From Negativicutes bacterium (GTDB lineage Bacteria; Bacillota; Negativicutes; UBA1444), in assembly GCA_963665275.2 (NCBI GenBank), contig CAXXIN010000005.1, positions 32,001 to 96,000 of the forward strand: DNA of 64,000 nt, written 5' to 3'. Under the pieces are notes generated by a model, which saw only the letters and a program-made list of their open reading frames with translations, did no database searches and was not told the DNA's origin. Position numbers and translations under genes: made by a program. Shown piece after piece: positions 1 through 64,000 of the stretch (position 1 is its first letter; every line of letters begins with the position of its first letter).

Positions 1-86
1 GATTCTTGACGAAGGCGAAAAGGGCATTGACGGTCACGTATCGAAGTATCAAGTGGATGAAAAACTTGGGAGAGTGGTTGTTTTGA
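1..86 (+). CDS. 3' end of an upstream gene (partial, ...[15 protein letters not shown])
   Basis: Frame 3 is open from the window start to TGA 84-86, which overlaps the TTG start of xth (TTGA coupling). Confidence 0.4.
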
Positions 87-835
87 AATTGGTATCCTGG
101 AACGTAAACGGATTGCGAGCTTGCATCGGCAAGGGTTTCGGTGATTTTTTCACATCTGTGGATGCCGACATCCTTTGTATTCAGGAAACGAAGATGCAGC
201 CGGGTCAGGCAGAAATAAATTTCGCTGGCTATGAGCAATTCTGGAATAGCGCGGAGAAGAAGGGGTATTCGGGAACCGCTGTATTTTCTAGATTGCAGCC
301 GTTGTCGGTTTCCTATGGGTTGAACATGGAGGAACATGATCGTGAAGGACGCATCATTACATTGGAATTCAACGAGTTTCAATTGGTGAATGTATATACT
401 CCCAACTCTCAGCGACAACTGACCCGACTGGAATATCGACTGCGCTGGGAGGATGATTTTCGGCAATATATAGCGCATCTCAGCGCGAACAAGCCGGTCG
501 TCATCTGCGGCGATCTAAATGTGGCCCACCAGGAAATCGATATCAAAAACCCGGCCGCAAATAGAAAAAACGCCGGATTTACCGACGAAGAAAGGGCTAA
601 AATGACGCACCTGCTGGGAACGGGACTCATCGACAGTTTTCGGCGGCTCTACCCTGACAGGCGCGATGCGTATTCCTGGTGGTCCTATATGTCGAATGCC
701 AGGGAGCGCAACATCGGTTGGCGGATTGATTACTTCCTGGTTTCAGAGGCGGTCAGTCCGCTGATTCGGGAGGCGGGCATTCTCCAGGAAGTGCAGGGCA
801 GCGATCATTGCCCGGTAACCCTCGAAATCTTTTAA
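83..835 (+). CDS. xth: Exodeoxyribonuclease III (AP endonuclease)
   Basis: [27 protein letters not shown] and GSDHCP motifs; TTG start after GGGAGAG. Confidence 0.95.
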
Positions 836-859
836 GTGGTACGACCACAGAACCGAGCG

Positions 860-2173
860 CTAGAAAAGAACCAGGATGATGACTATGGACACAAACGCAT
901 AAACAAAGGCGAATCCGCCGTTCTGCTGCAGCCCGATCGCCAGAGGACTCTGTTTGGAAAGGCTGCCAACCATTAGATTGACGGCGGAAAATGGCGAAAG
1001 CACAGAGTACAGTGTATAACCGGCAAGAAAGGAGCCCGCCAATTGGATGGTGGACAGGGGAATGCTTCCCGGGGGCAGGGAGGCGGCAAGCGCCGCGATG
1101 GTAATCATGGGGTGGATGCCGACCATGGAGAGCAAGCCGATGGCGAGTACCAGCAGCGGAACCAGCGTTGTCGGCGTGTCCAGACCCAAACGGTTGATCA
1201 GGATCGGAATGTAGGATGGAATATCGGAAATCCCCAGGGCATAGCCGAAAAATCCGATGGCGGTAAACAAAACAACTTCGTTGTTCATCTGAGGCAGTCT
1301 GCATGTGAGAAAGTCCCGGACCTGAACGACATAGGCTTCAGTCTTGCCATACGCCAGCGCCAGCACCAGCGGACCTGCAAAAGAAACTAACGGTACGATT
1401 ACCATTGCGCTCTTATGTGTGAAATATTCCAGCGCCACAATCAAAGAAATCAAAATTCCGGTTTGGAACAACAAGGTGAACAAGCTCCTGGAGGATTTTC
1501 TGCTTTCTGAAGGGGAACTGGTTACGGCATTTTTTTCAATAGGATTTTCCAATCGCCCATACTCCAGATAGCCAACCAAGAGTAGGGAAACTGATCCGGC
1601 CAAGGCCAGGGTGATCCCGATCGGCGCAATGGTGAACCAGGAAATGTTGGCGTATTGAGCTGCCAACGCGACAGATATGTAGCTGGGAGACCAAGTCGTA
1701 TTCGGCATGAAGCCGCGTATCAACGCGGTGTGGAATAGTTTGGCGGGATATTTTTCGGCGGTGGGTCGCAATAATTGATGCACAAAATGAAAACTGGCCA
1801 GGTTGATCAAAGCAGCCAACAACGTAAGCATTGTGGAGGTAACGACATAAAATCGATAGGGCGAAGAAACAAAGCGCGAAAGTAATGTCGAGAAGTGTTG
1901 TTGATAAGGTTCGAAATAGAGAATGCTGCCTAATAGTGGAACCGTGAGAACCAAGGCGATCAGGGGTGCATTGTATATGCAGGCTTTGATCCAACCTTGC
2001 GGCGGGATTTGATAAGTCAGCATGAAATAGGCGCCAACCGCAATCAAAATAAGCGACATGAGGCGAGTGGCGGAACGCGTCTCTGAAAAGGCAAGCATGA
2101 ACAGCAGCAGTGCGGAAAAACCCATTGCATATTGTAAAAACAGCATCGGGGAAAAAGCGTTCAGGATAAACAT
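860..2173 (-). CDS. Uncharacterised polytopic membrane protein, probable transporter
   Basis: 437 aa with about 12 hydrophobic segments; WSP motif; true start may be upstream (ATT 2227). Confidence 0.7.
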   Translation of the reverse strand: MFILNAFSPMLFLQYAMGFSALLLFMLAFSETRSATRLMSLILIAVGAYFMLTYQIPPQGWIKACIYNAPLIALVLTVPLLGSILYFEPYQQHFSTLLSRFVSSPYRFYVVTSTMLTLLAALINLASFHFVHQLLRPTAEKYPAKLFHTALIRGFMPNTTWSPSYISVALAAQYANISWFTIAPIGITLALAGSVSLLLVGYLEYGRLENPIEKNAVTSSPSESRKSSRSLFTLLFQTGILISLIVALEYFTHKSAMVIVPLVSFAGPLVLALAYGKTEAYVVQVRDFLTCRLPQMNNEVVLFTAIGFFGYALGISDIPSYIPILINRLGLDTPTTLVPLLVLAIGLLSMVGIHPMITIAALAASLPPGSIPLSTIQLAGSFLAGYTLYSVLSPFSAVNLMVGSLSKQSPLAIGLQQNGGFAFVYAFVSIVIILVLF

Positions 2174-2293
2174 GGCTACAAAAGCGAGTTTGATGAGGGT
2201 GGAACCCCATTGTCTGCCTTGAAGAATATTGGTCCCTTCTTTCTACTAGCGGAGCTAGATTTAAATTTGTCGTGGTTGCTGTATTTTATTTTA

Positions 2294-2320
2294 ATTCGCC
2301 ATGGACGGCAGGGTTCCTTT
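2294..2320 (-). promoter_or_regulatory. sigmaH-like promoter (AAAGGA-N17-GAAT)
   Basis: Matches the B. subtilis SigH consensus and points at the 860-2173 gene. Confidence 0.5.
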
Positions 2321-2341
2321 GCGTTGACTGACCCGTTGCAA

Positions 2342-2386
2342 AAGAAGACCCTGGAGTTCCTGCTAAGGAAGCCCCAGGGTCTTCTT
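2342..2386 (-). terminator. Intrinsic terminator after the antiporter gene
   Basis: AAGAAGACCCTGG...CCAGGGTCTTCTT inverted repeat with a short U tail on the minus strand. Confidence 0.7.
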
Positions 2387-2399
2387 GAGTTCGCGAGTA

Positions 2400-3905
2400 C
2401 TACCGGAAGAAGATGAAGGTGATCACGACGAAGGTCGGTACCAGAATCGCGCACGACCAGGCCATGTATCCGAAAAAGGAAGGCATCGCTACATCGTTTT
2501 CTTCAGCAATGGATTTCACCATGAAATTCGGCGCATTGCCGATATAGGAGTTGGCGCCCATGAAGACGGAGCCGCAGGAGATCGCCATCAGGATCTGTTC
2601 CGGTACGGTTCCCATGTCGGTGACTACGCCGGTTTTGGCGCCCAGACCAACAGCCACGCTGAGGAACGTCAGGTAGGTCGGTGCATTATCGAGGAAACTG
2701 GATAATACTCCCGAAGCCCAGAAAAACTGCCAAGGTTGCGTAACCCCAAGTTCGGCGCCCCTTGCCTGAAGAATCGCCATCGGAGGGATAATGGTGAGAA
2801 AGATGCCGGCGAACAAGACCGCCACTTCCTTGATCGGCCCCCAGGTGAAATGATTGTCTTCGCGGATCAAAGAAGGCGTCAGCTTGAGTGACAAGAAGCC
2901 CAGCAGCAAGATGGTTCCGTTAAAGAGCAAATTCAGGTAGGGCAGGATCAGGGTATGGCCGTGCAGGGCCATGAGCGAAAAACCGATTTTGGTGTCGGTA
3001 CTGGCGTCGTAAAACATAGGGTCCTTGATATAAATTCCGCCCAGGACAACGGCGGCAACAACTCCGGCCAGAAGCAAAAAGTTGAAAAGTCCGTCGACGC
3101 AGATCGCTTCCTTATCCTCATCACAGCCGCAGGGTTCGGTTGCAGGCTGCGGTATATCCTTGCGATAATAGTAGGAGTCAACCATGTAGTAAATTGCCAG
3201 CACAATACCAGCCGTAACAAGGAACGGCAAAATTAAACGAAGCGTCCAAAAGAAGGGCACTCCATGCAGAAAGCCCAGAAAAAGAGGCGGATCGCCGAGC
3301 GGGGTCAGAGACCCGCCAACATTGCTGACCAAAAAGATAAAAAAGATCATCGTATGCGCTTTGGCTTTGCGAAATGCATTGGCCCGGATAACCGGCCGAA
3401 TCATCAGCATGGAAGCGCCGGTGGTGCCAATCAGGCTTGCCAAGAGGGTTCCGATGATCAGCAGAATGCAATTGAAGATCGGTGTACCCTTTAGGGCTCC
3501 TCGGACGATGATGCCGCCGGATATTACGAAAAGGCTGCCGAGCAGAATGATGAAGGGAATATAGTCAAAGATGTACATGTGAAGGCAATAATAGATGGCG
3601 GAAGAAAAATCCAACAGCATAGCAAAAGGGATGAAAAAGGCGAGTGCCCAGAATAGGCTGACTTTGCCTTCGTTATGCTCCCACCAGTGCGAATTTACCA
3701 ACGGACACAGAGCAATCGAAAGCAGAATTCCTACGAACGGCAAGCCCATCCACATTGGCAGTATTTTGCCGATATCGGGAGCCTCTCCGGCCGTTTCCGC
3801 AGCCAGCGCCACAGAAGGAATCGCGGACAAAATAAAAAGACCCAGGACTGTTATAATGGAAGCAACGCGGTACGGCCGCAACGCGGCGCAGGATGAAACG
3901 TTCAA
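2400..3905 (-). CDS. Ion-transporter (IT) superfamily Na+/H+ antiporter or citrate-transporter-like protein
   Basis: GGSLTPLGDPPLFLGFL, LSSFLDNAPTYL and YIGNAPNFMVKSIAE motifs. Confidence 0.85.
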   Translation of the reverse strand: MNVSSCAALRPYRVASIITVLGLFILSAIPSVALAAETAGEAPDIGKILPMWMGLPFVGILLSIALCPLVNSHWWEHNEGKVSLFWALAFFIPFAMLLDFSSAIYYCLHMYIFDYIPFIILLGSLFVISGGIIVRGALKGTPIFNCILLIIGTLLASLIGTTGASMLMIRPVIRANAFRKAKAHTMIFFIFLVSNVGGSLTPLGDPPLFLGFLHGVPFFWTLRLILPFLVTAGIVLAIYYMVDSYYYRKDIPQPATEPCGCDEDKEAICVDGLFNFLLLAGVVAAVVLGGIYIKDPMFYDASTDTKIGFSLMALHGHTLILPYLNLLFNGTILLLGFLSLKLTPSLIREDNHFTWGPIKEVAVLFAGIFLTIIPPMAILQARGAELGVTQPWQFFWASGVLSSFLDNAPTYLTFLSVAVGLGAKTGVVTDMGTVPEQILMAISCGSVFMGANSYIGNAPNFMVKSIAEENDVAMPSFFGYMAWSCAILVPTFVVITFIFFR

Positions 3906-3983
3906 CTGGATGGCCTCCCCTCAATATTCACGCAATTTCTGCAACAACCATGCTTGGCGTTGCTGTACTACATAATCTATAAT

Positions 3984-4011
3984 CTTCTATAGGAAAAAGT
4001 TAATCTCCTGC
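3984..4011 (-). promoter_or_regulatory. sigmaH-like promoter (GCAGGA-N18-GAAG)
   Basis: Consensus-like spacing, upstream of the antiporter. Confidence 0.45.
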
Positions 4012-4167
4012 TGTCTGACAAAAAAATATTCAGTTTTTTATGCCAATTCGGATTAATTGTGTTTTACACCTAAGCGTGTATCAAGACGACAACAGTCGGG
4101 TAGTTTTCATATGAGCGTTAATGGTAGAATATAAAAGTTACCCGCAAAAGCGGTTTGGTGACCAACT

Positions 4168-5532
4168 TTGGGAGGATTTCATGGACAAATCGAACGTACT
4201 GGAGAAAAAAAGGTTTCCACTCTATTGTGGAATTATTCCGGGCCTGCGATCATCGGCATGGTGGTCAATGCTTTGTACAATGTTATAGACAGCATTTTTG
4301 TCGGCCGGGGAGTCGGCGAGATCGGGCTGGTCGCTGTAACGCTCGCATTTCCTCTAATGATGATTTTGATGGGTGTCGGTATGTTTGTTGGCTTGGGCGC
4401 CGGAGCTCTGATTTCTATTCGCTTGGGACAAAAGGATAAACCCGGAGCGGAGTTGATTTTGGGCAATGCCCTGATGCTGGTTATTATACTGGTCCTGGTC
4501 AGCACATCACTGTCCCTGTGGTTTTTGGATCCTCTACTGGTTTTGTTGGGCGCGACCCCGGATGTGATGCCTTATGCCAGAGATTTTTCCGCGATTATTC
4601 TGGGCGGCAGCGTTTTTATGCATGTGAGTTTTAGCCTGAACAATCTGATCAGGGCCCAGGGCGACCCCAAAACAGCCCTCAGGACGATGTTAATCGGAGC
4701 CCTGCTCAATACGGCCCTCAATCCGCTGTTCATCTTTGTTTTCCATATGGGTATCAAGGGGTCGGCATGGGCCACTGTTGCGGCGCAGGCCGTGGCGACG
4801 GTGTGGGTATTGTCCTATTTTATCAAGGGAACAGGAACGATGCGGTTGAAAAAAATGAATCTTCGGATTCGCCGCGATATCGTGCTTGAGATCGCTCGTA
4901 TCGGCATGGCGCCGTTCTTGCTTCAAATGGGAGCCAGTTTGGTGATGGTCGTGTTGAACTTCAAGCTGCTGACTTATGGTGGCGGGCTGGCAGTGGCGGC
5001 CTTCGGGATCGTGAACCGTGTCCTGATGCTCATCATGATGCCGGTGATGGGGATCAGTCAGGGAGCGCAACCGATCATAGGGTATAACTTCGGCGCAGGG
5101 AACTATCGCCGGGTTATTGAAGTAATGAAACTGGCGGCCGCTTCGGCGACGGGGCTTTGCGTGTTGGGTTTTTTGGGTGTGCAAATTTTTGCCGAGCAGA
5201 TCGTGCGGCTGTTCAACGGCAACCTGGAACTGGTCCAACTGGGCTCGACCGGATTACGATTATATTTGCTGTTGCTGCCGTTGATTGGCTTTCAGTTGAT
5301 CGGCGCCAACTATTATCAGGCGGTTGGTAAGGCCGGGTACGCAATTGTATTCAATTTGCTGCGGCAAATCGTACTCTTGATTCCAATGGTGTATATTCTC
5401 TCTTCGTTTCTGGGACTGACAGGGGTTTGGCTGGCCGGACCTGTTTCGGATCTGGGAGCGGCGATTGCCACAGCCTGGTTTTTGGTCAGAGAACTGAAAG
5501 GATTACGCCAGAAGGCTAATTTGCAAATATAA
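4168..5532 (+). CDS. MATE family efflux transporter (MepA-like)
   Basis: PAIIGMVVNALYNVIDSIFVG, RAQGDPK and QPIIGYNFGA motifs; 12 TM. Confidence 0.93.
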   Translation: MGGFHGQIERTGEKKVSTLLWNYSGPAIIGMVVNALYNVIDSIFVGRGVGEIGLVAVTLAFPLMMILMGVGMFVGLGAGALISIRLGQKDKPGAELILGNALMLVIILVLVSTSLSLWFLDPLLVLLGATPDVMPYARDFSAIILGGSVFMHVSFSLNNLIRAQGDPKTALRTMLIGALLNTALNPLFIFVFHMGIKGSAWATVAAQAVATVWVLSYFIKGTGTMRLKKMNLRIRRDIVLEIARIGMAPFLLQMGASLVMVVLNFKLLTYGGGLAVAAFGIVNRVLMLIMMPVMGISQGAQPIIGYNFGAGNYRRVIEVMKLAAASATGLCVLGFLGVQIFAEQIVRLFNGNLELVQLGSTGLRLYLLLLPLIGFQLIGANYYQAVGKAGYAIVFNLLRQIVLLIPMVYILSSFLGLTGVWLAGPVSDLGAAIATAWFLVRELKGLRQKANLQI

Positions 5533-5572
5533 ACTAGTAGGAATGAGCGGCGCAAGCGATGAAATAACAGAG

Positions 5573-5605
5573 AATCCTGCCGACATGTCATGTTCGGCAG
5601 GATTT
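5573..5605 (+). terminator. Intrinsic terminator
   Basis: AATCCTGCCGA...TCGGCAGGATTT hairpin after the MATE gene. Confidence 0.65.
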
Positions 5606-5697
5606 ATACTTTATTGAGCTAAATATAATCATATTATGAATATGATTTAAGGCTGGTTGTAATTGGAAAGGATCCATGTGCGAGAGGAGTAACAAAG

Positions 5698-6571
5698 ATG
5701 AATAAAACGATTACGGAGCTGATCCGCCAACGCTTTTCCTGCCGTAGGCATCCAGAGAAAGCCATCGCAGCAGATGCGCAGACGCAACTGCAGGAGTTCC
5801 TGAGCGGCCATCAAGAAGGCCCTTTTGGCTCGCAAACCCGCTTTCAACTGATTGCTGCGACCGAGCAGGATCGCCAATCCTTGAAAGGCGTGGGGACTTA
5901 TGGATTTATTAAGAATGCGCAGGGATTCATCGTGGGCGCTCTCGGACCGGGACCCAAGAACCTGGAGGATTTCGGCTATCTGATGGAATGGGCGATCCTG
6001 TTTGCAACCGATCTGGAGCTGGGGACTTGTTGGCTGGGCGGGAGCTTCACAAAAAGCGGCTTTGCCAAAAAAATCGCGATAACCGCAACAGAAACGGTTC
6101 CAGCGGTGACCTCTGTCGGATATATTGCAGATCATAGTAAAGCGGAGGATTGGATTCGGCGACGAGCCGGGGGGGGCGATGCGGCTTCCGGCGGAACAGT
6201 TGTTTTTTGCAAGACAGTTTGGTGAGCCCCTTCAAATGGAGAGCGTCGGTGACTTTGCCACAGTGCTGGACATGGTGCGATGGGGACCTTCGGCATCCAA
6301 CAAACAGCCGTGGCGCATACTTAATGTCGGCGGAATCTGGCACTTTTACCTGCAGCGAACGCCGGGATATGGCAAAGAAAGCATGTTGGGCAGGCTTCTT
6401 GGGGTGGCTGACGTTCAGCGCATCGATATGGGAATCGCCATGTGCCATTTTGAACTGTCCGCCCTGGAAATGGGGGTGTCGGGGCGTTGGTCGGTCAGCG
6501 CACCGTCAGGGATCAAACTGCCGCCGAACACGGAATACGTTGTTAGCTGGACGGCGGCAGAAAACGAGTAA
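5698..6571 (+). pseudogene. Two-domain nitroreductase-family protein, frameshifted at G8 run 6169-6176 (possibly a sequencing error)
   Basis: The N-half (RFSCR, LGTCWLGG) and C-half (RWGPSASNKQPW, IDMGIAMCHF) join in frame if one G is removed: ...RRRAGGAMRLPAEQLFF. Confidence 0.8.
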
Positions 6572-6642
6572 TTCTTTTCGCTAGGCAGGATTTCAAGGCT
6601 CCTGTCACGGAAACGTACTAGATGGGGGCGTGTTTGGAACCA

Positions 6643-7515
6643 ATGCACAGTTTCATGGCCGGCGTATTTTTGATATTCCTTTCGGCGTTCGGTTTTGGCC
6701 TGATGCCTATCTTCGCGCTTTATGCGTACCGCGGCGGTGTCAATGTTTCCACGTTGCTCTTTCTGCGATTCACGAGCGCTGCGCTGTGTTTCTTTGCCTA
6801 TTTGATATCGAGTCACACCTGTATCAGGGTCCGACGGCGCGAGATGGTCGGGTTATTCTCGATGGGAACAGTGCTATACGCAATGCAGTCAACTCTCTAT
6901 TTTTCGGCTGTCCGCTATATACCGGCTTCACTCGCGGCCCTGATCCTTTATCTGTATCCCGTCCTTGTGGCATTTCTCAGTGTTATAGTGGATAAGGAAT
7001 CCTGGTCATGGAAAATGGTGGCGCCGTCAGTGCTTTCGTTAATCGGTATAGCGGTGGTTCTGGGGGCGCCGCTTGACAGGCTGGATGGATTCGGCGTACT
7101 GTTGGCTTTCGGCGCGGCCCTGGTGTATTCGATCTATATCGTTATGGGCCGGCGCATCCTCGCGCAGGTCTCTCCTGTCGCTACCAGTGCATTCATCTCT
7201 GCGTTTGCCGCATTGAGCTTTTTGATATATGGCGGAATTACCCATTCGCTGGTATTTGAACTGTCGGTGCAGACCTGGTTGGTGATTGCGGGGGTCGCAC
7301 TATTTTCAACTATTCTGGCGATGGCGACTTTCTTCGCTGGTATGAACATCGTAGGACCAACCCGTGCTTCGATCCTGAGTACGATTGAGCCAGTAATCAC
7401 AATCGGGTTTTCTGCCCTGTTACTTGGCGAGAAACTTTCATGGGAACAAGGCGCCGGCGCAGTGCTCGTTATTGCTGGAACCGTCTGGGTGATCAGTCAG
7501 CGCGAACAGTCATAA
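6643..7515 (+). CDS. DMT/EamA family transporter
   Basis: 10 TM, two EamA repeats, GPTRASILSTIEPV...LLGE. Confidence 0.9.
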   Translation: MHSFMAGVFLIFLSAFGFGLMPIFALYAYRGGVNVSTLLFLRFTSAALCFFAYLISSHTCIRVRRREMVGLFSMGTVLYAMQSTLYFSAVRYIPASLAALILYLYPVLVAFLSVIVDKESWSWKMVAPSVLSLIGIAVVLGAPLDRLDGFGVLLAFGAALVYSIYIVMGRRILAQVSPVATSAFISAFAALSFLIYGGITHSLVFELSVQTWLVIAGVALFSTILAMATFFAGMNIVGPTRASILSTIEPVITIGFSALLLGEKLSWEQGAGAVLVIAGTVWVISQREQS

Positions 7516-7548
7516 CAAAAATTATAAATAAAAAGAGGAGGGGTTTGT

Positions 7549-8118
7549 ATGTTTCTTGACAAGGTAAAAGCGAACCGGAGTTATCGGCGGTTCTATGAAG
7601 AGGAAGCCGTAACTCGCGAGAAGTTGCTGCAATTGATCAACTTGGCTCGATTGTGTCCGTCGGGCGCCAATCGGCAAGCGCTGCGTTATTTTATTTCCTG
7701 TGAACCGGTTCAAAACGACAAGGTGTTTTCCGCATTGGGGTGGGCCGCTTATTTGAAGGAATGGCAGGGGCCAGATGCCGGTGAGCGTCCCGCAGCCTAT
7801 ATCGTGATGGTTCAGGATCAGGGTTATAAAATGGTCAGCAGTATCGACCCCGGCATTGCGGCGCAAACTATTTTGTTGGGAGCAACAGAGGCGGGCTTGG
7901 GTGGGTGCATGATCGGTAACATCAATCATGCGGTTCTGCGTCAGGCGCTGGATATCCCGGAACAATATGAGATTCTGCTCGTGATTGCAATTGGCAAACC
8001 GAAGGAAGAAATCGTCATCGAAGAAATTGAACCCGATGGTGACATCAAATATTGGCGCGATGAAAAACAGACCCATCACGTGCCCAAACGAAAACTCAAG
8101 GACATCATCTTGAATTGA
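7549..8118 (+). CDS. Nitroreductase family protein
   Basis: NRSYRRF, ARLCPSGANRQ, GLGGCMIG and HHVPKR motifs; GAGGAG RBS. Confidence 0.92.
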   Translation: MFLDKVKANRSYRRFYEEEAVTREKLLQLINLARLCPSGANRQALRYFISCEPVQNDKVFSALGWAAYLKEWQGPDAGERPAAYIVMVQDQGYKMVSSIDPGIAAQTILLGATEAGLGGCMIGNINHAVLRQALDIPEQYEILLVIAIGKPKEEIVIEEIEPDGDIKYWRDEKQTHHVPKRKLKDIILN

Positions 8119-8161
8119 GTTTGGATACCCAAAGATAAATTTGCGGGAACAGGAGATAAGA

Positions 8162-10129
8162 GTGATGATTCAGGAAAACGACGTGCGGTTCCTGCGATTG
8201 TTGGCGGAACAGTACCCTTCGATGCAGTCCGCCTCCAATGCGATTATCAAATTGTCAGCCCAACTTCAGCTACCCAAGGGAACGGAACATTTTCTGTCCG
8301 ATGTGCATGGAGAGCATGAGGCTTTTTCCCACGTCATCCGGAATGGAGCAGGCTCGATCTGGCGCAAGATCGACGAAATGTTCGCCAATAGTCTGTCCCG
8401 GCGGGAGCAGCGGGATTTGGCAACCTTGATTTATTATCCGGAAGAAAGATCGATATTGATGCTGCAGTCCGTCCGAGAGCCGGAGGAATGGAGCCGGCTC
8501 ACGTTGATACGACTCATCCGGCTTTGCCGAATACTCACCTCGAAATATCGACGTGAAACGATCAGAAGGTTTTTGCCCGAACAGGTGGCGCCGATCATCG
8601 AAGAACTACTGGATGAGCAGGAAACGATCGAAAACAAGGCGACCTATTATCAAGGTTTGATTGATGGGATCATTTCAACTGGCAGCGCCAGGACATTTAT
8701 CATTCACCTGGCTGAACTCATACAAAGGCTCGCGATATCCCGGCTGCATGTGATCGGTGACATTTATGACCGTGGACCGGGTGCGCATATTATCTTGGAT
8801 GCATTGATGGACTACCATCAGGTGGACATCCAGTGGGGGAACCACGACATCTTGTGGATGGGGGCCGCAGCCGGCAGTGAAGCCTGTATCGCCAATGTCA
8901 TCCGAACCTGCCTGCGCTACGGGAATATGGAAACGCTGGAGAATGGTTATGGTGTAAGTTTGTTGCCATTGGCTTCGTTTGCCATTGAGACGTATAAAGA
9001 TGATCCCTGTGAATTATTCATCCCCAAAGTCCCTGCCGATGATGGGTTCACCAGTCAGGAAATCCGCATGATGGCACAGATGCAAAAAGCCATGGCAATG
9101 ATTCAGTTTAAGCTTGAATCCCAATTGATCAAGCGCCGGCCCCATTATCAGATGACAGACCGCCTGTTGTTGGATCGGGTTGACTTCGAACGGGGCACAG
9201 TCACTGTGGATCATATATCCTATCCATTGTTGGATATGAATTTCCCGACCATCGACCCGGCGCAGCCAGACCTCCTCACTGCCGCTGAGGAAATGGTGGT
9301 GGCAAAGTTGCGACTTGCTTTTACCAATAGTAAAAAGCTGCAACAGCATGTCCGGTTCCTGTTTTCCAAAGGCAGCATCTATTTGATCCACGATGGCAAT
9401 CTGCTCTATCATGGGTGTATCGCCATGGCGGAGGATGGGTCATTCCGTTCGTTCAATGTCGACGGACAGAGTTTTGCAGGGAAGCCTTTTCTGGATCGGG
9501 TTGACCGACTGGCTCGTCAGGGCTACTATGCAGCGGACAATACACCGCAGAAACAGTATGGCATGGATGCCATGTGGTTCATGTGGTGCGCGCCGCAGTC
9601 CCCCTTATTCGGCAAAGAGAAAATGGCGACCTTCGAGCGCTATTTTATCGCCGATCCCCTTACCCACAAAGAAAAACGCAATGCCTATTATGCCCTGAGA
9701 GACGATGAGGAGACCGCCTGCAAGATTCTCGTGGAATTCGGCTTGAATTGCGCAACCGGACATATCATCAACGGCCATGTACCGGTAAAAGTTGTGAAAG
9801 GGGAAAAACCTGTCAAGGCCAATGGGAAGCTGATCGTCATCGATGGCGGTTTCTCGCGGGCTTATCAAAAAGAAACCGGCATTGCGGGATATACCCTGAT
9901 CTCCAATTCGCGCGGCTGGTTGTTGTCCGCACACCATCCCTTCGAGTCGACGCAGAAGGCGGTGTCTGAAGGAATCGACACCGAGTCGGAAACGGAAATT
10001 ATCGAAAGTCATCCCGAACGGATGCGCATCAGGCATACTGACCAAGGCCGGGAAATCCAGCAAGAGATTGACCAGTTGACTGATCTGCTTGAGGCCTATC
10101 GGGAAGGGCAGATTAAAGAGCATCAATGA
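8162..10129 (+). CDS. fbp: Fructose-1,6-bisphosphatase class 3
   Basis: LPKGTEHFLSDVHGE, GDIYDRGP, QWGNHD, NGHVPVK and IDGGFSRAY motifs. Confidence 0.95.
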   Translation: MMIQENDVRFLRLLAEQYPSMQSASNAIIKLSAQLQLPKGTEHFLSDVHGEHEAFSHVIRNGAGSIWRKIDEMFANSLSRREQRDLATLIYYPEERSILMLQSVREPEEWSRLTLIRLIRLCRILTSKYRRETIRRFLPEQVAPIIEELLDEQETIENKATYYQGLIDGIISTGSARTFIIHLAELIQRLAISRLHVIGDIYDRGPGAHIILDALMDYHQVDIQWGNHDILWMGAAAGSEACIANVIRTCLRYGNMETLENGYGVSLLPLASFAIETYKDDPCELFIPKVPADDGFTSQEIRMMAQMQKAMAMIQFKLESQLIKRRPHYQMTDRLLLDRVDFERGTVTVDHISYPLLDMNFPTIDPAQPDLLTAAEEMVVAKLRLAFTNSKKLQQHVRFLFSKGSIYLIHDGNLLYHGCIAMAEDGSFRSFNVDGQSFAGKPFLDRVDRLARQGYYAADNTPQKQYGMDAMWFMWCAPQSPLFGKEKMATFERYFIADPLTHKEKRNAYYALRDDEETACKILVEFGLNCATGHIINGHVPVKVVKGEKPVKANGKLIVIDGGFSRAYQKETGIAGYTLISNSRGWLLSAHHPFESTQKAVSEGIDTESETEIIESHPERMRIRHTDQGREIQQEIDQLTDLLEAYREGQIKEHQ

Positions 10130-10145
10130 GGAGAAAGCCCCGACT

Positions 10146-10195
10146 GAAAGTAAAAAAATCCTGCAGGACCGCTTCCTGCAGGATTTTTTACTTTC
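10146..10195. terminator. Bidirectional intrinsic terminator between fbp and mdh
   Basis: GAAAGTAAAAAAATCCTGCAGG...CCTGCAGGATTTTTTACTTTC inverted repeat with A and T tails. Confidence 0.85.
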
Positions 10196-10214
10196 CGGAA
10201 CATACGAATAGTTT

Positions 10215-11126
10215 TTACAGGTAGGCCGTCAGATCTTTCACATAGGACCGGATATTGTCGACGGATTTGGCAAACAATCGATCTTCGTCGGCGGAGAGCG
10301 GCAGATCGACAACTTGTTTTGCGCCCGCTCGGTTAACGATAGTCGGCACACTGACGCAGACACCCAGTTCTTCCTGATAGGTACATACAGGCAGGACGGC
10401 GTTGCTGTCGCGAACCAGCGCTTCAAGCACTGCACAGGCAGATACGGCCGGGGCAAAAACAGTGCCGCCTTTGAGCGCAATCACCTGCCCGGAGGCCGCA
10501 ATGACCTCGCTGACCACGGAATCCAGCGCTTCGGGGCTGTACCCGGGCCATTGGTCCAAGGGAATGCCGCGTACCCTGATTCCTGTTTTTATTGGCACCA
10601 TCGTTTCACCATGTTCGCCAATAACATAAGCGTCGATATCCCGGGCATCGGCACCGAAATCGCGTGCGAGCGAAGAACGGTAACGGCTGGTGTCCAGAAC
10701 GGTCCCCATGCCGATAACCCGTTCGCGCGGCAGGCCGGAGGCCTTGAAGGCCAGTTGGGTCATCACATCCAGTGGGTTGGTGATCATGAATAGAATGCAA
10801 TTCGGGCTGAAGCGAACTACTTGTTTCACGATATCGCCGATTAGCGCGGCGTTGCGGGAGAGCAGCAGAACGCGGGGTTCATCTGCTTTGCGAGGGATTC
10901 CGGCGGTGACCACAACAATGTCCGAACCGGCGGTGTCGGCCAAATCCCCTTGGCGGACGCTGGCCTGCGGCGCAAAAGCACGACATTGCAGGACATCCAG
11001 GGCTTCGCCTTTAGCCTTGTCGCAGCTGGCATCGACCAGTACGATGTCATCCGTCAAGCTTTTGAGCAATGCTGTATAAGCGACGGTCGAACCGACCTTG
11101 CCGCAACCGACTACTGAAATTTTCAT
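10215..11126 (-). CDS. mdh: LDH-like malate dehydrogenase
   Basis: GCGKVG Rossmann motif; TAGIPRK has Arg at the specificity position (LDH has Gln); NPLD, GEHG and FAPA motifs. Confidence 0.75.
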   Translation of the reverse strand: MKISVVGCGKVGSTVAYTALLKSLTDDIVLVDASCDKAKGEALDVLQCRAFAPQASVRQGDLADTAGSDIVVVTAGIPRKADEPRVLLLSRNAALIGDIVKQVVRFSPNCILFMITNPLDVMTQLAFKASGLPRERVIGMGTVLDTSRYRSSLARDFGADARDIDAYVIGEHGETMVPIKTGIRVRGIPLDQWPGYSPEALDSVVSEVIAASGQVIALKGGTVFAPAVSACAVLEALVRDSNAVLPVCTYQEELGVCVSVPTIVNRAGAKQVVDLPLSADEDRLFAKSVDNIRSYVKDLTAYL

Positions 11127-11206
11127 TGAAAATACATCTCCTCTATAATGATTCAAGTGGGTTCAAGATGGTGAGTACAGTTGGAACTGAAAATATCATA
11201 TTTATA

Positions 11207-11234
11207 ATTCTTTACAAATGAAGGATTATCCTGC
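11207..11234 (-). promoter_or_regulatory. sigmaH-like promoter (GCAGGA-N18-GAAT)
   Basis: Close match to the SigH consensus, upstream of mdh. Confidence 0.6.
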
Positions 11235-11384
11235 AACCCTGTTGGTTGTTTTGTTCACTGAAGGAATGGTACTAAAAAGGGATTTGTTCAAATATAAAGA
11301 ATAATACAAAAAAGGAATTGTTTGTCATTGGGAAGCCTCTGAACCTTTAACAATGTATTTTTCACGTCAGGAGTGCGGCGCATT

Positions 11385-14300
11385 GTGAAAAAAAGACTGA
11401 CAAATAAGATGTTCCGTTGGATTCTTATCAGTACTTTATTGGCGTTTATCATGTTAAACATGGCAAACTATTATTTTGCGTCAAAGTCCTATTTTGATCG
11501 AATCGCCAAAGAAAATCTAATTCACACAAGAAATGTGGCTCTCAGTGTGTCGTCTTTTTACGAAACGGTATATCGGGTAGTCGGGGAAATGGCGCAGGCC
11601 CAGGAAATTAAAAGCATGGATTCTGCGCAGCAGCAACCTTTTGTTAATGAGCGATTTTCACAGTATGGTTTTTTTGATAATCTAGTTATTCAAAGAGTTC
11701 CGGATGGCGAACAGACTGCACGGGTGCGAGGGGAAAAAGCAATCCGCCCTGACCGGTGGTGGTTCAGTAAAGTTGTGGATGAGAAGCGCCCCTATGTCAG
11801 CCCCTCTTTTTATTCTTTTGGATACGACAAAAACATGCCTACCACCGCGACAGGTGTTTTTTTTCCGGTGATGCGGGGCGATACGCTCGTCGGAGCAATG
11901 GCGGCATTTTTGCGGGTGGAAGAAATCCAGAACCGGGTCGGCCGACATTATCTTGGCGATGACCGATACACGTATATTCTGGATGAAGAAGGCGTTGTGG
12001 TTGCGCATCCGGAGTGGGAAAAAGTTAAGGCGCATCATAATTTAAAAAATGGTCAGAAAGCTCGGGTAGCTCGAAATTTCAAAGGGGATACGCTGCTGAA
12101 CGGACAGGATTACCTGTTGGACTACGAAGCGATAGCGGTGGCGCCGGGGCTGCAGCAAATCGTCGCGAGGGTGTTGACCGGCGAATCCGGCGCAACGGAA
12201 TATACGGATCTCGACGGGAAGGTAATGTTCTGCAGTTACGTTCCGCTTATCATGCCCGGCTATGGTGCGTCGTGGGCCGCTATAACCGTTCAGGATAAAA
12301 ACCTGGCCTTGGCTCCAATGCAGCAGGCGGCGGGCAGAAATGCAGCACTGTCATTTATTGTGATGGCTGGGTTGGCCGCTATGATAATTCGACAAAGCCG
12401 GGAGATCGAAAAAAACTCCTTGCAACTATCAGAAACCAATATAGTCCTGGAAAAAGAAGTATGCGAACGGACCCGGGCGGAAGAGGACCTGCGGATAGTC
12501 AACGAAGAACTAACAGCCATGAACGAAGAAATGGTTGCAGTTACGGATGAGTTGCAACATACAAATCAAAAGATGCTGCTGGAGATCGCCGAGAAGCAGA
12601 CCGCAGAAATGCAGTTGCATCTGCGTGAGCGGCAGTATCGGGCCATGACTCGTTTAATTGTCGACAACAACGCTGAATTTGACGTCCAGATGCAAAGCAT
12701 GTTGGAAAGCGCCCTGGGTTTGGCTGATGCGGCTGACGGGTACATAACTCTCATTGAGGACGGACAGGCTGTCATTCGGTATGTGCGCGGCAATCGGGAT
12801 GTCTTGCTTGGTACAATATTGTCGATGGATTATGGGCTGTTTCCCTCATTGCTGGCGACAGGCGAGCTTCAATATATGGAAGATTATCAGAACTTTCCGG
12901 GGCGCCGTCGTGGAGTTCTATGGGAGAATCAAAGCACCGCTGTCATGTTTCCGTTGAAGCGGGAAGAACAGGTTGTGGGCGGATTGGCGATAACCTGGAA
13001 AGATGACATTCACCCCCTGCTAACCGATGAAATCGAAATGCTGCAACAATTCGCAGACCTAGCCTCGCTGGCGCTGCAGGGTGGAAAATTGCGGGAGGCG
13101 ATCAAACAGGAACTGCTGCAGCGGGAGATGTTGCACCAAAAGATCAGCCATATGGCCTTCCATGATAGTTTGACAGGCCTTCCGAACCGCGCCTGCCTGA
13201 CGGAACGTCTTCAAGTGGAACTGGAGGCGGTAGCACAAGGGGCATGTGGCGGGGTCATCTATTTCGTTGACCTGGATGATTTGAAGAGTATCAATGACAA
13301 TTTCGGTCATTCGGCCGGAGACCGCCTGATTATTGCGGCCGGTAAGAAAATACAAACCATCGCAGGTGAAAAGGCTTTTGTCGCGCGTCTGGGCGGTGAC
13401 GAATTTATCATTGTGCTGTCGGACTGCTTGGAAACGGCAGAGATTGCCGGTCTCGGGCATCGATTGATTGATGGACTTAACAGGGATTATCAGGTCATCA
13501 ATGAGACAACTCAGGTGTCTGCCAGCGTGGGAATTGCCCTTTTCCCGCAAGACGGGAACACGGTTGAAGAATTGATGAAAATGGCGGATAACGCCATGTA
13601 TGCGGCCAAATCCGCCGGCCGGAACTGCTGGCGATTCTTCGACCCAGCCATGCTGCGCGATTCCCAGGAAAAAATGCTGCTGACGAACAGTTTGCGCCGG
13701 GCTCTGGAAAGAAAAGAGCTTCAAGTGGTCTACCAACCGCAGGTGGATATGAAGAACGGCAGGGTTGTGGGTTTTGAGGCGCTTCTCAGGTGGGATAGTA
13801 AGGAGCACGGAGTCGTTTCTCCGGTTCGCTTCATTCCCTTAGCCGAACAACATCAGCTGATTATCCCCATAGGCAGGTGGGTAATGGAGCAAGCCTGCAC
13901 TTTCGCCAAGTGGCTTTCTCAGTCGGGATATCCTGAAGTGCGTGTTGCGGTAAACCTCTCGCCGAAGCAGCTGGCCGACGAGCATTTGATTGGCGACGTA
14001 GGTCGACTGATTGAAACAGCCGGTATTCTTTCAAGCCAACTGGAACTGGAAATCACGGAAAGCGCATTGTTGGCGTCAATCGAAGACAGCAGTCGAAAAT
14101 TGCATGAACTGGATGCTCTCGGTGTCCGGTTAGCGCTGGATGACTTTGGGACGGGGTATTCGTCGTTAACTTATTTGCGCCTGTTCCCGGTCGAGACGTT
14201 GAAAATTGATAAGTCATTCATTGACAATATTCCGGAGCGAGAGACCGTACTAGTTCAATCAATCATCCATTTTGCCCAGAGTCTGAACATGAATGTCGTA

Positions 14301-14447
14301 GCCGAGGGAGTGGAGCGTCAGGAACAGTGGGATTTCTTGAATGAATGCGGCTGCGATTTGGTGCAGGGATATTTCATGAGCCGACCAGTGCCGGAAGAAT
14401 CTGCGGTTCAGTTTTTGCTGGAAAGAAACGGCCGGAGCGATGCATAG
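11385..14447 (+). CDS. Membrane c-di-GMP enzyme: TM-dCache-TM-coiled coil-GAF-GGDEF-EAL
   Basis: RWWF/PYVS and YILDEEGVVVAHP Cache motifs; RLGGDEF without an RxxD I-site; GFEALLRW, ELEITES and DDFGTGYSSL. Confidence 0.92.
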   Translation: MKKRLTNKMFRWILISTLLAFIMLNMANYYFASKSYFDRIAKENLIHTRNVALSVSSFYETVYRVVGEMAQAQEIKSMDSAQQQPFVNERFSQYGFFDNLVIQRVPDGEQTARVRGEKAIRPDRWWFSKVVDEKRPYVSPSFYSFGYDKNMPTTATGVFFPVMRGDTLVGAMAAFLRVEEIQNRVGRHYLGDDRYTYILDEEGVVVAHPEWEKVKAHHNLKNGQKARVARNFKGDTLLNGQDYLLDYEAIAVAPGLQQIVARVLTGESGATEYTDLDGKVMFCSYVPLIMPGYGASWAAITVQDKNLALAPMQQAAGRNAALSFIVMAGLAAMIIRQSREIEKNSLQLSETNIVLEKEVCERTRAEEDLRIVNEELTAMNEEMVAVTDELQHTNQKMLLEIAEKQTAEMQLHLRERQYRAMTRLIVDNNAEFDVQMQSMLESALGLADAADGYITLIEDGQAVIRYVRGNRDVLLGTILSMDYGLFPSLLATGELQYMEDYQNFPGRRRGVLWENQSTAVMFPLKREEQVVGGLAITWKDDIHPLLTDEIEMLQQFADLASLALQGGKLREAIKQELLQREMLHQKISHMAFHDSLTGLPNRACLTERLQVELEAVAQGACGGVIYFVDLDDLKSINDNFGHSAGDRLIIAAGKKIQTIAGEKAFVARLGGDEFIIVLSDCLETAEIAGLGHRLIDGLNRDYQVINETTQVSASVGIALFPQDGNTVEELMKMADNAMYAAKSAGRNCWRFFDPAMLRDSQEKMLLTNSLRRALERKELQVVYQPQVDMKNGRVVGFEALLRWDSKEHGVVSPVRFIPLAEQHQLIIPIGRWVMEQACTFAKWLSQSGYPEVRVAVNLSPKQLADEHLIGDVGRLIETAGILSSQLELEITESALLASIEDSSRKLHELDALGVRLALDDFGTGYSSLTYLRLFPVETLKIDKSFIDNIPERETVLVQSIIHFAQSLNMNVVAEGVERQEQWDFLNECGCDLVQGYFMSRPVPEESAVQFLLERNGRSDA

Positions 14448-14499
14448 AAAAAGCCGGGACTGGAGACATGCGGGCGAAACCCATTGAGAAGGGGGCGCT

Positions 14500-15534
14500 G
14501 TGATGCAGAAAAAGTCAAGGATTGCAGGAACTTGGGCTAGCTGCATGATTGTTTTGATTGCAGTCGTGACAGGCTGCTCAAACGGAACTCCCGGCGGCTT
14601 GAGCCCTTCGCAGCGAGTGGTGTTGAAGTTGGGCACGGAAACAGCAATTAACACACCAGAAACCCGCGGTTCGCAGAAGTTGGCTGACTTGGTAAAGGAA
14701 AAATCAAAAGGGACGCTGATGATTGAAGTTTTCGAAGATGCGAAACTGGGCTCGATGAAAGAGCGGGCCGAAGGCATGCGTATGGGAACGATCGATATGG
14801 GAACTTCGTCAGTCGGCTTTTTGGCTTCATTTGTACCGGTTCTGGGTATTTTTGATTTGCCATATATTTATAAGGATAAGGCCCATGAATTGCGGGTATT
14901 CGATAGCGAGGTCGGGAAGGAAACCGACAAAAAAATGCAAGCTCAGGGCTTGCGTGTAATTTGTTATTTCGATGCAGGAACAAGACAGATCACCAATAAT
15001 CGCCAGCCTGTTCAAGCCCCGGCTGACCTTAGAGGCATTAGGATTCGCGTGCCGCAGACAGATGCCAGTATCGAAGGATTAAAGGCATTGGGAGCAATCC
15101 CGACGCCGATGGCATTCGGTGAAGTCTACTCTGCATTGAAGCAAAATGTGGTGGAAGGGCAGGAAAATCCAGTTTCACTGGTGCTTTATAATAAATTCTA
15201 TGAAGTGCAGAAATATCTCTCGTTGACAAATCATCAGTATTTTATTCAGGTGCTAACTATCAGCGAAAAAATTTGGCAAAAATTATCGCCGGAACATCAA
15301 ACAATTCTATTGGAGTCTGCGCAAGAAGCGCAGGGCTATCAACGAAGCCTCGAAGCTGCGGAAGAACAAGAACTGGTTAAAATTTTAAAAGATCGCGGCA
15401 TGCAGGTTAACGAAGTGAATAACGTGAGCGCGTTTGCCGAACTCACGTATCCATTGCGAAATTTCTACATAAAAAAACTGGGGCAGCCCGCCAAAGAACT
15501 GTTCGATAAAATCGACACCCTGCGCGACCAATAA
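14500..15534 (+). CDS. dctP: TRAP substrate-binding lipoprotein DctP (orphan)
   Basis: Lipobox VTGC; RIRVP, PTPMAFGEVY, GQENP and EVQKYLSLTNH; no dctQM adjacent. Confidence 0.92.
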   Translation: MMQKKSRIAGTWASCMIVLIAVVTGCSNGTPGGLSPSQRVVLKLGTETAINTPETRGSQKLADLVKEKSKGTLMIEVFEDAKLGSMKERAEGMRMGTIDMGTSSVGFLASFVPVLGIFDLPYIYKDKAHELRVFDSEVGKETDKKMQAQGLRVICYFDAGTRQITNNRQPVQAPADLRGIRIRVPQTDASIEGLKALGAIPTPMAFGEVYSALKQNVVEGQENPVSLVLYNKFYEVQKYLSLTNHQYFIQVLTISEKIWQKLSPEHQTILLESAQEAQGYQRSLEAAEEQELVKILKDRGMQVNEVNNVSAFAELTYPLRNFYIKKLGQPAKELFDKIDTLRDQ

Positions 15535-15547
15535 GGCCGCTCAATTC

Positions 15548-16126
15548 TTACATTGCTGCCACATCTATGTCATATTCTATTTTTCGGGCAACCTTTTGCG
15601 CGACTTCGATGCCGAACAACTCCCGCAGCAGGTAAAAACCCAGTTCGATGCCGGAACTGACACCGCCGGCGGTGATGATGCCTTCCTGCGGAACCACCTT
15701 TTCAGACAGGACTGTTATATTGTAGGCGGCCAACTCTTCAAAGCACTCATGATAGGTTGTCGCTTGCTTGCCGGTCAGCAATCCGGCTTCCGCCAACAGG
15801 AACGCGCCGGTGCAGACAGAGGCGATGTAGCGGGCCTGAGGTGCTTGTTTTTGAATGAATTGAATGAGTGCAGCGTTCTTCATTGCAATTAATCTGCCCT
15901 TTCCGCCTGGAACAACCAAGATGTCAAGTTTTGGGCAGGTTTCCAGCGCTATATCCGGCAAGATCCTCATGCCGTTATATGCCCGTACTGTGTCGGTCGT
16001 TTCTGCAACCAACAGGACCCTCGTGCTGTCCGGGCGGATTTTGTTTATATAGCTCAGGACTTCAAACGGCCCCACAAAATCCAGCTCTTCGACATTCGGG
16101 AAAATCAGTATGCCGATCATTAACAC
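15548..16126 (-). CDS. DJ-1/PfpI family protein
   Basis: EELDFVGPFEV, VVPGG, ASVCTGA and TAGGVSSGI; GTG start after AAGGAG. Confidence 0.9.
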   Translation of the reverse strand: MLMIGILIFPNVEELDFVGPFEVLSYINKIRPDSTRVLLVAETTDTVRAYNGMRILPDIALETCPKLDILVVPGGKGRLIAMKNAALIQFIQKQAPQARYIASVCTGAFLLAEAGLLTGKQATTYHECFEELAAYNITVLSEKVVPQEGIITAGGVSSGIELGFYLLRELFGIEVAQKVARKIEYDIDVAAM

Positions 16127-16270
16127 AACAATCACTCCTTGAGCAAATAATAGGTCCCCTTCAATAATAGCGCCAAACATTGAGTATGGCAACAGAAACG
16201 CATTTGTCCCTGCCGGAGGGTTGCGCAGAAAGTTGGCAGGGTAGGAGCCCGTTGAAGACACTTAGATGTT

Positions 16271-17701
16271 TTAGATTGAATCGGCAGCTTCTTCCGCGGC
16301 TACGGCCCCGGCGTCGATTTTAATCGGATTGGTATCGAGAATATGGACAATGAGGAAGATGCTGACGCATACCAGCCATTCCAGGTAAATCACATGCGGC
16401 AGTATACGAATGGCGGGAAATGTCTGCCAAAGCACCAGGGTCAACAGGCCGCCCGCGATGGTATAAAAAGCCGAATTCTTGCGGCAAAGTCCAGGTGCGA
16501 ACAGAGTGAACAGGACGACTACGCTGAAAGCAGCGGTCAGACTGAGCCCGACCATCAACGTCTGGATGATGCCGCTGACGGTCATGGCAAGCACCAACGT
16601 CAAAGCACCCAGTACGAGTACGGAACCTTTGGTTACCAATAGCAGTTTTTGTTCCGAAGTGTCAGGATTGATCATCCGTTTGTAGATATCCTGCGAAAAC
16701 AGTGTGGCCGAACTGAGCAGCAAATTACAGGCTGTAGAAATATCGGCGGCCCAGAGCGCGGCGAGGGTTATGCCTGACAGGACCGGATGCAGGGACATGA
16801 TCATCAACGGCAGGGCCATGGCGGCGCTCACATCGGGATGGTTTGCCTTGGCAATGATGCCCATCAGGGCGCAAACGAAACCGATCGGGAGCATCATGAT
16901 GCCGCCGATGACGAAGCCGCGCTGTGCGGTAGCAACGTCTCGGGCGCCAAGTGAGATCTGAATGATGCTTTGCAGGGAAAGATTCACTGTGACCAACACC
17001 AGGATCCAACCGATGATGCCAAAGGGACCCACTCCGTCGATCAGGCTGGTATAGGGAACCGATGGCGGCAACTTGGCGACGATCGCGTCCATGCCGCCGG
17101 CTTGCACGACGCTGACGATGGTGGCGGTCACAATGCCGACATAGATCAGAAGCACATTCAGTATGTTCGATAAACTGGCCGACCACATGCCTCCAATGAA
17201 GGTGATGCCGATAAAGACCACCGCACTGGTCAACATGCCACTGGAGAAACTGAAGATGTTGGGCAGCATGACATGTAGGATGGTGCCGCCGGCGATATAT
17301 TGCAAAGATGTAATGACGAGTTGGATGATGATCTGGCATACAACGCCGATCACCATTCCTTTTTTATCATAGAACCGTTCCAGCAGTTCGGGGATGGTGG
17401 AGATTCGTAGCTGCCGGTATTTTTTGGCGACTAACAGGCCCATGCAGATTGCTCCGATGCCCCACGCCGCAGTGTACCAACCGGCTGAAAGGCCCACTTT
17501 ATAGGCCTGCTCTGAGACTCCGATCGTTGACGCGCCGCCGATGGCCAGACCGACGATCGAGACGGTTACAAGGGTCGTCGTGAGTTTGCGACCAGCCAGG
17601 ACGTAATTCTCCACACCGCCTCGGGCGCGTTTTTCCGCCCAGAAACTGATTAGAAAGAGCACCGCGATGTAAATTAGAACGATTGCCAATGGAATGCTCA
17701 T
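16271..17701 (-). CDS. Sodium:solute symporter (SSS/SLC5), predicted phenylalanine/aromatic amino acid transporter
   Basis: YVLAGRKL, IGGASTIG, TIPELLERFY and WAADISTA motifs; T-box leader upstream. Confidence 0.88.
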   Translation of the reverse strand: MSIPLAIVLIYIAVLFLISFWAEKRARGGVENYVLAGRKLTTTLVTVSIVGLAIGGASTIGVSEQAYKVGLSAGWYTAAWGIGAICMGLLVAKKYRQLRISTIPELLERFYDKKGMVIGVVCQIIIQLVITSLQYIAGGTILHVMLPNIFSFSSGMLTSAVVFIGITFIGGMWSASLSNILNVLLIYVGIVTATIVSVVQAGGMDAIVAKLPPSVPYTSLIDGVGPFGIIGWILVLVTVNLSLQSIIQISLGARDVATAQRGFVIGGIMMLPIGFVCALMGIIAKANHPDVSAAMALPLMIMSLHPVLSGITLAALWAADISTACNLLLSSATLFSQDIYKRMINPDTSEQKLLLVTKGSVLVLGALTLVLAMTVSGIIQTLMVGLSLTAAFSVVVLFTLFAPGLCRKNSAFYTIAGGLLTLVLWQTFPAIRILPHVIYLEWLVCVSIFLIVHILDTNPIKIDAGAVAAEEAADSI

Positions 17702-17744
17702 GATGGACCTCCTTCAATTTTTTTGCCTCCGGAATCCGATTTTG

Positions 17745-18030
17745 GGGCAAAAAAAATCATCCCCCGGAAAGGGACGATTTTATCGCGGTACCACCCAAAT
17801 AGATCAGCGTCAAGACATAAAAAAAGATACCGCACAGGGGCGAATTGTCGCGGTACCACCCTTTTAAGGACGCATGATCCTCTCAAAGCCATTAACGTCG
17901 GCATACGGCGCGGCCTACTATCAGTTCAGCCTGCTGTTCGGGAAGGAACTTCATCTTGCGTCTGCAACCGACTCGCACCACCCGTCGGCTCTCTGAATGT
18001 TTTCACAAGATTACTTTTTTCCGTCATCAC
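17745..18030 (-). ncRNA. T-box riboswitch (UUC/Phe specifier) with two antiterminator/terminator modules
   Basis: GTGATGA (GA motif), AGTA, AGAGA, GGTGCGA, GAA-G-UUC-C specifier loop, stem II AGTA, CGTTA F-box; two GGGTGGTACCGCG T-boxes (17849-17861 and 17784-17796), each followed by a U tract. Confidence 0.9.
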
Positions 18031-18057
18031 ATTTATTGATTTACAGTTCTTGATAGA

Positions 18058-18086
18058 ATTATGCAGGAATGAATAGGATTTGTCAA
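18058..18086 (-). promoter_or_regulatory. sigmaA promoter of the T-box leader
   Basis: TTGACA-N17-CATAAT. Confidence 0.75.
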
Positions 18087-18183
18087 CTGCAAACCCGAAA
18101 AATAAAGGATCAATGTTGAATGTTCCAAGGGCTGTTTTTTCAACCGATTGGTCAAACAATTAGAAGTTGATTCCCCTGCGGCC

Positions 18184-18212
18184 TTGACGGTCCGAACTTC
18201 AGGCGATAGAGT
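18184..18212 (+). promoter_or_regulatory. Possible sigmaA promoter of the ABC-F gene
   Basis: TTGACG-N17-TAGAGT. Confidence 0.45.
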
Positions 18213-18286
18213 GTAGATAGCAAAGTCGTGAAAAACGCGGCTCCTGCGGCTAGTACCGGTGAAAGAAAAAACAGAAGGATCGTGAC

Positions 18287-20212
18287 ATGAATTTACTAAC
18301 TGTGGAAAATTTGACTAAAAGTTATGGCGAAAGAGTTCTGTTCGAGCAGGTGACGCTGAGTATCAACTCAGGAGAAAAGATCGGGCTGATCGGCGTCAAT
18401 GGAACAGGTAAATCTACTTTTTTGCGTGTGTTGACCGGCGGCGAGCCTGCCGATTCCGGCAAGATCATGATCGCAAGCGGCGTGCGGATTGAATATCTGT
18501 CGCAGAATCCTGAGTTTGACGACGCTGCCACCGTGTTGGAGCAGGTTTTCAAGGGGAATTCACCGGCTATGCAGACGATACGGGATTACGAAGAGACGCT
18601 GGAGGCGGTCCAGCGGGAACCGGAAAATGCGGTTTGGCAACGAAAATTGATTAACCTGACTCAGCGCATGGATGAGACTGATGCCTGGAGACTCGAAAAC
18701 GAGGCCAAAACGATCCTGACCAAGCTCGGAATCCTTGATTTTGCAGCGAAGGTCAATCTCTTGTCGGGTGGACAGCGCAAGAGGATAGCGCTGGCGTCGG
18801 CCTTGATCAATCCTGCTGATTTGCTAATCCTGGACGAGCCGACCAACCATATCGACAACGAGATGGTCGCTTGGCTGGAAGAATACTTGCAGGCTTATAC
18901 CGGTTCACTTCTGATGATCACCCATGACCGTTATTTTCTGGACCGGGTTTCGAATCGCATTCTTGAAATCGACAAAGGGAAACTGTATCCCTATACCGGA
19001 AATTACGGCGATTTTCTCGTCAGCAAGGCAGAGCGTGAAGAACGTCAGGAGGGGAGCGAAAGGAAACGCCACAACCTTCTGCGTAATGAACTGGCCTGGA
19101 TACGCAGGGGCGCCCAGGCGCGGTCAACCAAACAAAAAGCTCGGATCGAGCGATTCGAGGAATTGAGCGCACAAAAAACAGACCTGCCGACAGGCAAACT
19201 GGAGATGGAGGTGGGTGCAAGCCGTCTGGGACGCAAGATCATCGAACTGACAGGAGTATCACACGGTTATGGCGGACCCGAATTGATCAGGGACTTCAGC
19301 TACAATGTGTTGCGTACTGATCGTATCGGCATCATCGGTCCGAATGGCAGCGGCAAATCCACCCTCCTCAACATCGTCGCCGGGCGTCTGGTTCCTGAAA
19401 AAGGCTCGATAGAGATCGGTCAGACCGTGAAGTTGGGTTTTTTCTCACAGGAAAGCACTGAAATGGACGAAAAACTGCGTGTGATTGAATACATTCGGGA
19501 AGAAGCCAACTTCATCACCACGCTGGATGGGGAGACTGTCAGCGCCTCGCAGATGCTGGAACGGTTTCTGTTCCCCCCGAACGCCCAGTGGATGCCGATC
19601 GCCAAACTATCCGGCGGTGAGCGGCGACGGCTGTTCCTGCTGCGAATCCTGATGGGAGCGCCGAATGTGCTGTTGCTTGATGAGCCGACCAATGACCTGG
19701 ATGTGCAGACCCTCACCATTCTCGAAGATTATCTGGACGACTTTCCCGGAGCGGTGGTTGTTGTGTCCCATGATCGCTATTTTTTGGATCGGGTCGTGGA
19801 AAAAGTTTTTGCTTTTGAAGGAGACGGCGTGGTCACGCAGTACTCCGGCGGATTTAGCGACTATCAGGGAAAGCGGGTGGCGCCGGAACCGGCTCCCAGG
19901 GTGAAGGATAAAACCGGTGACGCGAAAAAAACGCTGCCGCCTGAGGCCGTCCGCTCGACTCGCAAATTCACATTCAAAGAGCAGCGTGAGTACGAAGAGA
20001 TTGATGCGGTGATCGCCGGAGTAGAGACTCAGTTGCAGGAGGTCGCCGGACGAATCAATAGCGCAGGAACGGATTTTGAACTGTTGCAGAAGCTGACAGT
20101 CGCCCAAAATGAATTGGAACAGCAGTTGGACGAACTGATGGAGCGTTGGACCTATTTGAATGAGTTGGCGGAAGAAATCCAAAAAGGCAGGGAAACAACC
20201 CGCTTGGATTGA
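18287..20212 (+). CDS. ABC-F ATPase, Uup/YfmR type
   Basis: Two ABC domains (GVNGTGKST, LSGGQ, DEPTN; GPNGSGKST, LSGGE), WIRRGAQARSTKQKARI linker, C-terminal coiled coil, no TM. Confidence 0.93.
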   Translation: MNLLTVENLTKSYGERVLFEQVTLSINSGEKIGLIGVNGTGKSTFLRVLTGGEPADSGKIMIASGVRIEYLSQNPEFDDAATVLEQVFKGNSPAMQTIRDYEETLEAVQREPENAVWQRKLINLTQRMDETDAWRLENEAKTILTKLGILDFAAKVNLLSGGQRKRIALASALINPADLLILDEPTNHIDNEMVAWLEEYLQAYTGSLLMITHDRYFLDRVSNRILEIDKGKLYPYTGNYGDFLVSKAEREERQEGSERKRHNLLRNELAWIRRGAQARSTKQKARIERFEELSAQKTDLPTGKLEMEVGASRLGRKIIELTGVSHGYGGPELIRDFSYNVLRTDRIGIIGPNGSGKSTLLNIVAGRLVPEKGSIEIGQTVKLGFFSQESTEMDEKLRVIEYIREEANFITTLDGETVSASQMLERFLFPPNAQWMPIAKLSGGERRRLFLLRILMGAPNVLLLDEPTNDLDVQTLTILEDYLDDFPGAVVVVSHDRYFLDRVVEKVFAFEGDGVVTQYSGGFSDYQGKRVAPEPAPRVKDKTGDAKKTLPPEAVRSTRKFTFKEQREYEEIDAVIAGVETQLQEVAGRINSAGTDFELLQKLTVAQNELEQQLDELMERWTYLNELAEEIQKGRETTRLD

Positions 20213-20247
20213 ATTTTTATAAACATACGAAATAGTGGGGGTAATTC

Positions 20248-20742
20248 ATGATGAGATGGGGATGGTTGGTCATGAGGAGCGCGAGAATTGGACTTTTGCT
20301 GCTCCTTGGACTTTTTGTGTGGATCGGTGGAGGGAACACGGTTTTGCAGGCAGCTCAGGCGAATCCCTATGCGGTAGCGGGAATCGAGAATGCCGCGGAA
20401 TTCGAAAAGGTTTTTGCAGCTCTGCAGAAGGTTGTGTCAGTCAATGACCGAAGCAAAGTGGCGGATCTGGTTCTCTATCCGCTGCGTGTCAACGGCTGGA
20501 CCGATGACGCCAAAGGCAAAGGCTCCGTACAGTTCGAAACGAAGGCGGAGCTGCTCGATAACTATGATGAAATTTTTACACTGCAAGTCCGGGAGGCTAT
20601 CGCCGGGCAAAAAGTTGCGGAGTTGTTCGTGAACTGGCAAGGCGTCATGGTTGGTAAAGGCGAGGTCTGGTTATCGGCGTCGGATAAAAAACCAGGCCGT
20701 TATGGCATTTCCGCAGTTAATTTAGTCAATCTGCCCCAGTGA
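20248..20742 (+). CDS. Conserved hypothetical secreted protein
   Basis: Signal-peptide-like N-terminus; YPLRVNG and LFVNWQGVMVGKGEVW blocks. Confidence 0.75.
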   Translation: MMRWGWLVMRSARIGLLLLLGLFVWIGGGNTVLQAAQANPYAVAGIENAAEFEKVFAALQKVVSVNDRSKVADLVLYPLRVNGWTDDAKGKGSVQFETKAELLDNYDEIFTLQVREAIAGQKVAELFVNWQGVMVGKGEVWLSASDKKPGRYGISAVNLVNLPQ

Positions 20743-20781
20743 ATTACAAATCCGAGGCGGAAAGAAGGGTGAAAAACTAGA

Positions 20782-21876
20782 GTGAAGATCGGCGCCCGCA
20801 TACTCAAAACCGGCATTGCCGTGACGATAACCATGTATCTGTGTAAGCTGTTGAACCTGGAGCCGGCCTTCTTCGGCGCCGTCGCCACGGTAGTCAACAT
20901 GCAGCCGACGATTTTTTTGACGGTCAAGTCCGCGAAAGACCAGATCCTGGTGCACCTCATCGGTGTTTCCGCTGGCTTGGCGTTTGGCTATCTGATTGGT
21001 GGAAGCCCCTTGATTATGGGGGTTGTGAGCATTCTGCTCATTGTGGTATACATCCGGTTGGGCCTGAATGCCGGTATCTCCATGGGAATCGTGGCAGCCC
21101 TTTTCGTGATGGGGTCGAGTCAGGAGCTGTTCCTGCCGCATGCACTGAATCGGACCGGCGTGATCTTTACGGGTCTGATCACAGCGATGGTCGTGAATGT
21201 GTTTTTGTGGCCGCCGCGTTATAGCCGGCAATTGAAAATCAGGCTGAGAGAAAGCAATGAAGCGACTGTGGCCTATTTTTGCCGAGCGGTGGATGAGTAT
21301 ATAACAATGGAAAATGAAACACCTGAGATCGATTCCGCAGAGAAGCAACGGGTGCAACGACTCATTGCCGAGGTGCGTTCGCTATCGGGACGGCTGGCCA
21401 GCGAAGGGGAACTGCTGGGATCAGGTACGGCGGAGCAAAACCGCTGGCGGATTCTGGCGGAGAAATTTATCGACTACAACTCGACGCTCGCGGAAAAAGC
21501 AGACCGCATTTATGCGATCTTGCCGGTGCGGCTTGACCGCCGGCATCAGGCCGGGGATCCGCCGATCAGCGAGGAGTTCCGGGAAATCCTGATGATCCTG
21601 GGTCAAGGGTGCCACAGCATCAGGCGCATCAACGGGAAACTGCGTTCTGTCATCATCGATGGTGAAGATGCGGAAACGGAGGTAATCAGTGAAGCCTATT
21701 GGGAAAAGCTAACGGTGGCTATTGAACAATGGCAGCCTAAACTTACGAGCAGCTATTATGTGCACGCTCTCATCGAGGCGGCCGTTACGGCCGATGAAAT
21801 TCGGTGGGCCGCTCGTCAGGGGAAGCTGATCTTGCAGGAAAGCGCAATCGAAGGAAGTGAAGAAGACGACTCCTGA
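20782..21876 (+). CDS. Aromatic acid exporter family (ArAE/FUSC, YgaE-like) membrane protein
   Basis: KIGARILKTGIAV N-terminus, QPT motif, TM block followed by a helical cytoplasmic domain. Confidence 0.85.
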   Translation: MKIGARILKTGIAVTITMYLCKLLNLEPAFFGAVATVVNMQPTIFLTVKSAKDQILVHLIGVSAGLAFGYLIGGSPLIMGVVSILLIVVYIRLGLNAGISMGIVAALFVMGSSQELFLPHALNRTGVIFTGLITAMVVNVFLWPPRYSRQLKIRLRESNEATVAYFCRAVDEYITMENETPEIDSAEKQRVQRLIAEVRSLSGRLASEGELLGSGTAEQNRWRILAEKFIDYNSTLAEKADRIYAILPVRLDRRHQAGDPPISEEFREILMILGQGCHSIRRINGKLRSVIIDGEDAETEVISEAYWEKLTVAIEQWQPKLTSSYYVHALIEAAVTADEIRWAARQGKLILQESAIEGSEEDDS

Positions 21877-21888
21877 ATTTTGTGGGCA

Positions 21889-21915
21889 GCAGGAGCCGGG
21901 AAATTTTCGTCGAAG
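21889..21915 (+). promoter_or_regulatory. sigmaH-like promoter (GCAGGA-N17-GAAG)
   Basis: Upstream of mscL. Confidence 0.45.
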
Positions 21916-21957
21916 CAAAAGGTAATGAATTGCAAGCATACGAAAGGGGGTCCTGTT

Positions 21958-22389
21958 GTGCTGAAAGAGTTCAAGGAATTCATCATGCGTGGAAATGTGC
22001 TGGATTTGGCTGTTGGTATCATTATCGGCGGCGCTTTCGGGAAAATCGTTTCATCCTTTGTGACCGATATTTTGATGCCGCCATTGGGGCTGATTATGGG
22101 AAAAGTGAATTTTTCCGATCTGTTCATCAATCTGTCTTCCACCGCCTATCCGACGGTGGCTGCAGCTAAAGCCGCTGGTGCGCCGACGATCAACTACGGC
22201 CTGTTCATTAACACGATTATCGACTTTGTCATAGTCGCATTTGCGATCTATCTGATGATCACACAGGTGAATCGCTTACAGAAAAAACCGGAGGCTGCGC
22301 CGCCGGCGACCAAGGAATGTCCGTTCTGCATTTCGACGGTTCCAATCAAGGCGGTACGTTGCCCTCACTGCACTTCCAACTTGGAATAA
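21958..22389 (+). CDS. mscL: Large-conductance mechanosensitive channel with C-terminal CxxC-x10-CxxC
   Basis: [31 protein letters not shown] and [13 protein letters not shown]; GTG start. Confidence 0.95.
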
Positions 22390-22402
22390 GCGCAATTGAA
22401 CG

Positions 22403-22449
22403 GATATGAGCAAAGGCCCTCCAGAATCTGGAGGGCCTTTGCTCATATC
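22403..22449. terminator. Long perfect hairpin between convergent mscL and osmC-like genes
   Basis: GATATGAGCAAAGGCCCTCCAG-AAT-CTGGAGGGCCTTTGCTCATATC. Confidence 0.85.
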
Positions 22450-22858
22450 AGGCGCTGTACGTGAATGTCACAGTCTTCTTGAGGTCGGGGTGGAGGCTGT
22501 TGTAAACAGGGCACTCTTTGGCAGCCAGTTCTAAAATCTTCTTTTGTTTGATGCTGTAATCGTTGGGAGGGAAGGTGAAGTTGGTAATCAGTTCGACAAT
22601 TCGGCGAGGCTCGGTTCCCATGACTTTCGTTGTTTCAACTTTGGTTCCCTCGATGCTGAATCCGTGGGTTTTCGCAGCGATTCCCATGATGGTGAATACG
22701 CAGGCGCCGTAAGCCGTGGCTAGGAGATCGGTAGGGGAAAAGGATTCTCCTTTTCCCTGGTTGTCGGTCGGCGCATCCGTGACAAGTCGGGTGCCGGATT
22801 GGAGGTGAATGGATTCGGTGCGCAGATCACCCAGGTAAGTTGTTTGTATTGTAGCCAA
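22448..22858 (-). CDS. OsmC/YhfA family protein
   Basis: TDAPTDNQGKGESFSPTDLLATAYGAC...CPV; TTG start after AAAGGAG. Confidence 0.9.
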   Translation of the reverse strand: MATIQTTYLGDLRTESIHLQSGTRLVTDAPTDNQGKGESFSPTDLLATAYGACVFTIMGIAAKTHGFSIEGTKVETTKVMGTEPRRIVELITNFTFPPNDYSIKQKKILELAAKECPVYNSLHPDLKKTVTFTYSA

Positions 22859-22892
22859 AATAAGGACACTCCTTTGTTTTTGATAATTGATA

Positions 22893-22920
22893 TTTCAACA
22901 GAGTCTGGTTATCTTCCTGC
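22893..22920 (-). promoter_or_regulatory. sigmaH-like promoter (GCAGGA-N18-GAAA)
   Basis: Upstream of the osmC-like gene. Confidence 0.45.
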
Positions 22921-22986
22921 AGTATGTCTGACGGACAGGAAAAAAACTGGACATAACGGATCCGTGGTGGAAATTGTAGTGGTGTC

Positions 22987-23016
22987 TTGACGATACAAAT
23001 GGTCCGCTGGTATAAT
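22987..23016 (+). promoter_or_regulatory. sigmaA promoter upstream of the cobalamin riboswitch
   Basis: TTGACG-N18-TATAAT with extended -10 TG. Confidence 0.7.
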
Positions 23017-23041
23017 AGCCGCAATCGAATACTTTGATATC

Positions 23042-23208
23042 GGGTTGAGGTGCCCCAACTATATGGGGAGAATAGGGAAGTCTGAGCATGCACAAACGCA
23101 TGCGTAGGCGCGGGCCCGCCACTGTACCGGGGAGATCTTGCAATGCCACTCGCAAGGGGAAGGCGCAAGCAGTTGAGGAACCGGGAGCCAGGAGACCTGC
23201 CGCAACCA
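23042..23208 (+). ncRNA. Cobalamin riboswitch
   Basis: AGGTGC, AATAGGGAA, GCCCGCCACTGTA, GCCACT..GGGAAGG and B12 box GAGCCAGGAGACCTGCC; upstream of cobT-family genes. Confidence 0.92.
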
Positions 23209-23227
23209 GGGTGAATCCTTCGTGGAA

Positions 23228-23277
23228 AAGAAGGCTTTTTTTGGATTGTTGTCCCAAAGAAGCCTTCTTATTTTTTT
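23228..23277 (+). terminator. Riboswitch expression-platform terminator
   Basis: AAGAAGGCTT...AAGCCTTCTT followed by ATTTTTTT. Confidence 0.8.
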
Positions 23278-23318
23278 CGCTAAAATGAAAATTTTAACAG
23301 GAAATGGTGGAGGTTGCC

Positions 23319-24362
23319 GTGAAATTATTGGCGGATACATTAGAGAAAATCAAGGCGACTGACGGTCACGCCCAACAACACGTTCGGCAGGAGTTGGAGC
23401 GGCTGATGCCGCAGAATCGTACTTTCGGGCGGCTCGGGGATATGGTTGGACAATATGCTGGAATCATTGGGGAAAAACGGCCGCGAGACCCACGGCCCTG
23501 CATGGTCGTGACCTGTGCTGATCACGGCGTGGCCCGGAATGGGGTCAGCGCCTACCCGGTAGACACCACGCGGCAGATGGCACTGAACTACGTTGTATCC
23601 AAAGGCGCCAGCGCAAATGCTTTCGCGAACTATTCCGGCTCGGATATGGTGGTGGCGGATGTGGGGGTGGCTGGAGATCTGACGCAGGCAAAGGGGCTGT
23701 GGCATAAAAAAATCGCCTACGGAACGCAGGACTTCACGCGGGGGCCTGCGATGACCCGCGAACAGGCGGTACAGGCGATTGAGACGGGAATCGAGATTGC
23801 CGACGAACGGGCCCGTTGTGGATACAACTGTTTCAGTCTGGGCGAGATGGGCATCGGCAACACTACGGCAAGTGCCCTCATTGTAGCCGTATTTACCGGC
23901 TTGTCGCCGGAGGAGGTAACCGGCCGGGGTACCGGGATATCCGATGCAAAATTAAAGGTCAAGACTGAGCTGGTGCGCAGAGCGTTGGCACTTAACCAAC
24001 CCCGGCGGGAAGACGGCATCGACGTGTTGGCGAAAGTCGGCGGCTTTGAAATCGGTGCCCTGGCCGGCGTGGCTCTGGGCGCTGCCGCCAACCGATGTGC
24101 GGTTATCGTGGATGGGCTCAATACTACGGCCGCGGCGATGATCTCCGATGCGCTCCACCCCATGAACCGCCGATATATGTTCGCCTCGCATCTGTCCGGT
24201 GAGCCGGCTCACGTTAAAGCTCTCGGATATCTGGATCTCTCTCCGTGCCTCGATATGGGGGTGCGCCTCGGAGAAGCCATCGGCGCATCCGTGGTAGTCG
24301 AGATGTTGAAAATGTCTGTGAAGACTTATAATGCAATGACGTCAAAGGAGGGCAACGAATGA
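23319..24362 (+). CDS. arsA: NaMN:base phosphoribosyltransferase, ArsA-like (CobT family)
   Basis: ADHGVA, VSAYP, GASANAFAN, GEMGIGNTT, TGRGTG and RLGE; strongly resembles Sporomusa ovata ArsA as I recall it. Confidence 0.85.
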   Translation: MKLLADTLEKIKATDGHAQQHVRQELERLMPQNRTFGRLGDMVGQYAGIIGEKRPRDPRPCMVVTCADHGVARNGVSAYPVDTTRQMALNYVVSKGASANAFANYSGSDMVVADVGVAGDLTQAKGLWHKKIAYGTQDFTRGPAMTREQAVQAIETGIEIADERARCGYNCFSLGEMGIGNTTASALIVAVFTGLSPEEVTGRGTGISDAKLKVKTELVRRALALNQPRREDGIDVLAKVGGFEIGALAGVALGAAANRCAVIVDGLNTTAAAMISDALHPMNRRYMFASHLSGEPAHVKALGYLDLSPCLDMGVRLGEAIGASVVVEMLKMSVKTYNAMTSKEGNE

Positions 24363-25207
24363 TTGAACAGGTGATCCTGGCGATCCGACCTTTGGATCAA
24401 GTCGCCATGGATAATTGCCAGCTAAGGCTCGATAATCTTACAAAACCGCTGGGCAGTCTCCATTCTTTCGAGCATTTGGCCCGAAAGATGGCAGGCATCA
24501 CCAGGAATGCCCGTCCCCCCCAGTTGCCCTCCGGCATCGTAATCATGAACGGCAGTCTCCGTACGCCGGGACTGTGCGATATATTCGCGGCAAATGTTTC
24601 GGCCCGCATTATCTCGTTTGACGTGCATGGCGAAGAGGCACGGACCAGGGAACAGGCGGCGCAGCTTTTGAAAAAAGGCATGGAAATAGCCGGCGCAGCC
24701 ACCGCCTCGGGAATCCGGGTGATTGGCATCGGCATGGTTGGAACGATTTCTCCTGCCGTCACCTCTGCGCTTCGGGCCTGGCATGCGGCAGGCGGCACGG
24801 ATCCCGTTGCGTCGGTGGCTGCAACCGGTTGCCCCGAACTCGTTGGCCTGACAGGAGTAATGTTGGGAGCGGCAGCAGGGGGAGCGGCGGTGGTGCTCGA
24901 TGGAGTGGAAACGTGCCTGACGGCCCTGGTTGCTGTAAGCATGGCGCCCAGGGTTAGGGATTATCTGGTCGGGTCGCATTTCGGCAGGGGCTCGTTGCAC
25001 GCAGAGCTTTTGCAGTTGCTGGAGGTGCCTGCGTACCTTTCTCTCGACATGAATCTCGGCGAAGGGGTCGGAGCAGCGCTGGGAATTTCATTGATACAGG
25101 CAGCGTTGCATGTTCTGAATGATATGAAGACCTTCGGTGAAGCCGAGGTACATGTGGCAGAGGATGGCCCGGGCGCTCTGGTTCAGAATGCCAAAGTCAG
25201 GGACTAA
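24359..25207 (+). CDS. arsB: ArsB-like CobT paralogue, internally shortened (282 aa)
   Basis: DNLTKPLGSLHSFEH N-terminus and LNDMKTFGEAEVHVAEDGPGAL C-terminus are ArsB-like; ATGA overlap with arsA. Confidence 0.8.
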   Translation: MIEQVILAIRPLDQVAMDNCQLRLDNLTKPLGSLHSFEHLARKMAGITRNARPPQLPSGIVIMNGSLRTPGLCDIFAANVSARIISFDVHGEEARTREQAAQLLKKGMEIAGAATASGIRVIGIGMVGTISPAVTSALRAWHAAGGTDPVASVAATGCPELVGLTGVMLGAAAGGAAVVLDGVETCLTALVAVSMAPRVRDYLVGSHFGRGSLHAELLQLLEVPAYLSLDMNLGEGVGAALGISLIQAALHVLNDMKTFGEAEVHVAEDGPGALVQNAKVRD

Positions 25208-25329
25208 CAAAGGATTTTTTGGCAGACGAGGATATCCAGCCACTGGCCAAACTTCCTGCCTATTTCTTTATAATGGGCGCATCGTTCGTCTCATCTTGCT
25301 AACCTCCTGAATTATTTTTAAAAAAGACG

Positions 25330-25355
25330 AGGAAACAGGGAACTGTGTGACGAAT
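25330..25355 (+). promoter_or_regulatory. sigmaH-like promoter (AGGA-N18-GAAT)
   Basis: Upstream of the esterase gene. Confidence 0.45.
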
Positions 25356-25397
25356 CCCGTAAGTAGACTTTGGTGAGACTGAAAGGATATTTAGGGG

Positions 25398-26348
25398 ATG
25401 AAAAACGATTTGAAACGATTGCTGATGGCGCAAAGAGCGCGGGCTGCATATGCCGAAAATATTGAAAAAAACCGCACTGAGACTGAATGGGCCAACGGAA
25501 CGGTGCAGGAACGTGCTGTTGAAACCTCTGCCGGCAAAACGAGAATTCTCCTGTATTGGCCGAAACAGGAGCGGGGGCAGGGCCTGCCGGTGTTCGTGAA
25601 TATTCATGGCGGCGGCTTCATCCAGGGAAGCGCCGGGGATGATGAGGCGTGGTGCCGGCAGATCTCCGAGGCCGTAGGGTGTGCGGTGGTGAACATTGAT
25701 TACCATCTGGCGCCGGAGTACCCATTTCCAGTGGCGCTGGAAGAATGTTATGATGTTTTGAAATGGATACAGAGCGAGGGTGCTGTGCTGGGGCTCGATC
25801 CAAGTAGGATGGCGGTCGGCGGACACAGCGCCGGGGGGAATCTGACGGCTGCTTTATGTCTTTTGGCACGGGAACGGCAGGAGTTTTCCATCCTTTATCA
25901 AGTTCTGAACTATCCGCCGCTGGATTTCACCGTCGATCCGTTTTCAAAACCTTCCAGGGATACCTTGCTTACGGCCAGGGCCCAGGAGTTTTTCACTGCC
26001 TGCTACCTATTCGACCAGGAACAACGGGAGAATCCTCTGGCGTCGCCGTTATTGGCGGAGAGCTTGGCGGGGCTGCCGGCGGCCTTGGTGATTTCGGCGG
26101 AATATGATCCCCTGTGTGCAGAAAATGCTTTGTATGCTAGACGTCTGTCGGCCGCCGGTGTATCCGTGACCTATAAAATGTTCGCCGGATGCATGCATGC
26201 CTTCACTCACTTTGGGCCGGAACCTGCGGCTACCGAAGCATGGATGTTGATTCATGAGAAACTGCGACAGGTCTTTTCGCGGGATCGGAATGAAAAACAC
26301 GAGCCGAATGCTGCGCAAGAACAGAAGAAAGGGGCCGACAGCGAGTGA
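25398..26348 (+). CDS. Alpha/beta hydrolase, HSL (family IV) esterase
   Basis: HGGGF, YHLAPE, GHSAGG, YDPL and HAF catalytic motifs. Confidence 0.92.
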   Translation: MKNDLKRLLMAQRARAAYAENIEKNRTETEWANGTVQERAVETSAGKTRILLYWPKQERGQGLPVFVNIHGGGFIQGSAGDDEAWCRQISEAVGCAVVNIDYHLAPEYPFPVALEECYDVLKWIQSEGAVLGLDPSRMAVGGHSAGGNLTAALCLLARERQEFSILYQVLNYPPLDFTVDPFSKPSRDTLLTARAQEFFTACYLFDQEQRENPLASPLLAESLAGLPAALVISAEYDPLCAENALYARRLSAAGVSVTYKMFAGCMHAFTHFGPEPAATEAWMLIHEKLRQVFSRDRNEKHEPNAAQEQKKGADSE

Positions 26349-27352
26349 AAACCATGAAAATTACTGACATTGAAGGCGTACGGTTCGGGAATGCTCAGAA
26401 CTTGGCGGCGGCTACCGGCTGCACGGCGATCATCTGCCCGGCAGGTGCGACGGCAGGGGTTGATGTCAGAGGCGGTGCACCGGGAACCCGCGAAACGGAC
26501 CTGCTAAAACCGGAGAATCTGGTGGAAAAAATCCATGCCGTTATGCTGGCGGGTGGCAGTGCATTCGGATTGGACGCAGCCGGTGGCGTGATGCAATACC
26601 TTGAAGAAAACGGGATCGGCTTCGATGTCGGGGTGGCGAAAGTGCCGATTGTGGCCGGCGCCGTCCTATTTGACCTGCCTTGCGGCGATGCCCGGGTGAG
26701 GCCGGATCGGTCCATGGGTTATCAGGCTTGTGCGGCGGCAGCGACCGAAGAATTTTCTGTGGGGTCGGTTGGGGCTGGCACGGGAGCAACGGTTGGCAAA
26801 GTTTTCGGCATGGAGCATGCGATGAAGGGTGGGCTGGGAACACACTGTGTCAAGATCGGCAATCTCATAGTAGGGGCTGTGGTGGCAGTCAATTGCCTGG
26901 GCGATGTGGTTGATCCGGCCAATGGGCAGGTTCTGGCCGGCGCTTATGAGCTCGAGCCTTTTCGGTTCATGGACAGTGAAGCGGGACTGTTGCAGCAGTG
27001 TGAGGGTTCGGGCAGCCAGTTTGCAGGGAATACGACCATCGGGGTCGTCCTGACCAACGCCAAACTGACCAAAGCGCAAGCAACCAAAGTGGCGTCCATG
27101 ACCCACGACGGATATGCCCGTACGATGCGGCCCGCCCACACGATGCTTGACGGCGACACCATTTTTGCCTTATCGATCGGTGAAGTGCAGGCCGACATTT
27201 CTGCCGTTGGCGCGCTGGCGGCCCAGGTGATGGCGCAGGCGGTGCTTGGTGCAGTTAAGGAAGCATCTCCGTTGGCTGGGTTTAAGACAATGAGTGACTT
27301 GCAGGGAAAAGGAGAACATAAAAAATCAGAATCGCCTATCGGACGATCCTGA
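26345..27352 (+). CDS. Peptidase S58 (DmpA/NylC-like, P1 family)
   Basis: GVDVRGGAPGTRETD, GGSAFGL, GNTTIG autocleavage site and DGDTIF. Confidence 0.9.
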   Translation: MKTMKITDIEGVRFGNAQNLAAATGCTAIICPAGATAGVDVRGGAPGTRETDLLKPENLVEKIHAVMLAGGSAFGLDAAGGVMQYLEENGIGFDVGVAKVPIVAGAVLFDLPCGDARVRPDRSMGYQACAAAATEEFSVGSVGAGTGATVGKVFGMEHAMKGGLGTHCVKIGNLIVGAVVAVNCLGDVVDPANGQVLAGAYELEPFRFMDSEAGLLQQCEGSGSQFAGNTTIGVVLTNAKLTKAQATKVASMTHDGYARTMRPAHTMLDGDTIFALSIGEVQADISAVGALAAQVMAQAVLGAVKEASPLAGFKTMSDLQGKGEHKKSESPIGRS

Positions 27353-27362
27353 TTTCAAAGAA

Positions 27363-28601
27363 TTAGTTTGTTGGCGTGGTTACTTTTAGTACTTCGATGG
27401 CCTTGTCCAGCTGTGGATCTTGCGGGGCGTCTTTGTCGATTTCTTTGGGCATTTCGACAACGATGTCAGGCGCTAGCCCTTTGCCGTGAATGGCGCGGTC
27501 TTTGGGAGTGTGATACTCCGCGATCGTGATTTTGATCGCGGAATCCTTGTCCAGCGGAACCAGACGTTGAACTGAACCTTTGCCGAAAGTTTTCACGCCG
27601 ATCAGTTTTCCCACTTCGAGATCCTGGATGGCGCCCGCAACGATTTCCGAGGCGCTGGCGCTACCGCCGTTGACCAATACTGCCAACGGAATCGTCGGTT
27701 TATCCAGCGTCGACTGCATTGTCTCCCGTGAACCGTCTTTGCTGATGACTGATACGACAGGACCTTTGGGAACCAGCAAGCTGGCTACCTTTACACTTTC
27801 GTTGATGAGGCCGCCGGGGTTGTTGCGCAGGTCCAGGACCAACGATTTCATGCCCTTTTCCTCAAGCTCGGCCATCTTTTGGGCGAAATCTGCGCCTGTC
27901 GTTTCGCTGAACATGGATAGGCGAATGTATCCAATCTCGTCGCTCAACATTTTTCCACTGACGGTTTTTAGAACGATGGTCGCGCGGGTAAGTTTATATT
28001 CTTTCGGCTCTTGCGCGGGGCGCAGAATTGTCAGCGTGATTTCGCTGCCTTCCGGGCCGCGGATTTTGCCCACGGCCTCGTCGAGGGCCATGTCTTTGGT
28101 GTCAAGTGCATCGATGCGGATGATCGCATCGCCGCTCAGGATTCCGGCTTTTTCTGCAGGGGTGCCTTCGATTGGCGCCACAACGGTGAGTGTTTTGTCT
28201 TTGACGCCGAGGACGATGCCGACGCCGCCGAAGGAGCCTTTGGTCTCCAACATCAGTTCGCTGTACATTTTGGGATCCATGTAAACGGAGTAGGGGTCGC
28301 CCAGGGCGTTGACCATTCCTTTGACCGATCCGGTCATCAGGGTGACGCCTTCCACGGCGCCGACATATTGGCCTTTGACTACCTGAATGGCCCGAAATAA
28401 CTTGAGCGTGGCGGCTTGTTCCTCAGGACTCATTTTCGAGAGGTAATAATTGATTTCCAGCTCTGTAATATTTTGCTGCAGAGCTGGGCCGGGGAGCGCT
28501 GTTTCTGATTGGGCCCAACCCGTAGCCGCGCCGAAAGAGAGATTGGCCATTACCAATAAGGCAATGAGCAGGCGCGACAGAAATTTCTTTTGCAATAACA
28601 T
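27363..28601 (-). CDS. ctpA: Carboxy-terminal processing protease (S41) with PDZ
   Basis: DPYS, GVGI PDZ, DLRNNPGG, SASASEI and TFGKGSVQ. Confidence 0.93.
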   Translation of the reverse strand: MLLQKKFLSRLLIALLVMANLSFGAATGWAQSETALPGPALQQNITELEINYYLSKMSPEEQAATLKLFRAIQVVKGQYVGAVEGVTLMTGSVKGMVNALGDPYSVYMDPKMYSELMLETKGSFGGVGIVLGVKDKTLTVVAPIEGTPAEKAGILSGDAIIRIDALDTKDMALDEAVGKIRGPEGSEITLTILRPAQEPKEYKLTRATIVLKTVSGKMLSDEIGYIRLSMFSETTGADFAQKMAELEEKGMKSLVLDLRNNPGGLINESVKVASLLVPKGPVVSVISKDGSRETMQSTLDKPTIPLAVLVNGGSASASEIVAGAIQDLEVGKLIGVKTFGKGSVQRLVPLDKDSAIKITIAEYHTPKDRAIHGKGLAPDIVVEMPKEIDKDAPQDPQLDKAIEVLKVTTPTN

Positions 28602-28662
28602 GGTGTTTCCTCCAGTACAATAAAATGCCCGTCTGGGATTTTTGGTTATTTAACTTCATTAC

Positions 28663-28690
28663 ATTCGCCGCACAGAAAGATTTTTCCTGC
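28663..28690 (-). promoter_or_regulatory. sigmaH-like promoter (GCAGGA-N18-GAAT)
   Basis: Close match to the SigH consensus, upstream of ctpA. Confidence 0.6.
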
Positions 28691-28811
28691 GGGGCCGACC
28701 GTGGAAACGAACGGGTGCACTGATTTACTAGACCGGAGAGGATAAAATAGTTGGTGCAATGTGCCCGGATCTAAGGTAACCTGTAGTAAGGATTAGTAGG
28801 AGGCGTCAGCG

Positions 28812-29750
28812 ATGAAAGAACCAGTTGTAAAACGTTATACAGGAAACCCGATATTAACCAAAGCCGATGTTCCTTACTCCGTTCACACTGTCCATAATGC
28901 AGGGGTGGCCAAGTATCAGGAGCAATACTATATGCTGTTCCGATCTCACCTCGATACCGGACGTTCCATTATCGGATTGGCGGTAAGCGATGATGGGTAT
29001 TCTTTTTCTGTGAAGGACAAACCTTTTATTGTTCCCGCAACAGAAGGAGTTTTCAAGGAATACGAAGCTTTTGGGGTGGAGGATCCCCGGATTTCCTGTA
29101 TTGATGGCGTATATTTCATCACATACAGCGCTTATTCCAAACACGGGGTGCGAATCGGACTGGCCAAAACCACGGATTTTAAATCGTTGGAACGAATTTC
29201 GCTGATTACCGAAGCGGATTACCGTAACGTGGTTCTGTTCCCGGAAAAAATCAACGGCAGGTATGCGCGTCTTGACCGGCCCCATTCCGAAATTGCTCCG
29301 TGGGCCATCTGGATCAGTTACTCCAAGGACTTGGTCTATTGGGGGGAATCGGAACTGATCATGATGCCGGTTCCGTATCACTGGGATGCAATGAAAATCG
29401 GTCCTGGAGCGACGCCGATCAAAACGGATCAGGGTTGGCTGTCCATTTATCACGGCGTTTTCCCCACTATGGACGGAGCGATATACCGACTGGGCGTCGC
29501 CCTGCACCAATTGGATGATCCGGCGAAAGTCATAGGAGTCGGCGATAGTTGGATCCTACAACCGGAAGACCCGTGGGAAGTCACGGGTTATGTCCACAAT
29601 GTGGTATTTACTTGCGGTGCAGTCCCGGAACAAGACGGGACTGTCAAACTTTACTGGGGGGCCGCCGACTCTGTCATGTGTGTAGGAACAGCCAAAATCG
29701 AAGAATTGGTGGACCTGTGCCTCCATCATGCCCGTTCTGCCATGCCGTAA
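28812..29750 (+). CDS. GH130 beta-mannoside phosphorylase-like protein
   Basis: NPIL, GVEDPRI, RNVVLFPEKING, KIGPG, YHG, NVVF and YWGAAD. Confidence 0.88.
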   Translation: MKEPVVKRYTGNPILTKADVPYSVHTVHNAGVAKYQEQYYMLFRSHLDTGRSIIGLAVSDDGYSFSVKDKPFIVPATEGVFKEYEAFGVEDPRISCIDGVYFITYSAYSKHGVRIGLAKTTDFKSLERISLITEADYRNVVLFPEKINGRYARLDRPHSEIAPWAIWISYSKDLVYWGESELIMMPVPYHWDAMKIGPGATPIKTDQGWLSIYHGVFPTMDGAIYRLGVALHQLDDPAKVIGVGDSWILQPEDPWEVTGYVHNVVFTCGAVPEQDGTVKLYWGAADSVMCVGTAKIEELVDLCLHHARSAMP

Positions 29751-29751
29751 A

Positions 29752-30768
29752 TCAGACAGGGCATCTGCCCAGGATTTCTTTATAGACGTCGATGTACTCC
29801 TTGACCATTTTTTCCTGTGTAAACCTTTGCTCGACCGAGCGGCGGCAGGCTGAACGGGAAAGCGCCCGAACTTCTTTGAGTTTATTGACCATTTCTTCTA
29901 TATCGGCAACGATGAATCCGTTGATGCCGTTTTGAATAATTTCCGGCATGGAGCCTCGGTTGAAGGCTAGGACTGGGGTGCCACAGGCCATCGCTTCCAC
30001 GATACTGAGGCCGAACGGCTCGTTGAAGTTGATCGGATGCAGCAACGCGTAGGCATTCCCAAGGACTTTGTTCCTTTCCTCGGGCCCGACTGAGCCGATA
30101 TAATGAATGTCATTTCCCAGATGCGGATTGACATATTCTTCATAATAGGCTTTATCCTGAATGATTCCGGCGATGACCAGCCGCATGCCTGATTTTTGGG
30201 CGACCTGGATGGCTTCCCTTGTTCCTTTGTCGGGATGGATCCGGCCGAAGTAAACCAGATAATCGCCGCGAGCCTCGTTCAAAGTGAAACGTTCAATATC
30301 GATGCCATGGTACACGGTCCGTATATAATCGAGTTCCCCGTTCCGGTCTGCATCGCTGATCGAGACATAGTGCGTCTTCTTATTGTATTTTTTATAAACC
30401 GGCAGTATTTTTGGCGAAGAAAACCCGTGTATGGTTGTCAGCACAGGGGTTTTGATCAGTCCACTATAAGTCAGCGGTAAAAAATCATAATTGTTGTGAA
30501 TAATGTCAAATTCATTTGCCTGTTCCATAACTTCGGATATATGCAGGGACTCCCAGACCTTGGCGTCCAGTTCTCTGTTTTCTTCATAGGGCGATTCGCA
30601 GACGCTGCGCAGTTTGCCGGCTGTTATTGAGTCGCCGGTGGCGTAAAGGGTTACGTCGATGTTTTCTTTGACGAGACCTTCTGCCAAGAGGGAAACCACT
30701 CTTTCCCATGGGCCGTAATGCCGCGGCGGAGTTCTCCAGGCGATCGGTGAGATTATGGCAATTTTCAT
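29752..30768 (-). CDS. GT4 glycosyltransferase
   Basis: TPPRHYGPWE, GRIHPDKG and EPFGLSIVEAMACGTPV. Confidence 0.92.
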   Translation of the reverse strand: MKIAIISPIAWRTPPRHYGPWERVVSLLAEGLVKENIDVTLYATGDSITAGKLRSVCESPYEENRELDAKVWESLHISEVMEQANEFDIIHNNYDFLPLTYSGLIKTPVLTTIHGFSSPKILPVYKKYNKKTHYVSISDADRNGELDYIRTVYHGIDIERFTLNEARGDYLVYFGRIHPDKGTREAIQVAQKSGMRLVIAGIIQDKAYYEEYVNPHLGNDIHYIGSVGPEERNKVLGNAYALLHPINFNEPFGLSIVEAMACGTPVLAFNRGSMPEIIQNGINGFIVADIEEMVNKLKEVRALSRSACRRSVEQRFTQEKMVKEYIDVYKEILGRCPV

Positions 30769-31038
30769 ACGGGAAAAGTCCCTCCCTTCGTTGCGTACTA
30801 AGTTGTTTTGGGCGCACATTATGTGTTCATTTTATCATTATAACGCATTTTAGCGGGGCGTGGAGTCTGGCTGGAATATAGTGGGTTTTTCTGGATTGTG
30901 ATATTGTATAAAGGAAAAGGCTGATGCACAGCTTGCGGGACTTGGGACGCTTCTGCATGAAACGGATGGCTCCGCAATGCGCCGCGTTGGTCGATAGAAA
31001 AATTGAAAAAGGATCGGAAAAGAGGAGAGGGGTAAATC

Positions 31039-31239
31039 ATGCCGCATACACAACGAAAAAATATTGTTCCCGGCACTGCAGTCCAGGTCATCCAAAAGCC
31101 GCATCAGCGCAGTGGGCAACTGACGGATGGAATCGTGAAAGATATACTGACCTCCAGTCCGGTTCACTCACGGGGAATCAAAGTTCGCCTGACCTCCGGA
31201 ATCGTGGGACGCGTGCAGAAGATCCTGACGGCGATTTGA
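31039..31239 (+). CDS. ywbE: YwbE (DUF2196) family protein
   Basis: Q-K-HQRSGQLTDGIVKDILT...GIKVRLTSGIVGRVQ. Confidence 0.85.
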   Translation: MPHTQRKNIVPGTAVQVIQKPHQRSGQLTDGIVKDILTSSPVHSRGIKVRLTSGIVGRVQKILTAI

Positions 31240-31257
31240 GGAAAGCATGAAAAAACG

Positions 31258-33168
31258 ATGGGAATGATGATCGGATTTATTGCTCCCTATGCGGAATTGG
31301 CCGAAGTAGCTTCTGAAGTGCGGGAGGGAATGGGCCTCGATTTCCCCATTGCCGTGGGGATACTGGAAGGCGCAGTTGGTGTTGCCGACGCGCTCATTCA
31401 CCAGGGCGCGGAAGTAATCATCAGTCGCGGTGGTACGGCGGCTTTGCTGCGCAGCAAGCTGGACCTGCCTATCGTAGAGATCAAAGTGACCGGATATGAT
31501 GTGATGCGGGCGCTACATCCCTATATTGGGACAAACCGCAAAATTGCCATCGTGGGTTATCGAAACGTGGTGCACGGATGCCGGATATTTGGTGATTTGT
31601 TTGGTCTTTCGATCCGTGAACTTATTATTCCGTCCGAAGAAGTGGACAAGGACTGGGATGCGGCCCAGTTGGCAGTTCGGCGGCTGGTTGCTGAAAACGA
31701 CATTGATGTTGTAATCGGCGATTCGTTGGTGAAAGGCCGTCTGAAAGTCGAGAATATCGAAGTTCAGATGGTTGAATCAGGGAAGGAAGCGATCATTCAA
31801 GCCATCGAAGAAGCAAAAAATATTTCCCGGGTTCGTGAAAATGAACGTCGGGCCTATGAACGGTTGCGTACCATCATCCATTCGGTGCATGACGGCGTTG
31901 TCGCCACAGACGAACAAGGTCGCATCACGGCGGTCAATCTGGTGGCGGAGGAGATTTTTGGATTCAAGGAAAAAAACGTACTGGGCATGCCGATTGGCGA
32001 AGCCATCCCCAATACCAGGATCGACAAAGTCCTGCAGACGGGCCAGGCAGAACTGGAACAGTTGCAGCAGACTCCCAAGGGCTATATTGTTACAAACCGG
32101 GTGCCTTTCACGTTGGAGGGCCAAGTGCAGGGTGTCGTCGCTACGTTTCAGGAAGTGGCGAAAATCCAAAGCGTGGAGCAAAAAATCCGTCAGACTCTAT
32201 TTAATAACGGTTTGTTCGCCCGCTATCATTTCGATGATGTACTGACTGAGGATCCGCATTTGAAAAAGGTAGTTGCCATCGCAAAAAAATATGCACAGAC
32301 AGATGCGACGATGCTGATTTTGGGGGAAAGCGGGACCGGAAAAGAACTTTTTGCGCAGAGCGTTCATAATTACAGTTCACGGCGCAAAGAGGCCTTTGTG
32401 GCGATCAATTGCTCGGCATTGCCGGGCCAGCTGTTGGAAAGTGAATTGTTCGGTTACGTCGGCGGGGCTTTCACGGGAGCTCGAAAAGAAGGCAAGCGCG
32501 GTTTGTTCGAGTTGGCCCACAATGGCACGATTTTTCTCGATGAAATCGGTGATATGGACAAAGAGCTTCAATCGCGACTGTTGCGGGTGCTGGAAGAGAA
32601 ACAGGTGCGGCGCATCGGTTCGGACAGCATCATTCCTGTCAATGTGCGGGTGATTGCGGCTACCAATACGGACTTGTGGAACGAAGGGGTAAAGGGAAAT
32701 TTCCGTCTGGATCTATACTACCGGCTGAATGTGTTGAACATTAAATTGCCGCCACTGCGAGAGCGACGTTCTGATATCGCGTTATTGGCGAGATATTTGT
32801 TGCAGCGTTACTGTGACCAATATGGCAAAAAAATCACAACCCTGCCGCCAGAGATCGTCGAGCGATTGCAAGAACACCCATGGATTGGCAATGTCCGTGA
32901 ATTGAAGAACGTAATCGAACGGATCGTGCTTTCAAGTGAAAATGGCAGGGTTGATCCGGAAACGGTAGATTTGATGCTGGACAAACCGGCAGTCTTGTTG
33001 GAAGAAACCGGGTGGACGGATGATAACGCCATGTTGCAGGGAACGATGGATGAAATTAAGCATAAGGCTGCGATGTTTATCTTGGCGCAGGAAGGGAATA
33101 ACATCGCCCGGGCTGCGAGACGATTGGAAATTGACCGGAATACGCTCAAGAAAATATTGCAGCAATAA
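31258..33168 (+). CDS. sigma54-dependent activator, PrpR_N-PAS-AAA-HTH
   Basis: IISRGGTA (PrpR_N), GESGTGKE, ESELFG, GAFTGA, FLDEIG, WIGNVRELKN and Fis-type HTH. Confidence 0.93.
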   Translation: MGMMIGFIAPYAELAEVASEVREGMGLDFPIAVGILEGAVGVADALIHQGAEVIISRGGTAALLRSKLDLPIVEIKVTGYDVMRALHPYIGTNRKIAIVGYRNVVHGCRIFGDLFGLSIRELIIPSEEVDKDWDAAQLAVRRLVAENDIDVVIGDSLVKGRLKVENIEVQMVESGKEAIIQAIEEAKNISRVRENERRAYERLRTIIHSVHDGVVATDEQGRITAVNLVAEEIFGFKEKNVLGMPIGEAIPNTRIDKVLQTGQAELEQLQQTPKGYIVTNRVPFTLEGQVQGVVATFQEVAKIQSVEQKIRQTLFNNGLFARYHFDDVLTEDPHLKKVVAIAKKYAQTDATMLILGESGTGKELFAQSVHNYSSRRKEAFVAINCSALPGQLLESELFGYVGGAFTGARKEGKRGLFELAHNGTIFLDEIGDMDKELQSRLLRVLEEKQVRRIGSDSIIPVNVRVIAATNTDLWNEGVKGNFRLDLYYRLNVLNIKLPPLRERRSDIALLARYLLQRYCDQYGKKITTLPPEIVERLQEHPWIGNVRELKNVIERIVLSSENGRVDPETVDLMLDKPAVLLEETGWTDDNAMLQGTMDEIKHKAAMFILAQEGNNIARAARRLEIDRNTLKKILQQ

Positions 33169-33180
33169 AGCAAAATATAA

Positions 33181-33229
33181 TGAAAAAATAACCAAGTGGT
33201 GAAAAAATAACCATTTGGTTATTTTTTTT
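33181..33229. promoter_or_regulatory. Repeated upstream activator sites (may double as the activator gene's terminator)
   Basis: TGAAAAAATAACCA twice (33181, 33200) plus inverted TGGTTATTTTTT, 35-80 bp upstream of the sigma54 promoter. Confidence 0.55.
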
Positions 33230-33262
33230 GCCCCAGATAAGCGGGAATTTCGCTGATTTAAG

Positions 33263-33279
33263 TTGGCACAATTATTGCA
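33263..33279 (+). promoter_or_regulatory. sigma54 (-24/-12) promoter
   Basis: TTGGCAC-AATTA-TTGCA. Confidence 0.88.
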
Positions 33280-33338
33280 TTTAGAGTTTTCATGTCGAAA
33301 TGAAGTGCGAAATCCATCATTTGGAGGGCAAGGCTGAA

Positions 33339-34611
33339 ATGGAAAAAAAGGTTAAGATCCCTTATGGAAAAGACGTTTTGGAGTTTGCGGTGGCCGAAAA
33401 AAACCCTCATCGGTGTTTATTCACCGAAAGAGGTTCAGGTGGTTGCGGATATTTCACGAGAAATTCTTCGAGCGCTTGATGCGCCGATCGGCGCCCGGAA
33501 TCTGCGTGAACTGGCAAAAGGCGCCAAGAAAGTTGTGTTGGTAGCTGACGACAATACCCGGCTGACACCGACCAAGGAGATTATCCCAATCTTGCTCAAT
33601 GAACTTAACGCCGCCGGAATAAAAGACGAGCAGGTCACAGTTATCATTGCACTCGGTACCCACCGGCCTATGCGGCAGGAAGAAATTTTGGCCAAGTACG
33701 GAGAAGAGGTTGTTCGTCGGGTAACGGTGAAAAACCATAATTTCCGTGATCCTGAGCTGATGGTTGACTTGGGAACGACGCCTAATGGCACCCATATCAA
33801 GGTTAACCGGGAAGCGTACGAGGCAGATTTCAAAATTGGTATCGGGAGTATTGTACCCCATTATATTCCCGGATTTGCGGGTGGCGCCAAAATTGTGCAA
33901 CCCGGGATTTCCGCCGAGCAGACAACAGCGGAAACTCATCTGCTCAGCACCTGTGAGCCACGTTCGTTTTTGGGAATCCGGGACAATCCGGTTCGTATCG
34001 AACTCAACGGCATTGCACGGGCGGTGGGGTTGCAAACGATCATGAATACGGTGCTCAACTGTCATGGCGAAGTAGTCGGCGCTTTTTTCGGTGATGTTGT
34101 AGACGCCTTCAACGCTGGTGTAGAGTTGGCCCGCGAGGTTTATTCCGTGGAACTGCCGGAGGTTGCGGATATTGTCATTGCCAGCTCTTTCCCTTGCGAC
34201 ATCGAATTTTGGCAGGCGCATAAAGCTTTATACCCTGCGGACTTGGCGGTTAAGGCCGGTGGAATCATAATTTTGGCAACTCCTTGTTGTGAAGGAGTAT
34301 CGGTGACACACGCGGATATTCTGGAGATTACCGGGGAATCGATGCAGGGACTGAAAGATCGCGTGGCACGCAAGGAAGTGCATGATGAAGTTGCTGCTTC
34401 GCTGGCGATTGGCTGGGCCCAGGTAAAGGAACGCGAATCGGTGTATATGGTGTCATCCGGTGTCTGCGACGCAGATGCCCGGAAACTTGGGTTCAAACCG
34501 TTTGATTCCGTTCAGGCTGCATTGGCAGCGGCATTGTCGGTTAAGGGGGCGGAAGCTCGCGTAACGGTTTTGACCCATGCACCTGACATGCTGCCGGTCA
34601 TACAAGGGTAA
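33339..34611 (+). CDS. larA: LarA-family nickel-pincer 2-hydroxyacid racemase/epimerase (+1 frameshift at 33397-33406)
   Basis: MEKKVKIPYGK N-terminus from ATG 33339 joins LIGVYSP after removing one base; DNTR, LGTHR, PHYIPGFAGGAK and QAHK motifs. Confidence 0.85.
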
Positions 34612-34665
34612 GGATTCAAAATGATATTGACAGGAAATCATTGCAAGAGTGAAGGAGATGTATCC

Positions 34666-35831
34666 ATGCAGTTCAAGGGATACCGGCGGCCTGACGGAAA
34701 AGTTGGAATTCGCAACCAGGTTTTGGTTTCTGCCCAGCGTAGTCCTGCGCGAACCGGGCCGCGCGGGGGATTTCTCAGGCAGTGGCGGGAACGACCTGGG
34801 TCGAGCATCAGCATGGTTGTACCCAGTTGGGGGCTGATGCGGAACTCACGGCCCAGGTTTTGGTTGCACATGGAACCCACCCGAACGTGTCTGGTGTAAT
34901 CGTGGTCGGGCTTGGTTGTGAAACCATCCGGGCCCAGGATATCGCAGCAGAAATCAAAAAGCAGTGCCCCTATAAAAATGTTGCAACTGTCATTATTCAA
35001 GACGAAGGGGGTTCGGTCAAAGCCATCAGCGTCGGCGCCAGTGCTGCCCGGGAATTCGTGGGTGCTGCCTCGGCGGATGAGCGTGAGTGGATTGATGTAT
35101 CCGAACTGATTTTGGGGACCGAATGTGGCGGCTCTGACGCCTGCTCGGGAATTTCGGCCAATCCGGCTCTCGGCGTGACGAGCGACATGCTGATTGATGC
35201 CGGCGGTAGCGTGATTTTGGCGGAGACGACGGAAATCATCGGGGCCGAGCATTTGATCGCAGCAAGGGCGATCAACCCGCAAGTGGCGCGCAAATGTTTC
35301 GATGTCATCAATGCCTGTGAAGCCTCTGCCAACAAAATGGGCGTGGACATGAGGGGCAGTCAGCCTACTCCGGGTAATATTGCCGGAGGGCTGTCCTCGA
35401 TTGAGGAAAAATCACTGGGGTGTATTTATAAGGCGGGAACCCGGCCGCTGCAGGATGTGATCGAGTATGCGGCTCCAGTCACACAAAAAGGGCTGGTGTG
35501 GATGGACACTCCGGGTCAGGATATTGAACAATTGACCGGCATGGTTGCAGGCGGGTGCCACTTGGTTGTATTTACAACAGGACGCGGAACTTGCTGCGGC
35601 TCAGCGATTGTTCCTACGATCAAAGTCTCCACGAATACGGCGTTGTTCGAATGGATGAACGACAATATTGATATCAATGCCGGTACGGTGATTACCGGCG
35701 AAGAAAATGTGGAACAAGTCGGGCAACGTATTTTTGCCGAAATGCTGGAAGTCGCTTCAGGCAAGTTGGCAAAAGCGGAAATACTAGGCTTCAACGATTT
35801 TGCCATCCGGCGAATCGGGCCTACGATGTAA
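34666..35831 (+). CDS. UxaA/GarD/SuyB-family dehydratase large subunit (two +1 frameshifts at about 34728 and 34744)
   Basis: Reconstructed MQFKGYRRPDGKVGIRNQVLVLPSVVCANRAA..HQHGC; GLGCE, ECGGSD, PTPGNIAGG..EEKSLG and FTTGRG. Confidence 0.85.
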
Positions 35832-35866
35832 TGGAAATCGATTCGAAAACAGAGGGGTTGGGGAAA

Positions 35867-36157
35867 ATGGCCAGGTTACAGGCGATCGTAATGAAAACAA
35901 AAGATAATGTATGCACTGTAGTTGAAGCGATTGCGCCCGGTATGGACGTCGGCATGGAGATCGGCGGAGAGATCCAAAGTGTAAGGGCCAATGAGCCGAT
36001 TCCTGTGGGGCACAAACTGGCAATCCATGATATCGACAAAGGTGACATCATCATGAAATATGGCGAAGTCATCGGTCGGGCGACGCAGGATATCCGCATC
36101 GGACAGCATGTTCACGTACACAATCTGGAGAGCTGCCGCGGCCGGGGCGACCGCTAG
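35867..36157 (+). CDS. SAF-domain small subunit of the UxaA/SuyA-family dehydratase
   Basis: DNV, IPVGHKLA, KYGEVIG and HVHVHNL. Confidence 0.88.
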   Translation: MARLQAIVMKTKDNVCTVVEAIAPGMDVGMEIGGEIQSVRANEPIPVGHKLAIHDIDKGDIIMKYGEVIGRATQDIRIGQHVHVHNLESCRGRGDR

Positions 36158-36182
36158 GAACTAGAGACTGGAGGAATGAACC

Positions 36183-37145
36183 ATGGAGAAGAAATGGAAC
36201 GTGTATGTAACCCGCATGATTCCACAGGAAGTGCTGGACGAACTCGCGCAGCACTGCAACGTGGAAGTCAATCCGGAAAACCGCCCGCTGACGAAAGCCG
36301 AACTGATGGAGAACATTCGAGGACGGGATGCAGTATTGACTCAGGCCGGTGACCCCGTGGATGATGCCGTCATGGAAGCGGCGGGGCCACAATGTCGAAT
36401 TTTTGCCAACTATGCGGTAGGTTATAACAATTTCGAGCTGGCAGCGGCGGCGCGCCGGAATGTCTGGCTGTCCAACACGCCGGACGTGGTGACGGACTCG
36501 ACGGTTGAAATGGCCTGGGCTCTTTTGTTCGCTGTAGCCCGCCGTCTCGTCGAGGCTGATGCTTATGTCCGGTCAGGAAAATTCAAAGGACTGGATCCGA
36601 TGCTGTTGTTGGGAACGGGTCTGGCTGGCAAAACTCTCGGCGTGATCGGCGCCGGTCGAATAGGCAGCAAGTTCGCCCAAAAAGGCCGGGCTTTCGACAT
36701 GAAGATCATTTATAACGATGTGGCTCCTAATCCCCGTTTCGAAGCAGAAACCGGCGCAACTTACGTTGAAAAGGACAGCCTGCTCGCGCAAGCCGACTTT
36801 TTATCGCTGCATGTACCGTTGCTGTCGGCGACCCGCCATCTGATCGGAGCCAGGGAATTGAAACTGATGAAGAAGACTGCTATTCTGGTTAACTCATCCC
36901 GCGGCCCGGTAGTCAACGAAACGGAATTGGTGCAGGCCTTGCGCGAGGGAGAAATTCGTGGTGCGGGGCTGGATGTGTTTGAGAACGAGCCGTTCCTGGC
37001 ACCGGGGTTGAGCGAGTTGTCTAATGTGGTGATGGCGCCGCATCTGGGCACCGCGACGAACGAAACCCGTTTGGGTATGGGGCGCGTGGCCATCGCGAAT
37101 ATACTGGCCGCGCTGCGAGGCGAAATCCCGCCAAACAAGCTATAA
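36183..37145 (+). CDS. D-isomer-specific 2-hydroxyacid dehydrogenase (glyoxylate/hydroxypyruvate reductase-like)
   Basis: NYAVGYNN, GAGRIG, NSSRGPVV, DVFENEP and PHLG. Confidence 0.9.
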   Translation: MEKKWNVYVTRMIPQEVLDELAQHCNVEVNPENRPLTKAELMENIRGRDAVLTQAGDPVDDAVMEAAGPQCRIFANYAVGYNNFELAAAARRNVWLSNTPDVVTDSTVEMAWALLFAVARRLVEADAYVRSGKFKGLDPMLLLGTGLAGKTLGVIGAGRIGSKFAQKGRAFDMKIIYNDVAPNPRFEAETGATYVEKDSLLAQADFLSLHVPLLSATRHLIGARELKLMKKTAILVNSSRGPVVNETELVQALREGEIRGAGLDVFENEPFLAPGLSELSNVVMAPHLGTATNETRLGMGRVAIANILAALRGEIPPNKL

Positions 37146-37248
37146 CGATCTAACGATTTGTAGACGTCGAGTGGGGGAGGAGGGTGTTCGACAAGCAATC
37201 CTGGGCGCAATTCGCAATTTATGAAAACAAAATGTGAGGGGGAGAATT

Positions 37249-38289
37249 ATGTCTAAAATATCAAAGAGTATTGTCGCACTCGGAGTTGCCATTTTCATGA
37301 TTTCCATGCTGCTGGTCGGGTGTTCCGGTGGTAACAAGAGCGCTGGCGGCGATAGCGCGGCTACTCCGAAAAAGGTCATACTGAAGCTCGGCACTGAAAC
37401 GGCCACATCTCACCCAGAAACCAAAGGTTCCCAAAAATTGGCCGACATAGTCAAGGAAAAATCAAAAGGAACCTTGGAAATTCAAGTGTTTGACAGTGCT
37501 AAAATCGGTAGTATGAAAGAAAGAACCGAGGGAATGCGGCTCGGAACGGTGGATATTTCGACCTCTTCCGTCGGTTTCCTGGCTTCTTACATCCCGGTAC
37601 TCGGCGTATTCGACCTTCCCTACATTTATAAGGATAAAGCCCATGAATTCCGAGTGTTCGACGGCGACATCGGCAAGGATATCGACAAGAAGATGCAGGA
37701 AAAAGGATTCCGCGTTGTCTGCTATTTCGACATGGGATCTCGTCAAATCACCAACAACAAGCAAGCCATCAACTCGTTGGAAGACATTAAAGGGATGAAG
37801 ATTCGCGTGCCGCAGACAGAAGCAAGCATAGAAGGCTTCAAGGCGCTGGGCGCCGCACCGACCCCGATGGCTTTCGGCGAAGTTTACATGGCGTTGCAGC
37901 AAAAAGTGGTTGATGGACAGGAAAATCCGCTTTCTGTCGTTGTCTCCGCCAAGTTCAACGAAGTGCAGAAATATTTGTCCCTCACCAACCACCAGCTCTT
38001 TATTCAAGTATTGTCTATTAGCGAAAAAACCTGGGCCAAACTCTCTCCTGAGCACCAAAAGATCCTGATGGAAGCTGCGAAAGAAGCTCAGGCCTATGAG
38101 CGCGAAATCGCTGCCAAAGAAGAGACTGAGTTGATCAAGACCCTCAAAGACAAAGGGATGGAAATCAATGAAGTGAAAAACATTGCACCCTTTGCTGAAG
38201 CGGCCAAACCGCTGCGGGAAATCTATATCAAGAAACTCGGCCAGGACGCCAAGGATATGTTCGGCAAGATCGATTCAGTTCGTAATTAA
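37249..38289 (+). CDS. dctP: TRAP substrate-binding lipoprotein DctP
   Basis: Lipobox LVGC; KIRVP (carboxylate-binding Arg present) and DGQENP. Confidence 0.93.
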   Translation: MSKISKSIVALGVAIFMISMLLVGCSGGNKSAGGDSAATPKKVILKLGTETATSHPETKGSQKLADIVKEKSKGTLEIQVFDSAKIGSMKERTEGMRLGTVDISTSSVGFLASYIPVLGVFDLPYIYKDKAHEFRVFDGDIGKDIDKKMQEKGFRVVCYFDMGSRQITNNKQAINSLEDIKGMKIRVPQTEASIEGFKALGAAPTPMAFGEVYMALQQKVVDGQENPLSVVVSAKFNEVQKYLSLTNHQLFIQVLSISEKTWAKLSPEHQKILMEAAKEAQAYEREIAAKEETELIKTLKDKGMEINEVKNIAPFAEAAKPLREIYIKKLGQDAKDMFGKIDSVRN

Positions 38290-38306
38290 CCCTGCGAATG
38301 ATGGTG

Positions 38307-38342
38307 GCGTGCTTCAACTTGGAAATCCAGGTTGAAGCATGC
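38307..38342 (+). other. Intergenic hairpin without U tract after dctP (probable mRNA stabiliser)
   Basis: GCGTGCTTCAACTTGGA-AA-TCCAGGTTGAAGCATGC. Confidence 0.55.
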
Positions 38343-38383
38343 GACCGGCATCAGTGAATATACCCTGAAGGAGTATTGGCGAA

Positions 38384-38824
38384 ATGAAGTTTAACAAGTT
38401 CCTGGATGGCGTGACCGTCTTGTGTATGGGCTTGATTCTCATATTGGTTGTTGCGCAGGTTGTCCTGCGGTATGTCTTCAACTCGCCGTTGACATGGTCG
38501 GAAGAGTTGGCGGTATACATCATGGTGTGGATGACGTTTATTGGCTCGGTTATCTGCATGCGGGATAACGAACATATTGAAGTGACGATTCTGGTCGACT
38601 ATCTGCCGCGCGGCCTTCGGCGTGCTGCGATTCTCTTTAGCCGTCTGGCCTCGGTGATATTCTTGCTGGTTGTCATGTATTATGGAACTGAATTGGTTTT
38701 GGAAAATCGCAGTGTGACCTCTGCTGCTAACAAGCTTAACATGGGCTTGGTATATTCTATTCTTCCCATTTGCTCTCTCGGAATGTTGTATTACGTTATC
38801 AGATCCATTATGAGGGGGGAATAG
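38384..38824 (+). CDS. dctQ: TRAP small permease DctQ
   Basis: QVVLRYVFNSPLTWSEELA, HIEV; 4 TM. Confidence 0.92.
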   Translation: MKFNKFLDGVTVLCMGLILILVVAQVVLRYVFNSPLTWSEELAVYIMVWMTFIGSVICMRDNEHIEVTILVDYLPRGLRRAAILFSRLASVIFLLVVMYYGTELVLENRSVTSAANKLNMGLVYSILPICSLGMLYYVIRSIMRGE

Positions 38825-38830
38825 GGAATT

Positions 38831-40117
38831 ATGGAAGCAACTATTATCATGGGCGTCATGATGGGGTTGATGATGCTAAGGGTGCCTGTGGCTTTTGCGA
38901 TGGCATTGTCGGCAATCGTTGCATTGGTTATTGGCGACATCCCTCTAACCTTGGTGCCACAGCGGATGTTTAACTCTCTGGACTCTTTTCCCCTCCTGGC
39001 AATTCCCTTGTTTGTTTTTGTCGGCGAAGCGATGAATACCGGCGGGATTACTACCCGGATCTTCAATTTTGCGCGGGAATATGTGAAGCATATTACGGGT
39101 AGTCTTGGACATGTGAATGTTATTTCCAATATTATTATTGCCGGCATGTCCGGGTCGGCGGTAGCTGATGCCTCGGCCATCGGTGTCGTTGAAATCAAAG
39201 CCATGGAGAAAGACGGATTTGATCGGGAGTGGTCGGCTGCGCTGACTGCTGCCTCTTCAACAATCGGACCCATCATCCCTCCGAGTATTCCTTTGGTCAT
39301 TTATGCGATTATTACTGAAACCTCCATTGGCCGGCTTTTTCTTGGCGGAGTAGTTCCCGGCCTGATGATGGGGATTTCTCTCATGATACTGGTCTACATA
39401 ATGTCCAAACAACGGGGCTATAAAGTTGAACCCAAAGCGACTTGGAGCGAACGTTGGGATGCCACGAAAAAAGCAATTCCATCTCTAATGACACCTGTTC
39501 TCATGTTTTCCGGGATCGTATTCGGTATTGTTACTCCGACTGAAGGCGCCGGTATTGCTGCGGCCTACGCGATATTTCTCGGGTTCGTGATTCACAGGGA
39601 AATGAGTTTGCCTGAGTTGTATCATATTATGCTCAGAACTGTTCACTGCACGGCGGTGATCATGCTGATCATCTGCAGTTCGTCTGCTATTACTTGGGTA
39701 GTACAGACCTCCGGGCTGCCGAACCAGGTGGCTGCATGGTTATTATCCGTCAGTGACAGCAAAATTTTGCTGCTGCTTTTCATTAATGTAGTTCTGCTGA
39801 TCATGGGATGCCTTCTGGAAAGCAATTCGATCATCATGATCATGGTGCCTGTGCTGATGCCGTTGATTAAGGCGCTGGGTGTGGACCCTGTTCATTTTGG
39901 TGTGTTTTTCATTCTGAATGTCATGATTGGATTAATCACGCCTCCTGTCGGAATGTGTCTTTATGTAATATGCAACATATCGGAATGTTCTTTTGATAGG
40001 CTGTCGCGGGCAATCGTTCCATTCATCATTCCGCTGGTAGTGGTTTTGTTTATGATTACCTTTATTCCGGATTTGGTTATGTGGCTACCGAATCATGTGA
40101 TGGGCATTGCAAAATAA
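38831..40117 (+). CDS. dctM: TRAP large permease DctM
   Basis: SFPLLAIPLF, SGSAVAD, IIPPSIP, TPTE and DPVHFG..ITPPVG. Confidence 0.94.
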   Translation: MEATIIMGVMMGLMMLRVPVAFAMALSAIVALVIGDIPLTLVPQRMFNSLDSFPLLAIPLFVFVGEAMNTGGITTRIFNFAREYVKHITGSLGHVNVISNIIIAGMSGSAVADASAIGVVEIKAMEKDGFDREWSAALTAASSTIGPIIPPSIPLVIYAIITETSIGRLFLGGVVPGLMMGISLMILVYIMSKQRGYKVEPKATWSERWDATKKAIPSLMTPVLMFSGIVFGIVTPTEGAGIAAAYAIFLGFVIHREMSLPELYHIMLRTVHCTAVIMLIICSSSAITWVVQTSGLPNQVAAWLLSVSDSKILLLLFINVVLLIMGCLLESNSIIMIMVPVLMPLIKALGVDPVHFGVFFILNVMIGLITPPVGMCLYVICNISECSFDRLSRAIVPFIIPLVVVLFMITFIPDLVMWLPNHVMGIAK

Positions 40118-40154
40118 CGTGAGTGAATATGGAAAAAAGAAAGAAGGGGATTCA

Positions 40155-40826
40155 ATGAAAACTGTTGTAGCGATCTATACGGCGATGGCGGTTGGGTTGA
40201 TGGCTGACATCAAACAAATGGTGGCCGAGGAAATTCCGGATTGTCGACTGATCAACATCGCTGATGACAGTCTGATCCAGGATGTCATCAAGGCTGGTGG
40301 ACCTACCATCAACGTGACCCGACGGTTGCTAGACTACTATCGGGCGGCTGAAGACGCGGGTGCTGATGTCATTCTCAACACTTGTTCATCGATCGGCGAA
40401 ATTGCCGAAATGGGGCGGAAATCTGCCAAAGTGCCTCTGGTCAAAATCGATGACGCCATGGCGTTGAAAGCCGTCAACATGGGGAGCCGAGTTGGCGTTA
40501 TTGCGACTCTGCCCACAACGCTGGGGCCGACTGTGAGGCTGGTGCAAAGTCAGGCGAAAAAGATCGATAAATCGGTTACTGTTGTGGAAGGGCTGGCCGT
40601 TGGCGCTTTTGAGGCGCTGATGTCAGGTGATGCCGAAAAACATGATGCACTGATTCTGCAGACGGCGAAAGACATAGCTGACAAGGTTGACGTGATTGTT
40701 CTGGCGCAAGGATCTATGGCGAAGATGCAGGACAAACTAACCCAGGCAATCGGTAAGCCGGTTTTGTCCAGCCCGCGGCTAGGTGTGCAGGAAGTACGGG
40801 ATATATTAAAGGGGGCGACGCAATGA
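40155..40826 (+). CDS. Asp/Glu/hydantoin racemase-fold protein with a single catalytic Cys
   Basis: ADVILNTCSS (first Cys), RVGVIAT, and VIVLAQGSM where the second Cys (LGCT) is replaced. Confidence 0.8.
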   Translation: MKTVVAIYTAMAVGLMADIKQMVAEEIPDCRLINIADDSLIQDVIKAGGPTINVTRRLLDYYRAAEDAGADVILNTCSSIGEIAEMGRKSAKVPLVKIDDAMALKAVNMGSRVGVIATLPTTLGPTVRLVQSQAKKIDKSVTVVEGLAVGAFEALMSGDAEKHDALILQTAKDIADKVDVIVLAQGSMAKMQDKLTQAIGKPVLSSPRLGVQEVRDILKGATQ

Positions 40827-41650
40827 GTTGCGAGGCCGTAAACTTGGTGGACATGGCGCGATTACTCCGCCGCGATGTGGTGGATACGGTATACCGGGCG
40901 AAAGACGGACATCCCAGTCCCGCGCTTTCCTGTGCGGATATTGTGGCTGCGTTGTTTTTTAAAGTGATGAAGCTGGATCCGCAAAATCCCACGTGGGCGG
41001 ACCGTGATCGCTTCGTGCTGTCCAAAGGACATGCCTGCCCGGTATTATACGCTGCGCTGGCACGCAAAGGGTATTTTTCCCGCGACGAGTTACCGGGACT
41101 GCGCAGCCTGGGGTCGTGCCTGCAAGGGCATCCCTGCATGCGCAAAACTCCGGGTATCGACATGACCTCCGGTTCCCTCGGCAATGGGATTTCCATTGGT
41201 GCGGGCATGGCGATGGCCGGGAAGTATCTGCAGAAGGACTATAATACCTACGTAATCCTGGGAGATGGCGAAATTCAGGAAGGTATCGTTTGGGAAGCGG
41301 CGATGGCTGCTGTCAAACATAAGCTGGACAACTTGATTGTGTTCATCGACAACAATGGACTGCAAAGCGGCGGCAAAGTCAGCGACGTAAGCGGGATCAT
41401 GCCGATTTATGAAAAATGGCAGGCTTTCCAATGGCATTGCCAGGAGATTGACGGCCACAACATGAATGGGATCCTTGCTGCCGTTGAAAATGCGCAGCAG
41501 ACGAAGGGCAAACCTTCGATGATTCTGGCCCACACCGTCAAAGGAAAGGGAGTTCCCTTCATGGAAACAGATAATTCCTGGCACAAGCGCGTTCCGACGG
41601 ACGCCGAATATAAGGAAGCAATGGAGATACTGGGAGGGATGGATAAGTGA
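40823..41650 (+). CDS. Transketolase N-terminal (TPP-binding) subunit
   Basis: GHPS, DRFVLSKGHA, LQGHP, GSLGNG and GDGE..EG..WEA...DNN. Confidence 0.93.
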   Translation: MSCEAVNLVDMARLLRRDVVDTVYRAKDGHPSPALSCADIVAALFFKVMKLDPQNPTWADRDRFVLSKGHACPVLYAALARKGYFSRDELPGLRSLGSCLQGHPCMRKTPGIDMTSGSLGNGISIGAGMAMAGKYLQKDYNTYVILGDGEIQEGIVWEAAMAAVKHKLDNLIVFIDNNGLQSGGKVSDVSGIMPIYEKWQAFQWHCQEIDGHNMNGILAAVENAQQTKGKPSMILAHTVKGKGVPFMETDNSWHKRVPTDAEYKEAMEILGGMDK

Positions 41651-42612
41651 GTAGCTACAAAGGATCCCGGGAAGCTTTCGCGGCAGCGATGATGCAGCTG
41701 GCAGAGGAAGATCCCTGCTACGTAACGATTTCTCCCGATTCGATGAAAGCCATGCGCATGGTCGATTTTGCGGAGAAATATCCGAAGAAATTCTTTGAAG
41801 TCGGCATCGCTGAGCAGAATGCAGTAGGTTGCGCAGCAGGTATGGCCGCTTGCGGTCTAGTGCCTTTTGTAGCAACGTATTCCGGGTTTATTACCATGCG
41901 GGCCTGCGAGCAGGTGCGAACCTTCGTGGCGTATCCGCAGCTCAACGTGAAACTGGTCGGCGCCAACGGCGGCATCTTCGGCGGCGAGCGCGAAGGGGTC
42001 ACTCATCAGTTCTTTGAAGATCTCGGCATTTTGCGTTGCATTCCGGAAATGACCATCGTTGTTCCGTCGGATGCCTCGCAGGTGTTTGCCGCAACCCTTG
42101 CGATCGCCCGAAAACCGGGACCGGCATTTATGCGCATCGCCAGTGGACGCGAACACGTGATTTTTAACAAAGAAATTCCGGTATTTGAACTGGGCAAGGC
42201 GCGAAAGCTTGTTGAATACGGCGACGATGTAGCGTTGATGACTTGCGGTTTTATCTTGAGCCGGGTGCTGGAAGCGGCTGAAGTATTGAAGGAGCAGGGT
42301 ATCAAGGCGACGGTGCTGGAAGTTCACACGTTGAAACCGCTCGACGTAGCGGCGATTGCGGCTGTTGCGACTGCTACCGGTGCGGTGGTAACTGTGGAAG
42401 ACCATAACGTGATCGGCGGGCTGGGGAGCGCGGTGGCGGAAGTCATTGCTGAACAAGCTCCGGCTTCTTTGGTCAGAATCGGTTTGCAGGATGTGTTCCC
42501 CGAATCGGGACCGGCTGAAGCTTTACTGGATTACTACAACATGGGTGTGGATGACATCGTCAAAGCCGCGAAAACCGCGATGGCGAAACGGGATCATCGA
42601 CGGGTCGGTTGA
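41647..42612 (+). CDS. Transketolase C-terminal subunit
   Basis: GIAEQN, RACEQVR, EGVTHQ, LKPLD and EDHNVIGGLG. Confidence 0.93.
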   Translation: MSSYKGSREAFAAAMMQLAEEDPCYVTISPDSMKAMRMVDFAEKYPKKFFEVGIAEQNAVGCAAGMAACGLVPFVATYSGFITMRACEQVRTFVAYPQLNVKLVGANGGIFGGEREGVTHQFFEDLGILRCIPEMTIVVPSDASQVFAATLAIARKPGPAFMRIASGREHVIFNKEIPVFELGKARKLVEYGDDVALMTCGFILSRVLEAAEVLKEQGIKATVLEVHTLKPLDVAAIAAVATATGAVVTVEDHNVIGGLGSAVAEVIAEQAPASLVRIGLQDVFPESGPAEALLDYYNMGVDDIVKAAKTAMAKRDHRRVG

Positions 42613-42637
42613 CAACAAGCGAATAGGCGGCTATATT
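42609..42637 (+). promoter_or_regulatory. sigmaA-like promoter upstream of tyrS
   Basis: TTGACA-N17-TATATT overlapping the transketolase stop codon. Confidence 0.5.
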
Positions 42638-42656
42638 TAGAGTGCAAGCTGCATAG

Positions 42657-42699
42657 GGGTAAAGCCCGTCCCTCAAGTGGGATGGGTTTCCCTTTTTTT
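42657..42699 (+). terminator. Intrinsic terminator between the catabolic operon and tyrS
   Basis: AAGCCCGTCCC-TCAAGT-GGGATGGGTTT..CCTTTTTTT. Confidence 0.75.
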
Positions 42700-42739
42700 G
42701 CGCAGTCGGCAGCCTGAATATAGAGGAGGGTTTTCCATA

Positions 42740-43957
42740 ATGTCTGTACTGGATACACTGATCGAACGCGGCTTTGTCCATCAAATGACCCATGAAGATG
42801 AAATCACTGAACTGCTGGATAAAGAAAAAATTACGTTTTATATCGGCTTCGATCCGACGGCGGATAGTCTGCATGTCGGTCATTTTCTGGGGATGATGGT
42901 CATGGCTCATATGCAACGTGCCGGACATCGTCCTATTTGCCTGATCGGCGGGGGAACCGCCATGATCGGCGATCCTTCCGGCAAGACCGATATGCGCAAG
43001 ATGATGACGCCGGAAATCATTCAACATAATGGGGACTGTTTCAAAGAACAAATGCGTCGGTTCATCGATTTTTCCGAAGATAAGGCGCTGATGCTAAATA
43101 ACGCGGACTGGCTGTTGCAGCTCAACTATGTGGAATTGCTGCGCAGCGTCGGCGCAGGCTTCTCAGTGAACCGAATGCTGACGGCTGACTGCTATAAGCA
43201 GCGTCTGGAGCACGGACTGACTTTTCTTGAATTCAACTATATGGTCATGCAAGCCTATGACTTTTTGGAACTGTACCGGCTCACCGGTTGCGTCATGCAG
43301 ATGGGCGGCGCCGATCAGTGGTCGAATATTCTGGCCGGGGCCGATCTGATTCGCCGCAAAGAAGGCAAGCCTGCGTTCGGCTTGACGTTTACGTTGCTAA
43401 CGACGAGTGATGGCCGTAAAATGGGAAAAACCGAAAAAGGCGCCCTGTGGTTGGATCCCGAAAAAACTTCGCCTTATGATTTTTATCAATATTGGCGGAA
43501 TGTTGACGATGCGGATGTTGCGAAATGTCTGGCATTGCTGACGTTCCTGCCAATGGACGAAGTACGTCGGTTGGGTGCATTGAAAGATCAGGAAATCAAT
43601 ACGGCAAAAAAAGTCTTGGCCTATGAAGTGACCCAGTTGGTGCATGGCAAGGAAGAAGCGGACAATGCTCAGCAGGCGGCGGAAGCCCTTTTCGGCGGCA
43701 CGGGCGCTTTGGACAACGCGCCGACGGTGACGATTTCCCGGGAAATGATCGGGACCAAGCTGGTTGATGTTTTGACCGCGACGGGAGTATTCACTTCCAA
43801 AGGTGAAGGGCGGCGACTGATCCAGGGCGGCGGACTGTATGTAGGAGATGCGAAAGTGTCGGATCCCGACTTTCTGTTGACGGATGATCTGTTTGATGGC
43901 GCCGGTTTATTGATCCGTAAAGGAAAGAAGAGCTACCACCGGATTGTGATTGGATAA
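42740..43957 (+). CDS. tyrS: Tyrosine--tRNA ligase
   Basis: [13 protein letters not shown] (HIGH), [13 protein letters not shown] (KMSKS) and C-terminal S4 domain. Confidence 0.96.
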
Positions 43958-44028
43958 AACTCAAGGAGTTTCCCCGATGTGATAAACTGATGTCGTAAGG
44001 TACATTGGCGAAATAATGGAGGTTCTGC

Positions 44029-44250
44029 TTGAAAACTGTTAAATCACCGTTGGATGGATTTATCATATCCGTGAATGTATCGGTTGGCGATCAGGTAACA
44101 AAAGGCCAACTGCTCGCGGTTGTGCTTATTTTGAAAATGGAGAACCCTGTACTGAGTGACAGGGACGGGGTCGTCAAAGAGGTTTTTGTCAAAAACAAAA
44201 CCCGGGTTAAGTACGGGCAACCGTTGCTGTGTATCGAAAAAACCGTCTGA
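44029..44250 (+). CDS. Stand-alone biotin/lipoyl carrier domain protein
   Basis: SPLDG..VGDQVTKGQ...LKMEN...GVVKE..V..GQPL; GGAGG RBS, TTG start. Confidence 0.8.
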   Translation: MKTVKSPLDGFIISVNVSVGDQVTKGQLLAVVLILKMENPVLSDRDGVVKEVFVKNKTRVKYGQPLLCIEKTV

Positions 44251-44270
44251 TTTTGAGGAGGGACGTACCT

Positions 44271-44702
44271 TTGGAAATGCCTTTTCCGCCGGCTTTGCCG
44301 GAACAACCGCGTTACGCTGGATTTTGGATCCGCCTTCTCGCATATATTCTCGACGCCATTGTTCTCGGCGCCATTACTTATCCGTTGATCCGGGTGCTCT
44401 CGAGCATGGGGATCGGCGACAGCTCCTCCAATATTCTGAGCATCGCAATTAGCTGGATGTACTTTGTGGTATTTGAAAGTTCCGAATGGATGGCCTCGCC
44501 AGGCAAAAAAGTGCTGGGATTGATCGTTACCGATGAACAGGGGAAGAAAATCAGCATTGGCCGCGCAACCCGGCGCTATCTCGCCAAAATAGTTTCGGGA
44601 TTGATCCTGGGTATTGGTTTTATCATGGTCGCCTTTACCGCCCGCAAACAGGGGCTGCATGATAAAATATTCCACACGCTGGTTTTGCGGACGAAATACT
44701 AA
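44271..44702 (+). CDS. RDD family membrane protein
   Basis: YAGFWIRLLAYILD, SPGKK and KQGLHD. Confidence 0.9.
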   Translation: MEMPFPPALPEQPRYAGFWIRLLAYILDAIVLGAITYPLIRVLSSMGIGDSSSNILSIAISWMYFVVFESSEWMASPGKKVLGLIVTDEQGKKISIGRATRRYLAKIVSGLILGIGFIMVAFTARKQGLHDKIFHTLVLRTKY

Positions 44703-44708
44703 ACAGAC

Positions 44709-44761
44709 TTATCCACAAATTTTGTGGATAAGTCTGGGGATAAAAAATATTATGGTCCACA
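44709..44761. promoter_or_regulatory. DnaA-box cluster
   Basis: TTATCCACA (44709), TGTGGATAA (44723), TGGGGATAA (44735, 1 mismatch) and TGGTCCACA (44753, 2 mismatches). Confidence 0.6.
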
Positions 44762-44765
44762 ATGC

Positions 44766-44811
44766 AAACAGTCCGCATAAGAGCATAAGTTGCTTTCATG
44801 CGGGCTGTTTT
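44766..44811. terminator. Probable terminator between convergent genes
   Basis: AAACAGTCCGCAT...ATGCGGGCTGTTTT. Confidence 0.6.
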
Positions 44812-44840
44812 ATGGTTGGCAATAATTATACGAACTGTCG

Positions 44841-45326
44841 TTACACTCTCTTTTTCAGATATGGGACGAGTCCGCCGTCTGAAACCAGCTCCATGATATG
44901 GGGCGGAATTTTACTGCAGTTGTAGCTTTCATTTTTGGTCAGATTGTTGATCATGCCAGTTCCCAAATCAATTTCGATCTCATCCTGATCACTGATCTTA
45001 TCGGTTTCAGCACATTCAATCACGGGGATCCCCAAATTGATTGCATTACGGTAAAAAATCCGCGCGAAAAACTTAGCTACAATTGCGCCCACACCGAGGT
45101 AGCGCAGAGTAAGAGGAGAGGTTTCACGGCTGGATCCTGAACCGAAATTGATGCCCGCAACCATGATGTCGCCTTTTTTTACTTTAACCGGGAAATCCGG
45201 ATCAACCGCATTCATTGCGTATTTGGCAGCCTCGGGAATGCTCAGTTCCATATACTGGGGCGGCGAAATAATATCGGTATTGATGTTATCGCCAAATTTG
45301 AGGACGCTTCCTTTAATAATGCTCAT
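44841..45326 (-). CDS. LeuD/DmdB/HacB-type hydratase small subunit
   Basis: GDNINTDII, NFGSGSSRE, FARIFYRNAINLG and GGL. Confidence 0.9.
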   Translation of the reverse strand: MSIIKGSVLKFGDNINTDIISPPQYMELSIPEAAKYAMNAVDPDFPVKVKKGDIMVAGINFGSGSSRETSPLTLRYLGVGAIVAKFFARIFYRNAINLGIPVIECAETDKISDQDEIEIDLGTGMINNLTKNESYNCSKIPPHIMELVSDGGLVPYLKKRV

Positions 45327-46599
45327 GGCGGCCTCCTGATAAATAATTTCTGGGATCGGCAATCGTGCCGGAAATCGCGCTCGCAGCCACTGTCATCGGC
45401 GAGCCAAGATAAATCTGGGCTTTTTTGCTCCCCATGCGCCCGATGAAATTTCGGTTGGTCGATGAGATGCATACTTCGCCGTCAGCCAGCAATCCCGAGT
45501 GCAAGCCCACGCATACTCCACAGGTCGGCGCCATGATGACGGCGCCTGCTTCGGCGAGCGTGGCCAGAATTCCGTCGCGTGAGGCCTGCATCCAGATATC
45601 CTGCGAAGCGGGCGATACAAGGAACCGAGTGCCGGCTTTGACTTTATGCCCCTTGAGAACTGAGGCGGCGGCGGCGAGGTCGTAGTAACGACCGCCGGTG
45701 CATGAGCCGAGATAGGCCTGGTCTATCTTGACGCTTGCAACGTTTTCCACGGATGTGACATTGTCCACTTCGTGGGGGCAGGATACCATCGGCGACAGTG
45801 CTGCGGCGTCAAACTGGATTGTCTGGCAATATACCGCGTCAGGATCGCTTTCCACCATCGTATAGGGAACGGTGATGCCCCGCTCGGCGAGGTATTCGAT
45901 AACTTTGGCATCCGGTTTCATCAGTCCGGCTTTCGCGCCCATTTCAACGGCCATATTGGTGATTGCCAACCTTTCATCCATTGGTAGCTCGGCAATCGTA
46001 CCGCCCTGGTATTCGACCGTTTTGTAGGTGGCGCCGGCATGTCCAATAGCACCGATGGTCTTCAGCGAAATATCTTTGGCCATGACACCGGGCTTCAAGC
46101 TCCCCTCCCAGATTACGCGGATCGTTTCCGGCACCCGTAGCCAGGTTTTTCCCGTAATCAAAACTCCCAACATTTCGGTTGAGCCGACTCCTGTGGCAAA
46201 AGAGCCCATGGCGCCGCCCATGCACGTATGGGAGTCCGTTCCCAGCACTATCGTTCCGGGCAGCACGTGTCCCTTTTCCACCATGAGTTGGTGGCACGGT
46301 CCGGCGTATTCATAATAGTTGTCGATTCCGTATTTCTTGGACCACTCCCTGGTAAATTTGACAATCTCCGCCTGATTCACTGAAGAAGGCGGTGTGTAGT
46401 GGTCAGAGATAACGACGACTTTTGACGCATCCCAAATTTCATCCTTGATTTCTTTCATTCGGTCTGCGATTTCCACGCGCGGTCCGAGGATGTCGTCCAT
46501 CATGGCTTTGTCGATGTTAACCCAAAGAATGTCGCCGGCCTGTGCTTCTGCAACCCCTGCGCCCATAGCCAGAATCTTTTCCGACATTGTTTTGCCCAT
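45313..46599 (-). CDS. LeuC/DmdA/HacA-type [4Fe-4S] hydratase large subunit
   Basis: SDH, CHQ, GTDSHT, GSCTGGR, PTCGVCVG and STNRNFIGRMG. Confidence 0.92.
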   Translation of the reverse strand: MGKTMSEKILAMGAGVAEAQAGDILWVNIDKAMMDDILGPRVEIADRMKEIKDEIWDASKVVVISDHYTPPSSVNQAEIVKFTREWSKKYGIDNYYEYAGPCHQLMVEKGHVLPGTIVLGTDSHTCMGGAMGSFATGVGSTEMLGVLITGKTWLRVPETIRVIWEGSLKPGVMAKDISLKTIGAIGHAGATYKTVEYQGGTIAELPMDERLAITNMAVEMGAKAGLMKPDAKVIEYLAERGITVPYTMVESDPDAVYCQTIQFDAAALSPMVSCPHEVDNVTSVENVASVKIDQAYLGSCTGGRYYDLAAAASVLKGHKVKAGTRFLVSPASQDIWMQASRDGILATLAEAGAVIMAPTCGVCVGLHSGLLADGEVCISSTNRNFIGRMGSKKAQIYLGSPMTVAASAISGTIADPRNYLSGGRHEHY

Positions 46600-46623
46600 T
46601 TGATGACCTCCTTCCAAAATTTA

Positions 46624-47883
46624 TTATATTCCCCAGATTCGATACAAACCAAGACCGGCCAAAGCGGAGACGATCGCTACGCCGCAGGCGGCCACAATGA
46701 ACATCTGGATGAACATCTTGTTTTGCTGTTCAGGGGTGATATGAGCATTGGCGGCATACGCAGCCATAGCCAGAGCGCCGCCGGTCGAAGCGGGACTGGT
46801 GCCTGCAGTGTGCGCCGACATGGTAATGGCGGAAACCAGATCCAAAGAGGATACATTGCCGCCAACCGCCGTCATTAATGAAGACACGGTTGGAATCAAC
46901 GTCGGCATGACAACGCCGGACGTGCTGGAAAACCAGGACATGATGCCGGCCGTCAGGCCGATGATGAACGAAGCTGTATTTTCGGTCATCAATGTGGAGA
47001 GGAATTTGGCCAACAGTTCGATGCCCTTGAGCTTGATAGCGAGGTTCATCAGAACGCCTACGCCGCAAACCAGCACAAGCGTTCCCCAGGGAATTGTCGA
47101 GATGGATTTCCGTTCATCCGCCACTTTGAGCAGCAATAGAACCACGCCCACCAAAAATGCGATGAGGCCGACATTGGCTTTGGTTACTAAGACAATCAGC
47201 ACCATTGAGATAACGCCGATCATGGTGATGAACTGCTTTTTGTTAAAAGGAGGAAGGTCTGCCTGGGTGAGGACTTTTTTCGTTTTCAGTTTGTGACCGC
47301 CCAGAGCAAAGTAAAGGATGGTGGCCCAGATTGTTTCAGCCATCAAAGAATTATAAAAGTATGGCATATCGATGCCTTTGATTCCCTGTGCTGCTGACAA
47401 GGTGATTCCGATAATGCCGGTAGGGGCTATGGGCGAAATTCCGCCGGCGGCTGAACCCAATACCACAATGGGGGCAAGCAATACAGGTGAAATGCCGGTT
47501 TCTGCAGCTAATGCCATTGCAATCGGCATCGTCAGCGCCATGACAGGAATCGTACCGGGGCCAATGGCGGCTAAAAAGGCGGTCATAAAGTATACGGCGA
47601 CGGGGATCATTTTGGCTTGTTTCCCTGACAATGCCACAACTTTTCGGGCGAAGAGTTCCAGAGTTCCGTTGGTCTGTGCAATGCTGAACAAGAACATGAC
47701 GCCGAACAGCATCATGAACAGGCCGGTGCTCCAACCGGCGATCACGTTGGCTTCGCTAAATCCTGCCAGAGGGCCGAGTACAACGGCAAACGCGATACAG
47801 AGAAGGCCGACGTTGAGTTTCTGAAAAAAACCAAGACCGATGGCGACTACCAAGAGTATTAATGAAATAATTCCCCAGTTCAT
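46624..47883 (-). CDS. MatC-like dicarboxylate carrier (IT superfamily)
   Basis: LNVGLL, AQTNGTLE, SPIAPTG and SPASTGGA. Confidence 0.8.
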   Translation of the reverse strand: MNWGIISLILLVVAIGLGFFQKLNVGLLCIAFAVVLGPLAGFSEANVIAGWSTGLFMMLFGVMFLFSIAQTNGTLELFARKVVALSGKQAKMIPVAVYFMTAFLAAIGPGTIPVMALTMPIAMALAAETGISPVLLAPIVVLGSAAGGISPIAPTGIIGITLSAAQGIKGIDMPYFYNSLMAETIWATILYFALGGHKLKTKKVLTQADLPPFNKKQFITMIGVISMVLIVLVTKANVGLIAFLVGVVLLLLKVADERKSISTIPWGTLVLVCGVGVLMNLAIKLKGIELLAKFLSTLMTENTASFIIGLTAGIMSWFSSTSGVVMPTLIPTVSSLMTAVGGNVSSLDLVSAITMSAHTAGTSPASTGGALAMAAYAANAHITPEQQNKMFIQMFIVAACGVAIVSALAGLGLYRIWGI

Positions 47884-47943
47884 ATGTTGCTCAGTCCTTT
47901 CGTGTTTTGTTAACAGAGAAAAGTGCTAAAAATTGGTGGAAAC

Positions 47944-47977
47944 TAAACTGGCGCCGCCCGAAAACGTCGCCAGTTTA
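47944..47977 (-). other. Intra-operon hairpin
   Basis: TAAACTGGCG...CGCCAGTTTA between the two transporter genes. Confidence 0.5.
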
Positions 47978-48034
47978 AATGGAGACTGTATGAGAAATTC
48001 ATTTTCTGGTTTGATTTTAGTTAGATCACGTAAG

Positions 48035-49438
48035 TTACCAGAGGCCAAGAACCTTCCACCAGAGTCCGCCGACGCCAATCCAGATTACCATGTTGACGAC
48101 GGAGGCGCCAAATCCAAGCTTCCACCAGGTGCCCTGATCCACATAACCCGCTCCGAAATATATCGGAGCTGTACCTGTGGAATAATGGGTCAGGCCGCCG
48201 CAAAGATTGGATAGAAAAGCCAGTGATAGGGCTGCGAGAAAGGTCGGAGCGCCGGCGGCCACAGCAACGGCAACAAATGCCGGATACATTGCGGTAACGT
48301 GTGCGGTCAGACTGGCAAACCCATAGTGTGCATACATGTAGACGACGAGTAGGATGGTCAGTGCCGGTATCCAAGATATGCCGCCTAAGCTGGCGGCAAC
48401 CGTTTTGGCGAACCAGGGGATGAATCCAAGGGTGTTCAGGAAACCGGCCATGCCGACCAACCCGCCCATCCAAATCAAGGTATCCCAAGGCCCTTTGTCA
48501 TCGAGGATATCTTTCCAGGTTAGTACATCTGTTATCAACATGACGCAAACGGCCATCAAAGCCACAAGCGTTGCGTTCAACTTGGTGAAGCTGGCGGTGG
48601 CCCAGAGAACTAGCGCCCCGATAAACAGCGCCAATACGATTTTTTCATCCCGGGACATCGGGCCGCGTTTTTCCAGTTCCCGCGTTGCAAGCTCCTTGGC
48701 TTCAGGGGTGTGCTTCAGTTCGGGAGGGAATACCTTGTAAAGGAAATAAGGCATGACGATCAATGCCACGATTCCGGGGACGGATGCAGCCAAGGCCCAG
48801 AGCCCCCAACTGATGTCGATTTTCAGTACTTGCTTGGCCAGTACTGCTACCAAAGGGTTGGCGGCCATGGCGGTCATAAACATGGCTGACGTGATACAGT
48901 TGCATTGGAATTGCGTAACCATCAGATAAGAACCGATACGACGTGCGGAGGATCCGCCAGGCTCTGATTCAAAAGCGGAACTCAGACTTCGGACGATAGG
49001 ATATAACACGCCGCCGCCGCGGGCCGTGTTGGAAGGAGTCGCTGGAGCCAGGATCAAGTCGCTGAGGCATAAGACATAACCGAGTTTTAACGTGCTATCG
49101 CCGATGGCACGCATCAGGAGATAGGCGATCCGGCTGCCGAGACCTGTTTTGATAAAGCTGCGTGCAAACAGGAAGGCGCAGACGATCAACCAGATGGTGA
49201 CGTCGGAAAAACCGGATAAAGCTTGCGGCACTGTCAACGTATTTGTCAGCGCGCAGACGGTGATGCCGATCAGGGCCATGGCGCCCATCGGAAGCGGGTT
49301 CAAGATGATGCCGATGATGGTGGCGACAAAGATTGCCAACAAGTGCCAGGCTTGCGGTTTCAGCCCGGCAGGAACAGGCAGAAACCAGATAATGGCGCCG
49401 AGTACGGTTACCAGGAGGAAGGATTTCCATTTGCCCAT
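48035..49438 (-). CDS. DASS family di/tricarboxylate transporter (CitT/TtdT-like)
   Basis: KTGLGSRIA, PSNTARGGG, FMTAMAANP, YAHYGFAS and LTHY. Confidence 0.92.
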   Translation of the reverse strand: MGKWKSFLLVTVLGAIIWFLPVPAGLKPQAWHLLAIFVATIIGIILNPLPMGAMALIGITVCALTNTLTVPQALSGFSDVTIWLIVCAFLFARSFIKTGLGSRIAYLLMRAIGDSTLKLGYVLCLSDLILAPATPSNTARGGGVLYPIVRSLSSAFESEPGGSSARRIGSYLMVTQFQCNCITSAMFMTAMAANPLVAVLAKQVLKIDISWGLWALAASVPGIVALIVMPYFLYKVFPPELKHTPEAKELATRELEKRGPMSRDEKIVLALFIGALVLWATASFTKLNATLVALMAVCVMLITDVLTWKDILDDKGPWDTLIWMGGLVGMAGFLNTLGFIPWFAKTVAASLGGISWIPALTILLVVYMYAHYGFASLTAHVTAMYPAFVAVAVAAGAPTFLAALSLAFLSNLCGGLTHYSTGTAPIYFGAGYVDQGTWWKLGFGASVVNMVIWIGVGGLWWKVLGLW

Positions 49439-49458
49439 CCGAGTCACTCCTTATTGTT

Positions 49459-50373
49459 TTAATTTAAGCAGTCGTAAAGTTTGGCCTTGGCGAGGTGGCT
49501 GTTTACGGGTGCGTCTACTTTTTCAGCAACCAAGCTGACCACGTCAATCAGTTTCTCCCGTGATACGCCGGTAGCAATGTTCATGTCCCTTAGCATATTG
49601 ACCATATCTTCGGTGGCGGTGTTGCCGGCGGCGCCAGGTGCAAACGGACAGCCGCCCAGTCCGGCGATGGATGTTTCGAATGTTGTGATTCCGGCCATCA
49701 GTCCGGCAAGGGTGTTGGACAAGCCCATGCCGCGCGTATCGTGAAGATGGAGAGAAAAATCAACATCCGGAAATTGTTGGCGCATGTACGCGGACAGTGC
49801 GTGGACCCGATCCGGCGTTGCTACGCCGATCGTATCGGCGAGGACGATTTTTCGAACACCAAGTTGATGGATTTTGGCTGCCAAGGCGCCGACCGCTTCC
49901 GGTTGAATCCACCCTTCGAACGGACAGGCAAAAGCTGTGGCTAGGTCTACCCGCACCGACATTTCCGGCAGCGATTCGAGCATTTTTGCCAGATCGGCAA
50001 TGGATTCATCATGGGTGCGGTTGATGTTGGCCCGGTTGTGGGAGGCGGATACGGAGATAACACAGGCTACCTCCCGGATTCCGGCTTCCCATGCGGACTG
50101 CGCCCCCCTGAGGTTGGGAACGAGAGCGCTGCCGTTGATTTGGTTGCCATACTTGGCAAGGATCGTGCGGCAAACCTCTGCAGCATCGGCAAGCTGTGGA
50201 ATCGCTTTGGGCGAGACAAAGGAGGTGAGTTCGAAATTTTTGATTCCTGCAGCAATCAGGGCTTCAATCATAGCAATTTTATCGGTGGTAGGAATGAAGG
50301 TTTTCACGTTCTGGAACCCATCCCGAGGTCCCACTTCGTTTATTGTTACGTTGGACGGCAAATGTTTGAACAC
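49459..50373 (-). CDS. HMG-CoA lyase family enzyme (candidate (R)-citramalyl-CoA lyase)
   Basis: EVGPRDGFQN, FVSPKAIPQ, LADTIG, HLHDTRG and GLGGCPFAPGAAGN. Confidence 0.9.
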   Translation of the reverse strand: MFKHLPSNVTINEVGPRDGFQNVKTFIPTTDKIAMIEALIAAGIKNFELTSFVSPKAIPQLADAAEVCRTILAKYGNQINGSALVPNLRGAQSAWEAGIREVACVISVSASHNRANINRTHDESIADLAKMLESLPEMSVRVDLATAFACPFEGWIQPEAVGALAAKIHQLGVRKIVLADTIGVATPDRVHALSAYMRQQFPDVDFSLHLHDTRGMGLSNTLAGLMAGITTFETSIAGLGGCPFAPGAAGNTATEDMVNMLRDMNIATGVSREKLIDVVSLVAEKVDAPVNSHLAKAKLYDCLN

Positions 50374-50374
50374 C

Positions 50375-51571
50375 TTAAAGGACCCCCTCCTGCTTTAACG
50401 CATCAATTTCTTCTTTTGTCATGCCAAGCATCGAGGTAAGAATTTCTTCATTGTGCTCGCCTAGTCCGGGAGAAGGGGTGCGAATACTTGATTTTGTCTC
50501 GGAAAATTTGATGTGCGTGCCAGTGAGTTTGATGGGGCCAGCCTTAGGATGAACCGTATCGACGAACATTTCACGTGCGCCGCCAATGTGTGGATCAGCG
50601 ACAACTTGGTCGATGTTATAAATTGGAGCAGCGGGGATGCCAACGGCGAGAAGTTCCTCGACAATTTCTGATACAGTTTTGTTTTTTGTCCACTCTTCGA
50701 CGAGCTGCTTAACCACGACATGGTTTTTTACGCGATCCCGCGTCCGGGCATAGTCAGGATGATCCACCAGTTCCGGATGACCGATATGTTTGGCGAACAA
50801 AGCCCACAGCTTGTCGTTGCCACCGCCGATGATAACCAGGTCGTCTTTTGCCTGGAAGGAGTCATAAGGATAGACGGATTCGTATCGGTTGCCGATGCGT
50901 TGGGGCAAGCGGTTTTCAACCAGATAAATCATGTTTATTATTTCCAGACTGGCGACTGCTGAATCGACCAGCGCAACATCGACAACTTGGCCGCGGCCCG
51001 TATGAGATCGATTGTAAATCGCTGACAGGATGCCGATGGTGACGGATAAGCCTCCCAATACGTCGCCCATGGCGGTGCCGGAGCGGGTGGGGGCGCCGCC
51101 GGGCCAACCTGTCGTGCTCATGAGACCGCTCATTGCCTGGCTGATGATGTCATAGCCGGGGCGTTTGGTATAGGGACCGTATTGTCCAAAACCCGAAACT
51201 GCCGCATAAATGATCGCTGGGTTGATTTCGCTCAATACCTCATAGCCAAGACCAAGCTTGGTCATGGTGCCGGGGCGATAGTTTTCCAGGACTACGTCCG
51301 CTTTTTTTACAAGATCCTTGAAAATCTGTTTGCCTTTGGGCGACTTCAAGTTCAGGCTCATTCCCTTTTTGTTTCGGTTAAGATTCATGTAGTAAGCGCT
51401 TTCCCCATTAAGAAAAGGCCCCATTTGACGACAGTCGGCGCCTTTGCCGGATTCTTCAATCTTGATTACATTGGCCCCCATGTCTGCCATCATCATGCTT
51501 GAAAATGGTCCAGCCAAAACACGCGTCAAATCGAGGACCGTAATTCCCTCCAAGGCTCCCAGTCTTTGCAT
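50375..51571 (-). CDS. Class III CoA-transferase (CaiB/BaiF)
   Basis: LDLTRVLAGP, NRNKK, ENYRPG, GFGQYGP..RPGYD and catalytic MGD. Confidence 0.93.
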   Translation of the reverse strand: MQRLGALEGITVLDLTRVLAGPFSSMMMADMGANVIKIEESGKGADCRQMGPFLNGESAYYMNLNRNKKGMSLNLKSPKGKQIFKDLVKKADVVLENYRPGTMTKLGLGYEVLSEINPAIIYAAVSGFGQYGPYTKRPGYDIISQAMSGLMSTTGWPGGAPTRSGTAMGDVLGGLSVTIGILSAIYNRSHTGRGQVVDVALVDSAVASLEIINMIYLVENRLPQRIGNRYESVYPYDSFQAKDDLVIIGGGNDKLWALFAKHIGHPELVDHPDYARTRDRVKNHVVVKQLVEEWTKNKTVSEIVEELLAVGIPAAPIYNIDQVVADPHIGGAREMFVDTVHPKAGPIKLTGTHIKFSETKSSIRTPSPGLGEHNEEILTSMLGMTKEEIDALKQEGVL

Positions 51572-51616
51572 TTGAATTCCCCCCTGTTTTATATTTTCGC
51601 TTATTATTTTGAATTA

Positions 51617-51633
51617 TGCAATTTTTATGCCAA
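51617..51633 (-). promoter_or_regulatory. sigma54 (-24/-12) promoter
   Basis: TTGGCAT-AAAAA-TTGCA on the minus strand, 45 bp upstream of the CoA-transferase start. Confidence 0.85.
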
Positions 51634-51735
51634 GCGGTTTATTTGAAAAAAGCTTGGCGATTGAAGCTGGAATGATTACAATCAATATAGGGTGTGGGAG
51701 CCATAACGTCAAATGGCGTCGGGAGGAAGCAAAAA

Positions 51736-53625
51736 GTGAGCAGAATCGTGATGATCTCCCCGTTCAAGGATTTGGAGGAAGCGGCACGCCAAGTCGCCGA
51801 AGAATTGAACATTTCGTTAGAAATCTATAAAGGCGGCATGGATGCAGCCAGTGAAGCCATCGACCGTCTAGCGGGACCGGAAGTGGATGTTTTCATTAGC
51901 AGGGGCGGCACCTCGGACTATATAGCCCGTCATTATAGCGCGCCCGTTGTGAACATCAATACCGGTTTGTATGACATTATGGAATCCTGTGAGGAAGCTC
52001 GGAAAATTTCACGCAATATCGCTATCACGTCGTTTGCTAAGCCTTTCGTCGGTATGAGGCTGCTGGAAAAAGCTATGGATATCGCTATTACTGAACTGGT
52101 TTTCCGTAGCCAGAACGATCTTGAAAAACTCATTGCGGACCTATCCAACGAGGGCAATTATTGTGTGGTCGGTGGCGGGCAGACTGTGCCGGAGGCTCAG
52201 AAAAACGGGTTGCCGGCAGTGTTCCTGCGTGCAAGTCGTGATACAATTCGCGGAGCTTTGCTGCAGGCCGTGGAGGTGGCGCGACTGCGTCGGGAAGAAA
52301 AACGGCGGGCGTATCGTCTGAAAGCCATTCTGGATAGCGTGTATGATGGAATCATTGCTGTGGATGGGGAAGGGAAAGTGGAAATAATGAATCCGGCCGC
52401 CGAACGGATGCTGAATATCAAGGCGGCTCAATCCATAGGCCGGCAGGCGAATCTGGTGATTCCCAACAGCCGTTTAAATGAGGTTCTAAATACTGGCAAG
52501 GCGGAAATTGGAGAACTGCAAGATATGGGGAATATCCATATCGTTACTAATCGCGTTCCGATTAAGGATGAAACTGAAATTATGGGAGCGGTCGCGACTT
52601 TTCAGGATGCATCCCGGTTGATTCAGGTTGAACACCGGCTGCGTCGTGAGATGAGCAAAAACCGGTTTGTCGCAAAATATCGCCTGAACGATATTTTGGG
52701 AGAGTCGCCGCTGATTGTTGAAACCAAAGAGATGGCTGCCAAGTTCGCTTTGTCTGATCTTACCCTGTTGATTTATGGGCCTTCCGGCAGCGGCAAGGAG
52801 ATGTTTGCCCAGGGGATTCATTTGGCCGGAAAACGGAAGATGCATCCCTTTGTGGCAATCAATTGCGCAGCTTTACCGCCGACATTGCTGGAGAGCGAAT
52901 TGTTCGGCTATGATGAGGGGGCTTTTACCGGCGCCAAACGCAAGGGAAAGCTGGGGCTTTTTGAACTGGGGCATGGAGGGACGGTCTTTTTGGATGAAAT
53001 CGACTCCTTGCCCATTGAACTTCAGGGACGATTGCTGCGAATTTTGCAGGAAAAAGAAGTTCTCCGGGTTGGCGGTGACATGATCATTCCGGTCGATATC
53101 CGGGTCATCGCTGCTACCAATAAACTGCCGCATGAACTGGTTGCCGCAGGGAAACTGCGCGAAGACCTGTATTATCGTCTTAATGTTTTGTATCTGGAGA
53201 TTCCGAGTCTCAGGGATCGGATTCAGGACATACCCCTCTTGAGTCGGCACTTTTTGACTGCGCTGAAGGCGGAAAACGGACTGCTTGGAATCAAAGAGCT
53301 TATGCCGTTCTTGCTCCGCTACCGTTGGCCCGGCAACGTGCGGGAGTTATTGAATTTCTGCCAACGGTTGTCTTTTTATCAAGACGGCGTATTGCATGCC
53401 ACCGAGGCGGAAAAACTTCTCCGCAGAATAGCTCCCAATATGCTCTCGGCTGTGAAAATGCAGCTGGATGAAGAAGGTCTTAGCACTCGGGTGAACGCGT
53501 TCGAGGCTGGAATAATCCGGGAAACTTTGCAAAAAACCGGTAGCCTGCGCAAAGCTGCTGAAAAGTTGGGTATGCCGAAATCAACGTTGGCTCGCAAAAT
53601 AAAAAATAAAAACGAGAACGATTGA
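51736..53625 (+). CDS. sigma54-dependent activator, PrpR_N-PAS-AAA-HTH
   Basis: FISRGGT, GPSGSGKE, GAFTGA, FLDEID, WPGNVREL and HTH; GTG start after GGGAGGA. Confidence 0.93.
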   Translation: MSRIVMISPFKDLEEAARQVAEELNISLEIYKGGMDAASEAIDRLAGPEVDVFISRGGTSDYIARHYSAPVVNINTGLYDIMESCEEARKISRNIAITSFAKPFVGMRLLEKAMDIAITELVFRSQNDLEKLIADLSNEGNYCVVGGGQTVPEAQKNGLPAVFLRASRDTIRGALLQAVEVARLRREEKRRAYRLKAILDSVYDGIIAVDGEGKVEIMNPAAERMLNIKAAQSIGRQANLVIPNSRLNEVLNTGKAEIGELQDMGNIHIVTNRVPIKDETEIMGAVATFQDASRLIQVEHRLRREMSKNRFVAKYRLNDILGESPLIVETKEMAAKFALSDLTLLIYGPSGSGKEMFAQGIHLAGKRKMHPFVAINCAALPPTLLESELFGYDEGAFTGAKRKGKLGLFELGHGGTVFLDEIDSLPIELQGRLLRILQEKEVLRVGGDMIIPVDIRVIAATNKLPHELVAAGKLREDLYYRLNVLYLEIPSLRDRIQDIPLLSRHFLTALKAENGLLGIKELMPFLLRYRWPGNVRELLNFCQRLSFYQDGVLHATEAEKLLRRIAPNMLSAVKMQLDEEGLSTRVNAFEAGIIRETLQKTGSLRKAAEKLGMPKSTLARKIKNKNEND

Positions 53626-53633
53626 GGGCGTTC

Positions 53634-53672
53634 TGTCCCGAATGCGGGACAAAATGATTCGAATGTGGGACA
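53634..53672. promoter_or_regulatory. Tandem TGT-N12-ACA-type enhancer-like sites
   Basis: TGTCCCGAATGCGGGACA and TGATTCGAATGTGGGACA, 21 bp apart. Confidence 0.55.
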
Positions 53673-53682
53673 GGGCGAAAAT

Positions 53683-54693
53683 TCATTTCAGGTTGACAAT
53701 TTTGGTATAAAGGGCTTTTTGATCGGCATCGAATTTTGCCAGTACTGCGTCTTTTGACTTGGCGCGGAATGCCGCAACGTCAACATCGATAAACGTCATT
53801 TTGGTTTTTAGGTAGGCTTCCAGTGATTGCTCGTTCTTCAGGAAGATCGCATTTTCATAGAGCTGCATCTCCTTGGCGGCATCGAGAACAACTTTTTGAA
53901 GGTCGGTCGGAAGCGATTGGAGGCGTTTTTCGCCGATGCAGACATAGGCCCAGGAGCGGACGTGACTGGTTTTGTTCAGAAATTTCTGCACTTCAAACAA
54001 ATTGGCGGTTTTTATGAGGGAATAAGAGTTTTCACTAGCTTCAATGGCGCCTTGTTGAAGGCTGGTGAACACTTCGTAGAAAGCCACCGGAGCCGGATTG
54101 GCGCCAAGAGCCTGCCAGGTATCGACGAATAAAGGAAAATTGGCAACCCCGACTTTCAGACCTTTCAGGTCATCCGGGGTTATGATAGCCCGGTTGGACG
54201 TAAGATCGCGAGGGCCCCGCTCGAAATAAGCGATTGGATGAATCCGGACTTTTTCGATAACCTGGGCTTCGATTTCTTTGCCGATTTCGCCGGAGGCAAC
54301 TTTGCGGAGCTGAGCGGAGTCATCCAGCAAATACGGTGTCGCCATCAAAATGGTTTTGCTGGCCCCGAATGCGGCAAGGGTTTCGCCGAAGATGCCGAGG
54401 TCCGCTGTGCCGTTCTGAATACTGACGACCAAATCTTTTTCCCTACCAAGCTGTTCGTTGGGATATAATTTGACTACGAGGCGTCCGTGGGAATTCTTTT
54501 CGGCGATTTCTTTGAATTTTAACGCGGCAAGATGCCAGGTGCTTTTTTCGTCAGCAGGGTGTCCGAATTTCAGGGTGATTTTATCTGGCGCAGTGGGGAC
54601 TTCAACTTTCTTTTCTCCATTGCCGCAGCCTGTGGACGTCAGAAGTGCGAAACCCATTACAGCCACGCCTGCCAGCTTAAAAAATTGCTTCAT
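53683..54693 (-). CDS. dctP: Orphan TRAP DctP lipoprotein lacking the carboxylate-binding Arg
   Basis: Lipobox STGC; YPNEQLG, PDDLKGLKVGV (usually KIRV) and EVQKFL. Confidence 0.88.
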   Translation of the reverse strand: MKQFFKLAGVAVMGFALLTSTGCGNGEKKVEVPTAPDKITLKFGHPADEKSTWHLAALKFKEIAEKNSHGRLVVKLYPNEQLGREKDLVVSIQNGTADLGIFGETLAAFGASKTILMATPYLLDDSAQLRKVASGEIGKEIEAQVIEKVRIHPIAYFERGPRDLTSNRAIITPDDLKGLKVGVANFPLFVDTWQALGANPAPVAFYEVFTSLQQGAIEASENSYSLIKTANLFEVQKFLNKTSHVRSWAYVCIGEKRLQSLPTDLQKVVLDAAKEMQLYENAIFLKNEQSLEAYLKTKMTFIDVDVAAFRAKSKDAVLAKFDADQKALYTKIVNLK

Positions 54694-54732
54694 GCGTACA
54701 CGGTCCTTTCCTAAATTCATATAATTACAATT

Positions 54733-54759
54733 ATTCGATTTTGTTCCCTGGATTCCTGT
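54733..54759 (-). promoter_or_regulatory. sigmaH-like promoter (ACAGGA-N17-GAAT)
   Basis: Upstream of the orphan dctP. Confidence 0.55.
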
Positions 54760-54913
54760 AATCAATAGCTGAAATGGAAGGTTCTTTGGCGTAAAGGGTA
54801 AAGTGTTTGGCTGGAAAATGGCTTCCAAAGACAATTGAGGCCTTTTTATGAGGTATATAGTATAATAAAGAAATAAACGCACTTTTGCTCTCGAAAATTA
54901 TGAATAAGATGAT

Positions 54914-56104
54914 ATGGGAGAAACGATGAAAACTTCATTCGAACAACTGGGAGTCAAACCGGCATTGGTTATGGGACTTGCCAAGGCGGGCATCTCGATT
55001 CCGACGCAGATACAGGAGACTGTTATACCGGACGCCTTGAACGGGCTCGACGTCATCGGTCAGTCAGCAACCGGCACAGGGAAGACGCTGGCTTATTTGT
55101 TGCCGCTATTTCAGAAGGTAGATACCGCAAAACGCGAGATGCAGGCGATCATTCTGGCGCCGACGCATGAACTGGCGATGCAGATTTTTCGGCAGACCGA
55201 ACTATTGGCGCAAAATTCGGGCGAACCGGTAACTGCGGCGGTGATCATCGGGGAAGTGAACATCGTCAGGCAGATCGATAAACTCAAGGAAAAACCCCAC
55301 CTCATCATTGGCTCGGCTGGTCGAATCCTGGAACTGATCCAAAAACGCAAGATCAACTCACAGACGGTTAAAACCATCGTGATCGACGAAGCTGACCGAC
55401 TACTGGACGACAGCAACCGGGCGGCCGTAGCTTCTGTGATCAAGTCTACGCAAAAAGATCGGCAACTGATGCTGTTTTCGGCCACCATTACTCCGCCGGC
55501 AGTCGAGAAAGCGGCCGAATGGATGCAAGATCCGGTATTTTCGGCCGTGCAGGCTGATTCTGCCGTTCCACTCGAGATCGACCATGTTTTTATTATGGCA
55601 GATGCCCGAGACAAGATTGACACACTTCGCAAAATACTGGCCAGTCTCCAGACGAAACGGACGTTGGTTTTCGTCAACACCGCCAACTCCATAGCGGAAG
55701 TTGTCGCCAAGCTTTGCCATCATGGGGTGGCGGCAGTTGGAATTCACGGCAGCTCCATGAAGGGGGAACGGCAGGCGGCGATGGAAGATTTTCACACCGG
55801 TCGTGCACGGGTCATGGTGGCGTCCGATTTGGCAGCTCGCGGACTGGATATTCCCGGCGTGGAAAACGTGGTCAACCTCGACTTGCCGGAAGACCCGCAA
55901 TCTTACCTTCACCGGGCGGGACGGACTGGCCGGGCGGGAGAATTCGGCAGCGTCATCTCGGTCGTGGACCGGACGGAGGCCCGACATATTAACTTTCTAC
56001 AGAAATCACTGCAAATCCGGATTCCGGAAAAACTGCTTTCATATGGGAAACTCGTTGATCCGGCAAAGCCGGTTCGACGTGAGACCCTGAAAAAATCAAA
56101 ATAG
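54914..56104 (+). CDS. DEAD-box RNA helicase (YfmL-like)
   Basis: PTQIQ, TGTGKT, DEAD, SAT, ARGLD and HRAGRTGR. Confidence 0.94.
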   Translation: MGETMKTSFEQLGVKPALVMGLAKAGISIPTQIQETVIPDALNGLDVIGQSATGTGKTLAYLLPLFQKVDTAKREMQAIILAPTHELAMQIFRQTELLAQNSGEPVTAAVIIGEVNIVRQIDKLKEKPHLIIGSAGRILELIQKRKINSQTVKTIVIDEADRLLDDSNRAAVASVIKSTQKDRQLMLFSATITPPAVEKAAEWMQDPVFSAVQADSAVPLEIDHVFIMADARDKIDTLRKILASLQTKRTLVFVNTANSIAEVVAKLCHHGVAAVGIHGSSMKGERQAAMEDFHTGRARVMVASDLAARGLDIPGVENVVNLDLPEDPQSYLHRAGRTGRAGEFGSVISVVDRTEARHINFLQKSLQIRIPEKLLSYGKLVDPAKPVRRETLKKSK

Positions 56105-56117
56105 GGAAAAGGTAACG

Positions 56118-56162
56118 ACGAGGGTAGCTTTATACAATTGGTATAAACTTACCCTCGTTTTC
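56118..56162 (+). terminator. Intrinsic terminator
   Basis: ACGAGGGTA...TACCCTCGTTTTT. Confidence 0.7.
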
Positions 56163-56292
56163 GTATGTTAACTTTGAAACATCAGGATAATGAATGCACG
56201 TTGTGTTTCCGGTAAGATATAAATACCAATGGGGCGAAACTGATGCGATGGGCGAAACCATTACCGCTGTGAAGGCTTTCCGGAGGTGTGCG

Positions 56293-56931
56293 ATGAGCTC
56301 GAAAATAGTGCAGATGGTCCGCTATGGCAGTACGGGGGCTTTTTTGTTCGGCCTGGGGTTGTTGATATTTATTTGTGGTGGGGTTCAGTATCAAGTGTAT
56401 AGTGAACAACAGCGGGGGTATGCTGAAGCGGCCCAGCCGCTCCCACTGGCGAATGCGAAAACTGATTTTCCATATAAGCTTGATGAGGGTTGGATGGGTG
56501 CACAGACAAAGAAAAAAGAGCATCTGGCGTTGCAGGATCAGATGCTCTTGGACATGAAAAAAAAAGAATATCAGTTGCGGGTCGCAGAACACTTGCGAGA
56601 ATGGGGAACGAGCCGGGGGGTACGGCGGGGGCAACAGGTAACGCTGGAATCAACGGGATATACCTGCGGTCCGGAGTCCACCGGGAAATATCCGTCCGCG
56701 CCCGACTACTGTCAAACCGCGTCCGGGTATAGGTTGAGGCCTGGCGATAAAGTGGTTGCCATGGGGAAGAAATATCCGTTTGGCGCCGTGGTAATCATTC
56801 CGGGCTACGGGGTGGCTACGGTCAGAGATCGTGGCGGTGCGGTTAGTGACAGTCATATCGACCTTTATTTCGAGCGGGTGGAAGATGCATTGCGATGGGG
56901 GCGAAGAATGGTGAATGTAACGGTTCTCTAA
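56293..56931 (+). CDS. Membrane-anchored 3D-domain (MltA-like) protein
   Basis: STGY, TASG, IPGYG..VRDRGGA and HIDLYF..ALRWGRR; GGAGGTG RBS. Confidence 0.85.
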   Translation: MSSKIVQMVRYGSTGAFLFGLGLLIFICGGVQYQVYSEQQRGYAEAAQPLPLANAKTDFPYKLDEGWMGAQTKKKEHLALQDQMLLDMKKKEYQLRVAEHLREWGTSRGVRRGQQVTLESTGYTCGPESTGKYPSAPDYCQTASGYRLRPGDKVVAMGKKYPFGAVVIIPGYGVATVRDRGGAVSDSHIDLYFERVEDALRWGRRMVNVTVL

Positions 56932-59393
56932 AGTAATTTGACGAATTGTCCGACCAAGTGTGGATCGAATTGTGTTCCTGCGCAGCGGTGGAGTTCTGCA
57001 ATCGCACTGGTTTGACTCAGGGCTTGGCGATAGGGGCGATCGTGGGTCATAGCGTCGAAAGCGTCGACGATGGACAAGATCCGGCATTCCAACGGAATGG
57101 CGTCTTCCGTGAGCCCAAGCGGATAACCGCAGCCGTTCCACCACTCCTGATGCTTGAGAATCCAACCGGCGATCGGCGCCAGATCTGGCGTGGACATCGC
57201 GATGCGATGCCCGATTTCGCAATGCTTCTGCATGATCGTCCGTTCGTCTGCATTCAGGGGGCCGGGTTTGAATAAAACATTGTCAGGGATCCCGACTTTT
57301 CCTATATCGTGAAAGTGAGCCAACAGGCGAAGATCCGGCAAACTGCTCTCTGGCAGTTCCAGGGACCGGGCGAAGTTTTCGACGAGGTCCTGAAGCCGGT
57401 CTCCATGACCTTCGGTGATGAAATCCCGAACTTCGAGAGCCTTGACAAGTCCCTGAACAATAGTGCTGCGGGCGCTGTTTTTTTGATGGAGTTTCTCGCG
57501 ATACATATTGTTGTCGGCTTCTTTGAACATTGCGTTCATGTCAACCGGACTCTGACGGCTTACGGCATAACCCAACGACAGGCTGAGCGGCAGAGTGGGA
57601 TGCAGAAGGTTGTATTTCCGGACGTGTTTCTTGATTCGGTGGCAGGCGTTTTCACAAGCTTTGACCGAATTAGGGGTAAGCAGGACGACGAATTCATCCC
57701 CGCCAATCCGTGAGATGACATCGCCGGGACGAAACGATTGACGCAAAATATCAGCTGCGCTCTTTAAGACGTCGTCGCCGGTCTTGTGGCCGAGGGAGTC
57801 GTTGACGATCTTTAACCCGTCCACGTCGCACATCAGTAAGCTGACGGCCTTTTCGCGCTGCATTTCATACCTGCGCATTTCTTCTTCAAAGAACGTTCGG
57901 TTGTAGCAGCCGGTTAATGCATCATGCAGGCTGAGGTGCGTCAACTGAGCTTCCATTCTCTTGCGGTCCGTCACGTTACGACAGAGCGCTAACGCCTGAT
58001 CGCCGGTTCTTAATGCGATGCGGGCTTCGTAGAAGGACAGTTTGTCGCCGTCAGCCAGCTCATATTCGAAAAGCTGCAGATCATTGGTTTCGAAAGCGCG
58101 CTCAAGTTTTTCTTCCATCAGGTCTTTGAGGACAGGCGGGAAGATGTCGGAGATTTTTTTGCCAAGAAACAGTTCCGAGGGAAGAAAGAAAGCGTCAGTC
58201 CCCTCATGGCACTCAAGAAAAGTTCCATCGCGGCGCAACACGAACAACAGGTCGGGAATTGCATTGATGGTAGCTTGCAACGAGGTTTCCGCTGTGCGCC
58301 GTTCTCGATTCTCACGCTCGTACGATTCAAGGAGAGTCGCGTTGTCCAGAGCGACGGAAGCCATTTCAGCAAATCGGCTCAGCAGGGACACTTCTTCCGG
58401 CCCGAATTCTTTTCCTAGTTCACAATAGGCCAGTCCGATCGTGCCGATGACCAGGGATTCTGCTTTAAGTGGAATCTGCAGAACCGCATAAATATTATCG
58501 GCTTGCACAGATTCGGGGTTTTGCTTTTTCCAGGTGTGATAGTCATTGATCGTAGCCGGCGCTCCAGTCCGGTATACCAATCCGCTGATTCCCTTGTCCG
58601 CAGAGATTTCATGGCCGATATCCGCTGCATAGATCCCCAGTCCATGGGTCCGCCGGAATACTTGGCGCGAGCTGTCCAGAATATAAATAAAACCGTGATT
58701 TGTGCCGACCAGACTCGTGGCGTCGGCGACGATCATGGATAACAACTCGGCGGGATTGCTTCTGTGCATAAGGCCGAGGGCGGTTCCCTGCAAGGACGAT
58801 AAAATCGCATTCTGGCGCTGAATTTCCGATTCTTTCTCCAGCAGCTCCTGGAACTGCGACCGCAAATCTTCTTCAGAGGCGGTGAGTTCTTCATTGGTGG
58901 CGGTGAGCTCTTCGTTGGCAGCCGTCAATTCTTCATTGGCGGCAATCAGCTCTTCGTTTAGGCTTTGCTGCTTTTGCTCGCTTTCCTGCAGAGCCTTCTC
59001 CAAGGCAACCGTTGCGGTGATATCGCGAACAATGCTGATCACGGCCTTGAGCCCGTTGATCTGCAGATTTTTGGAGTTCACTTCGACAGGGAAAGGTTCG
59101 CCGCTATTACGCTGATGTTGCGTGCGAAACGAAACGGAGCCTGCATAAGCGGCTGCCAGCTGAAGTTCAAGCTGAGGCAGCTGATCCGGCGCCCGCAGGT
59201 TTTTAACGGATAGGGTCTGAAGTTCGGTCACCGGGTATCCGTAGGCATCCGCCGCTGACTGGTTGGCATACAGGATCCTTGAATCTGGACCGACGACAAG
59301 GATAATGTCCTTCGCCTGATCCAAAATATCGTAAAAAATATTGGAGCTTAGAGTGGATAAATTCTCAAAGGCTGTATCAGTGGTCAATTTCAA
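56928..59393 (-). CDS. PAS-coiled coil-GAF-PAS-GGDEF-HD-GYP c-di-GMP enzyme
   Basis: RPGD I-site plus RIGGDEF; HDIGK, HQEWWNGCGYP, DAFDAM and GTQFDP. Confidence 0.92.
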   Translation of the reverse strand: MKLTTDTAFENLSTLSSNIFYDILDQAKDIILVVGPDSRILYANQSAADAYGYPVTELQTLSVKNLRAPDQLPQLELQLAAAYAGSVSFRTQHQRNSGEPFPVEVNSKNLQINGLKAVISIVRDITATVALEKALQESEQKQQSLNEELIAANEELTAANEELTATNEELTASEEDLRSQFQELLEKESEIQRQNAILSSLQGTALGLMHRSNPAELLSMIVADATSLVGTNHGFIYILDSSRQVFRRTHGLGIYAADIGHEISADKGISGLVYRTGAPATINDYHTWKKQNPESVQADNIYAVLQIPLKAESLVIGTIGLAYCELGKEFGPEEVSLLSRFAEMASVALDNATLLESYERENRERRTAETSLQATINAIPDLLFVLRRDGTFLECHEGTDAFFLPSELFLGKKISDIFPPVLKDLMEEKLERAFETNDLQLFEYELADGDKLSFYEARIALRTGDQALALCRNVTDRKRMEAQLTHLSLHDALTGCYNRTFFEEEMRRYEMQREKAVSLLMCDVDGLKIVNDSLGHKTGDDVLKSAADILRQSFRPGDVISRIGGDEFVVLLTPNSVKACENACHRIKKHVRKYNLLHPTLPLSLSLGYAVSRQSPVDMNAMFKEADNNMYREKLHQKNSARSTIVQGLVKALEVRDFITEGHGDRLQDLVENFARSLELPESSLPDLRLLAHFHDIGKVGIPDNVLFKPGPLNADERTIMQKHCEIGHRIAMSTPDLAPIAGWILKHQEWWNGCGYPLGLTEDAIPLECRILSIVDAFDAMTHDRPYRQALSQTSAIAELHRCAGTQFDPHLVGQFVKLL
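58875..58958 (-). repeat. Four degenerate 21-bp coding repeats (NEELxAx heptads)
   Basis: NEELIAA NEELTAA NEELTAT NEELTAS. Confidence 0.8.
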
Positions 59394-59447
59394 CAGAAAT
59401 CCTCCCTGATATACAATTTGCTATCAAACAAAATGATATGAATGAAA

Positions 59448-59475
59448 ATTCGCTATAGACAACTGTTCTTCCTGC
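59448..59475 (-). promoter_or_regulatory. sigmaH-like promoter (GCAGGA-N18-GAAT)
   Basis: Close match to the SigH consensus, upstream of the HD-GYP gene. Confidence 0.6.
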
Positions 59476-59590
59476 AATAGAAAGATAATTTATGCAAGCA
59501 AAAAAAGAGGGATTCTCTGCCAGAGGTCAAATATTGAATATTAGGGCAATGCGGTTGTTGTCAGTGTATATAGGGAAGGGGTAGAGAAAG

Positions 59591-60826
59591 ATGTATTCTA
59601 TGGGCAACGCCACCAGAAATACTATTGCGATGGTGCTGGCGGGCGGAAAAGGAGAACGGCTGGGTCAGATAACCATGAATCGTCCCAAACCCTGCGTCGA
59701 TTTTGGCGGTAAATACAAGATCATTGATTTTGTGCTCAGCAACCTTTTCAACTCCGGCATCAAAAAAGTGTATGTATTGACTCAATACCGAGCATACCCG
59801 TTGAATAAACACATCAAGGAATTCTGGTCCCGTTTGGTTGGGATGGGAGAGTTTTTTGACACGATCTCACCGGAAACGAACAGTGAGTCAGAGGAATGGT
59901 TCAAAGGAACCGCGGACGCGATTTACCAGTTCATGCGGTTCGTGGAATCTACCGATGCGGATTATATCGCTATTTTTGGCGGCGATCACATTTACAAAAT
60001 GGATATTAGCCAGATGATCGGCTATCACATCATGAATCATGCAGATATTACGGTAGCGGCCTTGGAAGTTTCAGTGTCGGACGCTTCCCGGTTCGGTATC
60101 TTCGCCGTCGATGAAGATTTTCGCGTGAGTTCCTTTGAGGAAAAACCGGTCAAGCCAAAATGCATCCCCGAGCGGGATACATGCTTCGCATCGATGGGTA
60201 ACTATATTTTTTCCACCCGCAAACTCATCGAAGTATTGAAAGAGGGAAAAAAGAAACACGACGATCTGGACTTCGGCAAGCATGTCATTCCGATGATGCT
60301 TGCCAAAGGAGACCGTGTGTTCACGTATAACTTCATGGACAATATGATTCCCGGGATGAAGCCGGAAGAACGCGGGTATTGGAAAGATGTCGGCACGATT
60401 GATTCTTATTACGATGCTAACATGGACTTGGTCAATGTGGCGCCGCAGCTGAATCTTTACAATTACCGATGGCCGATCCTGACCAATCAGGGGAATCTGC
60501 CGCCAGCCAAAACCGTATTTGATGAGGACGGCAGGCGGGGTGAAAACATCAGCTCCTATGTCTGCGGCGGCTGCATTACCAGCGGCAGTACCGTGAGACG
60601 TTCCATCATCGGCCCGCGTGGCAAGATCAACAGCTACAGCCTTATTGAGGATTCGATCCTATTCACCAACGTGGAAATCGGTCGTCATGTGAAGATTCGG
60701 CGGGCGATCATCGACGAAGACATGCGTATTCCCGAGGGAACGGAGATTGGCTATGATCACGATGCTGACCGTGCCCGCGGTTATATGGTTACCGACTCTG
60801 GCATCGTAATCGTGACGAAACGATAA
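59591..60826 (+). CDS. glgC: Glucose-1-phosphate adenylyltransferase
   Basis: LAGGKGERL, KPCVDFGGKY, GTADA, GDHIYKMD, FEEKP, DFG and YWKDVGT. Confidence 0.95.
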   Translation: MYSMGNATRNTIAMVLAGGKGERLGQITMNRPKPCVDFGGKYKIIDFVLSNLFNSGIKKVYVLTQYRAYPLNKHIKEFWSRLVGMGEFFDTISPETNSESEEWFKGTADAIYQFMRFVESTDADYIAIFGGDHIYKMDISQMIGYHIMNHADITVAALEVSVSDASRFGIFAVDEDFRVSSFEEKPVKPKCIPERDTCFASMGNYIFSTRKLIEVLKEGKKKHDDLDFGKHVIPMMLAKGDRVFTYNFMDNMIPGMKPEERGYWKDVGTIDSYYDANMDLVNVAPQLNLYNYRWPILTNQGNLPPAKTVFDEDGRRGENISSYVCGGCITSGSTVRRSIIGPRGKINSYSLIEDSILFTNVEIGRHVKIRRAIIDEDMRIPEGTEIGYDHDADRARGYMVTDSGIVIVTKR

Positions 60827-61020
60827 TCCGTACAATACGACTGCGAAGATTTCGAGCCAAGTAGTTTTCCATCCGTAATGCGAAAAATGTGCTCATCTGG
60901 CCGACGAAAATTCCAGCGTCTGCAAAGACCTGGAAATAGCGTTCGGCCAGTTTGTCATGAACCCCGCCCGATAATTATGTGGCAAAAATAATGGCGTTGA
61001 AAATGCCCTGGGGGATAGAT

Positions 61021-62268
61021 ATGTTGAATTTCCGACGCTTTTTCCGCGGGGCGGCAACAGCCGTGTTGCTTCTTTGTTTATGGACGGGATCATCTGCCGC
61101 GCTCTCCGCTGAGCCGGATCATATTGTTTTGACGTGGACGAAAGACCCCATGACGACGCAAACGATCACCTGGAGGACCGATGCCGAAGTGACATCCGGG
61201 GAGATTCGACTCTATGAAAGTTTGTCGGATAAGACAATTCCGTCGCCGGTCACAATCCTCGCGGCCCGGACGAACAGCCTGGAGACTTCTGCGGGAGTCA
61301 TGAACTTGCATTCTGTGACTGTGAACGGATTGACGCCAGGGCGGCGTTACCGATATCAGGTTGGCGGAGCGGATACCTGGAGTCCCGAGTACAGTTTTCA
61401 GACGGCGCCGTTGAAAGACGGTGGATTCAAATTTTTGATTTTTGGCGATTCGCAAAGTCTCGACTATGGCGTCTGGCGGACCACGCTGCAACAGGCTTAT
61501 CGGGCGAATCCGGATGCTGTTTTTTTTACCAACGTAGGGGATTTGGTCGATGTGGGACAGGATTACGCGGAATGGGAAGCTTGGTTCGCCGGGGTGGAAG
61601 GGGTGGCCGAAAGCCTTCCGACTATGCCGCTTACCGGGAATCATGAGTCGTATACACCGGAAAGAGTATTCTCCCGGCCGGTGTTTTTCACGGCGCAATT
61701 TGCGTTGCCTGACAATGGTCCGGATGGACTGAAGGGGCAGGTTTACTCTTTCGATTATGGTGACGTTCATTTTGTTATGCTTGACAGCCAGGAGGGGGAA
61801 CAACGAAGTTTTGTTCCAGACTTGATCGAAGCACAGCGGGTGTGGTTGGCGGCCGACCTGGCTGCGACGCAGAAAAAATGGCGGATCGCTTTCATCCATC
61901 GTCCTCTTTATGGGAACAAACCTGAGGGCGTGAATGAACGTCTTCGGCAGAGTTTTGCGCCGCTTTTCGATCAGTATCATGTGGATGTGGTGTTCACCGC
62001 CCATGATCACGTCGTTGCCCGCACCGCACCGTTGTTTGACGGTGAAGAGATGGCAGCGCCGGCAAGGGGTACGATCTATGCGGCGACAGGCCGCAGCGGC
62101 ACCAAAACCTACACGAATGTATCCGCTAAAGAGTGGAACGTGTTTTTTCATAACCCGGTAGAAGAGCCGAACTATCTGGTGGTTATGGTAAACGCCGATC
62201 AACTTCGGGTCAAAGCCGTCACGCAGAGCGGAAACCTGATCGACGAATGGTCGGTGGATCGACCGTGA
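61021..62268 (+). CDS. Secreted purple-acid-phosphatase-like metallophosphoesterase with FN3 domain
   Basis: Signal peptide, GLTPGRRYRYQVG, GDSQ, GDLVD, GNHE and AHDH. Confidence 0.88.
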   Translation: MLNFRRFFRGAATAVLLLCLWTGSSAALSAEPDHIVLTWTKDPMTTQTITWRTDAEVTSGEIRLYESLSDKTIPSPVTILAARTNSLETSAGVMNLHSVTVNGLTPGRRYRYQVGGADTWSPEYSFQTAPLKDGGFKFLIFGDSQSLDYGVWRTTLQQAYRANPDAVFFTNVGDLVDVGQDYAEWEAWFAGVEGVAESLPTMPLTGNHESYTPERVFSRPVFFTAQFALPDNGPDGLKGQVYSFDYGDVHFVMLDSQEGEQRSFVPDLIEAQRVWLAADLAATQKKWRIAFIHRPLYGNKPEGVNERLRQSFAPLFDQYHVDVVFTAHDHVVARTAPLFDGEEMAAPARGTIYAATGRSGTKTYTNVSAKEWNVFFHNPVEEPNYLVVMVNADQLRVKAVTQSGNLIDEWSVDRP

Positions 62269-63200
62269 TGTTTGTATATCTGGATATCGTTGAGAAGTTT
62301 ACATGTCGGCAATGCGGCGTCTGTTGCCGAAACAATTGGCTGGTGACGGTCGATGAAGCGGGTTACCGGAGGAACCGGGAACTTTTTCAGGCAGCGGGGC
62401 GCGAAGATGAGTTTCTGCAAGCCTTTGTTCCATTGCTAAGCGAAGCTGATTATGGCGAATATGCGCGGATTGCCAAACGGGCGGGCGGGGGCTGCTGGTT
62501 TTTGACGCCGGAGAATCTATGCCGTCTGCAGCAAATTGCCGGGCATGAGCACCTAGACACCGTATGCCAATGCTTTCCACGCTATCCGATGGATACTGAG
62601 CGGGGAATCGAACTTTCGCTAAGCTTCAGCTGCCCGGCGGCGGTGAAGCTGGCGTTGCGCGAGCAGCCTCTTCGGATCGTCCGGAGTGAAGACTCGCCGA
62701 TCCCCAGATTGCCGCTCGATTTCGTCAATCATGTTTACCCATGCCAACAGCCGGAGCATAGTGCGCTGCGTTACTATTTTGAAATTGAGCAGCATTTGAT
62801 CGACCTATTGCAGCAGCGGCAACTGACGATGGCAGAGCGACTGTCGATGACACGGCGATTTGTGACGGCGCTGGAGTGTCTCGCCGATCCGGAAAGGATG
62901 GGCAGAGAGATAAATTGTCTGGTGCAGTCCGATTATGAGCGGATCGATGAGATAACGCCAGTGGGAGGGGCAGATCGGAGTGGACCCGTACAATGGCTCA
63001 TCGAGAACTATTTTGTGAACTTCATTTTTCGTAAGAGCCTCTATAGCAATGGGTTTGCCAAGACACTGCAGCAACTTGGCCTGATGCAGGAACGATTGGG
63101 TGGGTTCCTGCGGGAGGGCGTCGCATGCGACGAGAATGACGTCGCTCAGGTGATCCTCCAGTTGGAATTGGAGTATAATCATAACAGCAGAAAAAAATAA
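62268..63200 (+). CDS. fliB: FliB-family flagellin lysine-N-methylase-like Fe-S protein
   Basis: [37 protein letters not shown] and YNHN. Confidence 0.75.
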
Positions 63201-63228
63201 CATTAAAGCATCGAGAGGGGAAGATATC

Positions 63229-64000
63229 ATGGATCAGGTTTTGTTGAACAAAGTCGCGGTGGTCACAGGAGGAGCTGGCGTTCTGGGCAGTGCTTTCTCC
63301 AAAGCGTTGGCGCAGGCGGGGGCCAAAGTAGCGATCATGAATCGATCTGCTGAAAAAGCCCAGGTGGTTGTGGAGGCAATTCAAGCCGCCGGTGGCGTTG
63401 CGATGGCGGTTCCTTGTGATGTGCTGGATAAAAGTGCAGTTGAACGCGCTGCGGAAATTGTCAAAGCAAAACTGGGGCCTTGCGATATTTTGATCAATGC
63501 GGCCGGCGGAAACCATCCTTCAGGTATTTCAGCCAAAGAGATTTTTCAGCCGGACATTGAAAATCCGTTGCAGGGAACTTTCTTTGATCTGAAAGTGGAA
63601 GGGTTTGAATCAGTATTTCAACTAAATTTCATGGGCACGTTCATTCCGACGCAGGTCTTTGCCTTGCAGATGCTCGGTCGTCCCGGAGCTACCGTCATCA
63701 ACCTCTCTTCGATGAGCGCCTATCATCCGCTGACCAAGGTCGCGGCTTACAGCGCGGCCAAGGCCGCTGTTAGCAACTTCACCGAGTGGCTGGCTGTTCA
63801 TCTGGCGGAGACGGGCATTCGCGTGAACGCGATCGCGCCTGGATTTTTCCTGACGGAACAGAATCGGACGCTGTTAACGAATCCGGATGGATCGTTAACG
63901 CCGCGGGCGCAAAAAATAATCACCCACACGCCGATGAAGCGATTCGGTGATCCGCGGGACCTGCTCGGCACGCTACTGTGGCTGGCGGACGAAAAAGCCT
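63229..64000 (+). CDS. uxuB: SDR oxidoreductase, D-mannonate oxidoreductase (UxuB)-like, partial
   Basis: My translation (absent from the ORF track): [31 protein letters not shown] and NAIAPGFF; runs off the window end. Confidence 0.8.

Follow-up and report, generated by a model that had tools for sequence, protein, structure and literature searches.

A sigma-54-controlled ten-gene operon with a putative nickel-pincer epimerase, a UxaA/SAF dehydratase and a split transketolase in an uncultured Negativicutes bacterium

The window analyzed here, a 64-kb stretch of DNA taken as a whole, carries ten genes that form an intact, probably catabolic operon of an uncultured anaerobe under sigma-54 control, and their predicted products suggest a small imported hydroxy-carboxylate as the substrate, a reading to which we give a probability of about 0.6. 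The genes run in one direction in the order larA homologue, UxaA-type dehydratase large subunit, SAF-domain small subunit, GRHPR-type D-2-hydroxyacid dehydrogenase, dctPQM, one-cysteine Asp/Glu-racemase-fold protein and split transketolase (Table 1), with tight spacing (gaps of -4 to 94 nt) and overlapping stop and start codons between some of them. Pfam, NCBIfam and sequence checks recovered at their coordinates all elements named in an earlier sequence-only reading of this DNA, confirming its proposal of a single co-directional sigma-54 operon. The operon probably encodes an acid-sugar catabolic route whose nickel enzyme would convert 2R to 2S ahead of the dehydratase, with a putative substrate and a predicted transketolase step. 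Literature searches found no described pathway with this combination of nickel epimerase, dehydratase, reductase, racemase-like protein and transketolase, as that reading had supposed.

Table 1. Features of the operon and its flanks
Feature	Coordinates	Strand	Basis
Sigma-54 enhancer-binding activator, 636 aa, PrpR_N-PAS-sigma54 AAA+-HTH_8	31258-33168	+	Pfam
Two tandem 19-nt repeats (33181-33199, 33200-33218) overlapping hairpin and T-run 3' of activator gene	33181-33232	+	sequence
Sigma-54 -24/-12 promoter TTGGCACAATTATTGCA	33263-33279	+	sole exact TGGCAC-N5-TTGC match in the 64-kb window
LarA-family nickel-pincer 2-hydroxyacid racemase/epimerase (putative)	33339/33364-34611, true start ATG 33339	+	Pfam Lar_N + LarA_C
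UxaA/GarD-family dehydratase large subunit, 387 aa after removing spurious bases near 34727, 34744	34666-35831	+	GD_AH_second + GD_AH_C (Pfam)
SAF-domain dehydratase small subunit, 108 aa	35831-36157	+	Pfam SAF
D-isomer-specific 2-hydroxyacid dehydrogenase, glyoxylate/hydroxypyruvate/2-ketoaldonate reductase type	36183-37145	+	Pfam
DctP	37234-38289	+	Pfam, NCBIfam
DctQ	38384-38824	+	Pfam, NCBIfam
DctM	38831-40117	+	Pfam, NCBIfam
Asp/Glu/hydantoin-racemase-fold protein, 223 aa	40155-40826	+	Pfam Asp_Glu_race
Split transketolase, N half	40823-41650	+	Pfam
Split transketolase, C half	41647-42612	+	Pfam
11-pair hairpin and T-run, 3' of operon and 5' of true tyrS start (ATG near 42738)	42662-42699	+	sequence

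The promoter lies 60 nt upstream of the true larA start and adjoins the activator gene, and rpoN is present in the genome. By itself the motif says little, because seven matches to TGGCAC-N5-TTGC with at most one mismatch occur in the window against 5.4 expected; its value comes from context. A -24/-12 element is found at the equivalent site in three of five orthologous loci: a pattern search recovered it in L023 and L024, and visual inspection in L022 (GTGGCATGGAATTTGCA), the pattern not being matched in L025 and L027. All three paralogous UxaA operons of congeners that were tested have it as well. The activator, whose best NCBIfam matches are PrdR and PrpR (neither reaching cut-off), has orthologues of 81-86% identity upstream of larA in L022, L023 and L024. 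The hairpin and T-run behind the activator gene recur at the equivalent site in orthologous loci, and the hairpin stretch that follows the operon is kept at 81-85% in front of tyrS even in congeners without the operon. In sequencing run X1, a third copy of the 19-nt repeat is present.

The whole operon was found only in this genus, where about six genomes have it, and in a permuted form in a single further Bacillota MAG; the neighborhood, for which the sequence-only reading had proposed a conservation check, is thus kept among congeners. It is colinear at 76-79% DNA identity in G006, G009, G001 and G008, carries a variant TRAP in G011, and has its two modules in opposite order yet still adjacent in L027. 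At least five congeners hold the ten genes together under one promoter.

The LarA homologue, whose gene as deposited has one A too many in the run that ends at 33404, keeps in alignment the equivalents of His108, His174, Arg75, Lys184, His200, Gln295 and Lys298, comprising both catalytic histidines and all NPN-binding residues, and C2 inversion via hydride shuttling would be expected of it as of the LarA superfamily. The motifs PHYI and WQAHK are present, bearing out the view that it departs from lactate racemase at substrate positions: its specificity positions read Y, I, V and A, a pattern outside the published LAR, GntE, HGR and MAR signatures (rule in section 6 of PMC11770544). It scores below the cut-off of every NCBIfam LarA family and shares the Lar_N plus LarA_C architecture with the closest solved protein, Mar2 malate racemase 6d6z, at only 225 bits. 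In a quick tree the operon-type LarAs form a separate six-row clade (SH-aLRT 99), with Tyr beside the catalytic His where relatives carry His; the literature search found no tested substrate for this clade.

Relatives 54-100% identical to the G009 orthologue were surveyed at 79 loci within a radius of 8 kb, revealing PdxA-family genes at 43, DUF1537 kinases at 36, IlvD-type genes at 16, PanB-like genes at 14 and UxaA large subunits at 7. The DUF1537 kinases match best, below cut-off, the 'D-threonate kinase' model, and the PdxA genes match generic PdxA models first (one above cut-off) and then, below cut-off, 'D-threonate 4-phosphate dehydrogenase'. Since searches of this genome for a DUF1537 kinase and PdxA2 gave no match, the case for a tetronate is drawn from relatives 60-72% identical.

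The dehydratase shares its GD_AH_second, GD_AH_C and SAF domains with the UxaA/GarD/SuyAB family, the SAF part having its own gene 3' of that for the large subunit, a two-subunit form that we take to be that of SuyAB as well. The SAF subunit aligns to the galactarate dehydratase model over model positions 3-78, and its gene directly follows the large-subunit gene in all relatives examined. What had been described as a split UxaA is the normal large plus SAF form, the extra breaks being assembly errors according to read contigs. The closest solved structure to the large subunit is E. coli GarD 6u7l (222 bits), but with a TIGR03248 (galactarate dehydratase) score of 246 against a cut-off of 731 the enzyme does not count as an equivalog of that protein. 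Identity stays at 79% or more throughout the 120 best clusters, which make up a tightly conserved unnamed clade, and none of these 120 closest homologues is called a sulfo-lyase in any source. At 20 fetched Negativicutes loci the dehydratase has LarA-family genes from three distinct groups as neighbors, others being an SDR and DUF1537 kinase pair, or an HpcH aldolase with IlvD. Repeated adjacency in many Negativicutes genomes supports a predicted coupling of a LarA-family epimerase with the UxaA/SAF dehydratase.

The dehydrogenase scores 350.7 against a cut-off of 455 for NF009714, and its closest solved relatives are Pyrococcus-type glyoxylate reductases (6bii, 5aov and 2dbq). Ranking of DctP against the PDB did not discriminate between ligands, sialic-acid binders, 4pdd/4pdh/4p9k (presumably D-erythronate- or pantoate-bound) and unliganded proteins scoring alike. 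DctP keeps residues aligned with Arg152, Arg173 and Asn213 of 4P47, so the carboxylate arginine is intact as previously read; roles of such residues are given in part of PMC11668362.

The racemase-fold protein belongs by fold to the Asp/Glu/hydantoin racemase superfamily, which includes arylmalonate decarboxylase. Foldseek with its AF2 model (pLDDT 96.6) returned TM 0.6-0.8 and 11-22% identity to allantoin, hydantoin, Asp and Glu racemases and AMDase, but it keeps only one of the two catalytic cysteines. A 50-homologue alignment revealed one invariant Cys (CSS), Ser at the second catalytic Cys position (AQGSM) and a conserved set of C77, D99, H163, Q185 and S187. Few genomes of the phylum (17 of 401) have a homologue, and Rac-TKN-TKC, or Rac with TRAP and transketolase, appears again at three of eight fetched loci. 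The transketolase is an accessory copy, the genome also encoding a full-length and another split enzyme; the closest solved protein is the likewise two-gene transketolase of Carboxydothermus hydrogenoformans, 6yak/6yaj (284 and 248 bits). Seven racemase-linked C halves share the motifs DSxKxxR, GFITMRACEQVRTF and GGEREGVTHQF, which are absent from four unlinked split transketolases and thus, among the copies compared, mark only racemase-linked ones. This distinctive subtype and the racemase-fold gene co-occur in distant Firmicutes.

In the pathway that we propose, LarA would invert C2 of the acid from 2R to 2S, a direction suggested by the GRHPR-type dehydrogenase, which makes and uses 2R-hydroxy acids, while known UxaA-family substrates (D-altronate, D-arabinonate and one end of galactarate) carry a 2S,3R head group. 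The dehydratase would then yield a 2-oxo-3-deoxy acid, either 4-hydroxy-2-oxobutanoate from D-threonate or pyruvate from glycerate, and the dehydrogenase would interconnect 2-oxo and 2R-hydroxy forms. The one-cysteine protein may shift a proton at the keto-acid carbon beside the carboxylate (isomerization, epimerization or decarboxylation), and the dedicated transketolase could feed the pentose-phosphate pool with a C2 ketol unit taken from the keto-acid, which would be 3-oxo-tetronate or hydroxypyruvate. That LarA sets C2 for the dehydratase gains from the adjacency above. Where the sequence-only reading had listed an aldonate, aldarate or sulfo-acid, context favors an aldonate with a neutral tail, preferably C4; glycerate ranks second, and aldarate and sulfolactate are less likely. 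Our best guess, a tentative one, is D-erythronate/D-threonate or L-threonate, against which it counts that no linear C4-acid scheme drawn takes in both enzymes, either the dehydratase or the transketolase being left on a side branch. Since the modules also occur apart, more than one substrate may be handled by the ten genes.

A serious rival, though a doubtful one, places glycerate, hydroxypyruvate and tartronate semialdehyde at the center. The dehydrogenase would reduce hydroxypyruvate to D-glycerate, LarA would racemize glycerate and UxaA/SAF would be a dedicated glycerate dehydratase forming pyruvate; the racemase-fold protein would interconvert hydroxypyruvate and tartronate semialdehyde, and the transketolase would use hydroxypyruvate, its classical donor, or free tartronate semialdehyde from a C5 ketol acid. 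Glycerate dehydration is known as a side activity of IlvD-type enzymes, and the sole glycerate dehydratase activity found in the literature search is listed there as the target of an enzyme-optimization study. Yet the closest UxaA/SAF relatives (74-83%, in G007, G014, G033 and G121) are neighbors of a LAR-group LarA that passes the Ni_dep_LarA cut-off (513 versus 460). The G007 copy, 76-77% identical to the other three, has the signature F,F,W,Q, which one part of PMC11770544 ties to the glycerate-specific LarAH43, and its cluster also contains a glycerate kinase; this context points to C3 over C4. In the same direction, the G010 dehydratase cluster adjoins pyruvate:ferredoxin oxidoreductase, the operon dehydrogenase is nearest to glyoxylate/hydroxypyruvate reductases, and L144 combines Rac, TRAP, a Hyi/OtnI-type TIM-barrel and transketolase. 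However, the pocket of the operon LarA (Y, I, V, A) is wider than in glycerate- or lactate-type enzymes, C4-acid kinase/PdxA clusters are the setting to which its clade is linked, and a route from glycerate through hydroxypyruvate to transketolase costs a carbon with no evident gain.

A C5-C6 aldonate is an unlikely substrate. We also consider it improbable that larA-uxaA and dehydrogenase-TRAP-Rac-transketolase are modules for different or loosely related substrates joined under one promoter, although LarA-UxaL-SAF stands alone in L121, UxaL-SAF has other partners too, Rac-TKN-TKC lies in pectin-/sugar-type clusters at L137 and L138 and Rac with TRAP and transketolase at L144, and the module order is reversed in L027. 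The ten genes stay together in the congeners, the modules being adjacent even when permuted, and they share tight spacing, one activator and one transporter.

DctP-type TRAP systems classically import C4-dicarboxylates, and tartrate or another aldarate has a slim chance of being the substrate. LarA would epimerize tartrate isomers and the GarD-like enzyme convert tartrate to oxaloacetate, or the dehydrogenase and an AMDase-like decarboxylase would lead from tartrate through oxaloglycolate to hydroxypyruvate and glycerate. GarD is the closest solved dehydratase; for LarAH group 5 (Mar1) the association with COG2721 'altronate dehydratase' is given as 100% (Table S1, PMC7583248, Desguin 2020), and Mar1 racemizes malate and epimerizes tartrate as a side activity, according to PMC11770544, which also ascribes second-carboxylate binding to an H/Q-K pair lacking in the operon LarA. 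The latter reaches 287 and 337 bits against MAR-model cut-offs of 462 and 500, its relatives sit with kinases requiring a terminal CH2OH, and the TIGR03248 score is low.

Desulfonation of sulfolactate is very improbable. The large and SAF subunits would form a SuyAB-type (R)-sulfolactate sulfo-lyase, with LarA racemizing sulfolactate in place of a two-dehydrogenase shuttle; we take architecture and chemistry of SuyAB to be the same, (R)-sulfolactate C2 would spatially equal that of 2S aldonates, and the TRAP family contains an isethionate (sulfonate) binder with 146 bits to DctP. Against this, the operon has no sulfite exporter or reductase gene by Pfam, its order is large then small, presumably not that of suyA and suyB, the LarA pocket offers a sulfonate no cationic partner, the LarA clade keeps kinase/PdxA company, and the sulfo-lyase name is absent among the 120 homologues.

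As deposited, larA and uxaA-large are broken by three +1 frameshifts, of which one lies in the A7 run at the larA 5' end and two lie in uxaA-large, and neither larB nor larC was found in the searched assembly (92.6% complete), but a decaying, non-functional operon devoid of cofactor synthesis is hardly credible. Logan contigs of runs X1, X2 and X5, from three studies, each lack one base at 33404, 34727 (34729 in X5) and 34744, the X1 contig having no other differing letters over the whole stretch compared apart from a 19-letter insertion behind 33199; real mutations are thereby contradicted. Because congener orthologues of uxaA-large are also unbroken at 387 aa, we regard both genes as whole and the frameshifts as consensus errors. 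The sequence-only reading had allowed for real frameshifts in a genome lacking larBCE; the first half fails, and larE is present along with six Lar_N genes above cut-off. Both larB and larC occur in 11 of 11 congeners, and an 18-kb region that surrounds them in G010 is missing from this assembly.

The acid-sugar pathway that we favor can be set beside three known systems. In the transketolase-dependent sulfoquinovose pathway a dedicated transketolase acts on an anionic ketose and a reductase follows; by analogy the accessory enzyme here would strip C2 units from a hypothetical acid substrate, unlike that pathway with no sulfosugar genes present. LarAH group 5 (Mar1, Desulfitobacterium hafniense), for which the LarA-altronate dehydratase link was previously on record, likewise fixes a LarA homologue beside a UxaA-family dehydratase (COG2721), and regulators of sigma-54 type and tripartite transporters are frequent there too (PMC7583248). 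It differs in its MAR signature, its TctABC transporters and its model (LarAH5, 287 versus cut-off 462), and Table S1 of PMC7583248 lists no transketolase, racemase-fold or GRHPR-type genes for it. The four-carbon acid-sugar pathways (DtnK/DenK with PdxA2; Ltn2D/OtnI/OtnK/OtnC; Ltn3D; ApnO) are approached through the LarA relatives inside DUF1537-kinase/PdxA clusters. An NPN epimerase is absent from these pathways as described in parts of PMC13753588 and PMC12994016, where a dehydrogenase and an isomerase lead to a 3-oxo-acid; the dehydrogenase and racemase-fold genes would fit this logic, with the kinase and decarboxylating dehydrogenase replaced by dehydratase and transketolase.

The operon comprises ten co-directional genes downstream of a sigma-54 promoter, in the order LarA, UxaA/GarD-type large subunit, SAF small subunit, D-isomer 2-hydroxyacid dehydrogenase, DctP, DctQ, DctM, racemase-fold protein (Rac) and the N and C halves of a transketolase (TKN and TKC), with spacings of -4 to 94 nt and overlapping stop and start codons at three junctions. 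By itself the promoter motif is weak evidence, with one exact match in the window and seven at one mismatch against 5.4 expected. It becomes more credible through its position 60 nt upstream of larA, the adjoining sigma-54 activator gene, the presence of rpoN in the genome (G000, a metagenome-assembled genome of 20 contigs and 92.6% completeness, with the window at G000:C5:32001-96000) and the recurrence of the -24/-12 element, at the same position in three of five orthologous loci (L022, L023 and L024; no match at L025 and L027) and also in three related UxaA operons of the congeners G007 and G010. Promoter, adjacent enhancer-binding protein and genomic rpoN together bear out the sigma-54-dependent operon proposed in the sequence-only reading. 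The 19-nt repeat between activator gene and promoter occurs in two copies in the window and in three in an otherwise identical contig of sequencing run X1.

Features in and around the operon (window positions)
Feature	Position	Strand	Remarks
Orphan DctP paralogue	14500-15534		64% identical to operon DctP; without DctQM; directly after a 1024-aa GGDEF-EAL protein (11373-15534)
Sigma-54 enhancer-binding protein	31258-33168	+	PrpR_N, PAS, AAA+ and HTH_8 domains
Hairpin and T-run region	33181-33218 (repeats)		two 19-nt tandem repeats; between activator gene and promoter
Sigma-54 promoter TTGGCACAATTATTGCA	33263-33279	+	GG-N10-GC type
tyrS leader	42609-42740		sigma-70-like promoter TTGACA-17-TATATT (11/12), then 11-pair hairpin and T-run, then ATG
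Hairpin (11 pairs) and T-run	42662-42699		3′ of last operon gene
Gene row	44841-53625 (region)	minus	family III CoA-transferase, HMGL-like lyase, DASS-type symporter, MatC/CitMHS carrier, aconitase-family large and small subunits
Near-consensus -24/-12 site TGGCATAAAAATTGC	51618-51632	minus	
Second PrpR_N-type sigma-54 activator	51694-53625	+	faces the minus-strand gene row

Downstream, tyrS was considered as a further operon member and rejected, having its own promoter-like site, a conserved hairpin leader and a true start at the ATG near 42738; its leader is 81-85% conserved in congeners lacking the operon, which places the gene outside the unit. An Rfam search of 30500-45500 at gathering thresholds returned nothing, including no T-box before tyrS. 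Farther along, the minus-strand row facing the second activator looks like another organic-acid operon.

Three-frame reading placed a +1 shift in larA, 20 codons past its true start (the ATG at 33339) and within an A7 run, and two more +1 shifts, 17 nt apart, near the 5′ end of uxaA-large; in the congeners G009 and G006 the orthologues read without a break for 387 aa. Logan contigs of four sequencing runs (X1, X2, X3 and X5, of which X2 and X5 come from other studies) were compared with the deposited assembly over 33200-35900. The contigs of X1, X2 and X5 each lacked one base at 33404, 34727 (34729 in X5) and 34744, with no other letter differing in X1 over the whole stretch, and those of X3 ended at or near each of the three places. 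Given three runs without the extra bases and the intact orthologues, the frameshifts are consensus errors of the deposited assembly, each a single extra base called in a short homopolymer run and all three within 1.4 kb; larA and uxaA-large are whole, and the proviso that the frameshifts might be real fails. Other apparent frameshifts and split genes in G000, such as the overlapping ORFs at 5647-6600 and the two DBI_PRT ORFs at 23304-25207, may be artefacts too, and since those in the operon are consensus errors, pseudogene calls in this assembly need checking against reads.

The LarA homologue carries both domains of its superfamily (Pfam: PF09861, Lar_N, 1.5e-61; PF21113, LarA_C, 6.6e-9), and alignment of the G009 orthologue to 5huq showed that the equivalents of His108, His174, Arg75, Lys184, His200, Gln295 and Lys298 (LarA1 numbering) are kept. 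With the two catalytic His and the NPN-binding residues in place, its membership of the superfamily stands. The window protein has the motifs GTHR, PHYI, NTR, GGAK and WQAHK, which are invariant in 14 relatives, and its nearest solved structure is Mar2 (6d6z; 225 bits, full-length alignment). It falls under the cut-off of all six NCBIfam LarA models matched, and the many relatives at 67-97% identity in public databases are each unnamed or labelled 'lactate racemase'. Four specificity-predicting positions are defined in section 6 of PMC11770544, and the signatures read from that paper are F,F,W,E/Q for LAR, E,V,A,H for GntE, Y,F,H/Q,T for HGR and x,x,H/Q,K for MAR; the operon LarA has Y, I, V, A.

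The LarA neighbourhoods were scanned in one genome per species, giving 79 loci with relatives 54-100% identical to the G009 orthologue used as query; L049 was left out of a Pfam scan of these neighbourhoods. Counted up to 8 kb from LarA, there was a PdxA-family gene at 43/79 loci, a DUF1537 kinase at 36/79, DctM at 32/79, an IlvD-type dehydratase at 16/79, a PanB-like gene at 14/79 and UxaA-large at 7/79, all lower bounds because many loci are cut by contig ends. The adjoining kinases matched best the 'D-threonate kinase' model, below its cut-off, and the PdxA genes matched generic PdxA models first and then 'D-threonate 4-phosphate dehydrogenase', the latter below cut-off. The complete operon was present only at L022 and L097; contig ends truncate it at L023 and L024, the TRAP system differs at L025, and at L027 the genes run in the order Rac-TKN-TKC-LarA-UxaL-SAF (UxaL, UxaA-large). 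A DNA search found the operon in colinear form, at 76-79% identity, in the congeners G006, G009, G001 and G008, upholding conservation of the neighbourhood; it occurs as a variant in G011 and as a fragment at a contig end in G005; as a unit it is absent from the complete genomes G007 and G010. In a quick maximum-likelihood tree, from which two of the 79 loci with partial LarA matches were left out, the six operon-type LarAs formed a single clade (SH-aLRT 99) apart from the kinase-linked LarAs. Next to the catalytic His they have Tyr and the others His, in a regular-expression motif table that is partial, at least one motif being missed in 40/79 sequences.

A different arrangement was seen in Sporomusaceae and Syntrophales (L030, L036, L064, L099 and others), where the LarA relatives are accompanied by genes for an IlvD-type dehydratase and for one or two PanB-like hydroxymethyltransferases; at L085 a formate-THF ligase adjoins LarA. 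These LarA/IlvD/PanB-like clusters hint at a route shedding hydroxymethyl groups as methylene-THF after dehydration.

The cofactor genes gave a divided answer when larB, larC and larE were sought in the genome. larE was found above cut-off (306.8 bits), together with seven Lar_N matches, six of them above cut-off. In the 92.6% complete assembly neither TIGR00299 nor PF01969 matched a LarC, and there was no LarB, the lone AIRC-domain gene being PurE-like; yet larB and larC are adjacent in 11/11 other genomes of the genus, near a contig end in several. Assembly or binning of this region may be difficult. In the congeners the pair is embedded in 18 kb or more of sequence for which G000 has no counterpart (L145; G010:C26:114001-132000), and only 4 of the 17 ORFs of the 18-kb G010 region had a tblastn match anywhere in G000, none of them syntenic. 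As six LarA-family genes are kept in G000, a gap in the assembly is much likelier than true loss of the larB/larC-bearing segment.

The dehydratase has SAF, GD_AH_second and GD_AH_C domains and reading frames that are whole once the assembly errors are removed, as in the UxaA/GarD family; its large subunit scored 222 bits to E. coli GarD and was found in 58/151 sampled genomes of the class (E<=1e-100). The large-subunit clade is unusually conserved: identity is no lower than 79% in any of the 120 best clusters, whose names go no further than 'UxaA family hydrolase' or 'altronate dehydratase large subunit'. We compared the dehydratase neighbourhoods at 20 fetched loci and in G007 and G010. Copies 79-83% identical mostly follow a PrpR_N-type activator gene and have varying partners, namely a KdgT-type permease and a LAR-group LarA (above the Ni_dep_LarA cut-off, F,F,W,Q), an SDR and a DUF1537 kinase, or a LarA of the operon's own clade (L121). 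The G007 copy (74% identical) has the KdgT/LAR-group arrangement plus a glycerate kinase, and copies 69-75% identical occur with an 'NPN isomerase group 22' protein, an HpcH/HpaI aldolase and an IlvD-type enzyme. Pairing of the UxaA/SAF dehydratase with a LarA-family gene across these loci is thus a recurrent design. Table S1 of Desguin et al. 2020 (PMC7583248) already gives a 100% association of COG2721 'altronate dehydratase' with LarAH group 5; the tested member of this group, which is not the group of the operon LarA, is the malate racemase Mar1.

Clusters of activator, UxaA-large, SAF, KdgT-type permease and LAR-group LarA with F,F,W,Q were seen at L112 (G007:C1:176000-184000), L117, L118 and L125, the G007 cluster having in addition a glycerate kinase and a GlcG-like gene. 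Each looks like a candidate glycerate racemase and dehydratase system.

The TRAP transporter has DctP, DctQ and DctM, and alignment of DctP to 4P47 showed equivalents of R152, R173 and N213, confirming that the carboxylate Arg is intact. Ranking DctP against PDB sequences did not separate ligand classes. Among the structures are 4PDD, 4PDH and 4P9K, which we take to be D-erythronate or pantoate complexes; a passage of PMC11668362 stating that a set of liganded homologues bind 'pantoate or erythronate' gives this loose backing. The orphan DctP paralogue beside the GGDEF-EAL protein may be a sensory binding protein. The nearest relatives of the dehydrogenase are Pyrococcus-type glyoxylate reductases (~270 bits), 2-ketogluconate reductase and human GRHPR.

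The racemase-fold protein was modelled with a pLDDT of 96.6; it has the fold of the Asp/Glu/hydantoin racemases and shares 11-22% identity with the solved members, without exception. Unlike those racemases it has its second catalytic Cys replaced, with AQGS(187)M at that site, so that across 50 homologues Cys77 is the only invariant Cys; D99 and Q185 are invariant as well. Its protein-atlas clusters carry only the generic name 'Asp/Glu racemase family', and the family is rare in the phylum (17/401 genomes, E<=1e-25). Loci were fetched from eight of the 16 other genomes with a match. Two of these eight have Rac-TKN-TKC followed by a transaldolase-like gene in sugar/pectin clusters, a third combines Rac and TRAP with a Hyi/OtnI-type TIM barrel and TKN-TKC, and at a fourth Rac is close to genes for a related dehydrogenase, an activator, a DUF1537 kinase and PdxA. 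L137 and L138, from another Firmicutes family, hold two different split-transketolase pairs, transaldolase/FSA-like, fucose-isomerase-like and pectate lyase genes and the racemase-fold gene.

ThDP-binding N, pyrimidine-binding and C domains are all present in the transketolase (Pfam), whose halves alone score under the equivalog cut-off (302 and 231 against 488) and are nearest to the solved split enzyme of C. hydrogenoformans. Seven racemase-linked C halves share motifs absent from four unlinked split copies, including an inserted Arg in GGEREGVTHQF, and three conserved motifs near the THQ histidine differ between the two sets. A housekeeping role for the operon enzyme was considered and rejected, as G000 also encodes a 662-aa transketolase and a second split copy, which makes the operon transketolase accessory. 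The second split copy lies outside the window, in a cluster with a GntR/FCD regulator and a TRAP system but no kinase, adjoining serS (L110; G000:C3:106278-113729).

Carboxylate-binding TRAP import and sigma-54 control are shown by the sequence; the rest of the pathway we infer. D-2-hydroxyacid dehydrogenases make and use 2R acids, and a 2S,3R head group is common to the known UxaA-family substrates (D-altronate, D-arabinonate and, at one end, galactarate); (R)-sulfolactate has the same spatial arrangement. An NPN epimerase would be a direct bridge between the two stereochemistries, 2R for the dehydrogenase and 2S for the dehydratase, and the homologous epimerisations would run from D-erythronate to D-threonate, from D-ribonate to D-arabinonate and from D-allonate to D-altronate. 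Of these, the C4 pair, and with it tetronate 2-epimerisation, is favoured by the kinase and PdxA genes around the LarA clade, and the nickel-pincer cofactor would thereby gain a physiological role in sugar-acid metabolism; the consumer in the kinase/PdxA clusters looks D-threonate-specific too. Passages of PMC12994016 and PMC13753588 set out how a dehydrogenase and an isomerase turn C4 and C5 acid sugars into 3-oxo acids, and by analogy this suggests that the dehydrogenase and the one-Cys protein may yield 3-oxo-tetronate. This product would have the ketol group required by transketolase and, when cleaved, would release glyoxylate, itself a substrate for the dehydrogenase.

A bolder reading, to which we assign a rough probability of 15%, is a kinase-free, transketolase-dependent route for C4 acid sugars. 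The epimerase would pool D-erythronate and D-threonate, the GRHPR-type dehydrogenase and the one-Cys racemase-fold enzyme would convert the 2R isomer to 3-oxo-tetronate, and the transketolase would split this into glyoxylate and a C2 unit passed onto glyceraldehyde-3-phosphate; in parallel, UxaA/SAF would be the first of its family to act naturally as a dehydratase of tetronate (or glycerate). A weakness of the C4 route is that dehydratase and transketolase form two branches and not one line. Its rival, a C3 hub of glycerate and hydroxypyruvate, gains from the glycerate-flavoured clusters in which the nearest dehydratase relatives occur, and has against it the kinase/PdxA genes around the LarA clade.

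Every part of the operon belongs to a known superfamily and none reaches an equivalog threshold; the unit would serve acid-sugar catabolism by an NPN epimerase, with two uncharacterised accessory families. Our literature search found no paper in which UxaA or altronate dehydratase is joined to LarA or to the nickel-pincer cofactor, no link of LarA to threonate or erythronate except for 4-deoxy analogues and, in the portions of the literature covered, no natural glycerate, threonate or erythronate dehydratase of the UxaA family. PdxA is absent from the main texts of both LarA-superfamily papers (PMC11770544 and the 2020 paper, PMC7583248), DUF1537 from the main text of the latter, and COG1995 and COG3395 from its supplement. 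The supplements of PMC11770544 may assign the clade, and the assignment of 'half of the LarAHs' in its Fig. 2 could already name it. The uncharacterised LarA clade and the two-subunit UxaA-family dehydratase, very tightly conserved and habitually found with LarA-family genes in anaerobes, are targets for enzyme function; the one-cysteine racemase-fold family, which has no characterised member, and the linked transketolase subtype are further targets, making four linked ones. Should the transketolase prove to act on a keto-acid, acid sugars would have a new ATP-free entry into the pentose-phosphate pool.

Compared with known systems, the operon LarA scores 280.5 against the lactate racemase cut-off (Ni_dep_LarA) of 460 and lacks the F,F,W,E/Q signature, so the claim that its substrate-facing positions differ from those of lactate racemase holds. 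Against malate racemase it reaches 336.8 for LarAH6 (cut-off 500) and 287 for LarAH5 (cut-off 462), with V and A at the LarA1 W358/T359 positions instead of H/Q and K. The dehydrogenase has the family-level domains but stays below the GRHPR/GhrB equivalogs (NF009714, 350.7 against 455; GhrB, 241 against 492). The dehydratase is not an equivalog of galactarate dehydratase (TIGR03248, cut-off 730.85), its large subunit scoring 246.3 bits and SAF 45.3. SuyAB, the (R)-sulfolactate sulfo-lyase, consists of a small SAF and a large subunit, and the operon likewise has two, of 108 aa (SAF) and 387 aa; no operon protein matched a SuyB model in NCBIfam or Pfam, and Pfam revealed no sulfite-related gene in the operon. 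The tetronate pathway of DUF1537 kinase and PdxA2 differs in that both genes occur beside LarA relatives elsewhere but had no tblastn match across the whole G000 assembly (E<=1e-10, coverage>=0.4). In the kinase-free route, a carboxylate-adapted transketolase would parallel the sulfo-transketolase pathway as its carboxy-analogue.
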